From Parcubacteria group bacterium GW2011_GWC2_48_17 (GTDB lineage Bacteria > Patescibacteriota > Minisyncoccia > Phycocordibacterales > UBA10002), in contig LCPL01000001.1 of NCBI GenBank assembly GCA_001003605.1, positions 7,976 through 71,975 on the forward strand: a stretch of DNA of 64,000 bases, read 5' to 3'. Shown piece by piece: positions 1 through 64,000 of the stretch. Below the pieces are notes generated by a model. That model was given only the letters and a program-made list of their open reading frames with translations, made no database searches and was not told where the DNA came from. Positions within the stretch are counted from its first letter, which is position 1, and the number at the start of each line of letters is the position of its first letter. The position numbers and the translations under genes are program-made.

Positions 1-355
1 AAGAGTCCTTAACTAAATGAACCTGCCTTTCCTCATCTTCGTCCAGCCATTCATCAATAGCCACCATGTCTTTGAAATTTCTAGTGAGACGGTCTACTTT
101 CTCGAGGATGATTACCTTAATATTATGTTTCTCCACATAGTCCAGCATTTCAGTGAATTTCTTCCTCTGAGACTTTCCGCTCGCCGATTCAGAAATTGAG
201 AAAACATCACTCTTGGTAATAAGGAATCGTCTCTTGGGGTCCTCCGCATACTCCTTCAGGAATCTTCCTTGCGAAGGCAGAGAATATCCAGTTTCTTCCT
301 GGTCTTTTGAACTCACCCGCGCAAGTATTACGGCTTTGATTTTATTTTCGTTCAT
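1..355 (-). CDS. Serine recombinase (resolvase/invertase family). Only the N-terminal catalytic part is present; the 3' end runs off the window start.
   Basis: Reverse-complement translation from ATG at 353-355 gives MNENKIKAVILARVSSKDQEETGYSLPSQ.... This is the resolvase catalytic-serine motif (A/Y)RVSSxxQ..G.SLxxQ. There is no stop before the window edge. Confidence 0.6.
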   Translation of the reverse strand, partial: MNENKIKAVILARVSSKDQEETGYSLPSQGRFLKEYAEDPKRRFLITKSDVFSISESASGKSQRKKFTEMLDYVEKHNIKVIILEKVDRLTRNFKDMVAIDEWLDEDEERQVHLVKDS

Positions 356-393
356 ATTTTTATTTCTTAATTATAACTCATAACATCTATCTT

Positions 394-2985
394 TCAGAAA
401 GTCTCTGGATTCCAGAAATCATCTACTCTGTCGACTCCTTTGTCTGCTTTGGAACCCAAGAGCAAGGGCATGGGAGGATCCTTCTGTTTTGGTGCTGTCC
501 CTACGCTTGGGGACGGTACAACAGAGTCAACAGAGACAGTCTTTTTCCCGCCCTTTCTGATGTAGATCCTTTTTTGTTTTTGGGCCTCCCCGCGTTTAAT
601 GTGCATCCCCGTAACCGCGAGGTTAGTTTTTAATTCGTTTATTTTCTTCCCGAGTGCATTTGCCGTCTTTGGAAAATCAGGCTCCCGCTCAGGCTTGATG
701 TGTAGACCCTCTGCTACTTCAATAAGTGCATTCCGCAATTCTGTGGGCGTTCCTTCCCAATCTTCTCTGCCATCCATAAAGGTACGGAGGAGGACCGCTG
801 TTAGATTTTCAGCTAAGACCTCATCGTTCTGACTCGCGATGTTACTTCCATAGGCACTCAGAAACTCTTCCTTGGTGTATCCGAGTGCCTCCGCAATAGC
901 AGCGCCCCATCGCGTGAAGTCAGCCATTCGAGGCAGAGACGCTAATTCAATTGCAGGCTCTATCTGCATCGCCTTTTGCAGTACAGTGAAGATGCCCCCC
1001 AGTATGCTAGGCTGGTCCTTCTCGAATTCAGCGAGCAGGGCTTTCTCAGATTTTCTGTCTTCCTCACTGATTCGCTCCAATTCAAGCAGGATGCCTCGTT
1101 CCAGAATATCAGGTCTCGTCGCCACCTGATTGATACCGTTTAGGATTAGGACACGGCGGAAAGCGTATATGATGTCGTCATCATCAGTAAAGAGTTCACG
1201 CTTCGAGAAGCCATCCCCCGTAACCGCTTTACAAAGCGCATCGGAATCTCGGCCAGAAATACGAGATATATTGTCAAATACAATGCACCAGTGGTGGTCG
1301 AATATCTGAACCAACTCATTTTGGTCTCTCGGAAATCCTATCGTTTCGACTTCGGAGGGGTCTCCAATCTTCTTTAATAATCGGCAAAAGAATGTCTTCG
1401 ATGCTCCTTGAGCTCCATAAACAATCAGAATAGGATGAGGAATATTTGGAATAAAAGACGCGACTAACCACACCAGCAACAGAAGCCGATGCTTTCTATC
1501 AGCAACATTTAGATATTTGAGTAGAAGGGTTATATCTCCATCTTGAACGGGTTGACATTGCGCCTTTTGGTGGGAATAACGTCGAAAAAGAATAGGCGGA
1601 TTTGCGACAATCTCCCAGCTCGCCTTTGTAATTTTTACTGCACGCCATTCCGTGTCGGCGAGGTCATACCATATCGCGCCCTCGTGTTCCGTCAGTCGAT
1701 TCCACAGTTTGATTAAGGGACCGTCAAAATATGCCTTTCCTTCAAGGACCGTCAAGGCAGTTTTGAGAGCTTCGGTGTTCGGTGCTTTATGTCGAAGTTG
1801 CCAAAAGCGTCGGGCCAACCACCGCCGACACATTTTTGAACGACACGACCATACTTCCCGATGCGACCCCACAGTGAGCTGAAGGAAAGGATATTTATAC
1901 TGATTGTGGAAGAGGACAACTTTAGTCTCAGGGTCTTCAAGCACCATACGCACGATTACGTCGCTTTGAGATTCATGCGGTACTGCGACCTTCGTACCTT
2001 CTTCCGACTGTTTGCTTCCATATCCCTTATTTGCCAACTCTCTCGCAGCGCTTTTGAAGTCAGCCTTATGATTCAAGATGGCATACGCCGAGAACTTGGT
2101 ATAGCTTCTATCTGGCTCAAAGGGTGTACTCGATGAAAAGACATGAAGCAGACCGTTGCCATTGTAGTTTTCGGTCGCCGATATTCCGCCTTCTATCTTG
2201 CCAGGCCGCTTCCAGTATCTTTTCTCCCCGCATTGCCGTTCAATCTTCCAGCCAAGAGGTGCCAGTATCTCTTCCCAAGTGGCCCTAGTGTTGTAGTCAT
2301 CTCCAGGCCGATTAGAGTCAGGAAGTTGCGGCTTAGGATTGAATATCTTTTGTTCCTCTACTATCTCGTTAAGTACACGGGCAGTGTCCCAGAGTGATTT
2401 TCGTTGTTCTGGAGTAATTTCAGGTATATGCTCGAGGGACCCATTCAAGTGCTCATAGCCCTCTGTAGGCGGCTCTACAATGAATCCTCCTTCACCTCTC
2501 GTTTCTATGACTGCTTTTTTCTCCCCGCTTTCATCGAGACATCTCGCTAACGGGGTATTTCTCCCAATCTCCTTACTTCGATAGAGAAGGTGATATCCGT
2601 TGTTGATAGTTTTGGATAGAGGGAGGGTTTTTAAAAGCTCTAGGGCTTCCGCTGGCAGCAGTGATTTCCACGCTTCAAAAAACCCTTTCCTGACTTTCTC
2701 GTCAAAGTCTATGACCTCAAGATTCCCACTCACTCTTCCGCAGACAATTCCCCAACGCTTCTTGTTGGTCCAACTTGAGATCTCCGACTCATTAGGTAGT
2801 CGGCTTTGGTATTGCTTCCACCCATCACCATGATGCTTTTCACCGTCTACTAGCGGGAGCAAGCAGAGCCCGCAGGAGTTGATTAACTTCCGAACATACT
2901 GAATTATTTTAGGTTGTTCATCCATGACTTTCTCTATATTTAATTTTCGCGAGTAAGTCGAAGTACCTGACGAGTGTATTCGCAA
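394..2985 (-). CDS. Phage/plasmid primase-helicase. It has a Prim-Pol-like N-terminal region and a D5/P4-type P-loop NTPase C-terminal domain. An alternative start lies at Met21 (~2925).
   Basis: 863-aa ORF. Walker A motif GAQGASKT. Overall architecture matches P4-alpha/D5-type replicative primase-helicases. It sits next to a serine recombinase. Confidence 0.6.
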   Translation of the reverse strand: MRIHSSGTSTYSRKLNIEKVMDEQPKIIQYVRKLINSCGLCLLPLVDGEKHHGDGWKQYQSRLPNESEISSWTNKKRWGIVCGRVSGNLEVIDFDEKVRKGFFEAWKSLLPAEALELLKTLPLSKTINNGYHLLYRSKEIGRNTPLARCLDESGEKKAVIETRGEGGFIVEPPTEGYEHLNGSLEHIPEITPEQRKSLWDTARVLNEIVEEQKIFNPKPQLPDSNRPGDDYNTRATWEEILAPLGWKIERQCGEKRYWKRPGKIEGGISATENYNGNGLLHVFSSSTPFEPDRSYTKFSAYAILNHKADFKSAARELANKGYGSKQSEEGTKVAVPHESQSDVIVRMVLEDPETKVVLFHNQYKYPFLQLTVGSHREVWSCRSKMCRRWLARRFWQLRHKAPNTEALKTALTVLEGKAYFDGPLIKLWNRLTEHEGAIWYDLADTEWRAVKITKASWEIVANPPILFRRYSHQKAQCQPVQDGDITLLLKYLNVADRKHRLLLLVWLVASFIPNIPHPILIVYGAQGASKTFFCRLLKKIGDPSEVETIGFPRDQNELVQIFDHHWCIVFDNISRISGRDSDALCKAVTGDGFSKRELFTDDDDIIYAFRRVLILNGINQVATRPDILERGILLELERISEEDRKSEKALLAEFEKDQPSILGGIFTVLQKAMQIEPAIELASLPRMADFTRWGAAIAEALGYTKEEFLSAYGSNIASQNDEVLAENLTAVLLRTFMDGREDWEGTPTELRNALIEVAEGLHIKPEREPDFPKTANALGKKINELKTNLAVTGMHIKRGEAQKQKRIYIRKGGKKTVSVDSVVPSPSVGTAPKQKDPPMPLLLGSKADKGVDRVDDFWNPETF

Positions 2986-3323
2986 TCTCGGCGGCTTGGT
3001 CGTACGTCAGTTCACGCCCATAGTCCGTGGCGATAATCTGTCGTAGCTCTTCGATTTTCGTCGCGCTTAACATAAATACTTCCGTGCGCGTTACTCCTTA
3101 TTTTTCTAAGCGACTGCTCGACTGCAGCCGTGGAGTTCATTTGGCTTCAACAAATTTTGGAAATCAATACCCCATAGAAAATAACAGAACGGCCATGTTG
3201 AGCCGTTCTGTCTCTACCTTCTTATGAAGTTCGATTTACAATTCTGGAAAAGAAATACAGATACCTATATTTAGAGCCATCAAAGAAATCCAGAATTGAG
3301 AGATTCTGGAAAATTTGACTATC

Positions 3324-4010
3324 CTACATTTTCATTCTGTAACCCCTTCCTCGAATGCTCTCGATTATTTCAGGGTGATTTGCTGGCCCCATAGCTATCT
3401 CCAGTTTCTTCCGCACTTCGTTCACAGCTGATCTAACGGCATCCTTTTGAGTTTCAGTAATGGTTCTATGTTCTCCATGGTGCAATATCGCTGTTCGTCC
3501 GAGGCGGTGTATGTTCTCTATGGAAGCGTGAAGTTCTTCGAAAGATACGACCTCCCCCCACTCTCTTAAAAGCCGACGAAGTATAGCCAGTTCGTTTCCT
3601 CCAGCAGGAGTAGCGGTGTTTTTTTCGCAGTAGGTTAGGACAGTGCTGTTGTTCTCGCCTCGTCCTTCACCGAATAGACTTCTTGGTCCGCCGAGATATT
3701 CTACAAAATACTTTCTAAGTAACGCTGTTGTATATCCACGGATCTCAACATGGCCGTCATTTGTCTCCCATGTCAGTTCTGTGGGTGGTATATCATTGCC
3801 CCCAACTAATGTCCCTCTTATTTCCCTAAGCATGCGAATAGCATGCTGTTCAGGGGTTTGATGCGCATCAAAAGTCGGGTTTGTATTGGCCGTGATAATA
3901 GATAAGTCAAAGTCTATAGGAGCATGATATCCGTCAATCTCACGAACTCTCTTCTCGATAAGTTTTCGAGTGAACCACTTTAATTGTTCTTGGAGTATTT
4001 CGCTTACCAT
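3324..4010 (-). CDS. DNA-binding protein with a C-terminal OmpR/PhoB-type winged-helix domain
   Basis: C-terminal ...VSFEELHASI...VRSAVNEVRKKLE...IESIRGRGYRM matches the trans_reg_C pattern (RxLRxKLE...I.TVRGVGYRL). N-terminal domain not recognised. Confidence 0.4.
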   Translation of the reverse strand: MVSEILQEQLKWFTRKLIEKRVREIDGYHAPIDFDLSIITANTNPTFDAHQTPEQHAIRMLREIRGTLVGGNDIPPTELTWETNDGHVEIRGYTTALLRKYFVEYLGGPRSLFGEGRGENNSTVLTYCEKNTATPAGGNELAILRRLLREWGEVVSFEELHASIENIHRLGRTAILHHGEHRTITETQKDAVRSAVNEVRKKLEIAMGPANHPEIIESIRGRGYRMKM

Positions 4011-4042
4011 GCTTCATTCATTTAAGGTGCCGCGTTCTAATA

Positions 4043-6073
4043 CTAAGAACTAGAGATAATCTGCATCAGCCACTCTATAGATGCCTCTCCCTGCTTTTTC
4101 TCGACACGGTTCATCTCTCGGCCGTGCACGAGGGCGTTTCGATATTCCTTTATGTTAAGGAAATGTTTTTGCACCTCGCCTGTAGAGCCGAAGTCCTCCT
4201 CGAATATCTCCCAGTTCTTTCCGATGATGCCGTTGTAGTCCATGATGTCACAGAAGCCGAGCCGATCAATATTCGTTAATACGCTCTCTTTCTCGTATGG
4301 ATGTCGCTTCATTCTCTCCTCTATTTTTTTCGCGACTCGATCTTGAATGTCTGAAGGTACATGTGTCCAGTAATCTGGACCGAAATCCAACGCTAGCTTG
4401 TCGTTGAGATACATACGAGTCAGTTTTTCGAGCTCGTCCACCACTTTCGTTGGTGCATCTTGCATCTTTGTTTCTAAAGCCGCATGGTCTCCTATGACAC
4501 GTTCAATATGACTGAAAATCAAATTGGCACGGTCTTGAATAAAACGATCATAATCATCGGTCCAGATTGCCGCGTCCTCCTCTGAGGGAATAAGGTGCGA
4601 CTGCATAATTTCCTGAAATACAGGGTTGCCTGCTCTATACTCACTCAAATAGTCCGAGGGACCGCGCTTGCTTATCTCCCGATTCAATTCTCCAGGTATG
4701 AACGCGAAATTCATCAGCAAGTGCCGATGCTTGACCTCCTTGCTTCGTAAAAACGCTTTCGGAAATATGTGATGCTTTTCACTATGGTTGTAGTCGGAGC
4801 ACAATTGATCATCTAAGGTGATGGGTGTACCTGTCCTAAAATGACGTGGCTGTTGCAACGAGAGCAAACACAAAATCGCGCTCTTAACCGCCGAACGTGT
4901 ATAGTTCATCAAACGGGCAATATCTGTCGCCTGTATGTTAATAGGAAAGTTCATTTGGGGAGGGCTACTGTGCATTGCTGGGGTAAAATAATCCACCGCA
5001 TCAAGACCCATCACAGTCGGAGTGGAAGCACCATATCGTTCCGAAAAAGCGGAGCGCCAAAACCAATCTTGAATGAATTTCGCCTGTGTTACATTTAAAG
5101 ACCGAGAAGGTACTTTAGCGTACATATAAGCCACCAGAGCGATCATGGAAGGGTACGGAATGAAGTCATAGATGCGAACCCCGAGGTGGCTCCGCAGAAA
5201 ATCAATCGCAGCGCGGATAGCATCACTCACCTCCTGCCAGTGCTGTTTTATTTCCTGATTAGTCAGTTGTATTTGGTACGACTTGGTGCAACCGTTTTTT
5301 ACTACCAATGCCAAAGCTTGTGCCACTACTTCTTCGGCAATCCTGCCGAAGCCCGATTCCTCCAGAGTGGAATTGAGTTCCTTTGTCTTTTCTTTCAGGT
5401 CGAAGTCCTCACTCCACGTATTTGCGACTACTAAATCAAACAGGCCGAGCCGCTTCCCTCCTTGATTGATTCGTTCAAAAATCGTAATCGCATCGTCCAA
5501 GTGCTTGCCCTTTACCTCAACGATGGACATCGGATAGTTATTAAGCGCAGTCTTGCACTTCTTAAACACCCGCCGTTTCTCGGGAGTCAGCGAGTCATAT
5601 ATCTCATCTTCGCCTTCTTGGGCGAAAAAGCGCCAGAGCGAAATTGTCTTCTGTTTGTCCTCCTTTCGCTTCACGCTCTCGAATTTTTCAGTTTCCAAAT
5701 CGAAGCAGATCTTACGGTAGTCTTTGTCCCTTCCATTTTTTGAAGGTAGGGAAAGTCCCTTTGCGGTTACATAAAGAGAGGTGATTCTCTGTTGCCCATC
5801 CAGTATCATTTTTATCTGGTCATAGTTCTCGGGAGTGGGTAATTTCAGTTCTGGTATATCGCGGTAGTGGTCCCGATATTCCTGCGGGGTAATCCAGTAG
5901 AAGAAGCTTCCTATAGGGAACCCTTTATAGATGCTGTCGAAGAGCTTGGCAACCCGCGTCGCCTCCCAAACATAATCACGCTGAAAACGCGGGATTCGCA
6001 ATACGCCTCGTCCCATTTCTGACATAACATCATTTAATGTGCGCGGACGCACCTCTATGGGAGACTCATCCAT
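4043..6073 (-). CDS. GmrSD-like DUF262/DUF1524 nuclease, a putative type IV (modification-dependent) restriction enzyme. It carries an extra ~170-aa C-terminal region.
   Basis: N-terminal IPRFQRDYVWE and DGQQRITSL are the DUF262 (ParB-like) signatures. The middle HSEKHHIFPKAFL is a DUF1524 His-Me-finger-like motif. The C-terminal tail contains RNALVHG, an Rx4HG-like motif. Confidence 0.65.
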   Translation of the reverse strand: MDESPIEVRPRTLNDVMSEMGRGVLRIPRFQRDYVWEATRVAKLFDSIYKGFPIGSFFYWITPQEYRDHYRDIPELKLPTPENYDQIKMILDGQQRITSLYVTAKGLSLPSKNGRDKDYRKICFDLETEKFESVKRKEDKQKTISLWRFFAQEGEDEIYDSLTPEKRRVFKKCKTALNNYPMSIVEVKGKHLDDAITIFERINQGGKRLGLFDLVVANTWSEDFDLKEKTKELNSTLEESGFGRIAEEVVAQALALVVKNGCTKSYQIQLTNQEIKQHWQEVSDAIRAAIDFLRSHLGVRIYDFIPYPSMIALVAYMYAKVPSRSLNVTQAKFIQDWFWRSAFSERYGASTPTVMGLDAVDYFTPAMHSSPPQMNFPINIQATDIARLMNYTRSAVKSAILCLLSLQQPRHFRTGTPITLDDQLCSDYNHSEKHHIFPKAFLRSKEVKHRHLLMNFAFIPGELNREISKRGPSDYLSEYRAGNPVFQEIMQSHLIPSEEDAAIWTDDYDRFIQDRANLIFSHIERVIGDHAALETKMQDAPTKVVDELEKLTRMYLNDKLALDFGPDYWTHVPSDIQDRVAKKIEERMKRHPYEKESVLTNIDRLGFCDIMDYNGIIGKNWEIFEEDFGSTGEVQKHFLNIKEYRNALVHGREMNRVEKKQGEASIEWLMQIISSS

Positions 6074-6182
6074 ACACGAAATTTAAGCATAAAGCAGCAA
6101 CTTCTCCAACACCGACGAGCGGGACAACAAAAACGGCAGGGACCACATTGGATCCCCGCCGTTTTGTGCTGCCGATATTCAG

Positions 6183-6911
6183 TTATCGTCCTACCATCGC
6201 GAGCATTCCCTTAATCGCCTCGCTACAGTCACTCCTACTCAAGGACTCAATATTTGCCATGTACTGCTCCTTCTCTGCACCCTCGTCCAAGTTCTGCATG
6301 GCGAGGTCACGGAGGTATGAGATTTGCCTCTCGGAAGCAGGTACTGGTTCCATCTCTGCGCCCTCCTCTGATTCTTCGTTCCCCGAGCGTTCATAGGGGT
6401 AATGAGGGTCATCAGCAACGCTTGCTTCCTCGATTGCTGTATGCGACTGAATTGCGAATTCTGGCATAGATTCGAGGTCTTGAGTGAAGATGTCTGAAAG
6501 CCCCGTGGTGCGTATCACTGCATCAATGAATGAGGACTTTTGGGCCATCTTGATTGTCTTATTGATGTCCCCGCCATTTGATTTGGCGACTGCCGCTCCT
6601 CGCCCTTGTCCAACAATATTGTCTCCGCGTTTCAAGGTGCAGACATAGGCAACGACACCTTCTGTCTTCCCGAATGACTCCAAAGTCTCAGAATCCTTGT
6701 GGAAAATTGCCGTAAGTCCATAGACTGACAATAACTTTTCCGCACCGCCTTTCGAGAGGGAGCGTCTTCCTTTGATAACATAGAAGTCGGCGTTTACGGC
6801 CAGTATTGGCAGAACTCTTGAGATGAAGTAACTGCGGCGGTTGATAAGATCATCAACACCCGCTCGGAATTCTGTTATGCCGCCTGTGGCGGTTGCGATT
6901 TCGGTTGTCAT
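6183..6911 (-). CDS. Putative Rad52/Sak-family single-strand annealing protein (tentative)
   Basis: Segment ...GQGRGAAVAKSNGGDINKTIKMAQKSSFIDAVIRTTGL resembles the conserved Rad52-family core (..G.G....A.KsAeTdAlKRa...GlG). It sits in a block of mobile-element genes. Weak, motif-level only. Confidence 0.3.
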   Translation of the reverse strand: MTTEIATATGGITEFRAGVDDLINRRSYFISRVLPILAVNADFYVIKGRRSLSKGGAEKLLSVYGLTAIFHKDSETLESFGKTEGVVAYVCTLKRGDNIVGQGRGAAVAKSNGGDINKTIKMAQKSSFIDAVIRTTGLSDIFTQDLESMPEFAIQSHTAIEEASVADDPHYPYERSGNEESEEGAEMEPVPASERQISYLRDLAMQNLDEGAEKEQYMANIESLSRSDCSEAIKGMLAMVGR

Positions 6912-6933
6912 GATTAAGATATTAATTTGATAA

Positions 6934-7239
6934 TTACCTTCGGATTGTTTGACAAATTTGGTAAAGGTAAACCACTCTCGGCTTGCGTTTGGTCGTCTTC
7001 CTTCCGTTCTCCACTACGGGGACGAGCGTAACCCCCCGAAGAGCTTGTTCACCCAGAATAATTTTGCGGTTATGCAGGAACCACCATTGCAGGGTGTTCT
7101 TTACATCCGTTTCGGGATTAAACTCACGGGCGGTATCTTTACCGAAGCGCCAACGCACTTGCGCCCGTAGAAACCAAACAGCCGCCCTGTGTTGCGTGTA
7201 CGCTGACGCTGGAGGACCCAGCCATTTCGAGATGCTCAT
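6934..7239 (-). CDS. ArdC-N-like (DUF1738) ssDNA-binding domain protein, paralog 1
   Basis: Shares with its neighbour the pattern W...G..I.xGEqALR.VT........ + PR.VYL(Y/F)...Q. This is reminiscent of the ArdC N-terminal domain (W..lG..VkKGEkg..v...VFnvsQ). It is the tandem paralog of 7317..7640. Confidence 0.35.
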   Translation of the reverse strand: MSISKWLGPPASAYTQHRAAVWFLRAQVRWRFGKDTAREFNPETDVKNTLQWWFLHNRKIILGEQALRGVTLVPVVENGRKTTKRKPRVVYLYQICQTIRR

Positions 7240-7316
7240 GGGTTAATGACTTACGAATAATCACGACGCCGTTTTGATATCGGTAGCGTAAGACACTGTC
7301 ATCATTCTGATTTTTG

Positions 7317-7640
7317 TCATGGCTGGACGAACCTCGGACCATTGACTTGGAGGAAGTAAAAAAGATACACAGTTCTCGGTATCTTTTTAATCACTTCTCC
7401 TTTCTCATCTTTCATCTCGATATAAGTGACAGAGCGAAGAGCTTTTTCACCTGGCTTTATCCGATAGCCCATTGAACTCCACTTTGCAAAGGTGAAGCAG
7501 TTGGTATAAGGGTCATACTCCATTGCCGCTTTCTTTCCGAATCGCTCCACGATTTGCGCTCTGACGGACTCCCGTGTCGTAGGCGAGCCTGTGTAGGCCG
7601 ACACTGAAGCATCATTGATTACTTGGCTTATGCTGTTCAT
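7317..7640 (-). CDS. ArdC-N-like (DUF1738) ssDNA-binding domain protein, paralog 2
   Basis: FTFAKWSSMGYRIKPGEKALRSVTYIEMKDEKGEVIKKIPRTVYLFYFLQV matches the ArdC-N pattern. Paralogous to 6934..7239. Confidence 0.4.
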   Translation of the reverse strand: MNSISQVINDASVSAYTGSPTTRESVRAQIVERFGKKAAMEYDPYTNCFTFAKWSSMGYRIKPGEKALRSVTYIEMKDEKGEVIKKIPRTVYLFYFLQVNGPRFVQP

Positions 7641-8379
7641 AAATGTAAGGCATGTTTAATAACCGCGTCCGACTAAGTGCGGAAGAAGTTTGTTTTATTA
7701 AATTACTTCCTCACTAATTTAGTTTTATTTTAGGAGTGGGTATGGGAGTTGTCTTTCAAAAAGTACCGACTTGGATTGGGGTGGTGGGTATGGGGAGTGC
7801 GTACGGTTTTTCTTCGGTTTCAAAGATGAACCGCTCACAAAAAATTTCTAAAAAATCTAGAACTTCTTGCGTACTTCCCAAAATCAGAACAGAGGTATAT
7901 TATTCACTTGATAACTGAATATTCCGCCCGCAAGGGCATAGCCTAAACCGCTCGATTCATTTCAAAGCGGCACGGCTCCTAATCCCATGGAAGATTCTGA
8001 ACCCCACGTTCAGCGCTCTTCCATGGGTATATCTCCGAAAGGAGGTATGGAGCCGCAAGGCTCTGCTGGCGTGGGGCTCAGTGTTTATCCCTCTCCACGC
8101 CAGCCGTTATCGGCTGTTTTTTGTTTGAGTAGTTCATTGACGGCAGCAGGTTTCGAGAAGTAACGCAATGTTTCTGCAGGAATTTGCGTCCCACTCTCGT
8201 TGTGCGGAAGTGCTTCAAAAACACTTTTTATATGGTCGCCGTTTGCTGAGAAATCGGCAAAATCATCATAGGCACAAACAAAAAAACAAACACAGGTAGC
8301 CACTTTCTGGCTTCTACTTTTTAAAGGGGCGAATGCCCGCCTGCTGCCGTCAGTGAATTATTAAATTATTAAAAGATTT

Positions 8380-9198
8380 ATGAAAAACATAAATTGGAGA
8401 ATGATTTCAGTGCTTATCATCGGCATTTTTGTAGGCGCTCTTGTTACAGGCATGGTGCCCGTAAGTAGTGCGAGTTCAGGAGAAATAACTGTGTGCGTGA
8501 GAAAAGATGGGGCAATGCACATGATTGGAGAAAACTTCGCGCGCTCCAGCTGCAGGAAAGGCGAACAGTTAATCTCGTTTAATGCGCAGGGCCAGGTCGG
8601 CCAGCAAGGACCGCAAGGTGTCGCTGGTAAAGACGGCGCAACAATTCCTTGTGTTCACACAGAGGGCAATGATGTGTATTTTGATGGGTGCAACGTTCAT
8701 GTTCGTGATGGCAGTGGCGATACATTTGGTGCGACAAATGGACTCGGCAATCTCATTATCGGTTACAACGAAGATACAGGCGGTCCTCACGACCGAACAG
8801 GCTCTCATAACTTAGTCATTGGTCCTTATCACACTTTTAGCTCCTTTGGAGGAATTGTTGCTGGCCAATTCAATACCATAAGCGCAGGTAGTGCTTCTGT
8901 TTTAGGGGGAGTAGGCAATGTGGCGAACGGAGTCCAATCAGTCATTTCTGGAGGGAGCGGCAACATTTCTAAAGGAAATAGTTCATCTGTGAGTGGGGGT
9001 ACTTTCAACACTGCGAGCGGAGATAATTCATCCGTCAGCGGCGGCAAATACAATGAAACAAGCGGCAATGCTTCTTCAATAAGCGGCGGAGATCATAACA
9101 CCGCTACGGCCAACCAATCTTCGGTGAGCGGCGGGCGTGAGAGAACCGCAACGGGGTTTTTTAACTGGGCAGCTGGCGCGCTATTCCAGGCAAACTAA
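8380..9198 (+). CDS. Secreted or membrane-anchored glycine-rich repeat protein. It has a short collagen-like segment and about eight tandem ~11-aa repeats.
   Basis: N-terminal TM/signal ISVLIIGIFVGALVTGMVPVSSA. Collagen-like GQQGPQGVAGKDG. Repeats of the form S.VSGG..N.ASG.(N/S)SS(V/I)SGG run to the C-terminus, resembling a phage-fibre or beta-helix-type repeat. Confidence 0.5.
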   Translation: MKNINWRMISVLIIGIFVGALVTGMVPVSSASSGEITVCVRKDGAMHMIGENFARSSCRKGEQLISFNAQGQVGQQGPQGVAGKDGATIPCVHTEGNDVYFDGCNVHVRDGSGDTFGATNGLGNLIIGYNEDTGGPHDRTGSHNLVIGPYHTFSSFGGIVAGQFNTISAGSASVLGGVGNVANGVQSVISGGSGNISKGNSSSVSGGTFNTASGDNSSVSGGKYNETSGNASSISGGDHNTATANQSSVSGGRERTATGFFNWAAGALFQAN

Positions 9199-9247
9199 TT
9201 CACGATGCAACTATGAAAATGGTGCTTTACTCGTAGCGGCTTTTTGT

Positions 9248-10213
9248 ATGGAAACACTTTTATCTTTGTACGGCGTCGTAGGTTTGGTATACGGCATATA
9301 TAAAGTGACGCAGTGGGGGCACGGAATAAGTCCAGACCTTGGAGAGAATTCATCGCGAGTACTTTCTTGGTTCATGTTATTAGTATGGGTGCTTCCTCTT
9401 GCGATTATTCTCTGGCCTTTGATTCCTTTGTGGGAGCGTTGGGAGAGAGAGGAACCAGTAAGAATCTTGAAGGGCAAGATAATAGACGAATGGGTACAAA
9501 AAAGAACAGACGAACAGATTGGCGAATATCGGCAAAAGAAACAGAAGGAACAGCAAGGGATTGACGCTGAAGTAGAGAGGCGTTTCCGTGAATTTCGAGA
9601 TATGTTAACGAGCTTTGGAACTAGAGAAAGTAGAGGGAATCTCATGCGAGCAATAAGGGAAGACTCAACTGGATGGACCACTCGAAATAAAGAAAGAATA
9701 AGAAACGAAATTGAAGAAGAAAAGCTACACCTTCCAGGTTGGCAGAAACCAGACGAGCATATCGAGAACCTTGACCATCTTTTGATGCCAGCTTCACCGC
9801 AGGAACAAAAAAGAATTGACGCTGAAAAAAGGGTTGATACTTTGATTGACGCTTCCGAAAAGAAGGGTACTGGAAATAAGAAGACTGCGTTATTGCTACT
9901 CAACAATAATAGAGCTGCAGTTAATGAATATATTGAAGAAACGATTTTAAGTATAACAGGGCTAGGTACGGTAAACGGCAGTATGCTTAATGATAAATTT
10001 TTTAAATCTAAGGAAGCAATTGGTACGCTGCACGGCAGCATACTTGCCCGTGAATGTTTTAAAATTATAATCAAAAAGGAAAAAATAGAACTGGGAAATA
10101 ACATTGATGATCCACGAAATTATCCACCAGAGTACAGGGAGCTTTTGGATATAGTTAGGAGTTATGTTGCTATGTTTCTGAATATCTTGGAAATGAAAAA
10201 TAGAATAAAATAA
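9248..10213 (+). CDS. Hypothetical membrane protein with a charged coiled-coil-like C-terminal region
   Basis: The ORF-track start at 9137 overlaps the upstream gene, so Met at 9248 (METLLSLYGVV...) is preferred. Two TM segments are followed by a K/E/R-rich region. Confidence 0.4.
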   Translation: METLLSLYGVVGLVYGIYKVTQWGHGISPDLGENSSRVLSWFMLLVWVLPLAIILWPLIPLWERWEREEPVRILKGKIIDEWVQKRTDEQIGEYRQKKQKEQQGIDAEVERRFREFRDMLTSFGTRESRGNLMRAIREDSTGWTTRNKERIRNEIEEEKLHLPGWQKPDEHIENLDHLLMPASPQEQKRIDAEKRVDTLIDASEKKGTGNKKTALLLLNNNRAAVNEYIEETILSITGLGTVNGSMLNDKFFKSKEAIGTLHGSILARECFKIIIKKEKIELGNNIDDPRNYPPEYRELLDIVRSYVAMFLNILEMKNRIK

Positions 10214-10223
10214 TGCTAAAGAT

Positions 10224-10685
10224 ATGGAAAACATAAATATCGCGGACAAAAAACAATGGAACGGGGACCTAATATATTCGTTCGCCTTTATCGTACTCGC
10301 GTGGGTAATAACACTGTATGGAGTTTCTGCTTCATCCCTCTTTGACCCAACTGTTCACCCGTTCATAGTGAGGCCGTATATCAGCCTTCTGTACTTCTTG
10401 TCGGGTCTCGGTTTCCAGGCCGACCCGATATACTTTGCCTCTGCATATGGATTGCCAGCCCTCTTTTCAGTCATTGTTATCTGTCTGTCAGTTCGTGCGG
10501 GGAGGGAAACGCCTACGATAGAAGGAGAAGGAGAGAGAAAGTTCTTCGGGTTTCTCACCAACAACTGGCAAGGGGTTATTCCTCTGCTTCTCATCATCGG
10601 AGCAGTATTAAATATTCTCTTTCTGTGGCATGTTTTTGCCGCGGTGTCTCTCTTTGAGCCGAGCATCTTCCCTGAATTGAATTAG
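10224..10685 (+). CDS. Hypothetical integral membrane protein (about 4 TM)
   Basis: 153-aa ORF with four hydrophobic helices. No recognisable motif. Confidence 0.4.
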   Translation: MENINIADKKQWNGDLIYSFAFIVLAWVITLYGVSASSLFDPTVHPFIVRPYISLLYFLSGLGFQADPIYFASAYGLPALFSVIVICLSVRAGRETPTIEGEGERKFFGFLTNNWQGVIPLLLIIGAVLNILFLWHVFAAVSLFEPSIFPELN

Positions 10686-10728
10686 GCAAGCGAACGGGTA
10701 AGCAGTGGGACTTTAGTATAGTTAGACA

Positions 10729-11256
10729 ATGGAATATGTTGAGGACTGTTACCATATCACGCCGTGTGTCATTGTGAAGGGAATGGATGAGAAACGGGCG
10801 GATATAAGTTTTTGGACAGAACGCGAGAATGGCGGGTTATTCCTATTCGCTGCTGCGCCCAATTGTGAGGCACAAAGGATCGAATTAGAGGAATTCTTCT
10901 CGCCAATCATAGACAGGACCTACTTCCGATGCGAATGCGGCCGACGCGCCTTTAAGCTCTATTTGCCTCCTCATAAGACCTTGTTCAAGTGTCGCACCTG
11001 TTACAAGCTCCGATATATCCTCACGACATTCAACCCGAATACAGAGCATGGACGGGCTCGATATCAGTTCATACGAATGGAAAAATTATCACAGCAGAGA
11101 ATGGAGATAAGTAAACCGATGTATAAAGGTCGCTATACGACACGTTTCCTACGATTTCTCCGCCTCTGTGGGCGTGCGGGGCTGAGCGATGTAGTGGACG
11201 ATGCCAGAAAACTCATGGAAACTATCCACGCACCCGTGCCAACCTCAACCATTTAG
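10729..11256 (+). CDS. Hypothetical protein with a CxxC...CxxC zinc-ribbon-like motif
   Basis: FRCECGRR...FKCRTCYKL gives two CxxC pairs. Confidence 0.35.
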   Translation: MEYVEDCYHITPCVIVKGMDEKRADISFWTERENGGLFLFAAAPNCEAQRIELEEFFSPIIDRTYFRCECGRRAFKLYLPPHKTLFKCRTCYKLRYILTTFNPNTEHGRARYQFIRMEKLSQQRMEISKPMYKGRYTTRFLRFLRLCGRAGLSDVVDDARKLMETIHAPVPTSTI

Positions 11257-11377
11257 ACAAGTTCAGGATATTTTGACGCACAGATACTTCTTCGAATTCA
11301 TGATCCTCCCGATTTATCGAGTGGAAGCTCAGAACTTCAGCGCGGTTTCTTCCCTGAGACTATCCACAGAATCTGTT

Positions 11378-11406
11378 TTGTTGACATTCTGAAAAGGTGA
11401 TATAAT
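11378..11406 (+). promoter_or_regulatory. Sigma70-like promoter with TTGACA and an extended -10 (TGATATAAT)
   Basis: ttgacattctgaaaaggtgatataat: a TTGACA hexamer and TGnTATAAT. It lies in a 750-nt intergenic region, upstream of a structured sequence. Confidence 0.4.
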
Positions 11407-12009
11407 TTCTTGCAGAATAATAAAGTTTCCTTATTGGAGATGGGGAAACAGGCAACCCGTCAGTGTTCCGATACTGATAAATACCCTAGGGGGGCATGTG
11501 GAACTCATCAGAGTTCCATCATCTCCAAAAATGTGGGACCTGAACTTATAATTCAGAGTTCACATGCGCCCTTAGGGTATTTTGTTTGGTCGGATTGTCT
11601 CTGTGAGTTTCTTTAAAGGAATTTACAGGGGCAATCAGCCCTTAGGCGGAATCCTAGTTACCCGTCGCATCGTCATTATCAGGATTCTTGTAATTAAATT
11701 TCGCCTATGACAATACGAATCGGAAGAAGCGCACGAACTGGTAAATTCACCAGCGTAGCACGGGCAATAGCTCGTCCAAATACGCATGTAGTGGAAACAG
11801 TGTACATTCCTCCTAAACGCAAAAAGCACTGCTAACATAGCAATGCTTTAGCGTTAAAAAGAAAAACAGAGAGCCGCCTTATACTAGGTTGGTGGTTTTC
11901 TGTTGCTAGGATTATACCTCTTTAACAAGGAGGCCGCATTATATTACTTGTGGATAATTGAGAGTTAGGTTAGCCCAAGAGGCTGAAATATGGTAGATTC
12001 TTTAGCACT

Positions 12010-13485
12010 ATGGCGACACTACAATTTAAGGGGAAGTCGGCGGTATGGAATCACCATCTCTCGGTGCCGTATCACACGCTTGAGGAGAATAAGAAGCAGT
12101 CCCTTAAAGGCAAGGACAGCGACGAGAACTTAATCATTGAAGGCGATAATCTTCTCGCGCTCAAAGCACTCCTGCCGAAATATCAGGGGCGGGTGAAGTG
12201 TATCTATATTGACCCGCCGTACAACACGGGTAACGAGAACTGGGTCTATAACGATAATGTGAACAGCCCGACGATGCAGGAGTGGGTAGGCAAAGCCGTT
12301 GCCAAAGACGATCTCACACGGCACGACAAGTGGCTGTGCATGATGACTCCTCGCTTGAAACTCCTGAAGGAACTACTTCGGGAGGATGGGGGGATTTTTA
12401 TTAGCATCGATTACAACGAGGAGTCGCGGTTACGATTGCTGATGGACGAGATTTTCGATGAGGGGAACTATCGAAATACATTTGTCGTGTCGCGTGTAAA
12501 GAAGAACATCCAAGAGACAGAAAAAGTAAAAGCTGTAAACTTCGGGTACAACTCCGTTGTTTTCTATGCACGGACAGATTCTTGCCTTATCAATCCGCCA
12601 AAGCGGCCACATAGAAAAGAAGAGCGGTGGCATGCCTTTGATGCACCTGGCATACGCTCAACGATGGAATTTGAGATTTTCGGTGCAAAGCCTCCTCAAG
12701 GGAGACACTGGATGTATTCGAAGGATCTCGTAGATAAAATGATTAAGGAAGGAACGGTGAGGAAAAACCCAAAGACGGGAAGTATTCAGTATTTACTTGC
12801 CGCTTCTGATTTCACCCTACTTGATACAAACTGGACCGACATCCAGGAATCAGATTCCCAGTGGGACTTCCTGAACGGAGAGAAAAATGTAGAACTCATT
12901 AAGCGAATTATTAAGATGCTTGACGAACCAGGCGCTATAATTCTCGACTCATTTGCTGGCTCAGGCACTACCGCTCATGCCGTTCTTGATCTTAATCGGG
13001 GAGGCGGTGACAGAAAGTTTATTCTCGTAGAAATGGAAAGTTACGCCAATGAAAAAACGGCGGGACGGGTCAGAAAAGTAATAAAGGATAGTGCCGACAA
13101 ATCTGGCTTCACCTACTACACCCTCGGTCCAGCGATAGACGCGGAGAATCTTTTGAGCGGTAAGCTCCCGACTTACAAGGAATTCGCCAAGTATGTCTAC
13201 TACCTCGCCACGGGCAAGAATCACCCGAACGAAGCGAAGATAAAGGAGAGCGACTCACTCGTAGGAAAGGCAGAGCACGAATCAATCTATCTTCTCTACG
13301 AGAAAGACAAGAAGAAGCTCAAGACGCTCGCTATAACCCTTGATTGGGCGCAGAAAGTCCACGAAAAGAACTCGGGCAGGAAGATTGTCTATGCTCCTGC
13401 CTGTTACCTCGACGACGAGGCATTGGAGCAGTACAACATCAAGTTTGTCAGTATTCCCTATAATCTCTTTGAGCGAAATGTGTAA
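12010..13485 (+). CDS. mod: Type III restriction-modification system methyltransferase (Mod), beta-class N6-adenine/N4-cytosine MTase
   Basis: DPPYN (motif IV) precedes DSFAGSGTT (motif I). LIIEGDNLLALKAL is the typical Mod N-terminus. A Res gene follows 5 nt downstream. Confidence 0.8.
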   Translation: MATLQFKGKSAVWNHHLSVPYHTLEENKKQSLKGKDSDENLIIEGDNLLALKALLPKYQGRVKCIYIDPPYNTGNENWVYNDNVNSPTMQEWVGKAVAKDDLTRHDKWLCMMTPRLKLLKELLREDGGIFISIDYNEESRLRLLMDEIFDEGNYRNTFVVSRVKKNIQETEKVKAVNFGYNSVVFYARTDSCLINPPKRPHRKEERWHAFDAPGIRSTMEFEIFGAKPPQGRHWMYSKDLVDKMIKEGTVRKNPKTGSIQYLLAASDFTLLDTNWTDIQESDSQWDFLNGEKNVELIKRIIKMLDEPGAIILDSFAGSGTTAHAVLDLNRGGGDRKFILVEMESYANEKTAGRVRKVIKDSADKSGFTYYTLGPAIDAENLLSGKLPTYKEFAKYVYYLATGKNHPNEAKIKESDSLVGKAEHESIYLLYEKDKKKLKTLAITLDWAQKVHEKNSGRKIVYAPACYLDDEALEQYNIKFVSIPYNLFERNV

Positions 13486-13490
13486 CCTCT

Positions 13491-15989
13491 ATGCTGAAGG
13501 ACTATCAAAAAAAGGTGGTGAAGGAGATAGAACGCTTCTTTAACCACTTGGACAGCGCACGACAGAAGTTTGAGGTTATGGGGGCCGATATGCAGTCAAC
13601 TGTCCAGTCGCTTGGCGGCTTTCTCGCACTCACTAACGAATACAAGGGGTATGTTGACCGCCCCCAGACAGGCATCGGCGCTTCCTATCCTCGCGTCTGC
13701 ATCAAGATGCCAACAGGTGGCGGAAAAACCCTAATTGCAATTGAGACCATTCGCGCGTATCAAAACCTCTTCGCCAAGAGCAAGACGGGGCTGGTAGTAT
13801 GGATAACACACCGCGACCAGATATATCGGCAGACCATAGAGAATCTACAGAATAAAGGGCATGTCTATCGGCAGTTGCTGGACCAAGCAAGCGGCAATCG
13901 GACGCTTATCATCGAAAAGGGCCAGGCGCTACGCAAACAGGATGTGGACGAGAACCTCGTCGTGCTTATGCTGATGATTCAGTCCGCGAGAAAGGACACC
14001 AACAAGATATTTGAGGACAGTGGCGGCTATACCGATTTCTTTCCGCCCGAAAACCGCTATGACCTCCACAAAGAGTTGCTTGGTGTCATTCCGAATCTTG
14101 ATAGGACAGTTGATACTGATACGCTCTATGAGCGTGCGCAGATTAAGACCAGTTTGGGAAATGTGATTCGTTCGTTGAACCCGCTCGTTATCATGGATGA
14201 GCTCCACACGATGTTCACCGATACGGCCAAAGAGACACTCGATGGGCTGAATCCCTCGGTGGTTATCGGACTATCGGCCACTCCACGGCAAGGTATGAAT
14301 ATTCTCTCTGAAGTGTCGGGACGGGATCTCAAGGTAGCGGACATGATTAAACTTGATATGCATCTCATTCCGCCTGTACAGAAAGATGACTGGCGTTCTA
14401 TGCTCATAGCCGTCAAGGCAAAGCGCGATGCGCTTGAGAACAGCGCGACTAAACTTGAGCGCAATAAAGGCGTATATATTCGCCCCATCGCGCTGATACA
14501 GGTTGAACGGACGGGTAAGGACCAGCGCGGACAGAAACATTTCGTACATAGTGAAGATGTTCGAGAGTTTCTCACTGCGTCTGGTGTCCCTAAACATACC
14601 ATCGCAGTGAAATCCAGTTCTCTTGATGAGATTAAACAGCAGAAACTTCTTTCCAAGGAGAGCGAGATTCGATATATCATCACGAAAGAGGCACTCAAGG
14701 AGGGGTGGGACTGTTCATTCGCGTATATCCTCGGAGTGATACCGAATGCAAAGAGCGACTCTTCAATGACTCAACTTGTGGGGCGCGTTCTGCGACAGCC
14801 CTATGCGAAAAAGACGGGAGTAGCCGAGCTTGACGAGAGCTATGTATTTTTCAGGAGCGGTAATGTAAAAGAGGTACTTGAAAAGATACAGGCGGGGTTT
14901 GATGATGAAGGACTCGGCGATCTGAAACTGGGTATAGCGGTACGCGACCACAGTGGTAAGACGCTTAACCCGACGCGAAATGTTGGCATCAGGAAAGAGA
15001 TTAAAGAGCAGTACCCCGAATCGCTCTTTCTTCCTATGTGGCTTGTGAAGCAGGGCAAGGGACTGTACCGCAAGTTTTCGTATGATACAGATATACGCCC
15101 ACGCCTTTCGTGGGATGTTCAGAAGGAGACAAAGCAGTGGCTCAAGGAGCTTATCCCGACGATTGGAAAGCCGCGGAGGGGACCGAAGGAGAGAATAATC
15201 ACTCTGAATAAAGAGGCGAGAATAGGGGGATCGGTTAAGGACAGAGGGTCCGTGAAGTTTGATGAACTCTATATCACTCGGCGATTCTCGGAAACCATTG
15301 AAAATGCGTTTATAGCTCATGAGATAGCCGAGGGTATTGTCTCCAAGCTCAGTGTCCAATTTTCAGCAGAGGTGCTCGATACGGATTCGGGATATATTGC
15401 TCGGGAGATTGAGCGGCACTTATTGGAGTTTAGGAAGAAACAGGAGCAAGGCATTTTTGAGAACCTCGTAAAGAGCGATTCGCTTGAACTCGTTGTCTCT
15501 GATGATGCCGAATCAGGATTCTCTATGCCCGACAAAGATAGCGTTGCAGGGAATATCCCTCCTGTCTATACGCTTAATCTGTACGAAGCGATTGAGCCCG
15601 ATTCTATGAATACGCTTGAGCAGGAAGTGGCGGACATCATTGAGGAGAGCCATAATGTGGTCTGGTGGGCTCGGAATAAGCCACAGAAGGGGTGGTATGC
15701 GGTCCAGGGGTGGCAGAGGGACAAGATACGGCCTGACTTTGTTATAGCCCGTAAGAACGATAAAGGAGAGCTTGAATTTGTTTATGTGGTAGAGAGTAAG
15801 GGTGAGCACCTTGCGGGAAATGAGGATACGAAATACAAGACTGCCGTATTCGAGAAGATGAACACGATGCGCAGGAGTGTGCAGAAAACACAGGTGCGGA
15901 CGACGACCGTAAAGCTCAATGACCAGTTTAAGTTTGAGGTGATTCCCGAAGGAAAGGAGGAAATTCAGTTAAAGAAGGAACTCAATTAG
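13491..15989 (+). CDS. res: Type III restriction enzyme Res subunit (SF2 helicase plus C-terminal PD-(D/E)xK nuclease)
   Basis: Walker A MPTGGGKT, motif II VIMDELH, motif III GLSATP. C-terminal PDFVIARK...VVESKGEH is the nuclease motif. Confidence 0.8.
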   Translation: MLKDYQKKVVKEIERFFNHLDSARQKFEVMGADMQSTVQSLGGFLALTNEYKGYVDRPQTGIGASYPRVCIKMPTGGGKTLIAIETIRAYQNLFAKSKTGLVVWITHRDQIYRQTIENLQNKGHVYRQLLDQASGNRTLIIEKGQALRKQDVDENLVVLMLMIQSARKDTNKIFEDSGGYTDFFPPENRYDLHKELLGVIPNLDRTVDTDTLYERAQIKTSLGNVIRSLNPLVIMDELHTMFTDTAKETLDGLNPSVVIGLSATPRQGMNILSEVSGRDLKVADMIKLDMHLIPPVQKDDWRSMLIAVKAKRDALENSATKLERNKGVYIRPIALIQVERTGKDQRGQKHFVHSEDVREFLTASGVPKHTIAVKSSSLDEIKQQKLLSKESEIRYIITKEALKEGWDCSFAYILGVIPNAKSDSSMTQLVGRVLRQPYAKKTGVAELDESYVFFRSGNVKEVLEKIQAGFDDEGLGDLKLGIAVRDHSGKTLNPTRNVGIRKEIKEQYPESLFLPMWLVKQGKGLYRKFSYDTDIRPRLSWDVQKETKQWLKELIPTIGKPRRGPKERIITLNKEARIGGSVKDRGSVKFDELYITRRFSETIENAFIAHEIAEGIVSKLSVQFSAEVLDTDSGYIAREIERHLLEFRKKQEQGIFENLVKSDSLELVVSDDAESGFSMPDKDSVAGNIPPVYTLNLYEAIEPDSMNTLEQEVADIIEESHNVVWWARNKPQKGWYAVQGWQRDKIRPDFVIARKNDKGELEFVYVVESKGEHLAGNEDTKYKTAVFEKMNTMRRSVQKTQVRTTTVKLNDQFKFEVIPEGKEEIQLKKELN

Positions 15990-16004
15990 CATATCGTCGG
16001 GCCA

Positions 16005-16850
16005 ATGAACAAATGTAAAGATTTAATAGTCAGACTGGGGAAAGCATTCTCCAGAGTTCCTATTGTCTACCACAACTGGAGATGCAGACACCACAGATGT
16101 GTTCGATGTAACCTCCCCTTTTTAGTAAAGGGAGGGGACCACTATCGCATTGATGCGGGCTACTTTTTTCTTGGGAAAAACTTCGAAAGGAACTGCGAGC
16201 GTGCTCAGCTAATAAATCGTAGAGACAGTTCTGTAGATATGTGCGAATTGAGTGATGCTCACACCCTTCTTGTTGGTATTATCGGGAGCATGCTTGAGGA
16301 ACATAACGGGAGGCGGGTACCTGTCGAAGATGAAAATATAAGGCGTAAGTTTGTTCTGACGGCTGCCTTTGTTCAGGGAATATTTCTGTGCGAACAAAGC
16401 ATTTTGCGGAGCATGTATCTTCAGGCAGGAGCCTTAATAAGACAGGAATTTGAAACCCTAGTTTTGCTGAATGAGATTAAGGCGGGCAGGCGAAAGGATG
16501 GGAAGGTAGGAAACGCAAAGCATGCGCCATGGAAGAGCAGCCGTCACTATGGAGAACTCAGTGCGTTTGCGCATCTGTCTAATCACCAAATTCTTGATTC
16601 GATAATCGGATACAACACTACATGGGGAGACTTTGCGGCGACAACTCCTCGATATCAAAAGGAGAATGCTAAAAGAATTTACTGTTGGCACATTTCCCTA
16701 GTTCTAGGAATTGTGGAAGAGCTTGCTGCTCTATATGTTGAAATGTACGCCTATAAACCTAGTGAGCGAGAAACAGATGCTAAGAATATTGCATTCAGCA
16801 TCTTGGTAAAATACAAGGTCTTCAAAGAGCCACGTGATAAGAGTAGATGA
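16005..16850 (+). CDS. Hypothetical protein. Start uncertain; a possible alternative start is at 16239.
   Basis: 281-aa ORF immediately downstream of res. No motif recognised. Confidence 0.3.
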   Translation: MNKCKDLIVRLGKAFSRVPIVYHNWRCRHHRCVRCNLPFLVKGGDHYRIDAGYFFLGKNFERNCERAQLINRRDSSVDMCELSDAHTLLVGIIGSMLEEHNGRRVPVEDENIRRKFVLTAAFVQGIFLCEQSILRSMYLQAGALIRQEFETLVLLNEIKAGRRKDGKVGNAKHAPWKSSRHYGELSAFAHLSNHQILDSIIGYNTTWGDFAATTPRYQKENAKRIYCWHISLVLGIVEELAALYVEMYAYKPSERETDAKNIAFSILVKYKVFKEPRDKSR

Positions 16851-16894
16851 AGTAGATCACTGTATCTGGGTTTTCTTGGTATACTTGGCAGACT

Positions 16895-17815
16895 ATGCCA
16901 CCGAGTCTAAACAAGAATTCACCACTGATGCGTTTGATTGAGGGAATTATCTCCTCTTTCAGCCGCCTCCTTCGGTCAAGAAGTAAGGCGCAAACTGTAA
17001 TTGCGCCCTCAAGAGGTCCCTTACCTCATTTGGAGAAGCCGACAGTAGAACCCTCTCCCATTGGACCCGTTATTCAAGAGACTGTAATGGCGCCTGTAGT
17101 GCAGGAGATTCCTAAGGTGGAATCGTCTTCAGCAGGTTTTTTGCGGTGTCCGATAAAGATTGAAGGTCAGGCACTGACACCCTTTACAGTTCGCATCAGT
17201 GCTATCCTTGATCACTCGGGTACAGCCATTGACCCGACCAGCGATAAGAAGTGGGGAAGAAGCGCGAAGGATCAAAAGGTGAAAGCTTTCAATGGAGAAG
17301 TTGGAGAGGGTCCACAATGCCCTCAAGAGCCGTGTGGTTACTCGATGAGGGATTCCGATGAATTTTTCAAGAACAGGGAGATTAATTATGTAGGAGTTTT
17401 ATCCGATGGCGGGAAGTGTACTCTCCAATATGACGGGCATGCGGGTTATGATTTTCCATATCCTGTCCTCACTGCAGTTGTTGCGCCTGCCAGTGGCGAG
17501 CTGTACAAAGCCGCTCAAGGAACCGATTCAATTTACAGCGCACACTGGGGTAAGGACCATTCTTTCTACATAAAGCACGATAACGGTTTCGTAACATGGT
17601 TTCGACACTGTGAGAAGCTGATAGATAGTATAGAAGCAATCATCGGCTCGGACTTTACGAAGTCCTATCGCGTAGAAGGTGGAGCCTCTGTTGCCTACAG
17701 TGGCAATTTTGAGAATGGAAAATCAGGAGGAACCCCCGCGCATCTGCATTTTGAAGTGCGGGATAAGGATTGGAAAATCGTGGACCCTTACCAGACCAAA
17801 TTGTGGAGGGATTAA
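16895..17815 (+). CDS. M23 family (LytM-type) metallopeptidase
   Basis: C-terminal GHAGYDF...(HxxxD) and GGTPAHLHFEV (HxH) are M23 zinc-ligand motifs. Confidence 0.6.
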   Translation: MPPSLNKNSPLMRLIEGIISSFSRLLRSRSKAQTVIAPSRGPLPHLEKPTVEPSPIGPVIQETVMAPVVQEIPKVESSSAGFLRCPIKIEGQALTPFTVRISAILDHSGTAIDPTSDKKWGRSAKDQKVKAFNGEVGEGPQCPQEPCGYSMRDSDEFFKNREINYVGVLSDGGKCTLQYDGHAGYDFPYPVLTAVVAPASGELYKAAQGTDSIYSAHWGKDHSFYIKHDNGFVTWFRHCEKLIDSIEAIIGSDFTKSYRVEGGASVAYSGNFENGKSGGTPAHLHFEVRDKDWKIVDPYQTKLWRD

Positions 17816-17825
17816 GGAGAACACC

Positions 17826-18638
17826 ATGTCCAGCATTTCTGCATCTTATAGCGGCCCTCGAGAAATCAAGTACCTATTTGTTGACGGTGGCTGTTTTCGC
17901 CAGACGCTTGAAACATTGTCGAAACGATATTTCGGCGTTCCAATAGATATTGATTACCAAAAACTTGCGGGAGAGTTCACGAAGGTTTTTTACTATGATG
18001 CACTTCCTGTGAAGGAGGAGGAAGAAGTAGACGCCGCATACGAATTACGAATCAGGACACAAGATGGGCTACTGAATCATATTCGCTCTTTCGATAAATA
18101 TCATGTCTATGAGGGCGATGCTCGCCGCCGTCCCAAGCGGGGTCTGGAGCAAAAAAAGGTGGATGTGATGATTGCGGTGGATATGCTGACGCACTCCGTG
18201 CGTCGCAACATGCACAAAGCGACTCTGCTCACGGGAGATCTTGATTTTAAGCCGCTTATTGACGCATTAGTTCAGGAGGGTATGTTTGTCACTCTCTGGT
18301 ATCCCAAGGAGGCGACGAATCCAGAACTAATAACCGCGGCGGATGGCCGTAGGGTATTTGACATCCGCTCAGCATACGAAAATGCAACTGATGACTTTCG
18401 AAACCGATTTCGTCTCCCGTTTGCTTCATCTGGTCCTAAAGGTGTAGGGAAAGCAAAATTGGAACAAACATGGTGGGACAAGACGAGAGGCCCCATTGAA
18501 CTCTATCGAGATGATGATGGTTATCTTGTGGTCTTTGTTGAGGGGGTAAACCCAGGGTATTATCTTCATTTTCGGCATCACGGTATGGATTTACTCAAGA
18601 TGTATATGCGTGAATACTACGACATCTCGATGCCCTAA
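17826..18638 (+). CDS. NYN-domain (PIN-like) putative ribonuclease with an extra C-terminal domain
   Basis: KYLFVDGGCF...KKVDVMIAVDML...ATLLTGDLDFKPLI matches the NYN/LabA-like pattern (VDG.N......GVDV.iA.D.......v.lvSGDsDF.Plv). The start was moved to Met 17826 to avoid overlap. Confidence 0.5.
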   Translation: MSSISASYSGPREIKYLFVDGGCFRQTLETLSKRYFGVPIDIDYQKLAGEFTKVFYYDALPVKEEEEVDAAYELRIRTQDGLLNHIRSFDKYHVYEGDARRRPKRGLEQKKVDVMIAVDMLTHSVRRNMHKATLLTGDLDFKPLIDALVQEGMFVTLWYPKEATNPELITAADGRRVFDIRSAYENATDDFRNRFRLPFASSGPKGVGKAKLEQTWWDKTRGPIELYRDDDGYLVVFVEGVNPGYYLHFRHHGMDLLKMYMREYYDISMP

Positions 18639-18971
18639 ATATGAAAAGGAGGTCTCAGAAAATCAAGATGATTTTCATTGATCCTCCTCCGCCGAAAACG
18701 GAAGACGAAAGAAGGGACAGAGAGCGGAGGATTGAGCAGGCTTTTGACATCTTATTTAATGTTGTACTTAGGAGATATCCCAAATCTCAGAGTCGCTTCG
18801 GTAAATCCTCAGACTAGGGCTAGAAGCTGTCGTACATGAGTAAGGACCATCGCAGGATCTGCTACTGCCTTCTTCCAGTCATAGGTTCGGAACGCGTCCC
18901 GCCAAGCGAGCCAGTTAGTATGAAGCCCAAAATTTGAAAATCCGGTTTTCATGATACAATTGAATTTCATT

Positions 18972-19112
18972 TAGGACTTACGCACTTTATCATCTTTCGG
19001 TGTCATTCCACTGAAAAAGGGAATCCATGTTATGCAGTATAGCTCTGGATTCCCGCCTCTGCGGGAATGATGAGGAGAAAATGCGAGAGCAAGCTAAAGT
19101 GCGTAAGTCCTA
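18972..19112. mobile_element. MITE-like element, copy A, with perfect 18-nt terminal inverted repeats TAGGACTTACGCACTTTA
   Basis: taggacttacgcacttta at 18972-18989 and its exact reverse complement at 19095-19112. The interior carries the widespread gtcattcc...gcgggaat palindromic-repeat core. Confidence 0.55.
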
Positions 19113-19139
19113 TCATTATTACTTACATATTAAAGAACT

Positions 19140-19325
19140 ATGAAAACTCTTAAATGCGACCTGTGCGAAATAACGGCGGAAGGTGAGACATTTGAAGCAT
19201 GGATGAAAGCCCTTCATCCTCATTACAATGAGGTTCATGTTGAAGTAATGAAAAACTCTAGTCATACAAAGGAAGACATGGAGAAGTGGATGGCTGAAAA
19301 TAAGGCAAGGTTTGATGCTGCCTAA
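19140..19325 (+). CDS. Small DUF1059-like protein (tentative)
   Basis: MKTLKCDLCEITAEGETFEAWMKALHPHYNEVH resembles the ~60-aa DUF1059 pattern (MK.F.C.D.G..C.....ETEEE....EH....HG). Confidence 0.3.
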   Translation: MKTLKCDLCEITAEGETFEAWMKALHPHYNEVHVEVMKNSSHTKEDMEKWMAENKARFDAA

Positions 19326-19501
19326 AACATACGCAAAAAACATTCGTAAAAAAAGCCAGCTATGTGTGCTTTTTTACAAATCCTAATTCCCAACTTTTTT
19401 CCTATTCTAGTCCAGTTCAAAGTCCTGAACCTGTCCCACAAGTTGGAGCAAAGCAATCATGAAAAAGCCCCCATTGTTGGGGCTTTTCTGTTGCGCAAGA
19501 G

Positions 19502-20503
19502 TTAATTGGCCAGTGTCATCGCCTGAAACTGACCTGTCCTTCTCACATTACCTGACGCGTCCCTCGACTCAATAATAAGGTAATAGGTGGTACTCGTTCC
19601 TAGGCCACTAAGGTCCAGTCTGTGGTCTTTTTCCAAAGTCAATTTTTCCGTGAAAGGCGTTGTAGAGGCGTTTGCATCTAGTGGGGTTGATGTGCCAAAC
19701 AGCAGTTTGCTTGTGGAAAATTCATTGGTATGCCAACCGACACTGATGGTGGTCGTACCGACTAGTGTACTTACGCTACTTATAATTGGGGCAAGAGCGT
19801 CCGTCAGAATGCTCTTTGTCGTAAAGGAGAATTCGGAAGAAGTGGCAGTGTTTCCCGATGCATCCACAGTGCTAATGAGCGCGTAATAAGTCGTGGAGGC
19901 AGTCAGGCCGAAGATGTCAGTATGATGATTCCGAGAAAAACCAGAACCGGACAAGACCTGTATTGACCCAGCCGTGATGTTTATAGGCGTGGTGGTGCTG
20001 TAATATAGAGTGCCTCTGGTTTTTTCATTCGTCTCCCATTTTACTTCCGCTCTGACTATCTTTGGATTGGTGGAGATGTTGCTTATGGCTGGCGCCACGG
20101 TATCAATCTGTGGAGGGGTGGTTGTAGCTCTATTATCGGGGAACTTCTTCCAGATGCCAAATGGCCAGAAGCACACTCTGTCCGCCAGTTCTTGAAGTCG
20201 TTCCTTGTTGCCAGTGCGGCTCATGCGAATTAGAAGACCAAATGACCTAAAACACTCCTTCTCCATTCGGCCATTCCTTCGAATGAGCGTCTGCTCTTTA
20301 GCTTTTTCCCTTTTCTCGTGTTCCTCCTCATTGTCCCACGCATCATCCATGAGTTTCCGCTGTTGTTCCACTGCCTCTTTCTGCTGTACACTTTTTCCGT
20401 TATTCCCCTTGTCCTGCTTTGCGTATGTAAGCGTAGGGGAAAGCGTGAAGGTCGCAACAAGCATCGAGGCGGCAACGACTCTGCTCAATCTTTTTGTTTT
20501 CAT
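19502..20503 (-). CDS. Secreted protein with two fibronectin type III-like domains
   Basis: Signal peptide MKTKRLSRVVAASMLVATFTLSPTLTYA. Two repeats follow with the pattern W.TNE.T.G.L.Y......L.GL...TTYY..I.S.DASGN. Confidence 0.5.
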   Translation of the reverse strand: MKTKRLSRVVAASMLVATFTLSPTLTYAKQDKGNNGKSVQQKEAVEQQRKLMDDAWDNEEEHEKREKAKEQTLIRRNGRMEKECFRSFGLLIRMSRTGNKERLQELADRVCFWPFGIWKKFPDNRATTTPPQIDTVAPAISNISTNPKIVRAEVKWETNEKTRGTLYYSTTTPINITAGSIQVLSGSGFSRNHHTDIFGLTASTTYYALISTVDASGNTATSSEFSFTTKSILTDALAPIISSVSTLVGTTTISVGWHTNEFSTSKLLFGTSTPLDANASTTPFTEKLTLEKDHRLDLSGLGTSTTYYLIIESRDASGNVRRTGQFQAMTLAN

Positions 20504-20721
20504 AAAAGTATGTTTGGTGATAATTAGTAATGCTTACACCAATCGGGAAGCGATGCTCTCCTTCGCATGGGTCCCATGCTTCAAAAAGACGCTTCGGTAC
20601 AGCATCTCTTACACCACGAATCAATCAGACAATAAGATTTCATTTCTGCAATGGACGCTGCAGGTAAGAGAAGACGAGTTTGTGATACCCTGTAAGAATT
20701 GAGGCACGCACTCGTCTCTCT

Positions 20722-21243
20722 ATGAAGGAACGAAACGAACACGCACAATTCGAGAGAATTTATCAGGATACTGCCGACATGCTGTTTCGGTTTTGTTTTG
20801 TAAAGGTCTCTGACAGGGAGGTCGCGTTGGACCTCACGCAAGAGGCCTTTACGCGATTGTATGAGACGATGCAGATTGGCAAAGTGATAGACCACCCTAG
20901 AGCCTGGCTTTTTAAAATCTCTAGGAATCTAGTTATTGACTGGTATAGGAAGAAAAAGCCGATTTCCCTTGAGCAGATGATGGAGCAAGGCGGAGAAGCG
21001 ATTGAGCCAGCAGATAAAGATGGTCGAGAGCATATAGAACTTTCCTCCGAAGCAAAGTTGGTCATCAAAGCATTTGAAAAGCTTGGCGAGGAGTTTCGGG
21101 AGGTTTTGTACTTACGATACGTGGAAGATTTGGAACCGAAAGAGATAGCTCGTATGCTAGGCCTTACGGCGAATCTCGTTTCGGTAAGAATCAGCAGAGG
21201 TATGGAGGAACTTCGAAAGATAATGAGAAGCAGCGATAACTAA
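20722..21243 (+). CDS. ECF-subfamily RNA polymerase sigma factor (sigma-70 regions 2 and 4)
   Basis: Region 2: DLTQEAFTRLYE...AWLFKISRNLVIDWYRKK. Region 4: EVLYLRYVEDLEPKEIARMLGLTANLVSVRISRGMEELRK. Confidence 0.8.
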   Translation: MKERNEHAQFERIYQDTADMLFRFCFVKVSDREVALDLTQEAFTRLYETMQIGKVIDHPRAWLFKISRNLVIDWYRKKKPISLEQMMEQGGEAIEPADKDGREHIELSSEAKLVIKAFEKLGEEFREVLYLRYVEDLEPKEIARMLGLTANLVSVRISRGMEELRKIMRSSDN

Positions 21244-21258
21244 TAAAAATCTGTCACC

Positions 21259-22314
21259 ATGGACAATGATATCTTTAAAAAAGCTCTCGACGAAATAAAA
21301 GGCATCCGTCTCTCAAGAGACGAGAAATCTTTTATCTTGGAAAGAGTTCTCCACGAAGGAATAAAGAGCCCATACTGGAGCCCATATTCAATCATTATGC
21401 GGGTGCGGGAGAACAAACTGTACGCTCTCTCCTTTGCAATTATTCTCCTTGTGTCGGGAGGAGGATCGGTGGTCTTGGCGGCCGAGCGTTCCGTTCCCGG
21501 TGATATTCTGTACCCGATAAAGGTGAAGATTACCGAGCCCGCTCTCGACAAGCTCTATGTTACCGCCGAAGAAAATGCTAGGTGGCAGGGCGAAAAGACT
21601 GCACGGCGACTTCGAGAGGCCGAGACGTTGGCCATTCAAGGCAAACTCGATGAGGAAAAATCTAGGGTAATCGAAGAAAAGATAAAGGAACATACCGAGG
21701 AATTTCGCGCGGTGATACAGGACATTTCAACCACGACCGAATCCGAGACGAGAGAGAGCGTTGAGGTGGAATATGAGTCGAAGGTCAAAGCTCACTCGAT
21801 GATTTTAAGCAAGATCAAGGAGAATAATGAAGAAGAAGCAAAACCGACCATTCAACATGTTGAGAACACCTTGAGCACCGAACTTCAAAGGAATGAGACG
21901 AGGAAAGAAGAGCGAGTGCGGGAGAAGAAAGAAAAGGAAAGGGAGGAGACGCCCGAGGAAGTGACGAAAGTGGACCTGGACCAAAGACTTCTGGATGCCG
22001 AAAAGTCGATTGAGGCCACCGTCGAGAATATTAAAAAAGGAGAAATGAATCTTCGCGACTTCCATGAGGACTTGAGCAAGATGATACTCGAGGAGTCTGA
22101 CAAAATTATGCAGGAAACTCGGAGTAGGATTCGTGAGGCGCGAGAAACCAGAGACAAGGGAAATGCCGACGAGGCAAAAACCATCTCCGATATTGAAGAC
22201 TCAAATCAAAAAGTATTTGAAACGAACACGATGCTCCATGAGATGAAAAAGATAGACAGACCTGCAAGGAAAGAAAAAGCCTCAAAGGAAAAAAGAGAAG
22301 AGAGGAGGCCGTGA
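21259..22314 (+). CDS. Putative anti-sigma factor / DUF5667-like membrane protein with a long E/K-rich coiled-coil tail
   Basis: Immediately downstream of the ECF sigma gene. One TM (YALSFAIILLVSGGGSVVLAA) is followed by PGDILYPIKVKITE. Confidence 0.45.
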   Translation: MDNDIFKKALDEIKGIRLSRDEKSFILERVLHEGIKSPYWSPYSIIMRVRENKLYALSFAIILLVSGGGSVVLAAERSVPGDILYPIKVKITEPALDKLYVTAEENARWQGEKTARRLREAETLAIQGKLDEEKSRVIEEKIKEHTEEFRAVIQDISTTTESETRESVEVEYESKVKAHSMILSKIKENNEEEAKPTIQHVENTLSTELQRNETRKEERVREKKEKEREETPEEVTKVDLDQRLLDAEKSIEATVENIKKGEMNLRDFHEDLSKMILEESDKIMQETRSRIREARETRDKGNADEAKTISDIEDSNQKVFETNTMLHEMKKIDRPARKEKASKEKREERRP

Positions 22315-22351
22315 GAAAGAACCGTCAGAACCGCCCCGTAGCGGGGCAAGA

Positions 22352-22385
22352 TCCCCATCAGCCCATTATTTAGCATTTGCTCACG
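22352..22385. repeat. Perfect 16+16 palindrome TAGCATTTGCTCACGG|CCGTGAGCAAATGCTA (family copy 1). Likely a bidirectional terminator or REP-like element between convergent genes.
   Basis: Exact inverted repeat in the sequence. The same TAGCA..CTCACGGCCGTGAG..TGCTA architecture recurs at ~42827, ~49172 and ~49812. Confidence 0.5.
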
Positions 22386-22407
22386 GCCGTGAGCAAATGC
22401 TAAATCT

Positions 22408-22767
22408 TCACTGGGAAACATACTCCCATTTGCCGTCAAGATAATTAGCAACACACTCGCCACTATAGGGCACACCTTCGGCATCATATCTAATCTTGTG
22501 AATAGAGGCAGAGAATTGCGCGCCGGGAGGGAGTGCCTTATTTCTGTAATCATAAGTGGCTTTTTGGTAGTTGTATTCCAGTTTTTCTCCGTTTTCCAAA
22601 AGAACTTCGATTTCATACAGAGAAACTTCCGTCTCGTTGCTCACTATCCGCAACTCCCGATAGTTCTGACCTTGCAGAATAGTCTCAAAGACACGCGTTA
22701 TCTCCTCCTTCGAGGGAAATTGTTCGGAGGTTTCGCAGGGTCTCAAAAATTTATCTTCTAGACTCAT
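22408..22767 (-). CDS. Hypothetical protein
   Basis: 119-aa ORF with plausible composition. Preferred over the overlapping low-complexity ORF 22206..22616. Confidence 0.35.
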   Translation of the reverse strand: MSLEDKFLRPCETSEQFPSKEEITRVFETILQGQNYRELRIVSNETEVSLYEIEVLLENGEKLEYNYQKATYDYRNKALPPGAQFSASIHKIRYDAEGVPYSGECVANYLDGKWEYVSQ

Positions 22768-22839
22768 ACGGACAATTATACCAGAAGATTCTCTTCAACC
22801 ATTTCGAGAGGATCGAATGGTGATGCTATACTGAAGCGA

Positions 22840-23922
22840 ATGCTGAAACGGGCCAAATCATTTATCGAGCGAAATGAGCGTCGGCTCTCTATACTCGCGT
22901 TTTCACTCGGCTTTCTTTGGGACAGCCTCACCTTAACTTCCGTTGACGGCCTGTTCGACAACATCGTTCTACTGTCCTATATTGTCGTCGCCTTCGCGAG
23001 CATAATGCTCTTAAACGCGCCCGGCGCGCGAAATTTCCAAAGCTCGCTCGCGAGGCGCGGAGTAAATCTCGCGGAGTTCCTTCTGCCGTTCTCGTTTGGA
23101 GGGCTCTTCAGCGGGTTCCTAATTTTTTATTCAAGGAGCGGCCCCTTACTTTCAAGCGCGCCGTTTTTGCTTTTTATTCTGCTTCTATTCTTGGGTAATG
23201 AATTCTTTAGACGGCATTATGAGCGGTTCATTTTTCAGATGAGCGTATTTTTTGTGGCACTCTTCTCGTATGTAGCTCTCATCATACCCGTTCTCCTAGG
23301 ACGCATGGGGGATATGATATTTCTCCTCAGCGGGGTGGTAACGCTGTTTCTCTTTTGGTGCGCTCTTAAGATTCTCTCGCTCATCTCGCGCGAGGAAATA
23401 CGCAAAAGTAAGTTCTCACTTTTGGCGATTGTGATAAGTATCTTCGTTACATTCAACTTTCTGTATTGGAGCAACATGATTCCGCCCATTCCGCTTTCCC
23501 TAAAGGAAATTGGAATCTATCATAACGTGGAGCGGACGCGAAGCGGCGAGTACCGCTTAACTTTCGAAAAAGCGCCATGGTATGCGTTTGGACAAAAAAC
23601 AAGCGCGGTCTTTCATAGACAAGGTAGCATGCCGATATACGCCTTTAGCTCGGTGTTCGCGCCAACGCGGCTTCTCACGGAGGTCGCGCATCGTTGGGCC
23701 TATTTCGATGATCAAAAAGACAGATGGATTGACTCGACCGTGGTCGGCTTTCCAATCTCCGGAGGGCGCGAGAACGGTTTTCGAGGATACTCGAAGAAGG
23801 AGACAATTTCCCCCGGGAAGTGGCGCGTAGATGTTGAAACGCTCCGCGGACAGACCATCGGTCGGTTTGTCTTTGAGGTTATAGGGGTATCTCCTCCGCC
23901 GCTTAAGGAAGAAACTCGATAA
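22840..23922 (+). CDS. Hypothetical polytopic membrane protein with a C-terminal soluble domain
   Basis: About 7 hydrophobic helices, then a ~130-aa hydrophilic C-terminal domain. Confidence 0.45.
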   Translation: MLKRAKSFIERNERRLSILAFSLGFLWDSLTLTSVDGLFDNIVLLSYIVVAFASIMLLNAPGARNFQSSLARRGVNLAEFLLPFSFGGLFSGFLIFYSRSGPLLSSAPFLLFILLLFLGNEFFRRHYERFIFQMSVFFVALFSYVALIIPVLLGRMGDMIFLLSGVVTLFLFWCALKILSLISREEIRKSKFSLLAIVISIFVTFNFLYWSNMIPPIPLSLKEIGIYHNVERTRSGEYRLTFEKAPWYAFGQKTSAVFHRQGSMPIYAFSSVFAPTRLLTEVAHRWAYFDDQKDRWIDSTVVGFPISGGRENGFRGYSKKETISPGKWRVDVETLRGQTIGRFVFEVIGVSPPPLKEETR

Positions 23923-24497
23923 CCCGTGACTCTTGCGTTCCTTATATTTTTTAGGTATACTTTTTACCGGTTCGTCAAATCGTCAATCCAGCCAAACCCA
24001 CAAGAAAAAAAATGATAAGCAATAACGGCGTTTGTCCCAACTGCCAAAGAAGGCCCCTCAACGGCCTCAAGTGCGTGTACTGCAAGTATCAATCGAACGC
24101 TTCGCCTGTAATGAGCGTCATAGCCCATCGGTTTCAACAAGAACTGCAGGAACATAGGCGTCGGGCGGCGCGCGCCAAAATGCTTCCCTGGAACTAATCA
24201 GGAGAATCCTCATTGTACTTTGTAAGGCGTCGCGAGTGATGCGACGCCTTCTATTTTAGTGTATACTCTTATTTATTATAAAGCTTTAGGTGTCATCTTA
24301 TGAATAAGAAAGAAAAACAAGCCCGCAAAAAACAGCGTAAAAAACACGGCAAGAAGATATCGGTGCGTCATCGCTAAATCAGCTTGTTAGCTTTTTAGCA
24401 GGTTAGCTTGTTAGTTCTTTTATTCAGTTTGCTGTCGCATTACCTGTCGCTTTTTCCTTCTACTTTTTCTACTAACTACCTTCTACTTACTGTTTTC

Positions 24498-25157
24498 ATG
24501 ATTATTACCCATTTTGGCGGAGAATTTATCAAAGTGCAATTTGGCGACGTGGTGTTCGCGTTCAATCCGCCTTCCCGCGACTCGAAACTAAAAACCGCGC
24601 GTTTTGGAGCCGATATCGCACTCATAAGCGCGAACCACCCGGATTTTAACGGGGTAGACATCGTGACTCACGGCGACCATAGACCGTTTGTCATTTCCGG
24701 TCCCGGAGAGTATGAAATAAGAGGCATCGTTGTTCGAGGTTTTGCCACCGAGTCCGATTACGGAACGGATGGGAAGAGTAAGCGCATAAACACCGTCTAC
24801 ACGGTAGCGCTTGAGGGAATGAAGCTCTGTTTCCTCGGAGCGCTTTCCTCCGGCGAACTTCCCGACGTCTTGAAGGAAGAGCTGGATGAGATAGATATTT
24901 TGTTCATCCCAATCGGCTCTATCGGCGTTCTATCTCCTTCTTCGGCAAACAAGCTCGCGGTTGCCCTCGAGCCGCGTCTTGTCATTCCAATCCATTTTGC
25001 TGGCATTGGGGATAAGAACGCACTCAAACAGTTTTTAAAAGAATCCGGTGAGGAGAATTCGTCATCTTCCGGACGAGCGTTGGACAAGCTGACGCTCAAG
25101 AAGAAGGACCTTGAAGGGAAAGAAGGCGAAGTCGTAGTACTAGCTGCTAGCTTCTAG
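24498..25157 (+). CDS. MBL-fold metallo-hydrolase (UPF0173-like)
   Basis: MIITHFGGEFIKVQFGDVVFAFNPP...DIALISANHPDF...IPIH resembles small MBL-fold hydrolases. The start was moved to Met 24498 because the upstream part of the ORF is repeat-derived. Confidence 0.45.
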   Translation: MIITHFGGEFIKVQFGDVVFAFNPPSRDSKLKTARFGADIALISANHPDFNGVDIVTHGDHRPFVISGPGEYEIRGIVVRGFATESDYGTDGKSKRINTVYTVALEGMKLCFLGALSSGELPDVLKEELDEIDILFIPIGSIGVLSPSSANKLAVALEPRLVIPIHFAGIGDKNALKQFLKESGEENSSSSGRALDKLTLKKKDLEGKEGEVVVLAASF

Positions 25158-25228
25158 CTGTCAGGTTCTAGTATGGCGGATGAGGTCCTTCCTAGAAGCT
25201 AAAACCTAAAACCTAAAACCTAGAACCT

Positions 25229-25549
25229 ATGCTGTTTCTTATCTCCAAATTACAGCGGAAGCCGGAACGCGTTCGCAAAAAAATCGCGTTCGTCGCATCT
25301 GCGATTATAACAGGCATCATAGTAATTATCTGGCTCACTTCTTTAAGTGTCGCTACTCCCGAAACCTCTTCCAAATCCGCTTTGAGCGGAGATGACGTCG
25401 GTCCATTTCAGGCACTTACCGAAAACTTAAGCGTGTTCTTTTTAGACGCGTCCGAAACAATCCAAACGGCGGTAAGCGCCTTTTCCGGGGCCTCAGACAA
25501 AGCTGCGCCGCCTCAAGAAAAAGAGGTTGCCCCGCCTGTCACGCAGTAA
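25229..25549 (+). CDS. Small hypothetical membrane protein (1 TM)
   Basis: 106-aa ORF with one TM (ASAIITGIIVIIWLTSLSV). Preceded by an (AAAACCT)x3 repeat. Confidence 0.35.
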   Translation: MLFLISKLQRKPERVRKKIAFVASAIITGIIVIIWLTSLSVATPETSSKSALSGDDVGPFQALTENLSVFFLDASETIQTAVSAFSGASDKAAPPQEKEVAPPVTQ

Positions 25550-25555
25550 CAAATC

Positions 25556-25598
25556 CCGAGCATCTGATTCTCGTAATTTACGAGAATCAGATGCTCGG
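25556..25598 (+). other. Perfect 21-bp-arm stem-loop directly upstream of gyrA
   Basis: ccgagcatctgattctcgtaa t ttacgagaatcagatgctcgg. No T-run follows it; GGAGGAGGTG follows instead. Confidence 0.5.
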
Positions 25599-25676
25599 AG
25601 GAGGTGGCGCAAGCTCAAAATATATAGTAATATAATTCAATAATATGACGGGAGATTAAAGCCTGTTTCTAACGGG

Positions 25677-28127
25677 ATGCCAAACACTGAACCAAAAACA
25701 CCTCGATTGACTGGAATTATAGCCAGGAGCATTACGACCGAGATGAAAGAATCGTACCTTGACTACGCGATGTCGGTTATTACTGCGCGCGCCCTTCCTG
25801 ACGCAAGGGACGGACTGAAACCGGTGCATCGCCGCATACTTTTCTCCATGCATGAAATGGGTCTTACCGCTTCCGCGAAGACCAGAAAATCCGCCACCGT
25901 GGTCGGTGACGTACTGGGGAAGTATCACCCACACGGCGATATCTCGGTATATGACGCGATGGTGAAAATGGCGCAGACATTTTCATTTCGCTATCCCCTC
26001 GTCATCGGCCAAGGCAATATGGGGAGCCTCGACGGCGACCCGCCGGCCGCGTACCGCTATACCGAAGCAAAAATGTCTCGGCTTTCCAGTGAAATGCTTC
26101 GTGACATTGAGAAAGACACGGTTGACCTTCGTCCAAATTTTGACGGCACACGCAAAGAACCGGTTGTCCTTCCAGCAGCAGTCCCGAATCTTTTGCTCAA
26201 CGGAACACTCGGCATCGCCGTCGGTATGGCGACCAACATACCACCGCACAACCTTCGCGAGGTTTTGTCGGCGACAATATACCTTATAGAAAATGAAGAC
26301 GCCACGACCGAAGACCTCCTAAAATTCGTGCATGGTCCGGATTTTCCGACTGGAGGCGTTGTGTTCGGTTCGAAAGATTTGCAGCACGCATACTCGACCG
26401 GAAAAGGAGGCGTCATGGTTCGAGGTGTCGCCGAGATAATAGAACAAAAAAGCGGCCAATTTCAAATCATCATCACTTCTATTCCATACCGTGTGAACAA
26501 GGCGGAGATGATTGTCAAAATTGCAGATCTCGTCCGAGAAAAAAAGATAGATGGCATAAAAGGCCTTCGCGACGAATCCACAAAAGACGTGCGGATAGTG
26601 ATAGACCTAAAGCAAGGAAGTTTTCCAGAGAAGGTTCTAAACTTCCTCTACAAACATACCCAGCTAGAGGAAACCTTCCATTTTAATACCGTAGCGCTCA
26701 TAAGAGGCGTTCCGCAAACGCTTTCCCTCAAGGCCTTGCTTTCCGAATTCATATTTCACAGAAAGGAGGTGGTGAAGAGAAGGAGTCTTTACGACCTTGC
26801 GCGCGCTAGGGAGCGGGAGCATATCCTTCTCGGACTTAAAAAAGCTCTTGACCATATTGATGAAATCATTAAGCTCATCAAGAAGTCAAAAGACGTTGAC
26901 GAAGCGCGCTCTTCTCTTATGAGAGCTTTCAGATTTTCCGAGCTTCAAGCGCAGGCCATTCTTGATATGCGCCTTCAGAAGCTTTCCGGACTCGAGAGAA
27001 AGAAGATTGATGACGAACTTCATGTCGTGAAGGATCTTATCGAGGAGCTAGAGTCAATTTTGGGTAGTCCGAAGAAGATTCTTTCGGTCATCAAAAAGGA
27101 GCTCGAGGAAATAAGCGAGAAATATGGAGATGAACGCAGAACGCGCGTCGTGAAGCATGGAGTCAAGGAGTTTTCCGAAGAAGACCTCATTCCGGATGAG
27201 GACGCGGTGCTCCTCCTCACCAAGGGGGGATACATCAAACGCACCGACCCTGAGGAATACCGCAAACAGCGCCGCGGAGGCGTGGGCGTCGTAGACCTCG
27301 ACACCAAAGATGAAGATTTCGTAACGCACGTAATCACGGGGACTACGCACAATGACATCCTTTTATTTACCGATAAGGGCAAGGCATTTCAGATAAAGAT
27401 GTATGAAATTCCGGAAGGGAGACGCGCTACCAAGGGAAAGTCCGTCATGAATTTTCTCCCGCTCGCCGCGGACGAAAAAGTAACCTCCATCCTTCCCATG
27501 CCGAAAGAAGTGAAATCTACCAAACTTTCTCTATTTATGATGACCAAGAACGGTGTTGGCAAGAAAACGGCAGCGGCGAGTTTCCATGATGTGCGTCGTA
27601 GCGGCCTCGTTGCCATTAAATTAAAGTTTGGTGACGAGCTTGTGTCCGCGTCATTCGTCGAAAAAGGCGATGAAGCTATACTCGTTACAGGAAAAGGCCA
27701 ATCTATAAGGTTTAAGGAAAGCGATATCCGCGAAATGGGTCGTGGTGCTTCTGGAGTAAGAGCAATGCGCCTTAGAAAAGGGGATTCAATTGTTGGTACA
27801 GGTATTATTTCCAGGAAAATGGAGCATCCAGAACTTCTGGTCATTATGAAGAACGGTTACGGCAAGAAAACCAAGCTCAAGGAATACAAAACGCAAAAAC
27901 GAGGCGGGTCAGGCGTTAAAACCGCCAAGATTACCTCAAAAACAGGCGAACTTATCGCGGCGCACATCGTAACGTCTCCTGAAGAGGAAGTCGTGGCCAT
28001 CTCAAGGAAAAGCCAGGTTATTCGAACTGGCGTGAGTGAGATTGCGAGTTTGGGAAGACAGACGCAGGGAGTACGGATTATGAAACTCCGGGAGGGGGAC
28101 AGTATTGCGTCATTGACGTGTCTTTGA
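25677..28127 (+). CDS. gyrA: DNA gyrase subunit A
   Basis: [27 protein letters not shown] active-site region. The C-terminal repeats carry the GyrA-box-like QRRGGVG. Confidence 0.9.
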
Positions 28128-28181
28128 AATTAAGGAGCAAAGCGACTATAATTTCTTAGACCCCGTTAAACCTCCTGCAAA

Positions 28182-28448
28182 TTGATGATACAATTCTACT
28201 ACACGTACGTTTTATACTCAGAGTTCGATAAGAAACTATACGTTGGTTGTACACAGAATTTGCAGGAGAGATTTAAGGCGCACTCGAAAGGTGAGGTGCC
28301 TGCTACCAGGAACCGTCGACCGCTAAAGTTACAATATTACGAAGCATGTCATGATTTGAGAGACGCTCGTCATCGTGAACAGTATCTCAAAACAACTCAC
28401 GGCCGCCGGTTTATCAGGCAGCGCCTTAAATCATATTTAACGGGGTGA
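28182..28448 (+). CDS. GIY-YIG nuclease family protein (small, stand-alone)
   Basis: YTYVLYSEFDKKLYVGCTQNLQERFKAH is the GIY...YVG motif pair. Confidence 0.7.
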   Translation: MMIQFYYTYVLYSEFDKKLYVGCTQNLQERFKAHSKGEVPATRNRRPLKLQYYEACHDLRDARHREQYLKTTHGRRFIRQRLKSYLTG

Positions 28449-28502
28449 CGATTTTGTAACATCTCACTTTCGCAGAATCAAGTTCACTTAACAAAATCAG
28501 TC

Positions 28503-29027
28503 ATGTTCTCCGACCCCTCACAATGCATTGAACAATTTGACCTCCAAAGCGGCTCGCGCGTGGCCGACCTTGGCGCGGGCACCGGCGCGTTCGCGATTGC
28601 CGCTGCAAAAGCGGTGGGCGAGGCCGGCAAGATTTACGCCGTAGAAGTACAGAAGGGCCTTTTGGAGCGGCTCAAAAGCGAGGCCCGCGCGGCGCGCGCG
28701 CATAATGTGGAGGCGCTGTGGGGAGACATTGAACGCGTGCAGGGTACACACCTCAAAGACGCCTCCATTGACGCCGCCGTTGCGTCAAATGTGCTGTTTC
28801 AGGTTGAAGATAAAAACGGTTTTGTAACGGAAACGAAACGTATATTAAAACCAGGCGGCAAAGCGCTTCTCATAGACTGGACGGATTCTTGGAATGGTAT
28901 GGGTCCGCACAAGACCCAGGTAGTCACCGAAAACGCCGCTCGCGAGCTTTTTGAAAAGGCCGGCTTTCAGTTCGTAAAGAAAATCGACGCCGGAGAGCAC
29001 CACTATGGGTTAGTATTTAGAAAGTAG
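28503..29027 (+). CDS. Class I SAM-dependent methyltransferase
   Basis: VADLGAGTGAFAI (motif I) ... KPGGKALLIDW (post-I/II). Confidence 0.6.
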   Translation: MFSDPSQCIEQFDLQSGSRVADLGAGTGAFAIAAAKAVGEAGKIYAVEVQKGLLERLKSEARAARAHNVEALWGDIERVQGTHLKDASIDAAVASNVLFQVEDKNGFVTETKRILKPGGKALLIDWTDSWNGMGPHKTQVVTENAARELFEKAGFQFVKKIDAGEHHYGLVFRK

Positions 29028-29050
29028 AGGGTAGGTGGTAGAAAAAGACA

Positions 29051-29401
29051 ATGAAGGAATGGAATTACAAGAATCTTATTGTGTGGCAGAAGGCAATTGA
29101 TGTGGCCGTAAAAGTCTATCGTCTCACTGACACTTTCCCCAAAAACGAACAATACGGACTGATGTCTCAAATTCGCAGAGTAGCGTCCTCAATTTCAGCA
29201 AATATCGCGGAAGGTAGTCGGAGAAAAGGACCGAAAGACAGAGTCCATTTTTTTGTCATGGCGTATGGTTCTGGGGCTGAATTAGAATCCCACTTGGAAT
29301 TAGCTAAGCGTCTTTCGTTAGTATCTGAAGAGTCCCTAAAAGAAATGCCGGCGCTTTTAGACGAGGTGATGAAAATGTTAAACCGTCTCACCAGTGTATA
29401 A
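29051..29401 (+). CDS. Four-helix-bundle protein (23S rRNA intervening-sequence protein family, the same family as DGR Avd), copy 1
   Basis: KNLIVWQKAIDVAVKVYRLTDTFPKNEQYGLMSQIRRVASSISANIAEG...GSGAELESHLELAKRL is the canonical family signature. Confidence 0.75.
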   Translation: MKEWNYKNLIVWQKAIDVAVKVYRLTDTFPKNEQYGLMSQIRRVASSISANIAEGSRRKGPKDRVHFFVMAYGSGAELESHLELAKRLSLVSEESLKEMPALLDEVMKMLNRLTSV

Positions 29402-29476
29402 TTTTTAACCTGCTTGGGTTATACTTGAGTCGTTTCTCTTGCTACCTTCTACCCTCTACTTTCTACCTTCTAAACC

Positions 29477-30736
29477 ATGAATTCCTTCCAAATCATCGTC
29501 CTCGGTATCTTCGCCTTCTTCATTGTCGCCGGACTCGCGGCAATATCCCTCGTCAAGCAAAACGCCGGAGCGGAAGTCATATCGCTCACGATGTGGGGAA
29601 GCGTTGATAAAGACTTGGTTGAGAGTATCATCGGTAGCACCGTAAACAGCGAAACGCTCAAGGTTTCCTACAGGGAGATTCCGGAATGGTCGCTTGATAA
29701 AGAGATTGTAGAGGCGCTTGCGGTGCGTCGCGGTCCCGATATGCTTCTCCTGCCGCTTCCGCTTCTCACTCGCTACAAAGACAAACTGTTAGTAATCCCA
29801 TACAGCACTTATCCGGAACGCACATTCAAGGACACATTTATGCAGGAAGGAGACCTTTTCTTATCAAAGAATGGCATAATCGCTTTCCCTTTTTTACTTG
29901 ACCCGATGGTCATGTATTTCAATCGGGATTTGCTTGATGAAGTGAAAAAGCCCCAGGCGCCGAGATTTTGGGATGAATTTATCTCGCTCGCAAGGGACCT
30001 TACTTTGCGCGATGAGTATGGCAATATCTCGCGCAGCGCCGTCGCACTGGGCGAATATCGGAATATAAACCACGCGCGCGAGATTCTGGCGACGCTTTTT
30101 ATGCAGAGCGGAAACCCCATCGTCGCCAAAGGAGATTCCGTAAATAAGGTTACGCTGGACAAAAGTGGCACCTCTCCAGTGCTAGATTTTTACACTGAAT
30201 TCGCGAATCCGCAGAAACCCGTATATTCTTGGAATCGCTCGCTTCCGAGCGCGAGAAGCGCGTTTCTAGCCGCGAACCTAGCAATATACTTCGGTTTTGG
30301 GAGCGAATATGATGGACTGCGCAAAGGGAATCCCAATCTTGATTTTGATATCGCGCCATTTCCGAGGCCCCGAGACGCGAGTATCGCCATCACCTATGGC
30401 AAGCTCACTGGAGTGTCAATTCTCCGTACGGCTTCCAATACTGGAGTGGCCCTTCAAGTCGCTCTAACGCTCGTTAGTCCGAGGGCTCTAAACATACTTC
30501 GCTCCAAAACCGGGTTCCCGCCAGTTCATAGAGGTCTTCTTACTGCAAAGCCGACGGATGCTTTTGGAGCCGTTATGTACGATTCCGCTTTCATGGCGCG
30601 CGGATTTATTGACCCAAACCCGGCAGTATCCGCGGGAATATTCAGGAACATGATAGAATCGGTTACAAGCGGCAGAGCGCGGAGCAAAGAGGCGCTCCAA
30701 AAGGCGAATACGGAAATGAAAGAAGCGTTCCGGTAG
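29477..30736 (+). CDS. Membrane-anchored extracellular solute-binding protein (ABC-transporter substrate-binding family, tentative)
   Basis: N-terminal TM anchor. MalE-like substrate-binding-protein features (LTMWGS..., DMLLL, ...). Confidence 0.4.
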   Translation: MNSFQIIVLGIFAFFIVAGLAAISLVKQNAGAEVISLTMWGSVDKDLVESIIGSTVNSETLKVSYREIPEWSLDKEIVEALAVRRGPDMLLLPLPLLTRYKDKLLVIPYSTYPERTFKDTFMQEGDLFLSKNGIIAFPFLLDPMVMYFNRDLLDEVKKPQAPRFWDEFISLARDLTLRDEYGNISRSAVALGEYRNINHAREILATLFMQSGNPIVAKGDSVNKVTLDKSGTSPVLDFYTEFANPQKPVYSWNRSLPSARSAFLAANLAIYFGFGSEYDGLRKGNPNLDFDIAPFPRPRDASIAITYGKLTGVSILRTASNTGVALQVALTLVSPRALNILRSKTGFPPVHRGLLTAKPTDAFGAVMYDSAFMARGFIDPNPAVSAGIFRNMIESVTSGRARSKEALQKANTEMKEAFR

Positions 30737-30842
30737 AGACAAATACCAATCTGCAAATGTATACCAATTTTCCAATACCTGCGAATAAGAGTTAAGAATC
30801 CGAATTGGTAGGTATTTGTAGATTGGAATGGATTAGTTATCA

Positions 30843-31415
30843 TTGGTATCTGTCATGTCTCGTTTTTTCCCAATCTCAATACTTTCCACTCTTGTTCTAC
30901 TTGGAACGGTCATCCCGTTCGCTCATGTCGCGAACGCGCAACAACAAACGAACCCGCCAGGCGAAACCAAATACGACGATGCGTATGTCCCGTGCGGGTA
31001 CGCTGATACAAAAGACAAACAAGGGAAACCGGCAGAACAAACAATCACCTTACCCGATGGCACTACAAAAACTATCCCCGGAGACGGCGTCGTAGACAAC
31101 CCCTGCAAATTCACGCACATCATTGAGCTTGCAAAAAAGCTCATCATGGGTTGGATTATCGCCGGTGTTATAATTGCGACTATGGGTTTCGCGTACGCAG
31201 GGCTTCTCTACATTACCGCCATGGGCTCATCGGAGAAAGTGAGCCACGCGCACTCAATTTTCATAAAAACCTTCTGGGGATTCGTGTTCATGCTTTCCGC
31301 GTGGCTTATAGCGTATACTATGGAGAGCATTTTCCTTTCCAAGGAGGCAAAGTGCAATTCGTTTTTGACCACTCCCGAAGATAGAGTAAAATTGGGGTGT
31401 CCAACGACCCCATAA
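30843..31415 (+). CDS. Secreted two-TM pilin-like protein, paralog 1 (TrbC/VirB2-like architecture)
   Basis: Signal peptide. Two hydrophobic helices are separated by a short charged loop (..AMGSSEKVSHAHS..). Shares the core with six downstream paralogs. Confidence 0.45.
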   Translation: MVSVMSRFFPISILSTLVLLGTVIPFAHVANAQQQTNPPGETKYDDAYVPCGYADTKDKQGKPAEQTITLPDGTTKTIPGDGVVDNPCKFTHIIELAKKLIMGWIIAGVIIATMGFAYAGLLYITAMGSSEKVSHAHSIFIKTFWGFVFMLSAWLIAYTMESIFLSKEAKCNSFLTTPEDRVKLGCPTTP

Positions 31416-31420
31416 GAAAT

Positions 31421-31562
31421 CGGGGAGAACATGACACCCAAAGCACAGTGTCCAAAAACCCAAACAAAGCACAGTGTGTCAAAAAAACAAACAAGTCCGG
31501 TTTGTGTTTTGAAAGTTTGTGCAGTTTGTTTGGGCTTTGTGTACTGTGCTTTGGTAAGTTTA
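31421..31562. repeat. Long imperfect palindrome, CA-rich arm / TG-rich arm (~60-nt arms). Second copy at 54775-54915.
   Basis: The left arm cccaaagcacagtgtccaaaaacccaaacaaagcacagtg... is almost G-free. The right arm ...cagtttgtttgggctttgtgtactgtgctttgg is its approximate reverse complement. Copy 2 shares caaagcacagtacacaaag...ccggtttg.... Confidence 0.5.
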
Positions 31563-31584
31563 AAACAGGTAATTAAGCCAACTT

Positions 31585-32007
31585 ATGTCTTTCATTGAAA
31601 AAGTGTGCCATTCGTTTAGCAAAGTACCACAAATGGCAGTGCATCTGGGCTGGGGCGCTTTTCTCATGCTCTTTCTCACGCCGCAATCAGCCTTTGCGAC
31701 ACCATGTCCCGAAGGAAGACTCTGCAATCCCATCAACTTTCCCAATCTTACCGCGTTCCTGCTTGAAATTGTAAATATAGCAATCCAGTACGGCGCGCTC
31801 CTTATCGTATTTTTCATCGTCTTCGCCGGTTTTAAATTCGTTACGGCGCAAGGGAACAGCGAGAAGGTGAGTGAGGCGAGAAAAATGTTTACGTGGATTG
31901 TTGTCGGCGCCTTCGTGCTTCTTGGCGTCTATGTGATTAAGGCCGCCATCTGCGGCTCCATAGAACAGCTTGGGGTCACGAACGCGTGCGGATTGACTTC
32001 GCAATGA
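31585..32007 (+). CDS. Secreted two-TM pilin-like protein, paralog 2
   Basis: ...ALLIVFFIVFAGFKFVTAQGNSEKVSEARKMFTWIVVGAFVLLGVYVI... is the same helix / charged-loop / helix core. Confidence 0.45.
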   Translation: MSFIEKVCHSFSKVPQMAVHLGWGAFLMLFLTPQSAFATPCPEGRLCNPINFPNLTAFLLEIVNIAIQYGALLIVFFIVFAGFKFVTAQGNSEKVSEARKMFTWIVVGAFVLLGVYVIKAAICGSIEQLGVTNACGLTSQ

Positions 32008-32026
32008 AAGCAGTACTTAGTAGTTA

Positions 32027-32182
32027 GTAGTAGAGGACTTACGCGGTTGACTGAATTCTCCCTTAATAAAGGGAGCACTGCCGCCTTCGGCAGGAGGGAT
32101 GTTACAACCCCCGCCTCGCCGACTCGGCACCCCCTTTACTAAGGGGGACACACTTCGACCGGATTCCAAACGCGTAAGTCCT
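32027..32182. mobile_element. MITE-like element, copy B (TIR AGGACTTACGCG), with a hairpin-rich interior
   Basis: aggacttacgcg at 32027 and cgcgtaagtcct at 32171-32182. The interior has ctcccttaataaagggag and cccccctttactaaggggg stem-loops, and is related to 37640-37870. Confidence 0.5.
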
Positions 32183-32209
32183 AAGTAGTAGATTAATAGA
32201 CAAAGCAAA

Positions 32210-32593
32210 TTGATGAAAACTATAAGCCACAAAACAAATAGATTTTCTTTGCTACCCTCTACCTTCTACCTTCTACCATCTGCTTTCTTCTACCTTCTAC
32301 CTTCTGTTTCCCTTGCCAACGACTCCATCAAAATCTTTGATACTCCCAATAAGCTCACGTTCACAGACCTCGCGGGGCGGCTTGCAGGCGTTGGGAATAC
32401 AATCATAACCTTTCTCGTCGGCGTTGCTCTCGTTCTTTTGATTTGGGGCGCTTTCAAGTACATCCGTGCCGCCGGCGACTCGGAAAAGCTTGCCGAGGGA
32501 CGTCGAGTGGCCGTCTATGGCATCATTGCCTTGTTTCTAATGCTTTCTTTCTGGGGATTTGTTATGATTATCAAGAAGAGCTTGTTCGGGTAA
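32210..32593 (+). CDS. Secreted two-TM pilin-like protein, paralog 3. Its N-terminal hydrophobic region is encoded by CTACCTTC repeats.
   Basis: ...TFLVGVALVLLIWGAFKYIRAAGDSEKLAEGRRVAVYGIIALFLMLSFWGFVMII. There is no in-frame alternative start downstream of the repeat region. Confidence 0.45.
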   Translation: MMKTISHKTNRFSLLPSTFYLLPSAFFYLLPSVSLANDSIKIFDTPNKLTFTDLAGRLAGVGNTIITFLVGVALVLLIWGAFKYIRAAGDSEKLAEGRRVAVYGIIALFLMLSFWGFVMIIKKSLFG

Positions 32594-32659
32594 TACCAAT
32601 CTGCGAATGTGAACCAATCTACGAATACCTGCTAATAAAACCTACTAATAAACACGCCA

Positions 32660-33130
32660 ATGGCTAGACAAATTTTCTCAATGCTCCTCATAACGCTGAT
32701 GTTGCTGTCTGGAATGATGATGTTTGCGACTCCCACGTTCGCGATATTGTGCGCCTACACGGACGGCGGCACGGTTGAGGTACCTGGGACAGTGTGTCCT
32801 GATGGAAGCACACCTGTTGGCGATCCATCTGGTGACGGCGGCAGTCAAATAACCACCTTCGCTGGTTTGCTAAAACACATCAACGCACTTCTCAACCTCG
32901 TTGTTCCGTTCCTCGTGGGTCTGGCTGTTTTTGTTATAATCTACGGAGTCTTCAAGTACGTTTTCCACGCGGCAGATGAGGAGAAGCGGACGGAAGCAAG
33001 ACTCTTCATCGTCTGGGGAGTAATCGGCGTCTTCTTCATGCTCTCCATTTGGGGGCTCGTGAATATCCTTGTCAACACCGTTCCTCTGCAAAAAAAGCCG
33101 CCGAAGGTGGAGTCGGTGTTTCCTAAGTAA
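32660..33130 (+). CDS. Secreted two-TM pilin-like protein, paralog 4
   Basis: Signal peptide and a Cys-containing N-domain. Core: ITTFAGLL...VPFLVGLAVFVIIYGVFKYVFHAADEEKRTEARLFIVWGVIGVFFMLSIWGLVNIL. Confidence 0.5.
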   Translation: MARQIFSMLLITLMLLSGMMMFATPTFAILCAYTDGGTVEVPGTVCPDGSTPVGDPSGDGGSQITTFAGLLKHINALLNLVVPFLVGLAVFVIIYGVFKYVFHAADEEKRTEARLFIVWGVIGVFFMLSIWGLVNILVNTVPLQKKPPKVESVFPK

Positions 33131-33178
33131 ATACCAATATACGAATGGGAACCAATCTACGAATACCTGCGAATAAGA

Positions 33179-33312
33179 TAGGACTTACGCATTTCGTCAT
33201 TTTCTGTCATTCCCGCGCAGGCGGGAATCCATGCCTTGAAATAACACTCTGGATTCCCGTTCCCCGCCTTCGCGAGGACAAGCTTCACGGGAATGACACC
33301 AAATACGACTTT
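33179..33312. mobile_element. MITE-like element, copy C (left TIR TAGGACTTACGC, degenerate right end)
   Basis: taggacttacgcattt at 33179. The interior has gtcattcccgcgcaggcgggaatcc and ctggattcccg cores homologous to copy A. The ORF-track ORF 33145..33339 is the translation of this repeat. Confidence 0.45.
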
Positions 33313-33335
33313 TTAGAAGCTAATTTCTTAACCTC

Positions 33336-33905
33336 ATGAAGAAAACATACGCGTTTGCGGCAATCTTTGTGTTACTTTTCGTTCTGTCCGCTTCTTTACT
33401 GCCCGGTATTACATTTGCGAACCATGTGTGTATCGGCGATCCTAATTGGGACGAGGACAATGATTTTGCCGAAGGCCATGCTTGTGTCCCGGCCAGCAAT
33501 AGCGGCGGTGGCGGCAAAATAACCACCTTTGAAGGTTTGCTCGGCAAACTAAGTTCGGCCGTCAACTCGCTCGTGCCGTTCATAATAGGACTCGCGGTTT
33601 TTGTCATTATCTGGGGGATTTTTAACTACATCGTGCGTGCCGCAGATGAGGAGAAACGGGCGGATGCGAAAAAGTACATTATCTGGGGAATCGTTGGGTT
33701 GTTTTTTATGCTCTCCATCTGGGGCTTCGTGAACATCCTCTTAAACAGCATCAACCTTGATAGGACCATCAAGACAAGCGATATTCCAAGAGTTCCAAGC
33801 ATTGGCGGGATAGACGGGACAGATGGCGGCACCCCCAGCGGACGGGACAATGGAAGAGATGGCACAGATGACTGTGATCCATCTATTAAGGATTGTCAGC
33901 AATAA
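33336..33905 (+). CDS. Secreted two-TM pilin-like protein, paralog 5, with a G/D-rich C-terminal tail
   Basis: KITTFEGLLGKLSSAVNSLVPFIIGLAVFVIIWGIFNYIVRAADEEKRADAKKYIIWGIVGLFFMLSIWGFVNILLNSINL, then GGIDGTDGGTPSGRDNGRDGTDDCDPS. Confidence 0.5.
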   Translation: MKKTYAFAAIFVLLFVLSASLLPGITFANHVCIGDPNWDEDNDFAEGHACVPASNSGGGGKITTFEGLLGKLSSAVNSLVPFIIGLAVFVIIWGIFNYIVRAADEEKRADAKKYIIWGIVGLFFMLSIWGFVNILLNSINLDRTIKTSDIPRVPSIGGIDGTDGGTPSGRDNGRDGTDDCDPSIKDCQQ

Positions 33906-33924
33906 TTATGAGTGTACCGCCACT

Positions 33925-34281
33925 ATGTTGTTTAGCATAGGAAAGAAAAACACAGCTCTCATTTGGTACGGCCTTCTTTATTTTTTTCTCGCGCCACTCA
34001 CTTTGTTCGCGCAGTCTACTGACCTGCCGAAAGACGCAACCGAGCTCCTCAACCGCATAAGCACATTCATCATAAACCCCATCATCTATCTCCTTTTCGC
34101 CGCCGCGTTTGTAATTTTCGTTTGGGGACTCGTGCAATTCGTGGCGCATCTTGACAACGAAGAGGCGAGAAGCACGGGGGGTAAGCACATGATTTGGGGC
34201 ATCATCGGCATGGTCATCATGGTCAGCGTCAACGGAATAATCTACATAATCCAAAACACCATTCTTCAGCTGGGAAGCTGA
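33925..34281 (+). CDS. Two-TM pilin-like protein, paralog 6 (divergent)
   Basis: Start moved to Met 33925 (the 33823 start overlaps paralog 5). ...IIYLLFAAAFVIFVWGLVQFVAHLDNEEARSTGGKHMIWGIIGMVIMVSVNGIIYII. Confidence 0.4.
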   Translation: MLFSIGKKNTALIWYGLLYFFLAPLTLFAQSTDLPKDATELLNRISTFIINPIIYLLFAAAFVIFVWGLVQFVAHLDNEEARSTGGKHMIWGIIGMVIMVSVNGIIYIIQNTILQLGS

Positions 34282-34338
34282 AGAATAGCTGCTAGCTGTT
34301 AGGTGCTAGGTTCTAGGAAGGAAAAAGAAAAGAAATAG

Positions 34339-34638
34339 ATGCATGAAAGCCGAAAACTAACCGCTTCTGCCCTGCCTTTGACCGATAACGCCACTAATGC
34401 TAGCATAAGAACCATGAATACAATCGTTTTGAAAACAGCTGAATATCAAGAACTAAAGACCCGCGCTGATGCATACGATAGGTTGGTATTTGCCGTGCGT
34501 GAAGAGATTTTTTCGCCACCTCCGACCCGAAACCGCGCCAAGATTATTTCTGAATTAAAAAAGACAAAACGCTATAACAATAAATTTCTTGAGAGTCTCG
34601 CTCGCGGTTTGAAGCGTTCGTCGTATTTCACCTCATAG
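34339..34638 (+). CDS. Putative antitoxin partner of the RelE/ParE toxin (assigned by position only)
   Basis: 99-aa ORF ending 8 nt before the RelE-like toxin gene. No motif recognised. Confidence 0.35.
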   Translation: MHESRKLTASALPLTDNATNASIRTMNTIVLKTAEYQELKTRADAYDRLVFAVREEIFSPPPTRNRAKIISELKKTKRYNNKFLESLARGLKRSSYFTS

Positions 34639-34645
34639 ATTTTCC

Positions 34646-34894
34646 ATGAAAATACTCCCGCTTCATTCGGAAATCGTCCGGTATATTAAAGCGCGAGGTT
34701 TGCTAAAACGGTTTGAAAAGCAGTCAAGACTTTTCGTCGCTAATTTAAATCATCCGAGTCTTGAAATGGGATTGCTTGAACCAAGGCATTTGCGCATTTT
34801 TAGTTTTCGCCTCAACCGGAAGTACCGAGCGATTTTCATTTTTCAAGACAGGGAGACGATTGAGGTGATTGATATCAATAATCACTACCAATAA
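34646..34894 (+). CDS. RelE/ParE-family type II toxin
   Basis: ...HPSLEMGLLEPRHLRIFSFRLNRKYRAIFIFQDRETIEVIDINNHY matches the RelE/ParE C-terminal pattern (HP.L....L.....s.R+...YR.i....+..i.v..I..H). Confidence 0.6.
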   Translation: MKILPLHSEIVRYIKARGLLKRFEKQSRLFVANLNHPSLEMGLLEPRHLRIFSFRLNRKYRAIFIFQDRETIEVIDINNHYQ

Positions 34895-35025
34895 GAAGAA
34901 TAGCTGCTGGCTGTCCGGCGCTAGGTTCTAGCCGGATAAAGGAGAGGAAGATAGCTTCTAGCTGCTAGGTTCTAGCTTTTAGGAAAGAAATCGAAAAACA
35001 ACTTCTAGATAAGCGCCACACATGT

Positions 35026-35394
35026 ATGACTATCACAAAATCCTACAAAGACCTGATTGTGTGGCAAAAAGGAGTTGAACTTTCCGTGCTTGTATATGAA
35101 CTGACTGAAAAGTTTCCCAATGAAGAGAGATATGCGCTTACTTCACAAATGAGACGAGCTGCCGTTTCCATTCCATCAAATATAGCCGAAGGGCGTTGTA
35201 GAAGTACAAAAAAGGATTTTTGCCAGTTTCTGCATATTGCCCTCGGTTCTGCGGCAGAGCTTGAAACACAAATAGAAATTGCAAAGCGAATATCAAAGAC
35301 CTCCAATATCTCATATACAACCATAGAAGCCCTGCTTACCGAAGTTATGAAAATGCTCAATGCTCTTATCTCCAAACTAGAAGCCAATGCCTGA
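35026..35394 (+). CDS. Four-helix-bundle protein (IVS/Avd family), copy 2
   Basis: KDLIVWQKGVELSVLVYELTEKFPNEERYALTSQMRRAAVSIPSNIAEG...LGSAAELETQIEIAKRI. Confidence 0.75.
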   Translation: MTITKSYKDLIVWQKGVELSVLVYELTEKFPNEERYALTSQMRRAAVSIPSNIAEGRCRSTKKDFCQFLHIALGSAAELETQIEIAKRISKTSNISYTTIEALLTEVMKMLNALISKLEANA

Positions 35395-35563
35395 CAGCGC
35401 CAGCACCTTCTCTCGATTCTGCTTCTTCTAGAACCTAGCAGCTAACACCTATCCCTTGCTATCCACACCCCCCCCTTGCGCGTGCGGGAATATAGGATAG
35501 AATAGTGCGTATTAATAGGATTTTCCAAATAGGTCGTATTACTAATTATTTTATAAGTGCTTT

Positions 35564-35989
35564 ATGACTACATTGAAGAAAATTGTCCTTGCGGTCTCTG
35601 CGTATGCTTTGCCGCTGGCCGCGTTTGCACAGGCAGAGGTAGGTAATCTTACTGACCTGTTTATCACAATAAACGGGATTATCAACACCATTATTCCGTT
35701 TCTCGTCGGAATCGCCGTCTTTATCATCATCTGGGGCGTCTTCACCTACATTGCCGGCGCGGGAGACGAGGAGAAGCGGGCGCAGGCGAAGTCGTTCATC
35801 GTCTGGGGTGTTGTCGGCGTGTTTATCATGCTCTCCATCTGGGGGCTCGTGAACATCCTCGCCAACAGCATAAATCTCAAAAAAGACCCGCTTTCACAAG
35901 ATGACCTTCCGACATTTGACTTTGATTTCGGGCAGGACGTTGGCCCTGGCCCTGGCCCTGGTCCCGGCCCTGGCGATGAACAACAGTAA
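35564..35989 (+). CDS. Secreted two-TM pilin-like protein, paralog 7, ending in a (GP)n tail
   Basis: Signal peptide. IIPFLVGIAVFIIIWGVFTYIAGAGDEEKRAQAKSFIVWGVVGVFIMLSIWGLVNILANSINL. C-terminal GPGPGPGPGPG. Confidence 0.5.
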   Translation: MTTLKKIVLAVSAYALPLAAFAQAEVGNLTDLFITINGIINTIIPFLVGIAVFIIIWGVFTYIAGAGDEEKRAQAKSFIVWGVVGVFIMLSIWGLVNILANSINLKKDPLSQDDLPTFDFDFGQDVGPGPGPGPGPGDEQQ

Positions 35990-36084
35990 TTAGTGTGTTT
36001 CGTGATGGTTCTCTGATTAAAAAGAAACGCCAAGGACCTCTGTCCTTGGCGTTTTGCGTTGTTTCCCCATCCATGGGAGATTTT

Positions 36085-36804
36085 TCACTGTCTCCGATTG
36101 ACGGCGAGGCCGGAGCGACCTTGGACTTCACCTGCCACAACGGCGGTGAAGCTCTGGGTCTTAACTACCGTTCCCCGTAAGTGTCCATGCCGAGGAAGCG
36201 GGGAGCCGATGGAGGCGGCATGTCGGCGTCCTTTTTTCAGGAAGTTCGGGGTGGACACGTCCACATGTCCCCTCACATGAGCGGACGCCGTAATCCTTGC
36301 CCTACTCCCGCCGTAAACGGTGGGGGGGAGGAAGCTCCGAGTCCCTCCACCGAAGTTGGAGTGCGTTGACCCCCATTGCCGACTTGGAGCAAGCATCAAT
36401 GCTCCATTCGAGCGGCGCACTAACACCGCCTTTCCGCGAGGAGCTGGGTAGTTCCCTTGCCGTACTTCCTGCGGCGCAATGTTGCCAGTAACCCCCGTAA
36501 CCCCCGGATTGGGGAAGGGGGGAATGACCGTCGGTGAGGTCGCGCCCGGAGGCCTCTGCCCGAGAACCCTCTCCCTCCATGTTCGCTCTTCAACCGGCGG
36601 TGTTGACACCACCGTGAAGTTTGTCTGGGCGTACACGACTTGGGGTTGATTCCCCACCTGCTGTGATATCACTGTCCCAGAGATGTTGGTCGTAAGGACC
36701 GGCGGGACATACCGATGCCCCACACTCCCAGTCCGCGGGCCGACGCATCCTACCGCCGTCATGGCGATTATGATTCCAAAGAACAAACCGATTTTTGCTT
36801 TCAT
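36085..36804 (-). CDS. Putative lipoprotein (GC-rich island)
   Basis: Lipobox-like N-terminus MKAKIGLFFGIIIAMTAVGC. P/G/T-rich mature region. Confidence 0.45.
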   Translation of the reverse strand: MKAKIGLFFGIIIAMTAVGCVGPRTGSVGHRYVPPVLTTNISGTVISQQVGNQPQVVYAQTNFTVVSTPPVEERTWRERVLGQRPPGATSPTVIPPFPNPGVTGVTGNIAPQEVRQGNYPAPRGKAVLVRRSNGALMLAPSRQWGSTHSNFGGGTRSFLPPTVYGGSRARITASAHVRGHVDVSTPNFLKKGRRHAASIGSPLPRHGHLRGTVVKTQSFTAVVAGEVQGRSGLAVNRRQ

Positions 36805-36950
36805 TTCTGCCTTTCGGTGTTGTATCCGCGACTTTGCCGCGGATGGGTTTCTGAAATGCTGCGAGCATTATATCATGCATACCAATATGTCGTCAAGTTT
36901 TGAATCAAGGTTCAACTTTTCTCCGATTTTAAGGTTGAACCTTGGTATCA

Positions 36951-36985
36951 GAAAAAAAAACGCCAGACGCGGGGTGCGTCTGGCG
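36951..36985 (-). terminator. Intrinsic terminator for 37011..37535 (-)
   Basis: On the + strand: A9 then cgccagacgc-gggg-tgcgtctggcg. This reads as hairpin + T9 on the minus strand. Confidence 0.6.
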
Positions 36986-37010
36986 CTGTGCAGGAAGGTC
37001 TCCTCGGATA

Positions 37011-37535
37011 CTATCGCCGGCCATAGCTGGGAAGGAGCACCAACGCTCCGTCAGAGCGATAACCAAATCGCGCCCTCCCAGTGGAATAGCGGTACGGCCG
37101 ATAGTGTCGGCCATATCCTCCATACCCGCTAGTGCGGTAGTACCCGCGCCTGTAGTGGGAGTAGGAGTACGGGTGATAGTGGCGAACACTTTCAGCGCCG
37201 GGCATGAAGTATTGGTATTGGACGGGGTACGCGCCCCCTCCAGCCTGGACGAGAAGAACAAATTGATGTCCGCCTCCTCCTTGGGGAGCGGTTGAAGCAG
37301 GCGCTGATATCGGCTCCGTCGGCACGAAGACTGGCGTCCCATCTTTTGCAAAGAGCCACTGTCCCTGAAGCTCCACCAGTTTCCCATCCCGCAGAATTGT
37401 CGGGTTTTTGAGCACGACGGGTGGGTTGATGGAAGCCGCCAATGGCGGTGTTGCGGGGTCGGAAGCGGCTTGCCCAAAGGCAAGCGGGCCGATGCCAAGT
37501 GCGATGGCAAAGAACAGACTTTTCTTGTTTTTCAT
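37011..37535 (-). CDS. Secreted protein with a Y/G/R-rich low-complexity C-terminus
   Basis: Signal peptide MKNKKSLFFAIALGIGPLAFGQAA. C-terminal HYHPYSYSHYRRGYYRTSGYGGYGRHYRPYRYS. Confidence 0.45.
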   Translation of the reverse strand: MKNKKSLFFAIALGIGPLAFGQAASDPATPPLAASINPPVVLKNPTILRDGKLVELQGQWLFAKDGTPVFVPTEPISAPASTAPQGGGGHQFVLLVQAGGGAYPVQYQYFMPGAESVRHYHPYSYSHYRRGYYRTSGYGGYGRHYRPYRYSTGRARFGYRSDGALVLLPSYGRR

Positions 37536-37893
37536 GCAGTCGAATAGGTTTTGAGTGTTTCGATTGGCTGGTTTTTACCAGCAGAGGACTTTTCTCTGTT
37601 TCGACTCTACCACGGCATCACAATCGCGTCCAACATTAAAGGGTAATCACCGATACTCCCATCTTCTTCCGGAATTCTCCCTTACCAAAGGGAGTACCGA
37701 ATTCTGATTCGGGGAGGGTTGTTGCGGGTAAGCTATTTGTTAAGGGGGAAACAACCCCCGCTCCGAAGACGGAGCATCCCTTCACTAAGGGAAAGACAAC
37801 CCCCACCTCGCAGACTCGGCACCCCCTTTGTTTCCGCCAAAGGACGGATCCGCCTCTGGAGGAAAGGGGGATTGGAGAGTGTGAGAATTGACT

Positions 37894-37935
37894 AAAAACA
37901 CCGACTCCAGAAGCTCCTGGAGTCGGTGTTTTTTA
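37894..37935. terminator. Bidirectional intrinsic terminator (A5 - 12-bp stem - T6)
   Basis: aaaaa caccgactccag aagc tcctggagtcggtg tttttt. Lies 60 nt downstream of the stop of 37993..39237 (-). Confidence 0.65.
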
Positions 37936-37992
37936 TTTGTATTTTGGAATTTGTGATTTGTTTAGAGTTTAGAGTTTCGAATTTAGAGTTTC

Positions 37993-39237
37993 TTACACTA
38001 CGTGGTCTCTCTCTTCTTCCTCCGTATCTTCCTTGGAGCGTTTTCTAAGCGCCATGAAGATGCCGAAGATGATGAGCAGAATCGCACCGATGCCCCATCC
38101 TATAGGACCGCTCACTCGCGAGAAGATTGTTCCGGCTGAAAGCCCATTTTTTTGCTTTGTGATTTCTACCGGATAACACGCCACGGTTTTCGCTTTGTCT
38201 CCCGACACTACCGTTACGGAGGCACGCTTCCCGCCGGTTTTTTCGTACGCCTTTGATGTGGTCGCGCCTTCCCCGGAAAGCGCCTCATCGCCAAACCACG
38301 AAAATCTATATTCTCCCATACCCCCTATGGCAACCGCGTGCCAGACCATCGCGCTCCCTTGCTCCGCTTTCGCTGAAGAGGGAATACACAAGGCCTGAAC
38401 CGGCAGGGCCGCTGTCTTTTCTTTTCCATTAGGAGAAGAGACTGGCGGAGGTACTGCGGGCTTTGAAGGAGTTGTCGGGGTTTGGGCGCCGACGGTTACG
38501 AAGTTTGTGCACGAAACCGCTATGCGATTCTTTCCATCCGCAACCGTAAGCACCGCGAATTTACTCCCGGCGCTCGTGTATGATTTAGAAACAATCGGCC
38601 GCTCGCCTGTGAGTCCTTCCGCGCCATCCCACGAGTAGGTGGTGGATGCAGTAGTGCCCGAAACTATGGAAAGCCACGTTACGCTTTCTCCGAGAACTGC
38701 TTTTTCAGGTGTTGCGTAACAAGAAGCGCCGAGCCCTCCCGCCTGTCCATAATGGAATTGGCCGCCACCGGAATCTGCTCCAATGAGCGTTCCGCCGCAA
38801 GAAACCGTTATCTGTTTAGTGCCCGACGTAACTGTAAGAATGCCAAATTTTTCTCCCATGGTCGCGTATGTCTTAGATACGGCGCTTGTGTTGCCAGACA
38901 AGCCGTCGGTTCCGCTCCACGAGTAAAGATATGTTCCTTGGCCGCCGGAAACGGAAGAGAACCATGTAATTGTCTGCCCGACACCGCTTCTCAAGGTTGA
39001 TGGAGCGCAAGAAACAGAAAGTCCGCCGGCAGTACCCGGTCTGCCTCCAGAAGAAGAGTCGTATTCCGAAAACGACAGGGTGGGCATGAGGTACAGTGCC
39101 CCCGTCCGGGCATTTCTTTCAAATCGAGGGCTGTCACTTTGCGCGTTAATCGCTGAAATGGGCAAGAAGAGTCCTATAGCTAGGGAAATGACAAAAATCG
39201 GTTGTATTAGTGTGTTGATTGTCGTTTTATTTTTCAT
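37993..39237 (-). CDS. Cell-surface protein with three ~90-aa Ig/PKD-like repeats and a C-terminal TM anchor
   Basis: Signal peptide. Repeats share SC.P....G...TW...VSGG.G.Y.YSW.G.DGLSG.....SK.Y...G.K.....V.SG.K...VSC. C-terminal TM GIGAILLIIFGIFMAL + RKRSK. Confidence 0.5.
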   Translation of the reverse strand: MKNKTTINTLIQPIFVISLAIGLFLPISAINAQSDSPRFERNARTGALYLMPTLSFSEYDSSSGGRPGTAGGLSVSCAPSTLRSGVGQTITWFSSVSGGQGTYLYSWSGTDGLSGNTSAVSKTYATMGEKFGILTVTSGTKQITVSCGGTLIGADSGGGQFHYGQAGGLGASCYATPEKAVLGESVTWLSIVSGTTASTTYSWDGAEGLTGERPIVSKSYTSAGSKFAVLTVADGKNRIAVSCTNFVTVGAQTPTTPSKPAVPPPVSSPNGKEKTAALPVQALCIPSSAKAEQGSAMVWHAVAIGGMGEYRFSWFGDEALSGEGATTSKAYEKTGGKRASVTVVSGDKAKTVACYPVEITKQKNGLSAGTIFSRVSGPIGWGIGAILLIIFGIFMALRKRSKEDTEEEERDHVV

Positions 39238-39366
39238 ACGCCGAAATTATAGCATACCCATCCGATTTGTCAACCTGTTGATAACCTATGGTGGCAAGTA
39301 TCATAGCGTCTGGTATACTACAACAAATAGTTTTTTAGAGGTCGTGTTTGGTCATTATTCGCGTTT

Positions 39367-40218
39367 TTGTTAAATCTTTTTATGTACAAGAAATTGATTC
39401 AAGGTGGTATGCTCATTGCGGTGGTGTTGCTTTTTATTGTGCCATTGGCGATGCAAGCGGCAGAAGGTTCCCCCTTTTCCACTTCTTTTCCGCTCCTCAA
39501 GAGGGGCTTCTTCCAGAATAATATTTTGGTAAAGGTTGGAGAGGAGACCGTTAGTCCTATAGGCACGAACCGTGATTTTTGGGTCATCCGAGATGTCCCG
39601 TTTACCTTGAGTTGGGACGCAAAAGCGCCACTCGCTTCGGATGATACTCAAATAAGCTCCGCGGGCATGTTTTGCAGTAAAAGCTGGGAAGACTCATTTC
39701 GCGTTAAGGGTGAATCAACAGGATACCTTTCAGGCGCTCGAACTTTCTTCATGACTTGTAGCGGGTTGGGAGGGGGGATAATTGCCCAGCGCTCTGTGAA
39801 AGTCGGCGATATTGACCTCATCATTGGTTCTTTTGAGGCTAATATCTCCCCGAATGGGAACACAACAGACGAAACAGACTATCTAGCGAATTCGCCGTGG
39901 ACTGTTACAGCGTCCGTTAAAAACGCGGGAAATGTTAATCTTTCATCCCCCCGCTTCAATGTCACGTTTTATTACGGCCTAACTAACATACCAAGCTCCT
40001 TTATGAGTCAGAAGACTGTGAATACTCTTAAAGGTGGCGACAGCATAACAGTTACACATCAACAGCCGGCAGGTAATGAACCCGGAACTACATTATGGTT
40101 CAAGGTATGCGCTGATGTGGATAATGTTGTTCCGGAGAGAAAGAGTGACGGAAGTGATGGTGGTAGCAACAACTGCAGCGCAGTCAAAGGTCCCTACAGA
40201 TTTGTCAGACCGCAATAA
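39367..40218 (+). CDS. Secreted hypothetical protein (possible CARDB-like beta-sandwich)
   Basis: N-terminal TM/signal. ...VKNAGNVNLSSPRFNVTFYYG... is reminiscent of CARDB domains. Confidence 0.35.
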   Translation: MLNLFMYKKLIQGGMLIAVVLLFIVPLAMQAAEGSPFSTSFPLLKRGFFQNNILVKVGEETVSPIGTNRDFWVIRDVPFTLSWDAKAPLASDDTQISSAGMFCSKSWEDSFRVKGESTGYLSGARTFFMTCSGLGGGIIAQRSVKVGDIDLIIGSFEANISPNGNTTDETDYLANSPWTVTASVKNAGNVNLSSPRFNVTFYYGLTNIPSSFMSQKTVNTLKGGDSITVTHQQPAGNEPGTTLWFKVCADVDNVVPERKSDGSDGGSNNCSAVKGPYRFVRPQ

Positions 40219-40228
40219 CTTATTAATT

Positions 40229-40270
40229 AAAAACGCCCTCTTTTGTGTTTGAGTGTAAGAGGGCGTTTTT
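40229..40270. terminator. Bidirectional intrinsic terminator between convergent genes
   Basis: aaaaacgccctctt ttgtgtttgagtgt aagagggcgttttt. Confidence 0.65.
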
Positions 40271-40353
40271 CGTGCATCTTTGAAGCATAAAAAGAGCGGA
40301 GAGGTGGGGAACATACTTGTTCCTTAACTCTCCGCTCGTGACGTCGCTAAACT

Positions 40354-41769
40354 TCACTTTACCTCTCTTCCGACTCCCACCACGACGTTGGTAGGTGTTG
40401 GATTCGTCCAGCGGTACTGGACATAGGTCGTACCAATAGGGATTCCAGTTGAAACCCCAGGAGTCTTCGGGAGTAGAACTCCGTTCGCCCACAGCTCGTA
40501 CGGGAGTCCCGATGGCTCCATACGAGTTGAGAATCCCGCCGGCCGTGGTATTCGCTCGCTGATAGTGGTACTCAGCGTAATCGGATATTTTTGGGGGTTA
40601 ACGAGTCCGTGCCAGATTTCCTCCGTCGGCGCTGGCCTCGTTGCCACTGCCGCCGTTTGCTGCAGTGCGGCAAGTTTCCGTGCCGCCGCCTCTGTGGCGC
40701 GCGAGGTGGCGCGCATTGTCTCGTACGTCCGTTTTTCTTCCATCTGCGAAGCAATCCGGCCGTTGTGTTCCTCATGAGCGCCCCTCACGTGTTTGTACGC
40801 CCACGTGAGGCAGAGAATTATGACGGCCGCCATGGTCGCCATTCCCACAAAGCTACCTCCTTTGCCGCTTCCTCCCGTTGCCGTTGCCGCCACTCCCGCC
40901 GGTGCTTTTGCCTGTTTCAGCAATTTCACCACGAGGTAGGCAATGAGGAACACAACAGCAACCGCGATGACAGCGCCAATCCAGTGCTCCATAGTCCATG
41001 TCGAAACCGTTTTTATGGCTCCCACCACATGCTTTGTCTCAACTTCCTCCAAACCTTTGGGGCTACCTTCCGTTGGAATGTTGCCTCCCTTGTAGAGGAA
41101 AGCAAAGAAGTTGAGCTTGGGCAAGAAGAAGCAGATAAGCAACAGACCAACCGCCGCAAAGCCGGAGAACCGTACAAACGGTTTCATCCATTTGCCAGTG
41201 GCCGTACCCCACTCGTATGAGGAGAAGATAAGGAGGCCGACAATGAGCAGAAACATCGGCACTCCTCTCCAATAGTTCTGAATCGGGACGAAGTTGAGCG
41301 TAATAAACGCCGCTGCCTCGTAAATCAGAACCTGCCGCGCGAAGCTAATGTAAGTCTTCAGTCTTCGCGCAAGCCATCCTCGCTCTGCATCCGCTCCTGT
41401 CGGCTCCCCGGATTTTTTCTTTCCCGCCAGGAGATCAATGAGAAGCGCCAGCGGCACCGCGTAGTGCGCAAGCACCATGGTCCATATGAAGCACCAAACT
41501 CCCATCCACCCAACGAGCGTACGCCACCCCAGAAGGAGCGCGATGACGCTGACGAGGAGAGGAGGGAGGAAGGTGAGTGTCGCAAGCCGACGCAGTCCCC
41601 GAAAGTAATGCGCCGCAGGGTCGCTTACGCGCTTGACAGCCCAATCTACTCCATGGATGACCATGTCTGCCACCAACTTGATTGCTGGCACCAGATTTCT
41701 GATGCCGACCGCGATGATAACCACGGCGGCTCCTAGTCCCCATGCCAGACCTTTCAGTGTTTTTTTCAT
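40354..41769 (-). CDS. Hypothetical polytopic membrane protein (GC-rich island)
   Basis: 471 aa with about 9 hydrophobic helices. No recognised motif. Confidence 0.4.
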   Translation of the reverse strand: MKKTLKGLAWGLGAAVVIIAVGIRNLVPAIKLVADMVIHGVDWAVKRVSDPAAHYFRGLRRLATLTFLPPLLVSVIALLLGWRTLVGWMGVWCFIWTMVLAHYAVPLALLIDLLAGKKKSGEPTGADAERGWLARRLKTYISFARQVLIYEAAAFITLNFVPIQNYWRGVPMFLLIVGLLIFSSYEWGTATGKWMKPFVRFSGFAAVGLLLICFFLPKLNFFAFLYKGGNIPTEGSPKGLEEVETKHVVGAIKTVSTWTMEHWIGAVIAVAVVFLIAYLVVKLLKQAKAPAGVAATATGGSGKGGSFVGMATMAAVIILCLTWAYKHVRGAHEEHNGRIASQMEEKRTYETMRATSRATEAAARKLAALQQTAAVATRPAPTEEIWHGLVNPQKYPITLSTTISERIPRPAGFSTRMEPSGLPYELWANGVLLPKTPGVSTGIPIGTTYVQYRWTNPTPTNVVVGVGREVK

Positions 41770-41806
41770 TTTCAGTTCAGTTTTTGGTTTTGGGTTCAGA
41801 GTCGCA

Positions 41807-42607
41807 TCATGCCCAGAGTTTCGCCATCAGTTTCCATGGCGCGTCCAGTATCTTTCCGATAACGCTCTCGCTTGAGCGTTTTGCTTTCGCCTCTCGCTCT
41901 TTGCAGAGCCGTTCGGCGTCCTTCTTGAGCCAATTAACGGCTGGCGTGAGTTCTGCGTTGAAGTCACCAAGTCCTTTGTCTGCCGCCTTTACGGCGGTGT
42001 TGAAGCCGCTCCTCAACCGCTCGCCAAGTGGCACGCCCGGCTCCGATTCTTTCGGCCTTCCGTGGGCAAGCGCATCCTTGACGTCCACTAACCCATAAGC
42101 TTCCGCCTTGAGCTGGTTGACGACAATTTCCATGTCGGTGGCATGCGTCGAAGCGATGAGCTCCAACGCACGCGCCCAAAATGCATCCTGAATCTTTGAG
42201 AAACTCTCCTTGGTTTTCTCGCTCACCTCCGGCCCGTGTTCGAGAGCGTCCCTCCCGAAGAGTTCACCACGGTAACTATCGAGGAAGTCCGATACTTTCC
42301 TCATAAGGGTCTTCAACGGCTCGGGCTGGTTATCAGCCGCCTTGTCGATTCTACCGGACAGCATTCCGAGTCCGTAGTTCATCAGTGGGTGTAGAAGAGG
42401 ATTTCCTGGCTTTAGCCATTTCTTCGTTGCCACCGCCGCACTCTTCGCAAGTTTGTCGATTCCCGGGTCAGTGAGTCCTGCGAAAGTACCCAGGTCGAGT
42501 TCGACCTTGAACAGATCCTTGAGAACCTTTACCCCCTGATCCAGCAACGGGTCGCCCAAACTTGTCGTGCTAGGAGTTCCTCCCGCGGGTGGTGTAGGTG
42601 TTGCCAT
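41807..42607 (-). CDS. Hypothetical soluble protein (GC-rich island). Probably co-transcribed with 40354..41769.
   Basis: 266-aa ORF on the same strand, 37 nt upstream of the membrane-protein gene. Confidence 0.35.
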   Translation of the reverse strand: MATPTPPAGGTPSTTSLGDPLLDQGVKVLKDLFKVELDLGTFAGLTDPGIDKLAKSAAVATKKWLKPGNPLLHPLMNYGLGMLSGRIDKAADNQPEPLKTLMRKVSDFLDSYRGELFGRDALEHGPEVSEKTKESFSKIQDAFWARALELIASTHATDMEIVVNQLKAEAYGLVDVKDALAHGRPKESEPGVPLGERLRSGFNTAVKAADKGLGDFNAELTPAVNWLKKDAERLCKEREAKAKRSSESVIGKILDAPWKLMAKLWA

Positions 42608-43069
42608 AGTATGCCTTTCCAGACCCCAGCGTTTTAGGCCGAGTCTTGTTGTTGATTGCCTGCCCCGTGGTCATCCGCTTTTGAGCGGATTACTTTACGG
42701 GGCTTAGTTGTCAAAGGGCGGAAACCGCCTTTTTGTACAACGGTTTAACTGGCCGCAATGCTAGCACATTTCCTCCTGCCTGTCAACTTTCTCGGCAGCT
42801 AGTTCAACAATGAAATGCAACGCTCATTTAGCACGATAGCCACGGCCGTGACTCTCATGCTAAACAGGACCTCACCGGTTCAAATTCCATATTTACCCAG
42901 CACCTTGAACGCCCTGCGGTCAAGGTGCTGGGTTTATTGTGTCATCCCACACTTTTCAGAAAAAGTGTGGGATTGCGGCACTACGAACGCCGCTCATGCG
43001 AATACCCTGCGCTCCTGCGCAGGGTACGTTCTGTGCGACCCACAGGGTTAATGCCCTGTGGTGTCGCTC

Positions 43070-43495
43070 TTAAACTTTATTTTTTAGATAGGTGTCAATC
43101 TGGATGAGGTACATTTTGAAATCAGAGAAATTACACTTAAGATTATTCAAGAACAAATCCTTGTCCAGTTTTTCGTATCGGTGGACAAGCATATTTCGTA
43201 CGCCGACAATCGGCGCAATCTTGCCCGCGAAATCTTTTTCCAATACGCCGAAATCTCCGAGCATCCTAAAAGTGCCTTGTAAATCATCAACCGTTCCGAA
43301 ATCGCTCGCTGTGATAAGGTGAGTGTTAATGTCAACCATGGTGTCTACCGCCTTCTGAAAGTAGCGTTCCAGCGCAGGAAGTCTCATGTCATCGTTTTTA
43401 ATGACCTCAATGGGAGTTTCCATGAGCTTTTCAATTTTGCCCACGCTCTCCGAGAGCATATCCATTTTCTTTTGTATGAAGACTTTATCCAACAT
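43070..43495 (-). CDS. HepT-like (DUF86/HEPN) toxin of a HepT/MntA toxin-antitoxin pair
   Basis: Rx4HxY motif (GVRNMLVHRY). About 140 aa. It overlaps the 3' end of the upstream nucleotidyltransferase gene by 11 nt. Confidence 0.55.
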   Translation of the reverse strand: MLDKVFIQKKMDMLSESVGKIEKLMETPIEVIKNDDMRLPALERYFQKAVDTMVDINTHLITASDFGTVDDLQGTFRMLGDFGVLEKDFAGKIAPIVGVRNMLVHRYEKLDKDLFLNNLKCNFSDFKMYLIQIDTYLKNKV

Positions 43496-43937
43496 ATTTG
43501 TATTCGCTTATTCTTCGCTTCAGGTATTCCTCCCTAAGCCTGAACAGCGGTTCCGCCTCTTCATATGTCCTTAAGGCATACAAGAGCATATCGTCAAACA
43601 GGTGCGGGGTTTTTTCGTATAACACTTTTGCGTTTTGAACAATTTGCTTCAGAAGCAACGGCGGGGCTTTTCTGAAATTAACCGTGGAGACCTTGTCGTT
43701 TTTAAACACTTCAGTCAAATCAGTGTTTAACGACACCTCATCCTCAAACGACATCTTGTTTTCTGACAAAAACGCCACATCAACATCACTTTCTTTGTGC
43801 GTAAATCCGGTTGCCTGCGAGCCGAATAGCACCACAAGGGAGAAGTGATAGCGTACGGCGATTTCCGCAATTCTATTTTTGTCTATCTTTATCATGCGCT
43901 TACTATACCATAAAAATGTTCGACAGGCGATTATCAC
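43485..43937 (-). CDS. MntA-like minimal nucleotidyltransferase (antitoxin partner of HepT)
   Basis: LFGSQATGFTHKESDVDVAFL is the GSx9-13DxD nucleotidyltransferase motif. Confidence 0.55.
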   Translation of the reverse strand: MIIACRTFLWYSKRMIKIDKNRIAEIAVRYHFSLVVLFGSQATGFTHKESDVDVAFLSENKMSFEDEVSLNTDLTEVFKNDKVSTVNFRKAPPLLLKQIVQNAKVLYEKTPHLFDDMLLYALRTYEEAEPLFRLREEYLKRRISEYKYVG

Positions 43938-44076
43938 TTCTCAATTCATACTTCATAATTCATTCTGCTATGCTATAGTGCTAGAATGTTGAGTTGCTAG
44001 GTGTCAGCTGTCAGGTTCTAGTCGGAATCTTTTCTTTTTTACTAAACGCTATACGCTAACCGCTAACCGCTTCCCT

Positions 44077-45090
44077 ATGTCTTTCTTTACCCCCAAACTA
44101 GGCATTGACCTCGGCACCGCCAACACACTTGTGTATGTGCCGAAAAAGGGCATCGTGCTGAACGAGCCGTCGGTCGTCGCGGTTTCCGAACAGGACAACA
44201 AAATACTCGCGGTCGGGAACGATGCCAAAAATATGCTAGGGAAAACTCCCGAATCTATTGTCGCTTACCGTCCCATGAAAGACGGAGTCATCGCCGATTA
44301 CCGCGTCACAGAAGCGATGCTACGGTATTTCATCACGAAAGCTCTCGGAAAGTGGAATATCTGGAAGCCCGAAGTGCTTGTCTCTGTTCCCGCGGGCGTT
44401 ACCTCAACCGAACGACGCGCCGTTATTGAAGCCGCCATTAAGGCGGGGGCAAAGAATGCCTATGTCGTGAAAGAGCCAATTCTCGCCGCTATCGGCGCTG
44501 GCATCCCCATTCATGAGCCGGTTGGACACATGATAATAGACATTGGCGGCGGCACGACCGACGTAGCGGTAATATCGCTCGGAGGCATCGTGGCCTCCAC
44601 ATCCGTGAAATGCGCCGGCAACCGCATTGACGAGGCTATCGCGGACTATATCAAAAAGACATTCAATCTCGCGATAGGGGACAAGATGGCGGAGAGTATC
44701 AAAATCGAAATAGGTTCCGCCGTGCCGCTCGAAGAAGAACTTTCTATTGTCATTAAAGGACGCGATTTTGTCACAGGCCTTCCGCGCGCCGCCGAAGTGA
44801 AGACAAACGAGATTGTGCGCGCCATCGGAAGGGAACTCCGGGAAATCATCAAATCTCTGAAGGATGTGCTTCAGGAAACGCCCCCGGAGCTTGCCGCAGA
44901 CATCATTGACCGCGGCATTATCATGACTGGAGGGACATCACAGCTGCGTAATTTCCCGGAACTCGTGTTCCGTCGCACCGGCGTCAAGGCGGTACTCGCG
45001 AAAGACCCGCTCTTTTGCGTGGCAAACGGAACCGGCATCGCCCTCGAACATTTGGATACGTATAAGAAGACAATTATAGCGAAGAGGTAA
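44077..45090 (+). CDS. mreB: Rod-shape-determining protein MreB (actin-like ATPase), copy 1
   Basis: LGIDLGTANTLVYV...NEPSVVAV (phosphate-1), DIGGGTTDVAVISLGGIV, IIMTGGTSQL. Confidence 0.8.
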   Translation: MSFFTPKLGIDLGTANTLVYVPKKGIVLNEPSVVAVSEQDNKILAVGNDAKNMLGKTPESIVAYRPMKDGVIADYRVTEAMLRYFITKALGKWNIWKPEVLVSVPAGVTSTERRAVIEAAIKAGAKNAYVVKEPILAAIGAGIPIHEPVGHMIIDIGGGTTDVAVISLGGIVASTSVKCAGNRIDEAIADYIKKTFNLAIGDKMAESIKIEIGSAVPLEEELSIVIKGRDFVTGLPRAAEVKTNEIVRAIGRELREIIKSLKDVLQETPPELAADIIDRGIIMTGGTSQLRNFPELVFRRTGVKAVLAKDPLFCVANGTGIALEHLDTYKKTIIAKR

Positions 45091-45199
45091 AATAGCAGGT
45101 AGATGATAGAAAGTAGAAGGTCAAAATAGATTGTAGAAGGTAGATGGTAGAAGGTAAGAAGAAACAGTCTACTAGCTACTTTCTACCAACTAATTTTTT

Positions 45200-45865
45200 A
45201 TGTTTGACTCACTTACGCATCACGCATATGGAATTGCCGGACAACCGGAAACAATCATTCCCAAACTTATAAAGTCACTTCTGAAGATTGGATACCGGAC
45301 AAAAGGCAATCCAGATTTCCGAGTTGAATCCCATGATGTAATGGGTGTTGATGAATCGCGGGTGCTCAAAGAAGCGGCGGGGAGAAAAGCAATTTCTGGC
45401 AGTAAGAAAGTCTTTATCATTTCCGCGCGAGGCATCACCAAAGAGGCTCAAAACGCCCTGCTCAAAGTGTTCGAGGAGCCGCCTCTCGGTACGCATTTCT
45501 TTCTGATTGTTCCCTCGCTCGAGATTTTACTCGGAACGCTTCGTTCGCGTCTTTTTGCGGTAGATGCTTTTCGAATGAACGATAACAAAACATCATCTCG
45601 AGCTGAAACATTCCTCGATGCCGCAGTCCCGTTTCGGCTAAAGATAATCCAAGGACTTCTCAAAGGCGCGGATGAGGAAACTGGAAAGAAAGAATTGCTC
45701 GCATTTATGGACGAGATTGAGCAAAGTCTAGCCGCAGGCGAGCGACGCTCCGTCGCAGACGCCCTCGAAGAGGTACTCAAGGTGAAGAAATACAGCCGCG
45801 ATAGAGCCCCATCATTTAAGCTATTGCTAGAACATCTCGCGCTGGTGTTGCCTAAAGTGGAATAA
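45200..45865 (+). CDS. holB: DNA polymerase III delta-prime subunit (short form)
   Basis: HAYGIAG...NALLKVFEEPP..THFFLIV....SR is the clamp-loader delta-prime motif set. Confidence 0.55.
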   Translation: MFDSLTHHAYGIAGQPETIIPKLIKSLLKIGYRTKGNPDFRVESHDVMGVDESRVLKEAAGRKAISGSKKVFIISARGITKEAQNALLKVFEEPPLGTHFFLIVPSLEILLGTLRSRLFAVDAFRMNDNKTSSRAETFLDAAVPFRLKIIQGLLKGADEETGKKELLAFMDEIEQSLAAGERRSVADALEEVLKVKKYSRDRAPSFKLLLEHLALVLPKVE

Positions 45866-46038
45866 ACAAGGCGGTATGGTATTATATTGTGAAATATCGG
45901 ATACCAATGCAAAATAAATCTCGAATACCAAATATCGAATATCTAAAAATACCAAATACCAAATGTTAAAACAGAGGAAATCTCAAATTGTGGTTTCTTG
46001 TTTCGGTATTCGGTATTCGGGATTAGATATTTAATCGT

Positions 46039-46590
46039 ATGTCATATAGCTTCTCAAAACTGAACGAGCGTTATAAAGAAGTCCATGACTGGCTCGCTAA
46101 GGAGCTTGCGAGCCTGCGCAGCGGCCGCGCCGCGCCGTCCGTACTTGACGGCGTACTCGTAGAGAGTTATGGCTCCAAAATGCCGATAAAACATCTCGCC
46201 ACCATCGCCCTGGAGGACGCGCGAACGCTTCGTGTGAGTCCATTTGACGCGGCGGTTTCAAAGGATATTGAAAAGGCGATAGCCTTGACCAATTTGGGTC
46301 TCTCCGTGTCCTTAGACGATAACGGCATAAGGGTTCATTTTCCAGACCTTACATCGGAGCGGAGAACGGCGCTTATGAAAGTAGCAAAGGAAAAGCTCGA
46401 AGCCGCCCGCATCAATGTGCGCAAGGCGCGAGATGAGACCCTGAAAGATATTGAAGAGAAGGTAAAACAGGGTGGTATTGGCGAGGACGAAAGATTTCGG
46501 CTAAAGAAAGAGTTGGAAAAAATGGTGGAAAGCGAAAATAAGAAACTGCAGGAGGCGTTTGAGCGAAAAGAAAAAGAAATCTCAAGTTAA
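46039..46590 (+). CDS. frr: Ribosome recycling factor
   Basis: 183 aa. ...LASLRSGRAAPSVLDGVLVESYGSKMPIKHLATI...RTALMKVAKEKLEAARINVRKARDE is typical of Frr. Confidence 0.8.
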   Translation: MSYSFSKLNERYKEVHDWLAKELASLRSGRAAPSVLDGVLVESYGSKMPIKHLATIALEDARTLRVSPFDAAVSKDIEKAIALTNLGLSVSLDDNGIRVHFPDLTSERRTALMKVAKEKLEAARINVRKARDETLKDIEEKVKQGGIGEDERFRLKKELEKMVESENKKLQEAFERKEKEISS

Positions 46591-46694
46591 GAAACTTGAA
46601 ATTTCTACCATTGACCTTTGACCATTAACAATTGACAGACTTCTTTTTAACGTCACATGTCACATGTCAATTGTCACCTGTTAATTGTTGATTT

Positions 46695-47810
46695 ATGACT
46701 CTAGTTTTATTTCTCATCATTCTCGGTGCGCTCATCTTCGTGCATGAGCTCGGACACTTTATCTCCGCGAAAAAAGCCGGAATTCGCGTTGATGAATTCG
46801 CGCTTGGATTTCCGCCGAGGGTACTTGGAAAGAAAATAGGAGAGACAGAGTACAACCTCAATCTCATTCCATTTGGAGGATATGTGAAAATCTTTGGCGA
46901 AGACGGCGACGAAGACGCAGATAAACGCGGATTAGGAACGCAGATAAGCGCGGATAAAGAAAGACGCTTCACCTCAAAACCTCGGTGGGTGCAGGGAATA
47001 GTCCTTGCTTCCGGCGTCCTCGGCAATATAGTTTTCGCGTGGCTACTTGTGTCGATAGGCTTCATGTCGGGTGTTCCATCGGCAATCAACGGGCGATACG
47101 CCGCTGACGTGCGAAATCTCGAGCTTATGGTCACTTCAGTACTCCCGGACTCTCCGGCTTATACAGCAGGGCTTCATTCCGGCGATGTAATCACAGCAAT
47201 CGAGGAAAACGGTAATCGATTTGAAGGCACCGATGCGACAGTGGCAGGAAACTTTATCGGCGCCAGTACGGATAAGCTATCCGTCTTTTACAAACGCGGA
47301 AAAGAAGCTGGAAGCGTAGTCGTACTGCCGAAAGATGGAATTGTGGAGGGGAAACACGCCATAGGGGTTGGCCTAGACACTATAGGTGAAGTGCGCTTCG
47401 GCTTTTTCCGAGCTTTTTTTGAAGGAGCTCTAATGACATGGGACATTACTCGCGAAGTCACTGTGGGCCTAGTCGGATTTTTGAAACAAGCCGTCACTTT
47501 GCAAGCGGACTTAAATTCCATTACCGGCCCCTTGGGTATTGCGGGACTCGTTGGGGAGGCGCGCGTTTTAGGAGTCATCTATCTTCTGTCTTTCACCGCA
47601 TTTATCTCCATTAACCTCGCTGTCATCAATCTTCTGCCAATTCCGGCGCTAGACGGAGGTCGTCTTCTCTTTTTAGCGATTGAAGGCATCACCCGAAGAT
47701 CAATCCCCGCAAAGTTAACTCGAACAGTAAATACGGCCGGCTTCATACTCCTCATTCTCTTTATGGTTTTTATTACATATCGGGATATTGTGAAATTAGT
47801 TAGTAGCTAG
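46695..47810 (+). CDS. rseP: RIP site-2 zinc metalloprotease RseP-like (M50 with PDZ)
   Basis: VHELGHF (HExxH). C-terminal NLLPIPALDGG. Confidence 0.75.
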   Translation: MTLVLFLIILGALIFVHELGHFISAKKAGIRVDEFALGFPPRVLGKKIGETEYNLNLIPFGGYVKIFGEDGDEDADKRGLGTQISADKERRFTSKPRWVQGIVLASGVLGNIVFAWLLVSIGFMSGVPSAINGRYAADVRNLELMVTSVLPDSPAYTAGLHSGDVITAIEENGNRFEGTDATVAGNFIGASTDKLSVFYKRGKEAGSVVVLPKDGIVEGKHAIGVGLDTIGEVRFGFFRAFFEGALMTWDITREVTVGLVGFLKQAVTLQADLNSITGPLGIAGLVGEARVLGVIYLLSFTAFISINLAVINLLPIPALDGGRLLFLAIEGITRRSIPAKLTRTVNTAGFILLILFMVFITYRDIVKLVSS

Positions 47811-47895
47811 TAGCAAGTAGAAAGTAGAAAGTAGCGTGCTACTATTTTCTTATCCGTAATTCGTATATCGGTACTTATTTGTACTCCGTAAACCT

Positions 47896-49146
47896 ATGAG
47901 ACAATCACAGCTTTTTACAAAGACGAGAAAAGAAGTTCCATCCGATGAAATTGCAAAAAACGCCAAGCTTTTGATTCAAGCTGGCTATGTCCACAAAGAA
48001 ATGGCGGGCGTTTATTCCTTTTTGCCACTCGGATTGCGCGTAATGAATAAAATTATCGGCATCATACGAGAGGAGATGAACGCAGTTGGCGGGCAAGAGC
48101 TTCACTTAACGGCGCTCCAAGACCCGAATGTATGGCAGAAGTCTGGGCGTTGGAGCGACGAAGCAGTTGATAATTGGTTCAAGACCAAGGTGAAAGTAGG
48201 AGGGGAAGTCGGACTTGCCTTCACGCACGAGGAACCGCTCACCCGCATTATGAAAGACCATATTCGTTCCTATAAGGACCTTCCATTTTCCGCGTATCAG
48301 TTTCAGACGAAATTCAGAAACGAAACGCGCGCGAAGAGCGGCATTCTGCGAGGCAGGGAGTTTCTTATGAAGGATATGTACTCATTTTCGCGCCATGAGA
48401 AAGAGCACGAGGTATTTTACAAGAAGGCGATAGACGCATACAAAAAAATCTTCACGCGTTCTGGAATAGGTGAAGAAACCTATCTCACCTTTTCCTCCGG
48501 CGGAAGCTTTAGCAAATACTCGCACGAGTTTCAGACGCTAACTTTAGCCGGCGAGGACACGATCCATCTCTGCGAGAAGTGCTCGGTCGCAGTGAATGAG
48601 GAAATCATCAAAGACCAAAGCGCCTGTCCAGAATGCGGCAACAAAAAACTCGCGAAAAAGACAAGCGTGGAAATCGGGAATATCTTTACGCTCGGGACGC
48701 GATTCTCGGAGGTACTCGACCTCGCGTATCTTGATGAAAAAGGCGAAAAACAATTTGTATTTATGGGTAGCTATGGTATCGGTCCGGGGCGGATTATGGG
48801 TACGATTGTGGAGCTTCTTTCCGATGAAAAGGGGATTGTCTGGCCAGCCGCAATCGCGCCGTTTCAGGTACATCTTATCTCGATTATCGGCGCAAACGGA
48901 GAAGATGTACGAAAAGAAGGCGATGGCTTATACGAAAGGCTTATGAAGAAGGGAATTGACGTACTCTATGATGACCGCGATATCCGCCCCGGAGAAAAAT
49001 TCGCAGACTCCGACCTTATCGGCATCCCGACACGAGTGGTCATAAGCGAAAAGGCCATAAAAAGCGGAAGACTTGAGGTAAAAGGCCGCAAAACAGACAC
49101 TGTTCAAATGCTCTCCGAACCCGACTTTCTTAAAACACTCTCTTAA
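47896..49146 (+). CDS. proS: Prolyl-tRNA synthetase (short form lacking the insertion editing domain)
   Basis: N-terminal MRQSQLF.T.KE.P..........L..AGYV.K..AGVYSFLPLGLRV is ProRS-like. Class II motifs are present. The C-terminal anticodon-binding region is at YDDRDIRPGEKFADSDLIGIP. Confidence 0.7.
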   Translation: MRQSQLFTKTRKEVPSDEIAKNAKLLIQAGYVHKEMAGVYSFLPLGLRVMNKIIGIIREEMNAVGGQELHLTALQDPNVWQKSGRWSDEAVDNWFKTKVKVGGEVGLAFTHEEPLTRIMKDHIRSYKDLPFSAYQFQTKFRNETRAKSGILRGREFLMKDMYSFSRHEKEHEVFYKKAIDAYKKIFTRSGIGEETYLTFSSGGSFSKYSHEFQTLTLAGEDTIHLCEKCSVAVNEEIIKDQSACPECGNKKLAKKTSVEIGNIFTLGTRFSEVLDLAYLDEKGEKQFVFMGSYGIGPGRIMGTIVELLSDEKGIVWPAAIAPFQVHLISIIGANGEDVRKEGDGLYERLMKKGIDVLYDDRDIRPGEKFADSDLIGIPTRVVISEKAIKSGRLEVKGRKTDTVQMLSEPDFLKTLS

Positions 49147-49199
49147 CATTCAAAATCCTTCTTCTGTTTTTAGCAAACACTCACGGCCGTGAGTGTTTG

Positions 49200-49823
49200 C
49201 TAAAATTGGTCCAGTTTAAAGATATACTTCCAGTGCTCCTCATTATCGATATGTTCCGCAATGATGAGCCGCACATACTTCCTGATATCAAGCGCTTCAA
49301 CGATAAAATCAATTTCATTCCCGCATTCAAATGGATAGATTCCCGCGGAGTGTTGAAGTTTGCGGAATCCGAGCCTTTTCAGGTGATCTCGGAAAGCATC
49401 CCGAACCACACGCTCGTCCTCCGGGATGTCATACAAAACAATCCACCATTTTTTGCTCCAGATACCTGAATGTTTGATCTTCATATGGTACATTCGGTAG
49501 GTGAGGGAGCGTTTTTTTCCGTTTTCACTGAGTACAAGCGTGTGAGTCCCATCAGCATTCTCTTTTGCCTCGACTAGCCGAGACTCATAGAGTGCATCAA
49601 TAGCACGTTCCGCCGCCTGCCGCTTGATATCGTGCCAGTCCCCATACATATCTTTGATAATCTTCCACTGCTGTCCCGGCGAACGCGAACAGCTAAGAGC
49701 TACTCCTCCGGCGAGCAGCAGTAAGATCTTTCGCTGTACTCCTCCGAGACCCCTTTTTTGCTTTCGCAACCGTATTTTCCGATTTCTTTCCGTGGTATCC
49801 ATGCAGTCAATTTTAGCAAACAC
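49200..49823 (-). CDS. Hypothetical protein. C-terminal segment WWIVLYDIPEDERVVRDAFRDHLKRLGFRKLQHSAGIYP is Cas2/VapD-like (tentative). Flanked on both sides by TAGCA..CACGGCCGTGAG..TGCTA palindromes.
   Basis: The pattern (V.YD.......R.+....L...G.R.Q.S...) resembles Cas2-type small nucleases. The N-terminal half is not recognised. Confidence 0.3.
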   Translation of the reverse strand: MFAKIDCMDTTERNRKIRLRKQKRGLGGVQRKILLLLAGGVALSCSRSPGQQWKIIKDMYGDWHDIKRQAAERAIDALYESRLVEAKENADGTHTLVLSENGKKRSLTYRMYHMKIKHSGIWSKKWWIVLYDIPEDERVVRDAFRDHLKRLGFRKLQHSAGIYPFECGNEIDFIVEALDIRKYVRLIIAEHIDNEEHWKYIFKLDQF

Positions 49824-49939
49824 TCACTGCCGTGAGCAAATGCTAAAAAAGTGAAAGATAGTTCTTGAATACGAACATACTACTTACATTCAGAGTAGCT
49901 TTGCGTTTGGCTGTATTCGTATATAATGCGTAAACCAAC

Positions 49940-51004
49940 ATGCTCAAAAAATATTGGGAAAAAATTAGTGGATATCTTTCCAACGACATCGGCATTGACC
50001 TTGGCACCGCTAATACCCTTGTGTATATGCGCGGGCAAGGCATCGTCATCAATGAGCCGTCGGTGGTCGCGGTAAACCAGAAGACAGGACAGGTTGTAGC
50101 TGTTGGTTCGCAGGCAAGAGAAATGCTTGGTCGCACCCCGGCTCATATCGTAGCGGTGAAGCCCCTCGTTGGCGGAGTCATTTCTGATTTTGAGGTAACG
50201 GAAGAAATGCTCGCGTACCTTATAAGGCGCGCGGAGACTAACTCGCGAAAAATACTAGGCCCGCGCGTTGTCGTCGGAGTTCCATCGGGTGTCACGAATG
50301 TGGAAACGCGCGCCGTCCGCGACGCGACCAAGAACAATGGAGCCAGCCAAGTTTTCATCGTTGAAGAGCCAATGGCCGCCGCCATTGGCATACGGCTCCC
50401 GGTGAATGACCCCATAGGGAATATGATAGTGGACATAGGGGGCGGAACGTCCGATATAGCAGTTATCTCTCTTGGAGGAATTGTTCGCTCAAAAAGCCTC
50501 AAAATTGCCGGCGACAAATTCAACCAGGACATCATTTCGTTCATCCGAAGCGAATTTAAAATGCTAATCGGAGAAAAGACCTCGGAAAACCTGAAGATAG
50601 CTATCGGTTCCGCATTGCCGCTTCCTGCGCCGCTTGAAGCAGCCATCAGAGGACGCGACCTTATAACCGGTCTTCCGCGCGAAATCGTAATAACAGATAC
50701 GGACGTGCGCGAAGCAATCGCGCCTTCAATCGACCATCTCATTGAAGCGGTAAAAGAAGTCCTTGAAACAACTCCCCCAGAGATAGTATCCGATGTTATT
50801 GGAAGGGGACTTTATCTTGTGGGGGGAGGAGGCCTAATAAAGGGACTTGCAGAACTTCTCGCGGAAAATCTTAAAATCCCGGTACACTGCGCCGATGATC
50901 CCATGACCGCGGTAGCGCGCGGCGCCGGCATTATTCTTGAAGACTTTGAGCGTTACAAGGACGTACTTATTGAAAGCGAAGATGAATTACCGCTTCATTC
51001 GTAG
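49940..51004 (+). CDS. mreB: MreB, copy 2 (followed by mreC/mreD/PBP2)
   Basis: IGIDLGTANTLVYMRGQGIVINEPSVVAV, DIGGGTSDIAVISLGGIV, LYLVGGGGLIKGL. Confidence 0.8.
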   Translation: MLKKYWEKISGYLSNDIGIDLGTANTLVYMRGQGIVINEPSVVAVNQKTGQVVAVGSQAREMLGRTPAHIVAVKPLVGGVISDFEVTEEMLAYLIRRAETNSRKILGPRVVVGVPSGVTNVETRAVRDATKNNGASQVFIVEEPMAAAIGIRLPVNDPIGNMIVDIGGGTSDIAVISLGGIVRSKSLKIAGDKFNQDIISFIRSEFKMLIGEKTSENLKIAIGSALPLPAPLEAAIRGRDLITGLPREIVITDTDVREAIAPSIDHLIEAVKEVLETTPPEIVSDVIGRGLYLVGGGGLIKGLAELLAENLKIPVHCADDPMTAVARGAGIILEDFERYKDVLIESEDELPLHS

Positions 51005-51794
51005 CATCAAAACAAAAGGACTGTCGTCGGAGTTTTGGCTCCCACTTTGTTTTTTCGTGGCGATAATTCTTTTTCATTTCGCTTACCCGACGGCGCTTGG
51101 AAACCTTGCGTCGCGCGCAGCGTCGCCTATCTGGAGCGGAAAGCAATTTTTGAGCGATAAGCTCAATGAGCTATTTTTCTTTTTTTCTTCAAAGAAAGAA
51201 TTGACAGACGATGTGAATCGGCTTTCGTCGGAGTTAGAGCGCGCAAAGACCCTTCTTCTTGATAGGGAACTATTACTTTCGGAAAACAGAATCATTAAAG
51301 AACAGTTCGGACGAGCTAAAGAGCAAAAAGGACGTCTAATCGGAGCGATTTTGAAGACGCCTCCGAAATCACTTTATGACACTGCTGTTATAGACATAGG
51401 ATTGGAAGATGGCGTGCGAATTGGCGACCTCGCTCTTTCAGGGTCCGTGGTTTTAGGCGTTGTCGGCAAAGTATTCGCGCACACATCACTGGTCGAATTC
51501 TTTTCAACTTCAGGGAAGAAAACCGCAGTAGTGATACTCCACGATGATAAAGCTATTCCCGTAGAGGCAGAGGGAAGAGGCGGCGGGGAGTTTCGCGCGA
51601 CTCTGCCCAAAGAAGTCTCTATCATAGTCGGCGATAGTGTTGTGATGCCAGGTTTGAGTTTGCTCCTGTTCGCCACTATTGAAGCTATCGATGGGAGTGA
51701 TACAGACTCTTTTCAGACGGTTCGCTTCAAGAATCCAGTTTCGATAGAGCTGCTACGAATTTTGGAAATCCAAAACACAACGCCCCAAGAGTGA
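50982..51794 (+). CDS. mreC: Rod-shape-determining protein MreC
   Basis: N-terminal TM, coiled-coil (LSSELERAKTLLLDRELLLSENRIIKEQ), then a beta-rich domain (AVIDIGLEDGVRIGDLALSG.VLGVVGKV). Sits between mreB and the mreD/PBP2 genes. Confidence 0.65.
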   Translation: MNYRFIRSIKTKGLSSEFWLPLCFFVAIILFHFAYPTALGNLASRAASPIWSGKQFLSDKLNELFFFFSSKKELTDDVNRLSSELERAKTLLLDRELLLSENRIIKEQFGRAKEQKGRLIGAILKTPPKSLYDTAVIDIGLEDGVRIGDLALSGSVVLGVVGKVFAHTSLVEFFSTSGKKTAVVILHDDKAIPVEAEGRGGGEFRATLPKEVSIIVGDSVVMPGLSLLLFATIEAIDGSDTDSFQTVRFKNPVSIELLRILEIQNTTPQE

Positions 51795-51995
51795 TTTTAG
51801 AACTCATCCCAAAACCTACCATGGTGTTATTGATTGAAGCCATTTCGCATCGTCGTTTCGCAAAATCCGGTAAAAAACGGCTTATCCTCGGTCGCCTGCC
51901 TGCCGGTCAGGCAGGGAGTACCTCGGTACACCTCCCTCGTCTGCTCCGTTTTTTCCTCGGATTTTGCGAAACTTTGGATTGCGATAGGTTTTTGG

Positions 51996-52283
51996 ATGAG
52001 TTCTATGAGAATTAAAACTAAACTGATAATTTTGAGGGCCATTGCTGATTTTCTGCTTATCACCGCGGCGTTTCTTCTTCCTTGGTGGGTTGTTCTTTTG
52101 TGCGCAGCCGCGCTTTTCTTTGTGTTTGAACGTTTTTTCGAGCTTTTTCTAGTTGCTTTTTTGATGGACCTTCTTTTTGCCGTCCCGCTTCCGCGTTTCG
52201 GCAGATTCGAGTTTGTGCTCTCGTTCGGATCGGTGTTCCTGTATCTAATCCTCAACGCCATCAAAAAGAAGATGCGAATATAA
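51996..52283 (+). CDS. Putative MreD-like small membrane protein (start uncertain)
   Basis: Position is between mreC and PBP2. Three hydrophobic helices (ILRAIADFLLITAAFLLPWWVVLLCAAALFFVF...). Confidence 0.35.
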   Translation: MSSMRIKTKLIILRAIADFLLITAAFLLPWWVVLLCAAALFFVFERFFELFLVAFLMDLLFAVPLPRFGRFEFVLSFGSVFLYLILNAIKKKMRI

Positions 52284-52414
52284 ACTTATCAAGTTTCAAT
52301 CAAATCTTTAATTTTTTTTAATCTTCAAATTTCTGGCATTGATTGAAAATTGCCTGCCCGCCGAAGGCTCGGCGTAGGCGGGTAAATTGATAATTGAAAA
52401 TTTAAAACATCCAT

Positions 52415-54133
52415 ATGCTACAAAGATTTCTTAAATTGTTTAGTTCACGTAGAGTCGCTCTGCATGGGAAGAAGGAAATCAATCCTGATGAGATATTTCT
52501 TGATTCTAGCAATCTGCCGCAGTTTGACAGGCACCAATTCGAGGGCCGCCTTGAGCGTCCTATAGCTCGCCGCACCATTTTCATTTTAGGTGGCGTATTT
52601 TGCTTGGCAATGCTTCTGGTTCTCTCAAAGACCTTTTCACTTCAAATAATGGAAGGAGACCGGTACGCAAATCAAAGCGCGCAAAATCGCCTGCGCCACA
52701 GCCTGATTTTTGGCTCGCGCGGCGTGTTCTATGACAGGAACGGAACATTACTCGCATGGAATGTCATTGATGACGCTAAACCTGAATTTTCGAAGCGCAA
52801 ATATCTGGAGCAAAATGGACTGTCGCACGTCGTAGGATTTATAAAATATCCTTCAAAGGATAAAGCAGGGTTCTATTATAAAGTTGATTTTGAAGGACTT
52901 GATGGAGCGGAAAAGTATTACAACGAATATGTCGCGCCGCAACATGGAATCAGAATCGTTGAAACAGACGCTCATGGGAATATTCAGTCGGAGAGCGTGT
53001 TAAAGCCGCCAAAAGATGGAGCAAACATTACTCTAACTATCGACGCGCGCCTTCAGAGTAAGCTTCACGAGTTAATGGAAGGTCTAGCGAAGGAACGCGG
53101 TTTCAACGGAGGCGCCGCAGTCATAATGGATGTTCAAAACGGCGAGCTTCTCACCATGGTGAGCTTTCCAGAGTACGATTCACAAGTTCTTACCGATGGT
53201 AGCGATGAAGACGCCATAAAAAAGACGCTTGCTGACCCAAAGACTCCATTCCTCAATCGAGCTACAAGCGGACTATACGCGCCAGGCTCTATCGTTAAGC
53301 CGTTCATAGCACTTGCTGCGTTGGAAGAGGGAATAATAACGCCAGAGAAGGAGATAGTAAGCACAGGCAAGATATCAGTTCCGAACCCATTCGACCCGAG
53401 CAAGCCGAGTGTTTTTAAAGATTGGAAAGCGCACGGCGCTGTTGATATGCGCAAAGCATTGGCAGTTTCATCCGACATATATTTCTACGAAATAGGCGGG
53501 GGGTTCGAAGAACAAAAAGGACTTGGTATCGGGAGCATCGAAAAGTATATGCGTCTATTCGGCTTCGGCGAGGAGCCAGGAGGAAACGATTTCTTTGGTG
53601 AAGCCGGAGTCATCCCAAATCCCAAGTGGAAACGCGCGAATTTTAACGGTGAAGCGTGGAATCTTGGCAATACCTACCATACGTCGATTGGGCAATATGG
53701 ATTTCAGGTAACTCCCTTGCAGGTGGCGCGCGGAGTTGCCGCGATTGCGAATGGCGGAAAGCTTTTAGAACCTCGGCTTGTAGAGGAAAAAGAAATTCCG
53801 CCGTCATATGCGGTGATTCCTATCAAAACTTCCTCTTTCGGGGTTGTGAAAGAAGGTATGCTTGGCGCCGTAACTTTAGGTGGCACGGCAAGTGGACTTT
53901 CCATTCCCAACATAAGCGTTGCCGGAAAGACTGGAACAGCGGAGCTAGGAACCTTAAAAAAACTAGTCAACTCATGGGTAGTGGGATTCTTTCCATATGA
54001 AAAACCTGCGTTTGCGTTTGCAATCATAATGGAAAAAGGCCCGCGTGATAACACCATAGGCGCGACTTTTGTGGCTAGGCAGCTATTCGAGTGGATGAGC
54101 GTGTATACGCCGGAATACCTGCGGAGTCAGTAA
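52415..54133 (+). CDS. mrdA: Penicillin-binding protein 2 (elongasome transpeptidase)
   Basis: SxxK (GSIVKPF), SxD/N (VSSDIYF), KTGTA. N-terminal TM. Lies in the mreBCD block. Confidence 0.75.
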   Translation: MLQRFLKLFSSRRVALHGKKEINPDEIFLDSSNLPQFDRHQFEGRLERPIARRTIFILGGVFCLAMLLVLSKTFSLQIMEGDRYANQSAQNRLRHSLIFGSRGVFYDRNGTLLAWNVIDDAKPEFSKRKYLEQNGLSHVVGFIKYPSKDKAGFYYKVDFEGLDGAEKYYNEYVAPQHGIRIVETDAHGNIQSESVLKPPKDGANITLTIDARLQSKLHELMEGLAKERGFNGGAAVIMDVQNGELLTMVSFPEYDSQVLTDGSDEDAIKKTLADPKTPFLNRATSGLYAPGSIVKPFIALAALEEGIITPEKEIVSTGKISVPNPFDPSKPSVFKDWKAHGAVDMRKALAVSSDIYFYEIGGGFEEQKGLGIGSIEKYMRLFGFGEEPGGNDFFGEAGVIPNPKWKRANFNGEAWNLGNTYHTSIGQYGFQVTPLQVARGVAAIANGGKLLEPRLVEEKEIPPSYAVIPIKTSSFGVVKEGMLGAVTLGGTASGLSIPNISVAGKTGTAELGTLKKLVNSWVVGFFPYEKPAFAFAIIMEKGPRDNTIGATFVARQLFEWMSVYTPEYLRSQ

Positions 54134-54281
54134 GTAGCAAGTAGAAAGTAGCAAGTAGCAAGCAGGCAGTATCGAATTTTCTTTTTCTACCTTCTACCCT
54201 CTACTGTCTACCTTCTGCTTGTGCGTTGACTTACTCTCAAAAACCCGCTACAATCTTGAGGTTTAGCAAATCTAACGAATA

Positions 54282-54755
54282 GTGAACATGCCAGATACAC
54301 ACGAATATCTTACCAAGGAGAAGTTTGAGGAGCTTGTCAACGAATTGGACTATCTCAAGACAGATGGCAGGAAAAAAGTGGCTGAAAGTCTTGAATACGC
54401 AAAATCACTTGGCGATCTTTCGGAGAACGCCGAGTATCAAGAGGCGCGTGAGACTCAGGCGAATATAGAAGACCGCATCTTGAAGCTGGAAGTGATGCTT
54501 AAATCTGCCGTAATCATGAAAATGCATCACACGGAAGCGGTTGATATAGGCTCGACAGTTTCTCTCGCGCCAGAAGGCTTAAAGGATAAAGTGACCTACA
54601 AAATCGTAGGTTCGGAGGAGGCCAATCTTGAGCAAAAAAAGCTTTCTATCAATTCACCGCTTGGACGCGCGCTTCTTGGCAAGAAGAAAGGCGATAGTCT
54701 TATGGTAAAGACGCCTGGAGGCAATGTTATGTATATGGTAGTTCATATTGAATAG
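54282..54755 (+). CDS. greA: Transcription elongation factor GreA
   Basis: YLTKEKFEELVNELDYLKT..R..VAESLEYAKSLGDLSENAEYQEARE... matches GreA end to end. 157 aa. Confidence 0.85.
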   Translation: MNMPDTHEYLTKEKFEELVNELDYLKTDGRKKVAESLEYAKSLGDLSENAEYQEARETQANIEDRILKLEVMLKSAVIMKMHHTEAVDIGSTVSLAPEGLKDKVTYKIVGSEEANLEQKKLSINSPLGRALLGKKKGDSLMVKTPGGNVMYMVVHIE

Positions 54756-54774
54756 CACCAACTTCCGATTACTT

Positions 54775-54915
54775 ATCTTAAACTTCACAAAGCACAGTAC
54801 ACAAAGTCCAAACAGACTACACAAATCTCCAAAACACAAACTGAGCCGGTTTGATTTTTTGAAACACTGTGTTTTGTTTGGGTTTTTGGACATTGTGCCT
54901 TGGGTTTTGTCAGAA
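54775..54915. repeat. Second copy of the long CA-rich/TG-rich palindromic element (see 31421-31562)
   Basis: cacaaagcacagtacacaaagtccaaacag...ccggtttgattttttgaaacactgtgttttgtttggg.... The copy-1 arms match the copy-2 arms. Confidence 0.5.
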
Positions 54916-54993
54916 AGTAAGTGAACTACCTGCCCGTCGAGACGAGTTCATCGCAGGAAGGGAAATTAGACAATTAGATGAATTGAATTCCTC

Positions 54994-56463
54994 ATGTCAT
55001 CACTCCAAGAAATCAGAGAAAATCGCCTTAAGAAGCTGAAATTGCTTCAAGACAAAGGAATAAATCCTTATCCTGTTTCGACGCGCCTAGACGCCACGCT
55101 TAAAGCGGCAACCAAAGACTTTGCGAAGCTCTCAAAGAAAAAGGAGATTTCAATTGCTGGTCGCGTCATGGCGCTTCGAGGGCAGGGCGGTCTCGTGTTT
55201 GCGGACCTTTTTGATGGTACAAGTAAATTTCAGGTGTTGCTAAAGAGAGATGAATTATCCAGCGATTTATTCAACCTTTGGAGCGATACTGTAGACATAG
55301 GAGATGTTGTGGAACTTTGCGGCAAGCTCTTTCTCACGAAACGCAGTGAGAAAACTCTTCAGGTCAAGAATTGGCGTATGCTCGCAAAGTCTCTACGCTC
55401 ACTGCCTGAAAAATGGCATGGCCTTACCGATACCGAGGAACGATTCCGCAAACGCTATCTTGATCTTTTGATGAATGAGGAAGTGCGGAATCGATTCGAG
55501 CTTCGTTCGCGCATTGTAAGCGCCCTGCGCAGGATTCTTGATGCGGAGGGGTTTCTGGAAGTTGAGACGTCAATCCTGCAGGAACTTGCGGGAGGCGCGA
55601 ACGCCGAGCCGTTTAAGACACACCACAACGCGCTTGATATTGATTTATACCTCCGTATCGCGCCGGAGCTTGACCTCAAAAAGCTTCTTATCGGCGGTTT
55701 TCCGAAGGTGTACGAGATAGGGCGCAGCTTCCGGAATGAGGGAATTGACGTAACGCACAATCCGGAATTTACGACCGTGGAATGGTACGAAGCATACAGC
55801 GATAGCGCGAAACAACAAATCTTTGTGGAACAAGTGCTTAAGAGCATTGTAGAGAACGTGCACGGCAAGACGCCTGTTCTCTTTGACGCGCACGAGCTTG
55901 ATTTCGGAAAGTCGTTTGCCAAAGCGACGTACTTTGAACTCCTGCAGCGTTACGCCCTCATTCCGCATCCAGAGAAAGCGACGCGAGAAAAACTGGCGCT
56001 TCACGCCGCCCAGCTTGGGGTAAAGGTTGACTCGGGCGACACCTCGGAAAAAATCATGGATAGCATTTACAAAAAGGCAATTCGGCCCAAACTTATTCAG
56101 CCAACAATCATCACGGAATATCCGAAAAATTATATTCCGCTCGCCAAGAAGAAAGAGGGAAGCGAGACAATGGTAGACGCATTCCAGGTTGTTGTCGGCG
56201 GATATGAAATTGTTAAGGCGTTTTCAGAACTCAATGACCCGATTGACCAGCGCGAGAGATTCGGCGTTCAAGAAAAAAATAAAAATGCAGGCGATAGAGA
56301 AGCCCAACCAAGCGATGAAGCATTTCTTGAAGCATTGGAGTACGGTATGCCGCCGGCAGGAGGACTCGCGATATCAATAGACCGCCTGACGATGCTTCTC
56401 TCAAACACAAAAAACATCCGTGAGGTCATATTCTTTCCGACGCTCCGGCCGAGGAATGAATAA
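54994..56463 (+). CDS. lysS: Lysyl-tRNA synthetase, class II
   Basis: OB-fold N-domain. Motif 2 FRNEGIDVTHNPEFTTVEWYEAY. Motif 3 region GGLAISIDRLTMLL. Confidence 0.85.
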   Translation: MSSLQEIRENRLKKLKLLQDKGINPYPVSTRLDATLKAATKDFAKLSKKKEISIAGRVMALRGQGGLVFADLFDGTSKFQVLLKRDELSSDLFNLWSDTVDIGDVVELCGKLFLTKRSEKTLQVKNWRMLAKSLRSLPEKWHGLTDTEERFRKRYLDLLMNEEVRNRFELRSRIVSALRRILDAEGFLEVETSILQELAGGANAEPFKTHHNALDIDLYLRIAPELDLKKLLIGGFPKVYEIGRSFRNEGIDVTHNPEFTTVEWYEAYSDSAKQQIFVEQVLKSIVENVHGKTPVLFDAHELDFGKSFAKATYFELLQRYALIPHPEKATREKLALHAAQLGVKVDSGDTSEKIMDSIYKKAIRPKLIQPTIITEYPKNYIPLAKKKEGSETMVDAFQVVVGGYEIVKAFSELNDPIDQRERFGVQEKNKNAGDREAQPSDEAFLEALEYGMPPAGGLAISIDRLTMLLSNTKNIREVIFFPTLRPRNE

Positions 56464-56602
56464 GGAATAGTAAATTGAACAGCGGCACCACAGGGCGTTA
56501 GACCCTGCGGGTCGCCCCGACTTCCCTGCGCGGGAGCGCATGGTGTCCTCATTCGCATGCGCCATTCGTTAAGCGTATCTACTATGAATTAGGAATTAAG
56601 GA

Positions 56603-56636
56603 AAAACAGCGGCGCGCGCGAGCGCGCCGCTGTTTG
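56603..56636 (+). terminator. Intrinsic terminator downstream of lysS
   Basis: aaaaa cagcggcgcgc gcga gcgcgccgctg tttg. Confidence 0.55.
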
Positions 56637-56751
56637 CCCATGCGTAAAGTTGACAATTTTAACGTCATGAATAGTATTGCTTCGGGGCGCGAGAATACCG
56701 TTTCTTCGCGCATACAAATGGTACAGCGAAAACTCAATATTCGGAGCTCTA

Positions 56752-57588
56752 ATGAAATTCTCAATTCTCACGCACGTTGTTGGACCGGTTGTTTCTGTTA
56801 TCGTAGCGGCCATCTTCTGGAAGAGCATGTCGGAAAAAGAAAATGGTGACGAAAAACTCTTGTGGCTGAATCTGAACACCCTCGCATTCGCCACAGGTAT
56901 GTATGCTTGTTTCTTCTTCTTCTATCAATTCTTCGACTTTTGGCTGTTCTCTGCGAACGCCTACAACATCAAGGATGAATGGACGCTTCCAGCTTTTTTT
57001 GGCATTTTCGCAGGACTTGTCATTTGTATTATGATCTCCGCGAGTAGGTTTATCGAAGGCGGAAGCCGCGAACGGCTTTCGATTTTCGAGTTCCGAAACG
57101 GTAGATCTGTATACCCAATAACTCTCCCAGTGTTTTTCGCCTCGATGATTGCCGCCATCGGTTTCTACGCCGGGCCACTTAGCCACTTCAAGGTCAGGGA
57201 TGGCTATCTCGCTCTTCGCGGAAATAACCTGACCTATGCTGGAGAGCGTGTTCGAGCAAATCACTTTCTTGGCGACCAGAAGGTGAAAATCATTCCGATT
57301 CACAAATCAGCACGAATCGACGGGCTTCGATATCGTCTTGGAAATAGCAAAGAGCTTGCGGCGATAGCCTTTGTTGATGTTTATCTTGATGTTGTGTCGG
57401 CAAAACACCGCGGGGTGAAGTTCTTTAATCCAAGGGCAATAGATACAGAAGTTAAAGCCAAGGTAGCGCAGGCGGTATTGGAACATCCAAGTAGTCTCGC
57501 TACTGTGGCGCCACAGGAGATTTCTCTTTCTGGCTTCCCAGCGTCGTGGCGGGTGACTAAGCTTGAGATTTTCTTCAATCCCATGTAG
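56752..57588 (+). CDS. Hypothetical membrane protein
   Basis: Start moved to Met 56752 (MKFSILTHVVGPVVSVIVAAIF...). At least four hydrophobic helices. Confidence 0.4.
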   Translation: MKFSILTHVVGPVVSVIVAAIFWKSMSEKENGDEKLLWLNLNTLAFATGMYACFFFFYQFFDFWLFSANAYNIKDEWTLPAFFGIFAGLVICIMISASRFIEGGSRERLSIFEFRNGRSVYPITLPVFFASMIAAIGFYAGPLSHFKVRDGYLALRGNNLTYAGERVRANHFLGDQKVKIIPIHKSARIDGLRYRLGNSKELAAIAFVDVYLDVVSAKHRGVKFFNPRAIDTEVKAKVAQAVLEHPSSLATVAPQEISLSGFPASWRVTKLEIFFNPM

Positions 57589-57911
57589 TGGGCAGTTTGA
57601 ATTCCCGCGCACCGTGGTTTCGAACAGCGTTCTGGGTACAGGCGCTGCTTTTTGTTATGCACAGGTTATCCACACGAAAATGCTATGCAGTGGGCGGAAG
57701 TGTTATAGAATATGAAACAAGTGGGATTTGGTGGGAAACATAGGAAATCCTTAACAAAAAAGAATGAAAATTGAAAAACTAATCTACAAGGTTTTTTATA
57801 AAGGAAAAAAGTTCGCACTGCCAATAACAGTCAGCGTGAATGTGTTATTGCGTGAAAAAGTCCGTGTTCATTCTTCAAGAATCCTAAATCCTAAATCCTA
57901 AATCCTTCTCC

Positions 57912-58346
57912 ATGTTAATTGGCGAATATACCCACACCGTAGACGATAAGAATCGGCTTTCACTACCCGCCAAATTTCGGGCTGAGATGGGGAAGAAGAT
58001 AGTGCTGACGCGAGGGCTCGACAGATGCGTGGCGATTTTCACGAAAAAGGAGTGGGAAAAGATTGCGGCCAAGCTCTCGGAGTCCAGTATGCTACAAGCT
58101 GACAGTCGGAGCTTTAACCGTTTTATGTTCGGAGGGGCCGTTGAGACTGAAGTTGATTCCATCGGGCGCGTACTCATTCCGGATTTCTTGAAAGAGTGGG
58201 GAAGTCTCGGGACGAAAGTAGTCGTCATCGGAGTGCAAAACCGAGTTGAGATTTGGAACGAGAGGGCCTGGGAAGCCAATAAAGAGACGATTGAGAAGCA
58301 GGCAGATACGCTGGCGGAGAAGTTGGGCCAAGTGGGCGTACTCTAA
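57912..58346 (+). CDS. mraZ: Transcriptional regulator MraZ
   Basis: MLIGEYTHTVDDKNRLSLPAKFR......GLDRC...........SIGRVLIP are the duplicated MraZ motifs. 144 aa, at the head of the dcw cluster. Confidence 0.85.
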   Translation: MLIGEYTHTVDDKNRLSLPAKFRAEMGKKIVLTRGLDRCVAIFTKKEWEKIAAKLSESSMLQADSRSFNRFMFGGAVETEVDSIGRVLIPDFLKEWGSLGTKVVVIGVQNRVEIWNERAWEANKETIEKQADTLAEKLGQVGVL

Positions 58347-58434
58347 GAAGAGCAGAACAATTGACCATTAACATTTAACAATTGACCACAATGCAATAAA
58401 AGGTAGTTTCTTCGAGTCAAATGTTAATTGTCAC

Positions 58435-59409
58435 ATGTCAATGGCGCACATACCTGTTCTTTTACAAGAAGTCATCGAAGGTTTGCAGATAAGGAACGGC
58501 GACTTTGTTCTTGACGCCACGGTTGGGGGCGGAGGACACAGTGAGGCGTTGTGCCGTGCCATAGGCAAAGATACTCAGCGACCAAGCTCCTATCCACGAG
58601 GGTCGAGGCTCTCGAGAGCGGGGCTAACGACGTTCATTTGCCTAGACGCGGACGAAGATGCGATAAACAGAAGCCGTCAAAGACTCGAGGATTGCGTACG
58701 CCGGCAGGATTGTCAGGACTGCAACTTTCTTTTTGAGAGGACCAACTACCGCGAGCTTGATAAAGCTCTCGCGGGATTTGGTGTCAGAGGCATCAATCGA
58801 GTGCTCTTTGACCTCGGACTGTCCAGTTTCCAGCTTGAGGAGAGCGGAAGAGGATTCTCATTCATGCGCGACGAGCCGCTCGAAATGACCTTTGAGAAAA
58901 ATCCAGAAAAAAGCGCGGTTACAGCGAAGACGATTGTGAACGAATGGAGCGAGGAAACGATTGCGACGCTACTAGAAAGTTATGGAGACGAAAGACATGC
59001 GAGGAGCATTGCAAGGAAAATCGTGGAGGCGAGGGAACACACGCTCATCTCCACGACCTTCCAGCTTGCGTCGCTGGTTGCGTCGGTTGTGAGGCGGAGG
59101 GGCAGGATTCATCCCGCTACAAAAACCTTTCAGGCGCTTCGTATCGCGGTTAACGATGAATTTCAGGGGCTCAAGGACGGGATATCCAAGGCGTGGGAAG
59201 CATTGCTCCCGATGGGACGAATTGCAGTCATTTCTTTTCAAAGTTTAGAGGACCGCCTGGTCAAGAATTTTTTTAGAGAACTTAACAAAACTGGAGCTGG
59301 AAAATTGATAAACAAAAAACCGATCGTGCCGACAGAAGGTGAATTGGCAAGCAATCCTCGGTCTCGAAGCGCGAAGTTGCGGATCATAGAAAAGATAAAG
59401 AATATCTAA
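58435..59409 (+). CDS. rsmH: 16S rRNA (cytosine1402-N4)-methyltransferase RsmH, with an insertion after motif I
   Basis: HIPVLLQEVIEGL...DATVGGGGHSEAL...FDLGLSSFQLE...TFQALRIAVNDE. Confidence 0.8.
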   Translation: MSMAHIPVLLQEVIEGLQIRNGDFVLDATVGGGGHSEALCRAIGKDTQRPSSYPRGSRLSRAGLTTFICLDADEDAINRSRQRLEDCVRRQDCQDCNFLFERTNYRELDKALAGFGVRGINRVLFDLGLSSFQLEESGRGFSFMRDEPLEMTFEKNPEKSAVTAKTIVNEWSEETIATLLESYGDERHARSIARKIVEAREHTLISTTFQLASLVASVVRRRGRIHPATKTFQALRIAVNDEFQGLKDGISKAWEALLPMGRIAVISFQSLEDRLVKNFFRELNKTGAGKLINKKPIVPTEGELASNPRSRSAKLRIIEKIKNI

Positions 59410-59529
59410 TTTCGAATACCAAATATCGAAAAATATCGAATTCTTAAATATTAAACTATTCGAAATTAAGATTTTTTTCGAGATTCGAAGTTGGATATTC
59501 GAGATTAAATAGGAAATATTTTACGGAAG

Positions 59530-59856
59530 ATGAAAACGATAAAGAAAAATCTGAAGCGATTTGAAAAACACGGCAAGAAGCTTTTTTGGTCTTTGGCCTG
59601 TCTTTTGCTGTTGGCTACCTCATTCTATGTATATTTAATGAATACCGCTGCGCTCAACGGCGTGCGTTGGGAAGGAGCCGAGAAGGAAATTATGTCTATC
59701 GAAGCCACAGTGTCAGAGCTTGAATCAGAGTACCTTTCTTTAAAGCAATCGGTGACTCTTTCCACGGCATATGCCATGGGGTTTGAAGATGTGAAAGCCA
59801 TTAAATTCATTTCAGCCAAGAAGGTTGGCACTGTGGCCGCAGTAAATGAAATCTAA
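59530..59856 (+). CDS. ftsL: Cell-division protein FtsL-like (single TM plus coiled coil)
   Basis: 108 aa. TM LFWSLACLLLLATSFYVYLM, then a coiled coil. Position is between rsmH and the PBP gene. Confidence 0.55.
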   Translation: MKTIKKNLKRFEKHGKKLFWSLACLLLLATSFYVYLMNTAALNGVRWEGAEKEIMSIEATVSELESEYLSLKQSVTLSTAYAMGFEDVKAIKFISAKKVGTVAAVNEI

Positions 59857-59953
59857 GAGACTGTCTGAAAAGCTATCGCAATCCAAAGCCGCGCCAGATT
59901 CGAGGAAAAAACGGTGAAGACAAGGGAGGTGTAGACCGCTACTCCGACCGAGG

Positions 59954-61714
59954 ATGAGTCGTTTTTTACCGAATCTGGCGCGGCGACGATGCGAAATGGC
60001 TTCAACAATAATTTCCATGGTAGCTTTTCAGACAGTTTCTAACCCCAAATTCTTGTTTCGCGCGCGGCTTATAAGCGTAATGTGTGTTGCCGCCGCTTTT
60101 CTTCTGCTGGCTCAATTGTATTCAGTGCAAATTGTGAACGGGAGCGAGTACTCCGAAAAAGCAGAACGGCAATACTCGCGCCCAAATCAGGAACTCTGGA
60201 GCAGAGGCTCCATTTTCTTTTCAACGCGAAGCGGCGAACTCGTATCAGCCGCCACGCTCAAAACGGGTTTTACGCTAGTTATCCGTCAGAGTGAGATAAC
60301 CGATAGAGAGGCCGTGTGGAACGCTCTTTCAAGGTATGTTGCTCTTGATAAAGATGATTTTCTTGCAAAGATGTCAAAGCGCTCTCACGGAGGTGAGGAG
60401 AGAATAGCTCGCAAACTCGGAACTGACGTCGCTCCTTTAATTGATAAGTTAGGATTGAAGGGGGTCTACTTATACAAAGAAAGATGGCGCTTTTATCCAG
60501 GCGGACGTCTTTCGGCGAATCTCTTGGGTTTCGTCGGATTCGACGGCGACATTCTCTTAGGTCAGTATGGGTTGGAGCGTTACTACAATGACACTCTATC
60601 TCGCGACTCCGGCGGCCTATACAAGAACTTTTTTGCCGAGATTTTTTCCGGCGTCAAAAAAGCTGTCGGACCTGGCCGCTCCGAAGGGGACATAGTTACC
60701 TCGATTGAACCGAGCGTGGAAAGCTTTCTTGAAAATACTCTTGCCGAGCTTCAAGAAACCTTTACCGCGAATCGCGTAGGGGGAATAATTATGGATCCTA
60801 GCACCGGTCGCATCTATGGAATGGCGCTTTCTCCGTCTTTTGACCCAAACAGTTATGGCAAGGTGGAAAGTGTTTACGAGATGGGTTCCATCATAAAGCC
60901 AATTACGATAGCAGTCGGACTTGATGCCAAGGTCATAACCGCCACCAGCACTTACTACGATGCCGGTTTTTTGACGCTAAACAATAAAACCATCTCCAAC
61001 TTTGACGGCAAAGGCCGCGGAAGAGTTTCTATGCAGGAAGTGCTTAACCAATCGCTCAATACCGGAGCTGTTACTGTCGCGCTTAAACTTGGCAAGGATA
61101 ATTTTCGCGAGTACTTTAAAAAGTTCGGACTCGGTGAGGAAACCGGGATAGACCTTCCTGCGGAAGCGGCTGGTCTTGTGAGGAACCTGGAAAGCGGCAG
61201 GGATATTGAGCTTGCCACCGCCTCATACGGCCAGGGCATCGCCCTTACTCCCATTCAAACCGTGCGCGCCCTTTCCGCGCTCGGGAACGGCGGATATCTT
61301 GTAACGCCGCATATTGTGACGGAAATAAAATATAAAACAGGCGTGCGCCGTTCCGTCGAAAGCAGCGATAGAAAACAGATTTTAAAGCCGGAAACATCAA
61401 CGGAGATTTCACGCATGCTCGTAGAGGTTGTAGACACCGCGCTTTTGCATGGCGCGTACAAAATGGAACGCCACAGCATCGCTGCCAAGACAGGGACCGC
61501 GCTTATCGCCAATCCGGACGGAGGAGGATACTATGAAGACAGATTTCTGCACTCGTTTTTCGGGTATTTCCCGGCGTATAATCCAAGCTTCATCGTCTTT
61601 CTGTATGCAGTTGAACCTAAGGGAGTAGAGTTCGCGTCAGCTTCTCTTACAGCGCCATTCATGAACATCGCGAAATTTTTGATAAACTATTACGAAATCC
61701 CACCAGACCGGTAG
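59954..61714 (+). CDS. ftsI: Penicillin-binding protein (FtsI-type transpeptidase of the dcw cluster). An internal start is possible.
   Basis: SxxK (GSIIKPI), SxN (SLNTG), KTGTA. N-terminal TM. Follows ftsL. Confidence 0.7.
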   Translation: MSRFLPNLARRRCEMASTIISMVAFQTVSNPKFLFRARLISVMCVAAAFLLLAQLYSVQIVNGSEYSEKAERQYSRPNQELWSRGSIFFSTRSGELVSAATLKTGFTLVIRQSEITDREAVWNALSRYVALDKDDFLAKMSKRSHGGEERIARKLGTDVAPLIDKLGLKGVYLYKERWRFYPGGRLSANLLGFVGFDGDILLGQYGLERYYNDTLSRDSGGLYKNFFAEIFSGVKKAVGPGRSEGDIVTSIEPSVESFLENTLAELQETFTANRVGGIIMDPSTGRIYGMALSPSFDPNSYGKVESVYEMGSIIKPITIAVGLDAKVITATSTYYDAGFLTLNNKTISNFDGKGRGRVSMQEVLNQSLNTGAVTVALKLGKDNFREYFKKFGLGEETGIDLPAEAAGLVRNLESGRDIELATASYGQGIALTPIQTVRALSALGNGGYLVTPHIVTEIKYKTGVRRSVESSDRKQILKPETSTEISRMLVEVVDTALLHGAYKMERHSIAAKTGTALIANPDGGGYYEDRFLHSFFGYFPAYNPSFIVFLYAVEPKGVEFASASLTAPFMNIAKFLINYYEIPPDR

Positions 61715-62043
61715 GGGAAGCGTTTAGTCCGCTAGCTGGCGGATAGCGTTTAGCGTTTAGTTGAAAAGTGTCACCGAATATTCCCTAAATCTCCTTTCTC
61801 TTTCTACATTCCTGTCTACGTGGGTAGCCTACTTTCTACCTACTACTCTCTGCTCACTGTGGATAAAGGTGTGGATAAGCCTATTGACAAAACACTAAAT
61901 GGATATATGGTATAACATAGTATTTGGCTCATTGGAAAACCATTCGTTCGGCCGTTCCACAAGGTCAGCAGTATCAGCATATGATGACTTTGCGGAGCGG
62001 CCGAAAACAACAAACAACAACGGTCGCCACACAGAAAGGCACC

Positions 62044-62643
62044 ATGAAAAAGACAGTACTAGTAACAGCGGCCGCAATGGCTTTTATTGCCCTGTTGGCC
62101 AGCGGGTGCGGAAGCACACAAGTCAGCAAAGCTCCCGCCAGCAATCAACCCGGCTTAGCTGGGACAACGCATCCTTCTCCGGAGAAGGCGGTTCCGGGAC
62201 TTGTGAACATCGGCCCCAAGATGTCGCCACAGGAGGTGGCGACGAAACTCATCAAAGGGGAGACTACCCTGGCTGAGGTTAATGTCCTCCTTGGGCCTCC
62301 ACAAGATGCGGTGATGACAGGGAGTGAGAACGGACAGACCGTGGTGTACCGGTGGAGAAAGGAGCTTGCAGAGGAGCCATGGATCGATATGAAGGAGACG
62401 GTAACTTCAAGCCTCCCCGGGCCGTTTTCGCTCATATCTGCTTTCGGAGTCAAGAAAAAGGTCGCCGATCGTAAGGCGCAGATGGCGGCGGTGAAAGACT
62501 CATTCAGGAGCCTGACGCTGGAGTTTGACGATAATGGAAAGCTGAAACGATTTTTGTTCAGCCCACCAGTCGTTACGACACCGGTGTCATCTTCGGAGGC
62601 GATCTCTCCACCGTCGCTGGTTGCGACGACGCCAGCTCGCTGA
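62044..62643 (+). CDS. Putative lipoprotein
   Basis: MKKTVLVTAAAMAFIALLASGC is a lipobox. The start was moved to Met 62044 within ORF 61924..62643. Confidence 0.45.
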   Translation: MKKTVLVTAAAMAFIALLASGCGSTQVSKAPASNQPGLAGTTHPSPEKAVPGLVNIGPKMSPQEVATKLIKGETTLAEVNVLLGPPQDAVMTGSENGQTVVYRWRKELAEEPWIDMKETVTSSLPGPFSLISAFGVKKKVADRKAQMAAVKDSFRSLTLEFDDNGKLKRFLFSPPVVTTPVSSSEAISPPSLVATTPAR

Positions 62644-62668
62644 GGAAGAAATTGGTTTTTCAGGCAGA

Positions 62669-62706
62669 ACGTCCACTACCACCTTGGTAGTGGACGCTTT
62701 TTATTT
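62669..62706 (+). terminator. Intrinsic terminator
   Basis: cgtccactacca cctt ggtagtggacg ctttttattt. Confidence 0.6.
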
Positions 62707-62763
62707 GTTCGTATCCGTGTCCGTAACCATTTTCTAGCAAGCTAAAAAGCTAGTTCGCTAAGG

Positions 62764-63924
62764 TTAGATTTCCTGATAGTTAGGATTACCCTGCACTCTA
62801 ATCGCGGAGGAACACTCTGACGACTCCGAAAGCCCAACCAGAGACACTGTAGCGCTCTTCAATCCAGAAGTTCTATACACCTTAGTAATGACCTGTTCGT
62901 CTCCAGAAAGGTTGTCATCACCCGACCATTCATAAGTATAATTGCCGGCCGGATTGGGCACAGCCGTCCATGTGACAGTCTCTCCCATCCTTATAACTTG
63001 CGGACTTCCACTGCATGTAAGGGAATCAGGCGCTGGCCGAGGTATGACATTCACTGGCGTAGGCGACTGTTTTGTAACAGGCAAACAATTGGGCGCCGAA
63101 ACTGTAACCGTGGCGTCGTAACTCCCCAGGCTTTCATATGTGTGTGTTACCGTTTGCCCTGTCCCGCTCAAAGAATCGTCTCCAGTCCAAGAATAACTGA
63201 AAGGCCCGTGGCACTCTCCGAAAGGAGTCGCCGTCCAAGTTACATCCCCGCCCGGGTAGGATGGGTTGGGCGCTGGAACAACAGTCGTGTCAATCTCCGG
63301 CTCCGCTGCACATTTGGTTGCGTTGACGGTATTGGAATTATCTGAACGGCTGGAACCGGCAACGGCAACAACATAATAGGAATGCGTTCCCGCCGTTGCC
63401 GCGGAATCAGTGTAACTGAGCTGGTTAGCGGTTACCTCGGCTAAAATTATGCCATCGCGATAAATCTCGTAACCTTCAGCGCCCAACACCGCACTCCAAT
63501 CCAATTTAATATCGTCTAAACAATCACTGCCACCTTCGCCGCCCGGGCCGGGACCCTCGGTCGGCTCATCCAATACCGGCGCGTCGAGCGACGACTCGTC
63601 AACAATAATTCTTATATAACCGCTCGTCCAGTGGTGGACGTCAAAGTAGTAATTATCAACCTTGATGTCAATCCGATAAGTTCCCGGCTCCGAAGGGGCT
63701 GTAAGCGGAAAGGAGTATGACTGGGTGATAACGTTGTCTCCCTCTGGGATCTCGGATATATATGTTTTGGTCTCGCCATCCAAGACAATGGTCCATGTGG
63801 TCACGCCAATGCCGATCGCATTTGAGCAATACTGATAGGTTTGCCTTACTTCCAAATTGAAAGCAGCGTCGGGAGTAAGATGGCTCCTATCAATTGGATT
63901 GTTCACGAATACGTCGGGCTCCAA
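62764..63924 (-). CDS. Cell-surface repeat protein, paralogous to 37993..39237. It may extend past the window end.
   Basis: Repeats with FSYSWTGDDSLSG...H.Y...G and YTYEWSGDDNLSG...KVY...G. This is the same Y.WSG.D.LSG Ig/PKD-like repeat as 37993..39237. Confidence 0.45.
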   Translation of the reverse strand: MEPDVFVNNPIDRSHLTPDAAFNLEVRQTYQYCSNAIGIGVTTWTIVLDGETKTYISEIPEGDNVITQSYSFPLTAPSEPGTYRIDIKVDNYYFDVHHWTSGYIRIIVDESSLDAPVLDEPTEGPGPGGEGGSDCLDDIKLDWSAVLGAEGYEIYRDGIILAEVTANQLSYTDSAATAGTHSYYVVAVAGSSRSDNSNTVNATKCAAEPEIDTTVVPAPNPSYPGGDVTWTATPFGECHGPFSYSWTGDDSLSGTGQTVTHTYESLGSYDATVTVSAPNCLPVTKQSPTPVNVIPRPAPDSLTCSGSPQVIRMGETVTWTAVPNPAGNYTYEWSGDDNLSGDEQVITKVYRTSGLKSATVSLVGLSESSECSSAIRVQGNPNYQEI

Positions 63925-64000
63925 ATCGTACGTAGAACTACTGCATCCGGTGAACGTGCCTCCCGTGAATGTACACCTCGCTTGGGCAACTTCCGGTGCC

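Follow-up and report, generated by a model that had tools for sequence, protein, structure and literature searches.

Small integrative elements with a defence cargo have been described in several bacterial groups. The tycheposons of Prochlorococcus occupy small, streamlined genomes, in which a site-specific integrase beside a tRNA is combined with a primase/helicase replication module and a modular cargo that includes defence genes; several elements compete for one tRNA, and conjugation genes are absent (bioRxiv 10.1101/2020.12.28.424599). Tyrosine recombinases are present in 910 of 937 tycheposons, and partial tRNA repeats are left (bioRxiv 10.1101/2020.12.28.424599). P4-like satellites with their defence hotspots, and pipolins, also join an integrase-plus-replicase backbone to set positions at which defence systems are swapped. 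Among the known cargo, the GmrSD-family type IV enzymes (Eco94GmrSD, BrxU/HEC-05, SspE and HEC-06) are single-gene defence systems on mobile elements, built from an N-terminal DUF262 domain with DGQQR that is joined by a helical linker to a C-terminal nuclease of the His-Me/HNH type with (E/D/H)H-x-x-P. ParB(DUF262)-HNH-HEPN fusions of the Swt1-like HEPN family (for example VNG7073), with an active-type Rx4-6H, were catalogued in 2013 (Anantharaman et al., 2013; PMC3710099, Table 1); these fusions are known from comparative genomics, and no experimental characterisation of them was found in the literature consulted.

The window analysed here is a stretch of 64,000 nucleotides from an uncultured groundwater bacterium of Candidatus Magasanikbacteria (CPR/Patescibacteria; assemblies GCA_003514705.1 and Ca. 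Magasanikbacteria GW2011), whose GyrA, sigma factor and CPR-type pilin genes lie in the window. The window start very probably falls inside an integrative, plasmid-like element of about 20.2 kb in the host chromosome, with a defence cargo. The element shares with tycheposons all the features listed above apart from the tyrosine recombinase and the repeats; the likeness is one of features. The phylum differs, the recombinase is a large serine recombinase, no repeats are found, and the element has, in addition, an annealing protein and ArdC-N-like proteins as well as a LOOT RNA. Compared with P4-like satellites, it lacks helper-phage-related genes and carries a serine rather than a tyrosine integrase; its replicase is an AEP Prim-Pol, neither the TOPRIM primase of P4 alpha nor the PolB of pipolins. 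A first-pass annotation had placed a mobile element at positions 1-7700. The minus-strand gene order that it gave was confirmed for all genes, whereas its limits were too narrow: the element begins some 1.3 kb outside the left edge of the window and continues to about 18.8 kb. Its features are as follows.

1-355, minus strand: large serine recombinase, N-terminal 118 aa, running off the window start (PF00239, E=1.9e-15)
394-2925, minus strand: replication protein, AEP Prim-Pol plus P-loop half (PF09250, 1.6e-9; phrog_19930, 2.9e-50)
2918-3073, minus strand: 51-aa protein kept in the element family (74-82% identity, same position, in L120/L121/L122/L123)
3324-4010, minus strand: 228-aa protein with C-terminal OmpR-type winged helix (PF00486, 9.4e-8)
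4043-6073, minus strand: GmrSD-family nuclease fused to HEPN, 676 aa, cargo slot 1 (GmrSD_N/DUF262, 6e-32)
5423-6034, minus strand: its DUF262 domain, residues 14-217 (GmrSD_N, 6e-32)
4514-4891, minus strand: its DUF1524-like His-Me nuclease domain, residues ~395-520
4046-4444, minus strand: its Swt1-like HEPN domain, residues 544-676
6183-6911, minus strand: probable Rad52-like single-strand annealing protein, 242 aa (by fold only)
6934-7239, minus strand: ArdC-N-like paralog, 101 aa (cross-matches with the 107-aa paralog in L122/L123)
7317-7640, minus strand: ArdC-N-like ssDNA-binding domain protein, 107 aa (PF08401, E=0.011)
7940-8064, plus strand: LOOT RNA (Rfam RF03000), full length (80.2 bits; gathering score 46.4)
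8380-9198, plus strand: secreted beta-roll protein, 272 aa
9248-10213, plus strand: membrane protein, 321 aa
10224-10685, plus strand: membrane protein, 153 aa
10729-11256, plus strand: Cys-rich protein, 175 aa
12010-13485, plus strand: type III R-M Mod, slot 2a (PADLOC MTase_III, 3.2e-115)
13491-15989, plus strand: type III R-M Res, slot 2a (PADLOC REase_III, 1.7e-130)
16005-16850, plus strand: 281-aa protein, slot 2b
16895-17815, plus strand: M23 peptidase, slot 2b (Pfam Peptidase_M23)
17679-18638, plus strand: NYN-domain protein, slot 2b (Pfam NYN)
18641-18817, plus strand: 58-aa ORF, slot 2b
18813-18885, no strand: distal junction zone at the 3' end of a host 46-aa ORF, where haplotypes with and without the element diverge
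18813-18953, minus strand: the host 46-aa ORF, 3' end in the junction zone

The proximal end of the element lies at the 3' end of a tRNA-Asn(GTT) (75.5 bits, Rfam tRNA), which is overlapped by about 13 nt by the stop of the recombinase gene (tRNA 14235-14307 and recombinase 12571-14247 in the coordinates of contig L028). The complete recombinase gene on the source contig encodes 558 aa with Resolvase and Recombinase domains and matches the phrog_95 integrase (3.6e-61); the edge-truncated serine recombinase of the first reading stands. Assemblies made with k=31, ~100 and 127 all break exactly at the tRNA-Asn and at window position ~18,885. The break at the tRNA lies exactly k-1 nt inside it (in the 20,446-bp k127 contig, in a k31 contig from Logan and in LCDO01000014.1, which is 20,267 bp long), and both full-length contigs, of 20,446 and 20,267 bp, place the distal branch point at ~18,885. 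In L010-type contigs, homology is 99.8% down to ~18,867 and has decayed by ~18,819; in this alternative haplotype (L010/L114) the same flank is adjoined by a different island, not by the tRNA-Asn. Direct repeats at att sites had been suggested, but none was found between the element ends. Such repeats are not expected of a serine integrase. No repeat above the chance level is common to both ends, so the exact crossover is not placeable. Neither a clean empty site (attB) nor a circular junction (attP) was recovered.

Comparisons with related loci support the reading of an integrated mobile element that bears defence genes. In the same population, the same tRNA is also the site of a sister element (L120/L121); its host flank is identical, its backbone 69-72% identical and its GmrSD protein 91% identical. 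The same backbone is found at tRNA-Asn in L122, and in L123 it includes the plus-strand module and carries other cargo (DUF499/DUF1156). In a related species (L038), the serine recombinase beside the same tRNA is a different one, with 26% identity, and in a distant relative (L099) the two flanks (DUF2914, 333-aa gene, VanY) are adjacent. More distant elements with the same annealing protein combine a serine recombinase and another replicase with defence genes, among them type III/I R-M, GmrSD_N, SduA_C and Abi_2. The conserved backbone consists of the recombinase, the Prim-Pol/helicase, the 51-aa, wHTH, Rad52-like and two ArdC-N-like proteins, the LOOT RNA and three membrane or Cys-rich proteins, and two positions are variable: slot 1 lies between the genes for the annealing protein and the wHTH protein, and slot 2 is distal.

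Of the families proposed earlier, nearly all were confirmed; Pfam DUF1524 gave no match, and PF08401 fell below its curated cut-off in the 107-aa protein. The replication protein, first described as a P4/D5-type primase-helicase, is of the D5-like AEP/Prim-Pol kind and not of the P4-alpha (TOPRIM) type. Primase-polymerases of Cellulophaga phages share 35% identity with its N-terminal half; its C-terminal half is a helicase-like P-loop region (Walker A GAQGASKT) that has 30-34% identity to small-plasmid proteins and matches a VapE-like family only weakly (E=0.019). The 228-aa protein is 66-71% identical in related elements and may be a backbone regulator or DNA-binding protein, in keeping with the winged-helix regulator first proposed. 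The 242-aa protein, which ends in a three-helix bundle (DUF3072-like) and has distant homologs in phages, is probably a Rad52-like annealing protein, as suspected, at moderate scores. The two ArdC-N-like paralogs are 33% identical to each other (alignment A4), and the 107-aa protein has no metalloprotease domain. With an ArdcN match in 43 of 60 family members (best 1.5e-7) and a family profile that matches the ArdC structures 6i89/6sna (E=0.017), both appear ArdC-N-like at family level, again at moderate scores.

The nuclease in slot 1 has the domain order of the GmrSD-family enzymes, with a helical linker between the DUF262 and nuclease domains. Among PADLOC profiles, the candidate PDC-M55C scores best (2.8e-54), and a second candidate, PDC-M34B, is matched on the tail (1e-11); PADLOC HEC-05 models match at 7.5e-44, and the profile of the nuclease matches the BrxU structure 7p9k (E=1.6e-27). 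Of the DUF262/DUF1524 assignment, the first half was recovered; the nuclease domain is DUF1524-like but too divergent for Pfam DUF1524, which is matched by one of 34 homologs, and bears HHIFP instead of DHIYP/EHICP. DGQQR, HHIFP/N455/N464 and R645-N-x3-H650 are invariant in the 34 homologs. The tail, absent from BrxU, SspE and GmrSD and earlier suggested to be HEPN-like or another effector, is a Swt1-type HEPN domain (HEPN_Swt1 in 23/34 homologs) in which an Rx4H motif is invariant, and it probably cuts RNA. Many homologs bear a fourth C-terminal domain (DUF4357, DUF5655) that is missing here. Because the same three domains were catalogued in fusion in 2013, the novelty of the enzyme is modest.

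Slot 1 holds this enzyme or is empty (L122/L123), and slot 2 holds type III R-M or, in L123, DUF499 and DUF1156 genes. Matches in slot 2b include PADLOC NYN (1.4e-5) and HEC-09 (6.7e-5). The plus-strand module (8380-11256) has no families in Pfam, PHROG or PADLOC; in L123, homologs of its 321-, 153- and 175-aa proteins (39%, 50% and 42% identity; 33-50% by blastp) follow in the same order and orientation, adjoining the ArdC-N-like gene.

A shorter mobile unit, in which the minus-strand block and plus-strand module form ~12.6 kb from the tRNA-Asn to ~11.3 kb and the type III R-M/M23/NYN genes at 11.3-18.8 kb are a separate accreted island, is unlikely. Synteny with relatives is shown only as far as the 175-aa gene; 754 bp that contain interleaved inverted repeats then precede the R-M genes, the L123 cargo past this point is wholly different, and islands grow beside tRNAs in the tycheposon model (bioRxiv 10.1101/2020.12.28.424599). 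However, three assemblies give the whole 20.2-20.4 kb as one piece that branches nowhere but at its two ends, the stretch at 11.3-12.0 kb contains neither a second recombinase nor an att-like remnant, and the defence cargo at the equivalent position of L123 points to a slot for cargo and not to chance accretion.

Somewhat less likely still is a fixed defence island, that is, a domesticated or decaying element that marks a recombination hotspot and varies through homologous recombination in its flanks. The missing excised form and empty site, the divergence gradient in the 46-aa ORF, typical of homologous replacement, and the identity of the element in at least 12 contigs from several samples would fit such an island. 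Every copy of this exact element stems from one aquifer population. Yet every gene of the backbone is an intact ORF of full length, the recombinase-tRNA overlap is kept in four independent elements, the same tRNA holds two distinct elements in one population, and the family is spread across different genera, always at tRNA-Asn. The first-pass annotation had offered an integrative or a satellite-phage-like set, and the integrative part is the one that the comparisons favour. That the element is a phage satellite or cryptic prophage (P4/PICI-like) packaged by a helper phage is very improbable, even though its integrase, primase-helicase, regulator and defence cargo resemble those of P4-like satellites and PICI-like tycheposons, its annealing protein has distant phage relatives and an M23 peptidase is present: neither PHROGs nor Pfam reveals genes for a capsid, terminase, portal, tail or the redirection of packaging, the replicase has no relative in 2.9 million IMG/VR contigs, and its C-terminal half resembles small-plasmid proteins. 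Conjugation genes are absent as well.

As an integrative, plasmid-like element, it would be inserted and excised at the tRNA-Asn 3' end by the recombinase, and the excised circle would be replicated by the Prim-Pol/helicase. The annealing protein and the ArdC-N-like ssDNA binders may act on single-stranded DNA during establishment, and the cargo would shield the host, and hence the element, from phages. GmrSD-HEPN may be a defence enzyme on a single polypeptide, in which the DUF262 domain (DGQQR) would bind or hydrolyse NTP, the His-Me finger (HHIFP...N...N) would cut DNA, probably modified phage DNA by analogy with GmrSD/BrxU, and the HEPN domain (invariant RNxxxH) would contribute RNase activity.

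The LOOT RNA has been described as a metagenome-derived RNA of unknown function (PMC7779021); in the present analysis it is assigned to genomes of CPR bacteria, where it lies within elements that carry a recombinase. It sits in the divergent intergenic region, flanked in a scan by a promoter-like site (7875-7903) and a terminator-like hairpin (8101-8126). Copies that exceed the gathering score by a wide margin also occur in the related elements L123, L124, L126 and L128 and in L114, usually followed 20-50 nt downstream by a gene for a membrane or secreted protein, with compensatory changes in 18 of 23 pairs; none occurs in ~0.8 Mb of control CPR loci. As a new by-product of the analysis, an orphan metagenomic RNA marks this class of CPR elements.

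The minus-strand gene block at the start of the window was found as the first-pass annotation had described it, and the unit to which it belongs is well supported as a real integrative element with defence cargo. The extent of this unit has been corrected. Elsewhere the window carries genes for GyrA, for a sigma-70 factor and for multiple T4SS_pilin-like proteins, which marks the surrounding DNA as part of a CPR chromosome and not as phage or plasmid DNA. Twelve contigs of Rifle-type groundwater assemblies encode an identical copy of the protein here called GmrSD-HEPN, among them GCA_003514705.1 DOPE01000037.1 (78.7 kb), which reaches 13.6 kb to the left of the window. A replicase 95% identical to that of the element has been annotated in Candidatus Magasanikbacteria GW2011. 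The genes discussed below are as follows.

Genes of the element within the window
1-391 (translated part), minus strand: serine recombinase, N-terminal 118 aa (PF00239, E=1.9e-15)
394-2925/2985, minus strand: Prim-Pol replicase (PF09250, 1.6e-9; phrog_19930, 2.9e-50)
2918-3073, minus strand: 51-aa protein
3324-4010, minus strand: winged-helix protein (Trans_reg_C, 9.4e-8)
4043-6073, minus strand: GmrSD-HEPN (GmrSD_N, 6e-32)
6183-6911, minus strand: 242-aa protein (sole match phrog_10048, of unknown function)
6934-7239 and 7317-7640, minus strand: 101-aa and 107-aa proteins (no match, or ArdcN at E=0.011)
12010-15989: complete type III R-M system, Mod and Res (MTase_III, 3.2e-115; REase_III, 1.7e-130)

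The left end of the element lies outside the window, in which ARAGORN found no tRNA. On a longer source contig (L028), the full recombinase is a large serine recombinase of 558 aa that combines a Resolvase (PF00239) and a Recombinase (PF07508) domain. It matches the integrase family phrog_95 (3.6e-61), and its similarity to XisF/CcrB is weak. Its gene (L028 12571-14247) converges on an intact tRNA-Asn(GTT) gene (L028 14235-14307; Rfam tRNA, 75.5 bits), and its last ~13 nt overlap the tRNA 3' end at a window coordinate of about -1309. Assemblies made with three different k-mer lengths end exactly k-1 nt inside tRNA-Asn.

Left-end stops of contigs in tRNA-Asn
k127 contig (20,446 bp): 126 nt in
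Logan k31 contig: 30 nt in
GCA_000998685.1 LCDO01000014.1 (20,267 bp): ~98 nt in

The assembly graphs therefore branch precisely at the tRNA-Asn 3' end, and these break points identify it as one junction of the element. The other junction was located from contigs that have the 333-aa gene (19502-20503) and a 61-aa ORF in common. These contigs fall into two classes, one that runs on to the NYN gene like the window and one (L010, L014, L015 and L018) that leads to genes for Tmk, a pyrophosphatase and radical-SAM enzymes. Followed leftwards, the second class matches the window at 99.8% identity as far as ~18,867, and the match has gone by ~18,819; the loss falls within the 3' end of a 46-aa ORF on the minus strand of the host (18813-18953). 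When k-1 nt of shared flank per side are subtracted from the sizes of the two full contigs, the branch falls at ~18,885 in both. From the left and right branch points, the polymorphic unit measures ~20.2 kb, and the right limit of 7.7 kb proposed in the first-pass annotation was wrong. Beside this junction, the host flank that separates the 46-aa ORF from the 61-aa ORF holds a perfect inverted repeat of 18 nt (18972-18989 and 19095-19112) around 105 nt; the stretch 18972-19112 had no Rfam match at gathering score.

A search for direct repeats marking att sites near 7.7-8.3 kb had been suggested. Just short two-copy matches were found there. No repeat or tRNA fragment of at least 12 nt links the two ends, and their local alignment in direct and inverted orientation scored 14, the shuffle mean. 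Neither an empty site nor an excised circular form was recovered among the contigs fetched. Contigs with the same right flank, taken as a source of the empty site, lead instead into a different island with Tmk, PPase and radical-SAM genes, LOOT RNA and a tyrosine integrase, and a VanY-based metagenome scan for the empty site returned only relatives at <=74% identity. The alternative haplotype, with an identical right flank, spans L010 11690-13904 and L114 1-10784 (DUFX01000080.1). It encodes, in order, Tmk, a pyrophosphatase, two radical-SAM enzymes (one B12-binding) and an HSP70-like protein, followed by LOOT RNA, an OB-fold protein and the tyrosine integrase. This haplotype probably represents another island that uses the same hotspot, and the Woesearchaeota label of DUFX01000080.1 looks like a binning error.

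Mobility of the block was examined in related elements, which were reached via replicase homologs; conservation of its synteny in all relatives would have argued for a fixed chromosomal block, and the synteny is not conserved. The target site has alternative occupants, and relatives of the element occupy the same target elsewhere. In the contigs L120 and L121, from the same samples, the recombinase likewise overlaps tRNA-Asn, and neither the tRNA nor its 5' flank differs from the copy beside the window element. The site is thus contested by two different elements within a single population. The L120/L121 recombinase (72%), replicase (69%), winged-helix protein (71%) and 51-aa protein (82%) resemble those of the window, and identity is just 25% for the annealing protein and just 36% for the ArdC-N-like protein. 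GmrSD-HEPN is 91% identical (L120 1964-3993 vs 4043-6073). The cargo is thus far more similar than the backbone, which points to recent cargo exchange. The L120 copy of this gene is split into 101 and 551 aa by a frameshift or an assembly error. In L122, from another genus, the same backbone lies at tRNA-Asn. There and in L123, which also has this backbone, the winged-helix gene directly follows the annealing-protein gene and GmrSD is absent. L123 also carries homologs (39-50%) of the plus-strand genes for 321, 153 and 175 aa, arranged divergently as in the window, and has DUF499 and DUF1156 genes where the window has type III R-M. In L038, from a related species whose flank genes are 67-77% identical, an unrelated serine recombinase (26%) adjoins the same tRNA. 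In a distant relative (L099), both flanks (DUF2914, the 333-aa-like gene and VanY) are adjacent. More distant elements with the same annealing protein (45-49%) combine a serine recombinase with a different replicase (Toprim, Prim-Pol/VapE or HTH_36) and defence cargo (type III and type I R-M, GmrSD_N with HATPase, SduA_C or Abi_2).

Two phage-derived explanations were considered for this gene set. The first-pass annotation had called it satellite-phage-like, and a P4-like or PICI satellite would bring capsid-remodelling, packaging or helper-phage genes. No ORF of the element had a PHROG or Pfam match to such genes, and an IMG/VR scan with the replicase returned no relatives; the satellite reading is very unlikely. 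A prophage was likewise rejected, as the element is without structural genes. The replicase also bears on the satellite reading. The proposed P4/D5-type primase-helicase was upheld for its Prim-Pol domain (PF09250, 1.6e-9), which is of the AEP type, and a P4-type TOPRIM primase was dismissed. The N-terminal half resembles phage primase-polymerases, and the C-terminal half resembles small archaeal and bacterial plasmid proteins. This C-terminal half shows a Walker A motif by eye and a weak VapE-like match (E=0.019), and gave no match in the PDB. In L122 and L123 its partner is instead a DnaG-type Zn-ribbon primase. The integrative element with defence cargo remains the preferred reading.

The 242-aa protein had been proposed as a possible Rad52-like annealing protein. 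Profile searches against PDB and Pfam returned only noise and placed it in no sequence-level family. Its core has the beta-beta-beta-alpha fold of Rad52/Sak proteins, and the Rad52-like assignment is accepted with moderate confidence. The Red-beta C-terminal domain is one of many small bundles that its C-terminal three-helix bundle resembles, and this likeness is not specific. The two proposed ArdC-N-like paralogs found their support at the family level. The 107-aa protein belongs to a family of 172 clusters of ~100-aa stand-alone proteins, and the 101-aa protein is its paralog. The 107-aa query scored 16.4 bits against PF08401, the ArdC N-terminal ssDNA-binding domain (cut-off 22.6). ArdcN was matched by 43/60 family members (E<=0.1, best 1.5e-7), and the family profile matched the ArdC structure 6i89 at E=0.017. 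Because of their stand-alone size and the absence of the ArdC C-terminal metalloprotease domain, both are classed as ArdC-N-like domains, not ArdC.

GmrSD-HEPN has been read as a DUF262/DUF1524 nuclease with an additional, possibly HEPN-like, tail. Its DUF262 domain exceeds the cut-off (PF03235, 6e-32), and its profile matched BrxU (7p9k) at E=1.6e-27, confined to residues 14-341. Pfam DUF1524 had no match on the nuclease segment, even at E<=10, and this part of the proposal holds only in the form of a divergent DUF1524-like domain. Homologs numbered 2,503; among the best 120 of these, query coverage was ~65-100%, and most are full-length and include the HEPN tail. Conservation was scored in 34 homologs (42-71% identity). 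Invariant among them were the NTP-hydrolysis motif D92-G-Q-Q-R96, the residues H434-H435-I-F-P438, N455 and N464, and the R, N and H of the Rx4-6H motif in the tail (R645-N-A-L-V-H650). The nuclease segment shows a C-terminal DUF1524-like His-Me finger with the acidic/His-His-x-x-Pro motif, and the tail has an alpha-helical HEPN fold. Scanned one by one, the homologs matched GmrSD_N (34/34), HEPN_Swt1 (23/34) and GmrSD_C (1/34). The tail itself scored 19.1 bits against PF18731 (cut-off 27.5, E=0.0016), which the 23 homologs matched at E<=0.01 (best 1.6e-9). Residues 385-676 were modelled with AlphaFold2 at a pLDDT of 89.3, and Foldseek found nothing significant for this model in the PDB. Taken together, the homolog motifs, member-wise Pfam scans, profile and model results support a divergent DUF1524-like nuclease as well as a HEPN tail, the latter as had been guessed.

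The DUF262-HNH-HEPN architecture is not new, since a Swt1-like HEPN fused to "ParB (DUF262) with HNH" was already listed by Anantharaman et al. (2013; PMC3710099). No experimental characterisation of it was found in the literature searched. The GmrSD-like single proteins BrxU/HEC-05 and HEC-06 have been shown to protect from phages, and this defence needs the DGQQR and (D/E)H motifs (bioRxiv 10.1101/2024.01.29.577857). By analogy with BrxU, GmrSD and HEC-06, GmrSD-HEPN would cut modified DNA (e.g. hmC/glc-hmC) and protect its host from phages. The best PADLOC models, PDC-M55C for the protein (2.8e-54) and PDC-M34B for the tail (1e-11), are both candidates. A 58%-identical homolog is a solitary gene with AAA_13 and HATPase_c_3 genes as neighbours, which fits a self-contained system.

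In the second cargo position, the type III R-M system is followed by a 281-aa gene of unknown kind and then by genes for an M23 peptidase and an NYN protein, the latter weakly matching NYN/HEC-09. Interleaved inverted repeats of 22 nt (91% complementarity) and 19 nt (79%) and a 31-nt palindrome (11431-11641) sit in the 754-bp gap between backbone and R-M cargo; they may mark a recombination site or encode a structured RNA.

Several differences between near-identical sequences were observed. The gene at 10729-11256 encodes 175 aa in the window and 174 aa in DOPE01000037.1 (a 3-bp indel), so the two are not byte-identical. The replicase copy in GCA_000998685.1 (L130 10001-12409) is 41 aa shorter (802 vs 843 aa). 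The sigma-70 gene and the next gene (20722-22314) are called as 173 and 351 aa in one assembly, vs 374 and 77 aa in its sister GCA_000999035.1 (L008 1838-3201); these near-identical strains thus differ by a frameshift or a fusion. At ~29.0-36.0 kb (L007 13375-20313), seven T4SS_pilin-like paralogs are interspersed with two bAvd/23S_rRNA_IVP genes. Genes of the latter type are accessory to diversity-generating retroelements; the annotated stretch showed no reverse transcriptase.

The divergent intergenic region of the element contains a full-length LOOT RNA (RF03000; 7940-8064, plus strand), with an Rfam score of 80.2 bits (gathering score 46.4). A promoter-like site lies 37 nt upstream and a putative terminator-like hairpin ~40 nt downstream. 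LOOT was also found in five other recombinase-bearing CPR loci.

LOOT RNA copies in other CPR loci
L123 5785-5900
L124 11060-11187
L126 5824-5951
L128 17094-17211
L114 6533-6650 (alternative island of the L010 haplotype; adjoins the tyrosine integrase)

Compensatory changes were seen in 18/23 pairs. In 4/6 cases the gene of a membrane or secreted protein begins 20-50 nt beyond the end of LOOT. When ~0.8 Mb of unrelated CPR loci was scanned with a model derived from five copies, no further copies turned up. In the literature searched, LOOT is described only as a metagenome-derived RNA (PMC7779021). In a tentative reading, which we regard as rather doubtful when all its parts are taken together, LOOT, the Rad52-like and ArdC-N-like proteins, a swappable replicase and a site-specific recombinase would define an undescribed element class widespread in CPR bacteria. 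Such elements would be integrative replicons without capsid or conjugation, and may enter as single-stranded DNA via natural competence or the CPR pilin/T4SS-like apparatus. They would be the main platform for the exchange of defence systems in tiny CPR genomes, and LOOT would act in cis, as the leader or regulatory RNA that controls an operon for a membrane or secreted protein.

CPR bacteria (Patescibacteria) have genomes of ~1 Mb, and their mobilome is poorly known. The locus shows, in a well-delimited case, how anti-phage systems are acquired and swapped in these bacteria, at a tRNA-Asn site contested by several serine-recombinase elements and with two cargo positions. GmrSD-HEPN is an intact candidate for testing, with predicted DNase and RNase modules separable by point mutations. 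The element itself is modestly novel, and the LOOT-marked CPR element family is the more interesting lead. With a host phylum and a genetic context now assigned to this orphan metagenomic RNA, its function becomes testable, which may be the most useful by-product of the analysis.

Follow-up and report, generated by a model that had tools for sequence, protein, structure and literature searches.

A closely packed five-gene block in a Patescibacteria genome as a probable mosaic of accessory modules, with a recurrent pair of an undescribed protein and an M23 peptidase

Five genes packed on one strand of the genome of Parcubacteria group bacterium GW2011_GWC2_48_17, namely mod and res of a Type III restriction-modification (RM) system and the genes for a 281-aa protein (unk281), an M23 peptidase and a NYN-domain protein, very probably represent independent accessory conflict modules rather than a single system. 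The apparent block would resolve into three unrelated modules: mod with res, unk281 with M23, and NYN. Taken together with a functional link between unk281 and M23, the mosaic reading is held with less assurance, and is still the one we favour. The window analyzed is a stretch of 64,000 nucleotides of contig LCPL01000001.1 of this very small groundwater organism.

The initial annotation had proposed a defence module linking the RM genes with the three genes that follow. When the five proteins were compared by tblastn with all fetched loci, this combination was found only in copies of the same genome. The trio did not hold together either: apart from own-genome copies, NYN was found with unk281 or M23 at no other fetched locus. 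A Type III RM system next to unk281, M23 or NYN was likewise not found elsewhere in the fetched loci.

Organization of the region

The features of the region are reported in Table 1. All five ORFs initially described are present on the forward strand at the coordinates then given, with the exception of the NYN start. They are separated, in order, by 5 (from the end of mod to the start of res), 15, 44 and 10 nt, and the Shine-Dalgarno sequence of the NYN gene, AAGGAG at 17814-17819, overlaps the stop codon of M23. Because of this tight spacing the five genes may be co-transcribed, and a local functional link is thus possible. Promoter and terminator scans produced matches not above shuffled expectation.

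The complete Type III RM system, together with a GmrSD/BrxU-like gene and a Prim-Pol gene located upstream of mod and res, marks the stretch as accessory and defence-rich. The product of the GmrSD/BrxU-like gene matches the PADLOC models PDC-M55C (2.8e-54) and HEC-05 (7.5e-44), and bears out the defence-flavoured neighbourhood suspected at first reading. No tRNA genes were found as an island boundary, no convincing direct repeats flank the island, and no GC shift was found over 8-20 kb.

Table 1. Features of the region, with their positions in the window and the matches that identify them
Feature	Position	Strand	Match or remark
Mod, Type III RM methyltransferase, 491 aa	12010..13485	+	PF01555, PADLOC MTase_III
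Res, Type III RM restriction subunit, 832 aa	13491..15989	+	PF04851 ResIII, PADLOC REase_III
unk281, 281-aa all-helical protein, undescribed family	16005..16850	+	recurrent M23 partner
M23 (LytM/zoocin-type) zinc endopeptidase, 306 aa	16895..17815	+	PF01551
Stand-alone NYN (LabA/MARF1-like) nuclease-domain protein, 270 aa	17826..18638	+	PF01936
GmrSD/BrxU-like Type IV restriction enzyme	4043..6073	-	PF03235 GmrSD_N 6e-32
Prim-Pol domain protein, 863 aa, mobile-element-type replication gene	394..2985	-	PF09250 1.6e-09

The mod and res genes

The initial assignment of mod and res to a canonical Type III RM system agrees with strong matches to Pfam and to the PADLOC Type III models. Mod matches N6_N4_Mtase with an E-value of 2.9e-28 and MTase_III with one of 3.2e-115, and its motif IV (DPPYN, at about residue 68) lies ahead of motif I (FAGSGTT, at about residue 314). 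Res matches ResIII at 1.2e-16 and REase_III at 1.7e-130, the latter over residues 54-792, and a PD-ExK-like motif ('PDFVI...VVESKGE') can be read by eye in its translated C-terminus. On these matches, the two genes form a complete Type III RM system, which would methylate the cell's own DNA and cut unmethylated invading DNA. No simple repeats of the phase-variation type were found in mod.

Systems of the EcoP15I/EcoP1I type share with this one the order of the genes, mod then res, a Mod subunit of the beta class of N6/N4 methyltransferases, in which DPPY precedes FxGxG, and a Res subunit that joins an SF2 helicase to a C-terminal PD-ExK-like nuclease motif. The window genes differ from them in that both subunits are short.

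The NYN gene

The ORF listed for NYN, 17679-18638, ends correctly; its start, a GTG located within the M23 gene, had to be moved to the ATG at 17826, which yields a protein identical to the deposited one. The protein matches PF01936 with an E-value of 9.4e-12 and shows the NYN fold and its conserved acidic active-site residues. The NYN domain first recognized was thus confirmed, whereas the C-terminal domain, originally estimated at about 150 aa, measures about 80 aa; it is a family-specific beta+helix domain and has neither a Pfam match nor a PDB sequence match.

In order to describe the genomic neighbourhood of the family, 42 full-length loci were fetched, 41 of which contained a callable copy. 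Clustering of the neighbours revealed none conserved in the 41 loci, sharing being confined to close relatives. The family is large and patchily spread, with about 45-50% identity across CPR, Bradyrhizobium, Nostoc, Chloroflexota and Bacteroidota; six relatives were found on viral contigs, and another copy is carried by a Nostoc plasmid. TIR, AbiTii, Type I RM, PifA, PDC-S11, PDC-S54 and MADS proteins are among the neighbours, in line with the earlier remark that NYN/PIN-like nucleases act as effectors in several anti-phage systems: defence genes are often close to family members elsewhere.

The gene may accordingly be pictured as a separately acquired single-gene module, whose product, an RNase-type, metal-dependent nuclease equipped with a C-terminal domain of its own, is plausibly a toxin or a defence effector. 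Its classification as a defence or toxin gene is tentative, and its anti-phage activity putative. The alternative is that NYN is a housekeeping or regulatory LabA-like protein, either RNA-binding or an RNase, with no part in defence or toxicity. The best structural match, the LabA-like protein VPA0982, would suit this role, as would the many housekeeping neighbours found elsewhere, such as a purD-type GARS and a Clp protease, and the fact that HEC-09, the one NYN defence candidate tested, gave no protection. The patchy distribution across phyla at such levels of identity, the absence of synteny, the plasmid and viral copies and the defence genes among the neighbours speak against it, and make it a doubtful account of the gene.

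The NYN/LabA-like nucleases, HEC-09 and MARF1 among them, share with the window protein the NYN fold, the acidic active-site residues and an occasional embedding among defence genes. In HEC-09, however, an HTH-like N-terminal domain is followed by a C-terminal NYN domain, whereas here NYN is N-terminal and the beta+helix domain follows. Identification of the protein as HEC-09, or as a PADLOC 'NYN' candidate, was rejected because of this different domain order and because PADLOC yielded nothing beyond weak, incomplete matches (1.4e-5 and 6.7e-5) limited to the NYN core.

Recurrence of the unk281-M23 pair

Among the close homologues of unk281, 25 in all, an M23 gene adjoins unk281 in 5 of 11 distinct contexts, in both gene orders and with three M23 subtypes. 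In one locus (L102) M23 precedes unk281, the two proteins being 41% (E 4e-69) and 57% identical, respectively, to those of the window. In another context (L108/L109) unk281 is followed, after a 4-nt gap, by an M23 with 49% identity, and the pair is located between the atp operon (ATP synthase) and infB. The same order, with a 19-nt gap, is found in L107, where the leader of M23 is kept and the catalytic core belongs to a different M23 subtype: relative to L108, unk281 is 73% identical and the leaders 48% identical, while the cores cannot be aligned. Finally, in L015/L099, an M23 carrying a PG_binding_1 domain lies directly upstream of unk281, on the same strand.

The remaining six contexts contain unk281 without M23: L007/L104 (Smithella-type), L010/L011 (Ferrovum), the L012 type, L106, L110 and L111. 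Conversely, the three loci fetched by means of the M23 protein all lacked an unk281 relative, also when searched with the superfamily HMM, and the genes following M23 in L017 and L018 (188 and 189 aa) are unrelated and reveal no hidden shared partner. When an M23 HMM was run over the 1.54 Mb of fetched DNA, only one M23 was found that had been neither searched for nor located beside unk281. The pair is recurrent, a point that the initial annotation had missed, yet not obligate, and a functional link of unk281 to M23 is likely. Conservation of the genes in a non-defence context, which had been named as evidence against a defence module, was found for unk281 with M23, at the atp operon/infB site of L108, and not for NYN.

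As to the biochemical roles and the direction of the relationship, we infer a two-gene cassette recurring in CPR bacteria. M23, a zinc endopeptidase that appears catalytically intact from its sequence, would cleave peptidoglycan peptide links, and its modular N-terminal leader would stand in for a Sec signal. As the cognate partner, unk281 would most likely shield the producer from the hydrolase or control M23, either by inhibiting the hydrolase as an immunity-type protein or by acting enzymatically on the wall precursors of the producer, in the manner of Zif and Lif. That unk281 is specifically an immunity or protection factor is a weaker proposal, which we regard as on the unlikely side.

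The M23 peptidase

The call of a LytM-type M23 peptidase proved correct. The Peptidase_M23 match (2.4e-09) scores 37.7 bits against a gathering cut-off of 28.7 and spans residues 181-297, and the zinc and catalytic motifs, H182-A-G-Y-D186 and H283-L-H285, show no variation among 16 family members. An amphipathic N-terminal leader, a Pro-rich linker and an extended catalytic core make up the protein. All homologues provided with a taxon name, out of 67 collected, are Patescibacteria; judged on these, the family appears confined to CPR bacteria. The best PDB sequence match of the M23 profile is zoocin A (1.5e-10).

Neither a signal peptide nor a transmembrane segment could be recognized in M23 or in unk281, which counts against the favoured reading; the best N-terminal 12-mer of M23 has a hydropathy of 1.32, compared to 2.0-3.1 in neighbouring secreted or membrane proteins. 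Cell-wall-targeting domains, regarded at the outset as typical of a housekeeping endopeptidase, are present in relatives, PG_binding_1 in P0200 and SH3_3 in P0203; the window protein has no Pfam domain beyond Peptidase_M23, and thus no cell-wall-binding domain.

These relatives could be taken to indicate that M23 is an ordinary CPR cell-wall endopeptidase of growth or division, with unk281 either a non-essential regulator or a neighbour without any relation to it. Such a role would agree with the occurrence of the named members in several CPR lineages, with one copy located directly after a dcw-type cluster (mraZ, transpeptidase, Mur ligase), and with a weak NCBIfam similarity to MepM and DipM. 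The contexts of the family, however, are variable and often look mobile, with an SNF2 helicase, a ParB-methylase and recombinases nearby (L017, L107); the leader is retained while the catalytic core is swapped; no Sec signal is found, although clear ones occur in neighbouring genes; and the adjacency to unk281 recurs in both gene orders and across three M23 subtypes. A housekeeping role of M23 is accordingly considered improbable.

The unk281 family

In agreement with its first description as an unknown, profile searches with unk281 gave no match in Pfam, NCBIfam, PHROGs or PADLOC, and sequence-profile searches against PDB, with narrow and wide alignments alike, gave none either. The protein belongs to a superfamily of 373 cluster representatives (clustered at 50% identity), for which matches in Pfam, NCBIfam, PHROGs, PADLOC and PDB are similarly absent. 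In a Pfam scan of unk281 and 149 superfamily members, three members were found fused to DUF2314/Imm34 and two carried a SEC-C motif, with no other domain match; no sequence match was found between unk281 and the Imm families described in Pfam (Imm1-74, SUKH and others). Imm34, the other name of DUF2314, denotes an immunity domain that typically occurs in fusion with further domains of this kind (PMC3482391).

The structure predicted by AF2 is all alpha, with a pLDDT of 79. Residues Y138, A141, Q147, E150, P169, Y182 and H190 are nearly invariant, with a Q-E-x-E motif among the conserved positions, and the invariant polar residues resemble those of an enzyme more than those of a passive binder. 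The N-terminal helices of the CPR unk281 proteins resemble the M23 leaders, a likeness too loose to serve as evidence.

If unk281 sensed infection, or were a HEPN-like nuclease, it could form with M23 an abortive-infection or defence pair, in which M23 would lyse the infected cell from within. HEPN identity was not supported: the Rx4-6H motif is missing, no conserved Arg being found 4-6 residues before H190, the scores against the HEPN fold are no better than those against generic helical bundles, and Foldseek gave no match in this comparison. We consider an abortive-infection pair quite improbable. Scans of viral contigs revealed relatives of neither unk281 nor the M23 family, which speaks against a phage lysis cassette.

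Distant relatives of unk281 on proteobacterial plasmids are preceded by a gene for a DUF4238 or HTH protein, or are found close to genes of plasmid transfer; these other partners fit a broader role in conflict systems. A broader proposal can be formulated, which we put forward as speculative and rather unlikely as a whole: unk281 would found an undescribed superfamily, whose CPR members are protection or control factors for leader-bearing, Sec-independent M23 bacteriolysins, wielded by episymbiotic CPR bacteria against the walls of hosts or rivals, the orphans in Smithella, Ferrovum and proteobacterial plasmids being acquired resistance genes.

Comparison with bacteriolysins and polymorphic toxins

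The pairs zoocin A/Zif and lysostaphin/Lif offer the closest parallel to the preferred reading of unk281 and M23 as linked partners. Protection of the zoocin A producer is due to Zif, a cytoplasmically acting factor, and both Zif and Lif work inside the cell on peptidoglycan precursors (PMC8538875). As in these pairs, the hydrolase gene adjoins that of its partner, here in the contexts counted above; zoocin A is the best solved sequence relative of the window M23, and unk281 is a small, cytoplasmic-looking partner. The differences are that Zif and Lif are FemABX transferases, whereas unk281 is all-helical and matches no Pfam or NCBIfam family; that the window M23, unlike zoocin A and lysostaphin, lacks both a Sec signal and a target-recognition domain; and that the unk281-M23 association is not obligate, the immunity role of unk281 being putative and suggested by analogy.

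Polymorphic toxin cassettes (Zhang et al. 2012), including T6SS M23 effectors, show further similarities. The N-terminal module of M23 is conserved and its C-terminal hydrolase core exchangeable, as seen in L107 versus L108; a partner gene is adjacent, and orphan copies of the partner are found in other phyla; relatives of unk281 are fused to Imm34/DUF2314. In contrast to polymorphic toxins, M23 shows no link to a trafficking domain or a secretion system of any known kind, unk281 matches no Pfam Imm family, and a single partner family accompanies different M23 cores.

The pairing of unk281 with M23 provides a first functional handle on an unannotated superfamily of several hundred clusters. 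Few CPR bacteria (Patescibacteria) have been cultured, and they mostly live attached to other cells. To our knowledge, little is understood of the means by which they breach or remodel walls while sparing themselves. A mobile M23 that lacks a Sec signal, has an exchangeable core and is repeatedly partnered by unk281 is a testable candidate for the interaction of CPR bacteria with cell walls.

Close packing and common function

That all five genes, or the downstream three, form a single RM-linked anti-phage system, with NYN and M23 as effectors and unk281 as sensor or adaptor, is very unlikely: the shared strand, the gaps of 5-44 nt, the Shine-Dalgarno sequence overlapping the M23 stop codon, the GmrSD gene nearby and the defence genes close to NYN relatives all favour it, but the failure of the genes to co-occur goes most of the way to refuting it, the combination being found nowhere else in the fetched loci, NYN having no conserved partner in 41 loci, and the M23 family and unk281 occurring without RM or NYN. 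Tight packing is, moreover, usual in small CPR genomes, and genes packed in one orientation beside RM genes should not, where the genome is compact, be annotated on that ground as a defence operon. Besides copies of the own genome, the only combination of the five proteins found by tblastn in the fetched loci was that of unk281 with M23 in L102.

Organization of the region

The best reading of the region is that of three independent modules, namely a Type III restriction-modification (RM) system (mod and res), the adjoining genes for unk281, a 281-aa product, and an M23 peptidase, and a single NYN gene. The second of these is a new, recurrent CPR gene pair, composed of an M23 hydrolase bearing an N-terminal amphipathic leader and a member of an undescribed, enzyme-like helical family.

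Features of the region and of the loci compared. Positions are those of the window, unless preceded by a locus number; L-numbers denote loci fetched from other genomes, PDC and HEC names are PADLOC defence-candidate models.
Feature	Position	Strand	Remarks
Prim-Pol protein	394-2985	-	863 aa; left of the RM system
Regulator gene			among the left-hand genes, with the Prim-Pol and GmrSD/BrxU-like genes
GmrSD/BrxU-like Type IV restriction enzyme	4043-6073	-	GmrSD_N 6e-32; PADLOC PDC-M55C 2.8e-54, HEC-05 7.5e-44
LOOT RNA (Rfam RF03000)	7940-8064	+	80.2 bits vs gathering score 46.4; full model covered
mod	12010-13485	+	PF01555 2.9e-28; PADLOC MTase_III 3.2e-115; DPPY before FAGSGTT
res	13491-15989	+	ResIII 1.2e-16; PADLOC REase_III 1.7e-130 over residues 54-792
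unk281	16005-16850	+	281 aa; no library match
M23	16895-17815	+	above Pfam threshold; HxxxD and HxH motifs kept
NYN	17826-18638	+	true start ATG 17826; AAGGAG Shine-Dalgarno overlapping the M23 stop codon
Window pair			unk281 then M23, 44 nt; M23 of the CPR core family
L102 pair			M23 then unk281; M23 41% identical to window M23 (E 4e-69), unk281 57% identical
L108/L109 pair			unk281 then M23, 4 nt; M23 49% identical; between ATP synthase operon and infB/rbfA
L107 pair			unk281 then M23, 19 nt; different catalytic subtype, same leader; beside ParB-methylase and recombinase
L015/L016/L099/L103 pair			M23 upstream, same strand; M23 with C-terminal PG_binding_1 domain
M23 genes compared	L107:6835-7551, L108:6829-7725		both downstream of unk281; leader plus linker 48% identical

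All five ORFs of the initial annotation were found on the plus strand at the coordinates assigned there, the one correction being the start of NYN. The description of mod and res as canonical Type III RM agrees with family models and motif order, and a C-terminal PD...ExK-like motif is readable in the Res translation. In such systems Mod methylates its own sites, while unmodified DNA is cut by Res and Mod jointly, once sites have communicated in an ATP-dependent manner; by family membership, the mod and res genes are a Type III RM system of predicted activity. Profile searches of unk281 in four libraries (Pfam, NCBIfam, PHROGs and PADLOC) gave no match. The C-terminal part of the NYN protein, previously put at about 150 aa of unknown type, measures about 80 aa.

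The unk281, M23 and NYN proteins are identical to UV20_C0014G0015, G0016 and G0017 of Candidatus Magasanikbacteria bacterium GW2011_GWA2_42_32. This places the window among CPR/Patescibacteria contigs. Deposited entries of all three proteins (window 16005-18638) bear three taxon labels: Magasanikbacteria GW2011_GWA2_42_32, Taylorbacteria DEF00_05155-65 and Parcubacteria UY29.

The NYN gene

A genome-wide scan produced 42 full-length NYN family loci, with a callable copy in 41, from Alphaproteobacteria, Cyanobacteria, Chloroflexota, Bacteroidota, Ignavibacteriota and others. All-against-all clustering of the ORFs in the 41 loci revealed no neighbouring gene family common beyond closely related genera. 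The 127 genes located within two positions of family members include TIR_2, two AbiTii and three DUF4145 genes, Type I RM subunits, PifA, PDC-S11, PDC-S54, MADS proteins, a KAP NTPase and, likewise, ordinary metabolic genes. A Nostoc plasmid carries one relative, and viral or prophage contigs (IMG/VR, L093-L098) carry six, which are 27-42% identical and in several cases near contig ends; the scans of viral contigs gave no relatives of unk281 or of the M23 family. Neighbours and carriers together bear the stamp of a mobile single-gene module with a tendency to insert into variable or defence-related regions, but are not proof of defence.

The window gene would act as an RNase-type module on its own. 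The proposal of a defence effector is in line with the defence genes found near relatives, but HEC-09, the sole NYN candidate tested for defence, gave no protection; its architecture differs from that of the window protein. A toxin or defence effector is a tentative assignment, less likely than not, and a housekeeping role, to be considered in view of the metabolic neighbours, is rated slightly lower.

The unk281-M23 pair

Eleven distinct contexts of close unk281 homologues were sampled, the window included, and in 5 of them an M23 gene is the direct same-strand neighbour; of the trio originally suggested, these two genes recur together, while the three do not. Across the whole 1.54 Mb of DNA fetched, an M23 HMM built here identified just one M23 that was neither a search object nor adjoining unk281, so that chance adjacency is of the order of 1% per locus. 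Both gene orders occur, and the M23 genes are of three subtypes, which indicates at least three independent junctions, and argues for a functional link, rather than for one ancestral arrangement; we regard such a link as quite probable. The association is asymmetric and non-obligate: unk281 lacks M23 in 6/11 contexts (Smithella-type L007/L104, Ferrovum, L012 type, L106, L110 and L111), and all three contexts reached via the M23 protein itself lack unk281.

The genes ahead of an M23 family member in L017:138-6981 encode a ParB-N6/N4 methylase, an SNF2 helicase of 1236 aa and a DUF2779 protein; a serine recombinase gene is close by. The combination of ParB-methylase and recombinase is shared with the L107 pair, which suggests a common CPR mobile element.

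All taxon-named sequences among the 67 M23 homologues come from CPR (WS5, Woesebacteria, Kaiserbacteria, Wolfebacteria and Paceibacterota). At its N terminus the protein has an amphipathic helix (about 20 residues, type LEKILNALxxFLxxLFSK), which a Pro/Thr-rich linker, whose length varies, joins to a conserved core. In this core, about 220 residues long, an extension (FLxCPI...DHSGTAIDP...AKDQKVKAFNGE) precedes the canonical M23 fold. Neither a Sec signal nor a transmembrane anchor was detected by hydropathy scan, the leader scoring 1.32 vs 2.0-3.1 for clear signal peptides of neighbouring genes. Peptidoglycan is the predicted substrate, because two relatives carry PG_binding_1 or SH3_3 in the leader's place; the cell-wall-targeting domains that would mark a housekeeping endopeptidase are thus found in these relatives, while the window protein has the leader in that position. 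The best solved relative of the family profile is zoocin A (1.5e-10). Between L107 and L108, unk281 is 73% identical and the M23 leaders 48%, whereas the catalytic cores are unalignable, a pattern read as domain swapping behind a conserved leader and resembling polymorphic effectors, with their conserved N-terminal module and exchangeable C-terminal core.

We propose that M23 may be a bacteriolysin-like endopeptidase, delivered by a non-Sec route, and that unk281 would be its cognate protection or control factor. Protection specifically is a rather doubtful choice; a direct inhibitor or chaperone of M23 is possible. The known precedent in monoderms is a cytoplasmic factor that, like Zif and Lif (PMC8538875), modifies the cross-bridges of the producer itself: an enzyme-like, cytoplasmic unk281 would fit the same logic, but is not a FemABX protein. 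The pair likewise shares the logic of bacteriolysin/immunity and polymorphic effector cassettes, differing in partner family and secretion signal. A housekeeping M23 hydrolase with unk281 as an incidental neighbour, to be weighed against the repeated junctions, is unlikely. An abortive-infection pair is less likely still. Through the unk281-M23 pair, CPR cell-wall attack or self-protection, as well as a superfamily lacking annotation, become open to experiment.

The unk281 superfamily

Close homologues of unk281 numbered 25, in a search that did not return the identical entry, though present in the collection; an exhaustive profile search yielded 373 cluster representatives, most of which are stand-alone proteins 235-250 aa long. 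Residues Y138, A141, Q147, E150, P169, Y182 and H190 are near-invariant (128-149 superfamily members), and E130, E157 and H229 are also common; the pattern suggests an active site or a site for metal binding, more than a surface for passive binding. No Pfam match to the shared region was obtained for 149 members, in which the fused domains were DUF2314 (3), SEC-C motif (2) and glyoxalase (1). DUF2314 is the Imm34 of Zhang et al. 2012 (PMC3482391), an immunity domain habitually fused to other immunity domains.

Distant members reside on conjugative plasmids. In R. rhizogenes pArA4 (L114:4941-6684) and A. fabrum pAtl-11a (L117:2733-4477) the relative starts 1-2 nt after a DUF4238 gene, and DUF4238 conferred resistance to T7 in a screen from the literature. 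The relative follows a small HTH gene in Methylocystis, adjoins a SEC-C protein in Shinella, and lies among ssb, radC, H-NS and DUF6878 genes on Ponticoccus plasmid p-SCP2 (L115:3881-4618); neighbours of this kind typify the part of a conjugative plasmid that is transferred early. The superfamily is tied to mobile elements and conflict systems generally, the M23 link being confined to the CPR branch. On pArA4, a DUF1837 and DEAD-helicase (Hachiman-like) pair and an integrase are also located near the unk281 relative.

Linkage to the RM system and genomic surroundings

Neither a Type III RM nor an NYN gene was present in the 11 unk281 contexts. In the three M23-first contexts unk281, NYN and Type III RM were all absent near M23, and the unk281 superfamily HMM detected nothing. 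When the five window proteins were compared by tblastn with every fetched locus, they were combined only in other assemblies of the same organism, plus unk281 and M23 in L102. The linked module of RM and three further genes, proposed by the initial annotation, found no counterpart in these checks: a defence islet with a linked trio is not upheld by the sampled sequences, the RM system is an ordinary one, and one integrated defence system of all five genes is highly improbable.

The LOOT RNA occupies the gap separating the leftward from the rightward gene block, and is followed by several unannotatable genes, whose products look secreted or membrane-bound. With the Type IV enzyme and Prim-Pol upstream of the RM genes, there is a hint that a mobile or defence region of larger size extends to the left edge of the window. 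Right of NYN, an 860-nt gap is followed by a secreted protein on the opposite strand, an ECF-type sigma factor and, farther, gyrA. Island-edge marks (tRNA, flanking repeats, GC shift) were sought around the gene block and not found; a fair description is that of a defence-rich accessory stretch, without demonstrated island limits.

Between 36000 and 45000, where no rRNA and no other Rfam family was found, GC blocks of 0.53-0.56, vs about 0.46 elsewhere, alternate with low-GC kilobases. The non-coding gap after NYN contains a perfect 18-nt inverted repeat (18972-18989 / 19095-19112), its arms 105 nt apart, and a perfect 38-nt palindrome is located between converging genes at 22368-22405.

Follow-up and report, generated by a model that had tools for sequence, protein, structure and literature searches.

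Three short, hairpin-forming copies (A, B and C) in the window, the whole 64,000-nt stretch of DNA analysed here, were assigned with a probability of about 0.85 to non-autonomous elements (MITEs) of the ISAba11/ISPlag1 group of the IS701 family. The host is Candidatus Taylorbacteria, represented by a groundwater genome. The kind of element is already known; the host lineage and the cargo are new. A sequence-only reading had proposed a three-copy MITE family, and this is borne out by the terminal inverted repeats (TIRs), by target duplications and by copies elsewhere.

Structure of the three copies

Coordinates of all features are given in Table 1. Copies A, B and C are all short, well under ~500 bp, and lack a transposase ORF, their sole ORF being the 64-codon read-through of copy C. 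The exact 12-mer TAGGACTTACGC was found at 18972(+), 19101-19112(-), 32172-32183(-) and 33179(+), giving four matches against ~0.008 expected in 128 kb, both strands counted (own arithmetic). Its single one-mismatch version, GAGGACTTACGC, lies at 32033(+). No further family copies were detectable in the window. Long-hairpin folding is common to A, B and C (z -4.9 to -7.9), with DNA folds of -32.3 kcal/mol (z -6.45) for A and -41.9 kcal/mol (z -7.86) for B, and z -4.9 for C.

The perfect 18-nt TIRs that had been ascribed to copy A were read directly from the sequence and returned as a blastn self-match. Its left TCATT abuts the terminal T of the TIR, so that the position agrees with the duplication rule of the family. 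Judged by these parts, copy A appears to have everything needed to move. Copy B is nearly intact, with the left terminal base missing or changed; its 12-nt TIRs had been correctly described, but the start given as 32027 was 6 nt too far left. The flanking AGTAG repeat needs a 1-nt adjustment to be a duplication and has AGT-repeat surroundings, and for these reasons it could be chance. Copy C has the clear left TIR that had been reported for it, but the decay noted at its right end amounts to near-complete loss. It aligns with nine canonical 144-bp family members except in its last 16 nt, homology to the family stops at ~33300-33308, and no target duplication follows the right end. With that end lost, copy C is fixed in place. 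ORF 33145-33339 had been dismissed as a translation of copy C, and it is mostly read-through of the copy and probably not a gene; its protein carries the source name 'hypothetical protein' and is the only sequence in its 90%-identity cluster.

Interiors are interchangeable. As first described, gtcattcc...gggaat units are present in the cores of A and C, which hold an NTS/dRS3-like doublet, and the interior of B differs, being a mosaic of other, REP-like hairpin modules. Shared TIRs around differing interiors are the rule across the whole superfamily. The stretch at 37672-37817 is homologous to the B interior (local alignment score 68, shuffles 25 +/- 4.5; blastn matches too) and is a stand-alone relative of the copy B cargo; modules of the two also stand alone in L156, L220 and L232. 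Two copies had been placed inside a pilin-paralog array; B and C do sit in spacers of a co-directional pilin array.

Table 1. Positions of the elements, their parts and associated features in the window.
Feature	Position	Strand	Description
MITE copy A	18972-19112	.	141 bp, structurally intact
Copy A TIRs	18972-18989 and 19095-19112		perfect 18 nt, TAGGACTTACGCACTTTA
Copy A target-site duplication	18967-18971 (left) and 19113-19117 (right)		TCATT, perfect 5 bp
Copy A NTS/SRM-like hairpin units	19002-19029 and 19045-19072		second unit inverted
Small GIY-YIG ORF	28185-28448		4.8 kb from copy C
MITE copy B	32033/32034-32183	.	150-151 bp
Copy B TIR core	32034-32045 and 32171-32182		AGGACTTACGCG, 12/12 perfect, 16/17 if extended
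Copy B flanks	32029-32033 and 32184-32188		AGTAG, 5-bp duplication if left terminal Y is missing
ORF	33145-33339	+	64 codons; 138/195 nt inside copy C
MITE copy C	33179-~33316	.	~138 bp, one-ended
Copy C left TIR	33179-33191		intact, 13 nt
Copy C SRM/NTS-like unit	33205-33232		
Copy C inverted unit	33249-33298		enlarged loop
Copy C right terminus	33301-33316		degenerate, AAATACGACTTTTTA; ~9/17 positions match canonical ATTGCGTAAGTCCTA
Hairpin-rich intergenic stretch	37672-37817	.	homologous to B interior, no bounding TIRs

Termini, target duplication and distribution

The terminus of ISAba11/ISPlag1-group IS701 elements is Y-AGGACTTACGC-R, as checked on four annotated elements (ISPlag1, a Nodularia IS, an A. 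baumannii IS and ISAba11), the ends of which are all Y-AGGACTTACGCA. The Y-AGGACTTACGC-A/G end is present in the window copies as in these four. T or C precedes AGGAC and A or G follows GTCCT, the two bases varying independently. An IS630-like arrangement, with a TA duplication and the TIR counted from GGAC, was rejected; the matching repeat is a 5-mer outside the flanking bases.

ISPlag1 was located at L126 2502-3807 (1306 bp) and ends in CAGGACTTACGCA; the TIR published by Christiansen et al., 2008 (PMC2464740) is identical to the one found here. Its 337-aa ORF scored 408 bits on NF049921, 'IS701 family transposase'. The transposases of the Nodularia IS, the A. baumannii IS and ISAba11 are 65%, 47% and 31% identical to it, respectively, and these three elements have the common end TAGGACTTACGCA. 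ISAba11 in L134 has CTTTA on either side, a 5-bp duplication; no clean duplication was seen in the copies examined of ISPlag1 (L126) and the Nodularia IS (L131). The group has 12-13-bp termini, a 5-bp duplication and AT-rich targets in common with the MITEs. It differs from them in length and content (1.1-1.4 kb with a transposase, against 140-150 bp without a transposase gene), in subterminal sequence, which in the MITEs is unrelated to all four IS examined, and in host, being found in Cyanobacteria or Acinetobacter and not in a Patescibacterium.

Hundreds of TIR-bounded copies were found in other genomes and metagenomes. TIR pairs at 100-130 nt spacing occur at at least 119 genome loci, mostly of Cyanobacteria and Poribacteria, against ~2 expected (own estimate), and the TIR+GTCATTCC subfamily occurs on at least 120 metagenome contigs, many from groundwater. 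Perfect 5-bp direct repeats abut the ends in ~70% of copies (79/119 and 73/103 elements), and the duplicated bases are 82% A+T. Interiors related to that of copy A were found 44 times in metagenome loci, the closest (L149) being 79% identical over the whole interior. A coincidental palindrome, which the sequence-only reading had kept as its null case, therefore fails as an explanation, because extra copies exist and so do autonomous elements with matching TIRs. Viral contigs contained neither the TIR pair nor the composite pattern, and hence give no hint of transport by phage.

Insertion sites differ among related Taylorbacteria. Copies lie at other sites in two relatives with 83-84% identical GyrA (L128, L129) in other syntenic relatives (L169, L175), and in L183. 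In L183/L142, taking out a 167-bp copy together with one TTCTG restores a GIY-YIG ORF. L232 carries a 92%-identical B-type copy in the same spacer as B, 6 bp from its position, inverted and with the duplication AGATT. Within the species, other assemblies of the organism (L001, L002, L256, L257) have A, B and C at identical places; since every assembly carries them there, no empty site was seen for any of the three. In the search for an empty site of copy A, the near-identical strains L256 and L257 were both filled. These two strains differ from each other ~150 bp upstream of copy A. Comparison of window 45089-45340 with the filled L175 gave no base-level empty-site junction, the flanking genes aligning and the spacer being too diverged.

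Hairpin cargo and comparable repeats

In A and in C, the core consists of two NTS/dRS3-like hairpins (Ssn-related motifs) that form an inverted doublet. The palindromic core had been called widespread, and it is indeed a separate element: the doublet also occurs alone, without TIRs, in related genomes, and no flanking duplication was found at such stand-alone doublets. Copy C 33205-33232 matches the published SRM expression, HGTCWYN(0-2)YYVSBRHN(0-5)WNVSBRGN(0-2)RNCYNB, which has 2 matches in the window against 0.3 in shuffles. Both units of A and the right unit of C fall outside the strict expression, their loop length being wrong. The copy C unit TGTCATTCCCGCGCAGGCGGGAATCCAT differs from the Neisseria NTS consensus CGTCATTCCCGCGMAVGCGGGAATCYRG at 2/28 positions, and the Neisseria repeats and the units here are both hairpins with an oriented GTC head. 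Unlike Neisseria NTS/dRS3 and NIME mosaics, the hairpins here are inverted doublets between transposon ends.

In Neisseria, Ssn nucleases cut NTS/dRS3 repeats, and the NTS/Ssn system limits natural transformation (PMC11893778). That paper makes no mention of MITEs or TIRs and treats the expansion of NTS-like repeats as an open question (PMC11893778). The ssn genes encode single-domain GIY-YIG proteins (cd10448). A 94-aa SsnA homologue, 60.7% identical to the N. gonorrhoeae ssnA product, was found in Taylorbacteria (L205), and its ORF has hairpin doublets on its flanks. The small GIY-YIG ORF of the window varies in presence among strains; its protein is only 29% identical to the same ssnA product, differs from it at the C-terminus, and had no match in plasmids at E<=1e-4.

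Among known systems, the Nezha MITE of Anabaena/Nostoc (Zhou et al., 2008) is similar in its ~130-170 bp, flanking direct repeats and stable hairpin, as described in later accounts (PMC3184786, PMC3049150). Nezha shares TIRs with an IS, ISNpu3 (PMC3184786), and its likeness to the present elements is one of described features. The first 20 nt of many Nostocales elements, AGGACTTACGCAACTGGCA, are also those of the Nodularia IS in L131; the interiors of the cyanobacterial elements are without SRM hairpins, unlike those of A and C. REPINs (REP doublets, mobilized by RAYT tyrosine transposases) resemble the inner core in having two inverted short palindromes and a spacer that form a long hairpin, and in occurring in many copies, alone and in mosaics. 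REPINs lack DDE-transposon TIRs and a 5-bp duplication, whereas the window copies are bounded by both, and no Y1 transposase is among the annotated part of the window ORFs. Correia elements of Neisseria are also intergenic MITEs of ~100-160 bp, often co-transcribed with neighbouring genes, but their TIR sequence differs and they are unrelated in sequence to A, B and C. Correia elements make a TA duplication.

Source of the transposase, alternatives and implications

In the proposed mechanism, the DDE-type transposase of the group would bind each end of the element at its ~13-bp terminus, Y-AGGACTTACGC-R, and the bound segment would be moved into an AT-rich site by a 5-bp staggered cut, producing the 5-bp duplication. 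As A, B and C encode nothing, the enzyme must be supplied from outside them. The sequence-only reading had suggested one shared transposase that acts in trans; autonomous elements with matching TIRs do exist (the four IS above), and because these were found in other phyla only, we infer such an enzyme for this genome. A member of this group presumably acts or acted in the lineage, and the elements may affect the neighbouring pilin genes.

Five IS701-group transposases were used as tblastn queries. Neither the window nor 0.86 Mb of CPR-type metagenome contigs carrying MITEs yielded an IS701-like transposase, and the matches in 0.94 Mb of genome-scan loci were the source loci only. A profile of the five was run against a protein collection in search of CPR members; the 120 matches listed were all at least 62% identical to ISPlag1, and the organism-named ones were all cyanobacterial. 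Long TIR pairs in the genome-scan loci were considered as autonomous elements and rejected, each consisting of two separate MITEs bracketing ordinary host genes.

The failure to find a transposase in the CPR sequence examined would be expected if the copies were inactive relics of a past IS701-type element or transfer, the enzyme gone and the remainder now hairpin-forming intergenic DNA. The fixation of A, B and C in all strains of the species, the one-ended copy C and the mutated TIRs of several copies in relatives (L128, L129, L232) point the same way. We consider this less likely than not: copy A retains perfect TIRs and a perfect duplication, and the differing sites among Taylorbacteria species, with the 73/103 perfect duplications overall, imply activity after species divergence. 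The relic account bears on present activity alone and does not conflict with MITE identity. It is very unlikely that a different transposase is at work in CPR, for instance the zinc-binding IS256-family variant found within one copy. The 1.18-kb unit at L233 5746-6925 is bounded by MITE termini and contains a 316-aa ORF with 262 bits on NF048019 (IS256 Zn-binding variant), and it was examined as the missing autonomous element. It was rejected: L233 has a complete C-type MITE body followed, just before the right TIR, by an insert with AGAAAT on either side, and is thus a nested IS and not the parent element. The unit was seen in one copy only, and the termini and 5-bp duplication fit IS701-group elements instead; duplications made by IS256 are 8-9 bp.

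Dispersal by the GIY-YIG/Ssn system, with the hairpin doublets active and the TAGGACTTACGC ends as incidental flanks, would account for the NTS/SRM-like cores of A and C, for doublets without TIRs, for those flanking the canonical Taylorbacteria SsnA homologue and for the strain-variable GIY-YIG ORF of the window. It is nevertheless hard to credit, since copy B has TIRs and a flanking repeat without an SRM, 0/120 TIR-bounded elements of other phyla contain an SRM although they make the same 5-bp duplication, and stand-alone doublets lack a duplication. SsnA acts as a ssDNA nuclease, and no integration activity is known for it (PMC11893778). Also very unlikely are strand-specific structured RNA genes or pilin leaders or terminators, in which the TIRs would be a closing stem. 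Strong folds and the place of B and C in a co-directional array are consistent with such a role. Against it, no copy had an Rfam match even at E<10 (gathering and permissive thresholds, applied to the three copies and the 37.6-kb hairpin region, gave chance-level matches only), no promoter-like or terminator-like site was found in 31500-33500, one spacer holds the element in opposite orientations in two relatives, one copy lies inside an ORF, the A/C interiors are unrelated to that of B, and the ends are those of DNA transposons.

Under the IS701-type MITE reading, one spurious 64-codon gene is removed from the annotation and three hairpin-rich spacers are explained. A 13-bp transposon terminus is conserved across Acinetobacter, Cyanobacteria and Patescibacteria, transposon activity is documented in small CPR-type genomes, and the literatures on IS701-group MITEs and on NTS/Ssn, so far separate, are linked. 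As a tentative suggestion, which we hold to be rather unlikely, hairpins of the kind recognized by Ssn-type ssDNA nucleases may, in Taylorbacteria and other groundwater Patescibacteria, be multiplied and scattered as cargo of IS701-type MITEs, transposition then setting the cut sites in incoming transforming DNA. If so, cutting of transforming DNA would be steered, for example around variable pilin arrays, and the expansion of NTS-like repeats would have a concrete explanation. If the link is not functional, the elements would be ordinary repeat DNA; if it is, the spread of MITEs would influence which loci are refractory to recombination in organisms presumed to rely on DNA uptake.

Copies A, B and C

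The 12-mer TAGGACTTACGC was located at four exact sites in the window (18972+, 19112-, 32183- and 33179+), and allowing one mismatch yielded a single further site (32033+). Sensitive blastn searches with 110 element queries (104 family copies and six elements of the related contigs L128 and L129) matched the 64 kb at A, B and C alone, plus weakly at 37673. Copy A sits between an NYN-domain gene and a 61-codon ORF. Copies B and C occupy spacers of the pilin-paralogue array, in which the sequence-only reading had also placed two copies. The extent of copy A and its perfect terminal inverted repeats (TIRs) were as that reading gave them, with the TCATT flanks in addition; for copy B its 12-nt TIRs stood and its start at 32027 was corrected.

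Features of the window and stand-alone doublets (inverted pairs of hairpin units) of related contigs
Feature	Contig	Position	Remarks
Copy A	window	18972-19112	inverted ends perfect over 18 nt; TCATT at both flanks
Copy B	window	32033/32034-32183	perfect 12-nt repeat AGGACTTACGCG
Copy C	window	start 33179	
PF18895 T4SS-pilin paralogue array	window	30843-34281	
23S_rRNA_IVP / bAvd-like four-helix-bundle paralogue	window	29051-29401	upstream of main pilin array
23S_rRNA_IVP / bAvd-like four-helix-bundle paralogue	window	35026-35394	directly before last pilin gene
LOOT RNA (RF03000)	window	7940-8064	80.2 bits, gathering 46.4; sole Rfam family in window
Stand-alone doublets	L128	19030-19125, 19897-19960, 21329-21450	
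Stand-alone doublet	L129	21631-21905	
Stand-alone doublet	L205	4843-4925	

Copy B is flanked by AGTAG, immediately before AGGAC on the left and after GTCCTA on the right. To read this as a 5-bp duplication, the left terminal base must be assumed lost, and the surroundings are AGT-rich. Copy C is of the 144/167-bp type, with a base-for-base alignment to nine copies that runs from the left TIR to ...gggaatgacacc. It is one-ended, since AAATACGACTTTTTAG replaces the GATTGCGTAAGTCCTA plus duplication of the nine and the expected TAAGA is missing; the clear left TIR described earlier was confirmed, and the right end, described as decayed, is in effect lost. Single-stranded folding of A, B and C was far above that of shuffles (z = -6.5, -7.9 and -4.9, respectively), and Rfam gave no match at any of the three.

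All three copies were present in four strains of the same species (L001, L002, L256 and L257) wherever contigs spanned the sites. Interiors related to that of copy A numbered at least 44 (metagenome contigs), the closest among the matches listed being 79% identical; the B type was rare, with one full relative and fragments among the matches listed. In L256 the genes upstream of position 2220 (window ~18819, about 150 bp before A) differ entirely from those of the window and include thymidylate kinase and pyrophosphatase, which marks a rearrangement or recombination breakpoint beside this copy. Contigs L002 and L257 start about 90 nt ahead of it.

Termini of the IS701 family

A full-text literature search with the TIR 10-mer led to ISPlag1, a 1306-bp IS701-group element of Planktothrix with the TIR CAGGACTTACGCAAGCACGCTATATATAG (Christiansen et al. 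2008, PMC2464740). The element was recovered at 2502-3807 of a Planktothrix plasmid (L126), with a length of exactly 1306 bp, and its 337-aa ORF scored 408 bits against NCBIfam NF049921 ‘IS701 family transposase’. Relatives were sought by tblastn of this protein against plasmids, and the ends of four were inspected. Ends TAGGACTTACGCA were found on a Nodularia IS (transposase 65% identical to ISPlag1), an A. baumannii IS (47%) and ISAba11 (31%, CTTTA at both flanks); those of a Piscirickettsia relative (35%) had diverged to CACGACTTTCGCAC. The 13-bp terminus is thus conserved within the ISAba11/ISPlag1 group. Transposition of ISAba11 has been shown by experiment in A. baumannii (PMC9771954).

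The pattern AGGACTTACGC-N100-130-GCGTAAGTCCT matched at least 119 stretches in a genome scan, against about 2 expected by chance (our own estimate). By record title, the matches listed included approximately 75 from Cyanobacteria and 19 from Poribacteria, the rest belonging to Legionellales, Thiotrichaceae, Chloroflexota, Bacteroidota, Acidobacteriota, Burkholderiales and one Patescibacterium. Interiors were highly varied. The outer base was T or C beside AGGAC and A or G beside GTCCT, and a perfect 5-bp direct repeat lay right outside it in 79 of 119 elements among the matches listed. Long TIR pairs were considered as autonomous elements and rejected, being merely two MITEs bracketing host genes at the listed loci.

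The narrower pattern TAGGACTTACGC-N5-25-GTCATTCC matched at least 120 metagenome contigs. Among the matches listed, many came from the same groundwater sample as the organism of the window (prefix Ga0209542, like contig L004), and some were labelled ‘Hain’; one metagenome contig (L084) equals a binned Patescibacteria MAG contig (L208). On the listed contigs 104 elements were two-ended, their lengths peaking at 122, 132, 144 and 167 bp, and perfect 5-bp duplications (82% A+T) were found at 73 of 103.

Copies A, B and C are MITEs of a known IS group. The sequence-only reading had observed the repeats and interpreted them as a MITE family, and both were borne out by TIRs, duplications, many copies and matching IS ends. 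Further copies and target-site duplications, which it had proposed to look for, were found. Autonomous elements with matching TIRs were found in other phyla (ISPlag1, the Nodularia and A. baumannii elements and ISAba11), so that the common transposase which it expected to act in trans is putative for this genome; no IS701-type transposase was found in the window, its relatives or the 0.86 Mb of MITE-bearing contigs searched. Matches listed from a transposase profile search were all close ISPlag1 relatives, every named one cyanobacterial. To our knowledge, such MITEs have not previously been described in this host lineage.

The only transposase found inside any copy was an IS256-family gene (zinc-binding variant) in a C-type MITE (L233 5746-6925). 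It was rejected as the MITE’s own and assigned to a nested IS, since its insertion point directly precedes the right TIR and it has AGAAAT flanks of its own. Its ORF runs through into the right TIR, and the whole unit is flanked by the 16-bp direct repeat GATGGAATGACAATGG in place of the usual 5 bp.

Movement within the lineage and the pilin array

In L128 and L129 (GyrA 83-84% identical) the gene order downstream of gyrA was kept with B and C missing, and copies were located elsewhere (L128 21764-21924, flanks ATAGG/ATAGA; L129 from 9473). A 167-bp copy lies between the DUF2914 and lactamase genes of L169, where the window has none, and L175 and L141 carry a copy in the spacer equivalent to window 45089-45340, empty in the window. 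A 167-bp MITE flanked by TTCTG splits a GIY-YIG ORF in L183 (1075-1520) and L142 (574-1000); in-silico removal of the element with one TTCTG restored the frame. In L232, whose flanking genes are 72-84% identical to those of the window, the pilin spacer that holds B in the window also carries a B-type copy (4211-4362), with 92% identity between the two interiors. Its inverted orientation, an offset of 6 bp and a separate duplication, AGATT, mark it as an independent insertion. Two independent B-type insertions in one spacer suggest a local insertion hot spot.

Two of the three window MITEs lie within the pilin array, which covers ~6% of the window (naive chance ~0.01, post hoc). A stand-alone hairpin unit lies in the pilin array of L128 (16342), and Neisseria NTS hairpin repeats likewise cluster near surface-protein genes. 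Relatives carry 23S_rRNA_IVP / bAvd-like paralogues at similar places.

The neighbourhood is typical of Patescibacteria. The same sequence was found in groundwater MAG contig DOPE01000037.1 and in LCOL01000015.1 (GCA_000999035.1), and the GyrA is labelled ‘Candidatus Taylorbacteria bacterium’ in sources. Groundwater time-series metagenomes, among them JGI 3300025323 and the PRJNA268031 sample, also contain this organism. The window gyrA has no intein, which several close GyrA homologues of ~1210 aa do have (PF14890; L169 7545-8732; P0014, P0016, P0020).

Hairpin cargo and the Ssn system

The interior of copy B is, as read earlier, of a different kind: it is homologous to modules at window 37672-37817 (score 68 versus 25 ± 4.5 for shuffles) and not to the A/C doublets. 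Its modules were found alone in L156, L220 and L232. The hairpin-dense intergenic stretch 37672-37890, downstream of a PKD-domain gene, has modules such as ACAACCCCCGCC-hairpin-CACCCCCTTT...AAGGGGG, alone in other groundwater contigs, and showed neither TIRs nor an Rfam match.

In the cores of both A and C, two GTCATTCC-loop-GGAATCCAG units face each other in inverted orientation. The sequence-only reading had called this palindromic core widespread, and it is: doublets lacking TIRs and flanking duplications were also located in L128, L129 and L205. The copy C unit TGTCATTCCCGCGCAGGCGGGAATCCAT differs from the Neisseria NTS at 2 of 28 positions and fits the Ssn-related-motif (SRM) expression of PMC11893778. 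SsnA, a GIY-YIG protein of 94 aa with a single domain, was shown to cleave NTS hairpins in ssDNA and to reduce transformation (PMC11893778). At L205 4430-4935, on a Taylorbacteria contig, a 94-aa ORF that shares 60.7% identity with the product encoded at the ssnA locus of N. gonorrhoeae lies between a stand-alone doublet and a TIR-bearing MITE remnant, a layout like the NTS-ssn-NTS described for Neisseria; six exact NTS copies surround the N. gonorrhoeae locus. The L205 protein is also deposited under Candidatus Taylorbacteria (SsnA homologue OHA15464.1).

Between gyrA and a methyltransferase gene, the window has an 87-aa GIY-YIG ORF of a single domain (28185-28448). This ORF is missing there in strain L257 (near-identical gyrA) and in the related species L128, L129 and L130. 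It is perhaps a mobile Ssn-like gene, with 39% identity to a Taylorbacteria SsnA homologue and 29% to the product of the ssnA locus of N. gonorrhoeae, from which its C-terminus differs.

Because the 120 MITEs of other phyla among the matches listed all lacked an SRM, this cargo appears to be specific to the groundwater subfamily, and it would link A and C to the Ssn/NTS system. Most of the interest of the finding lies in the idea that MITEs may spread putative Ssn target hairpins.
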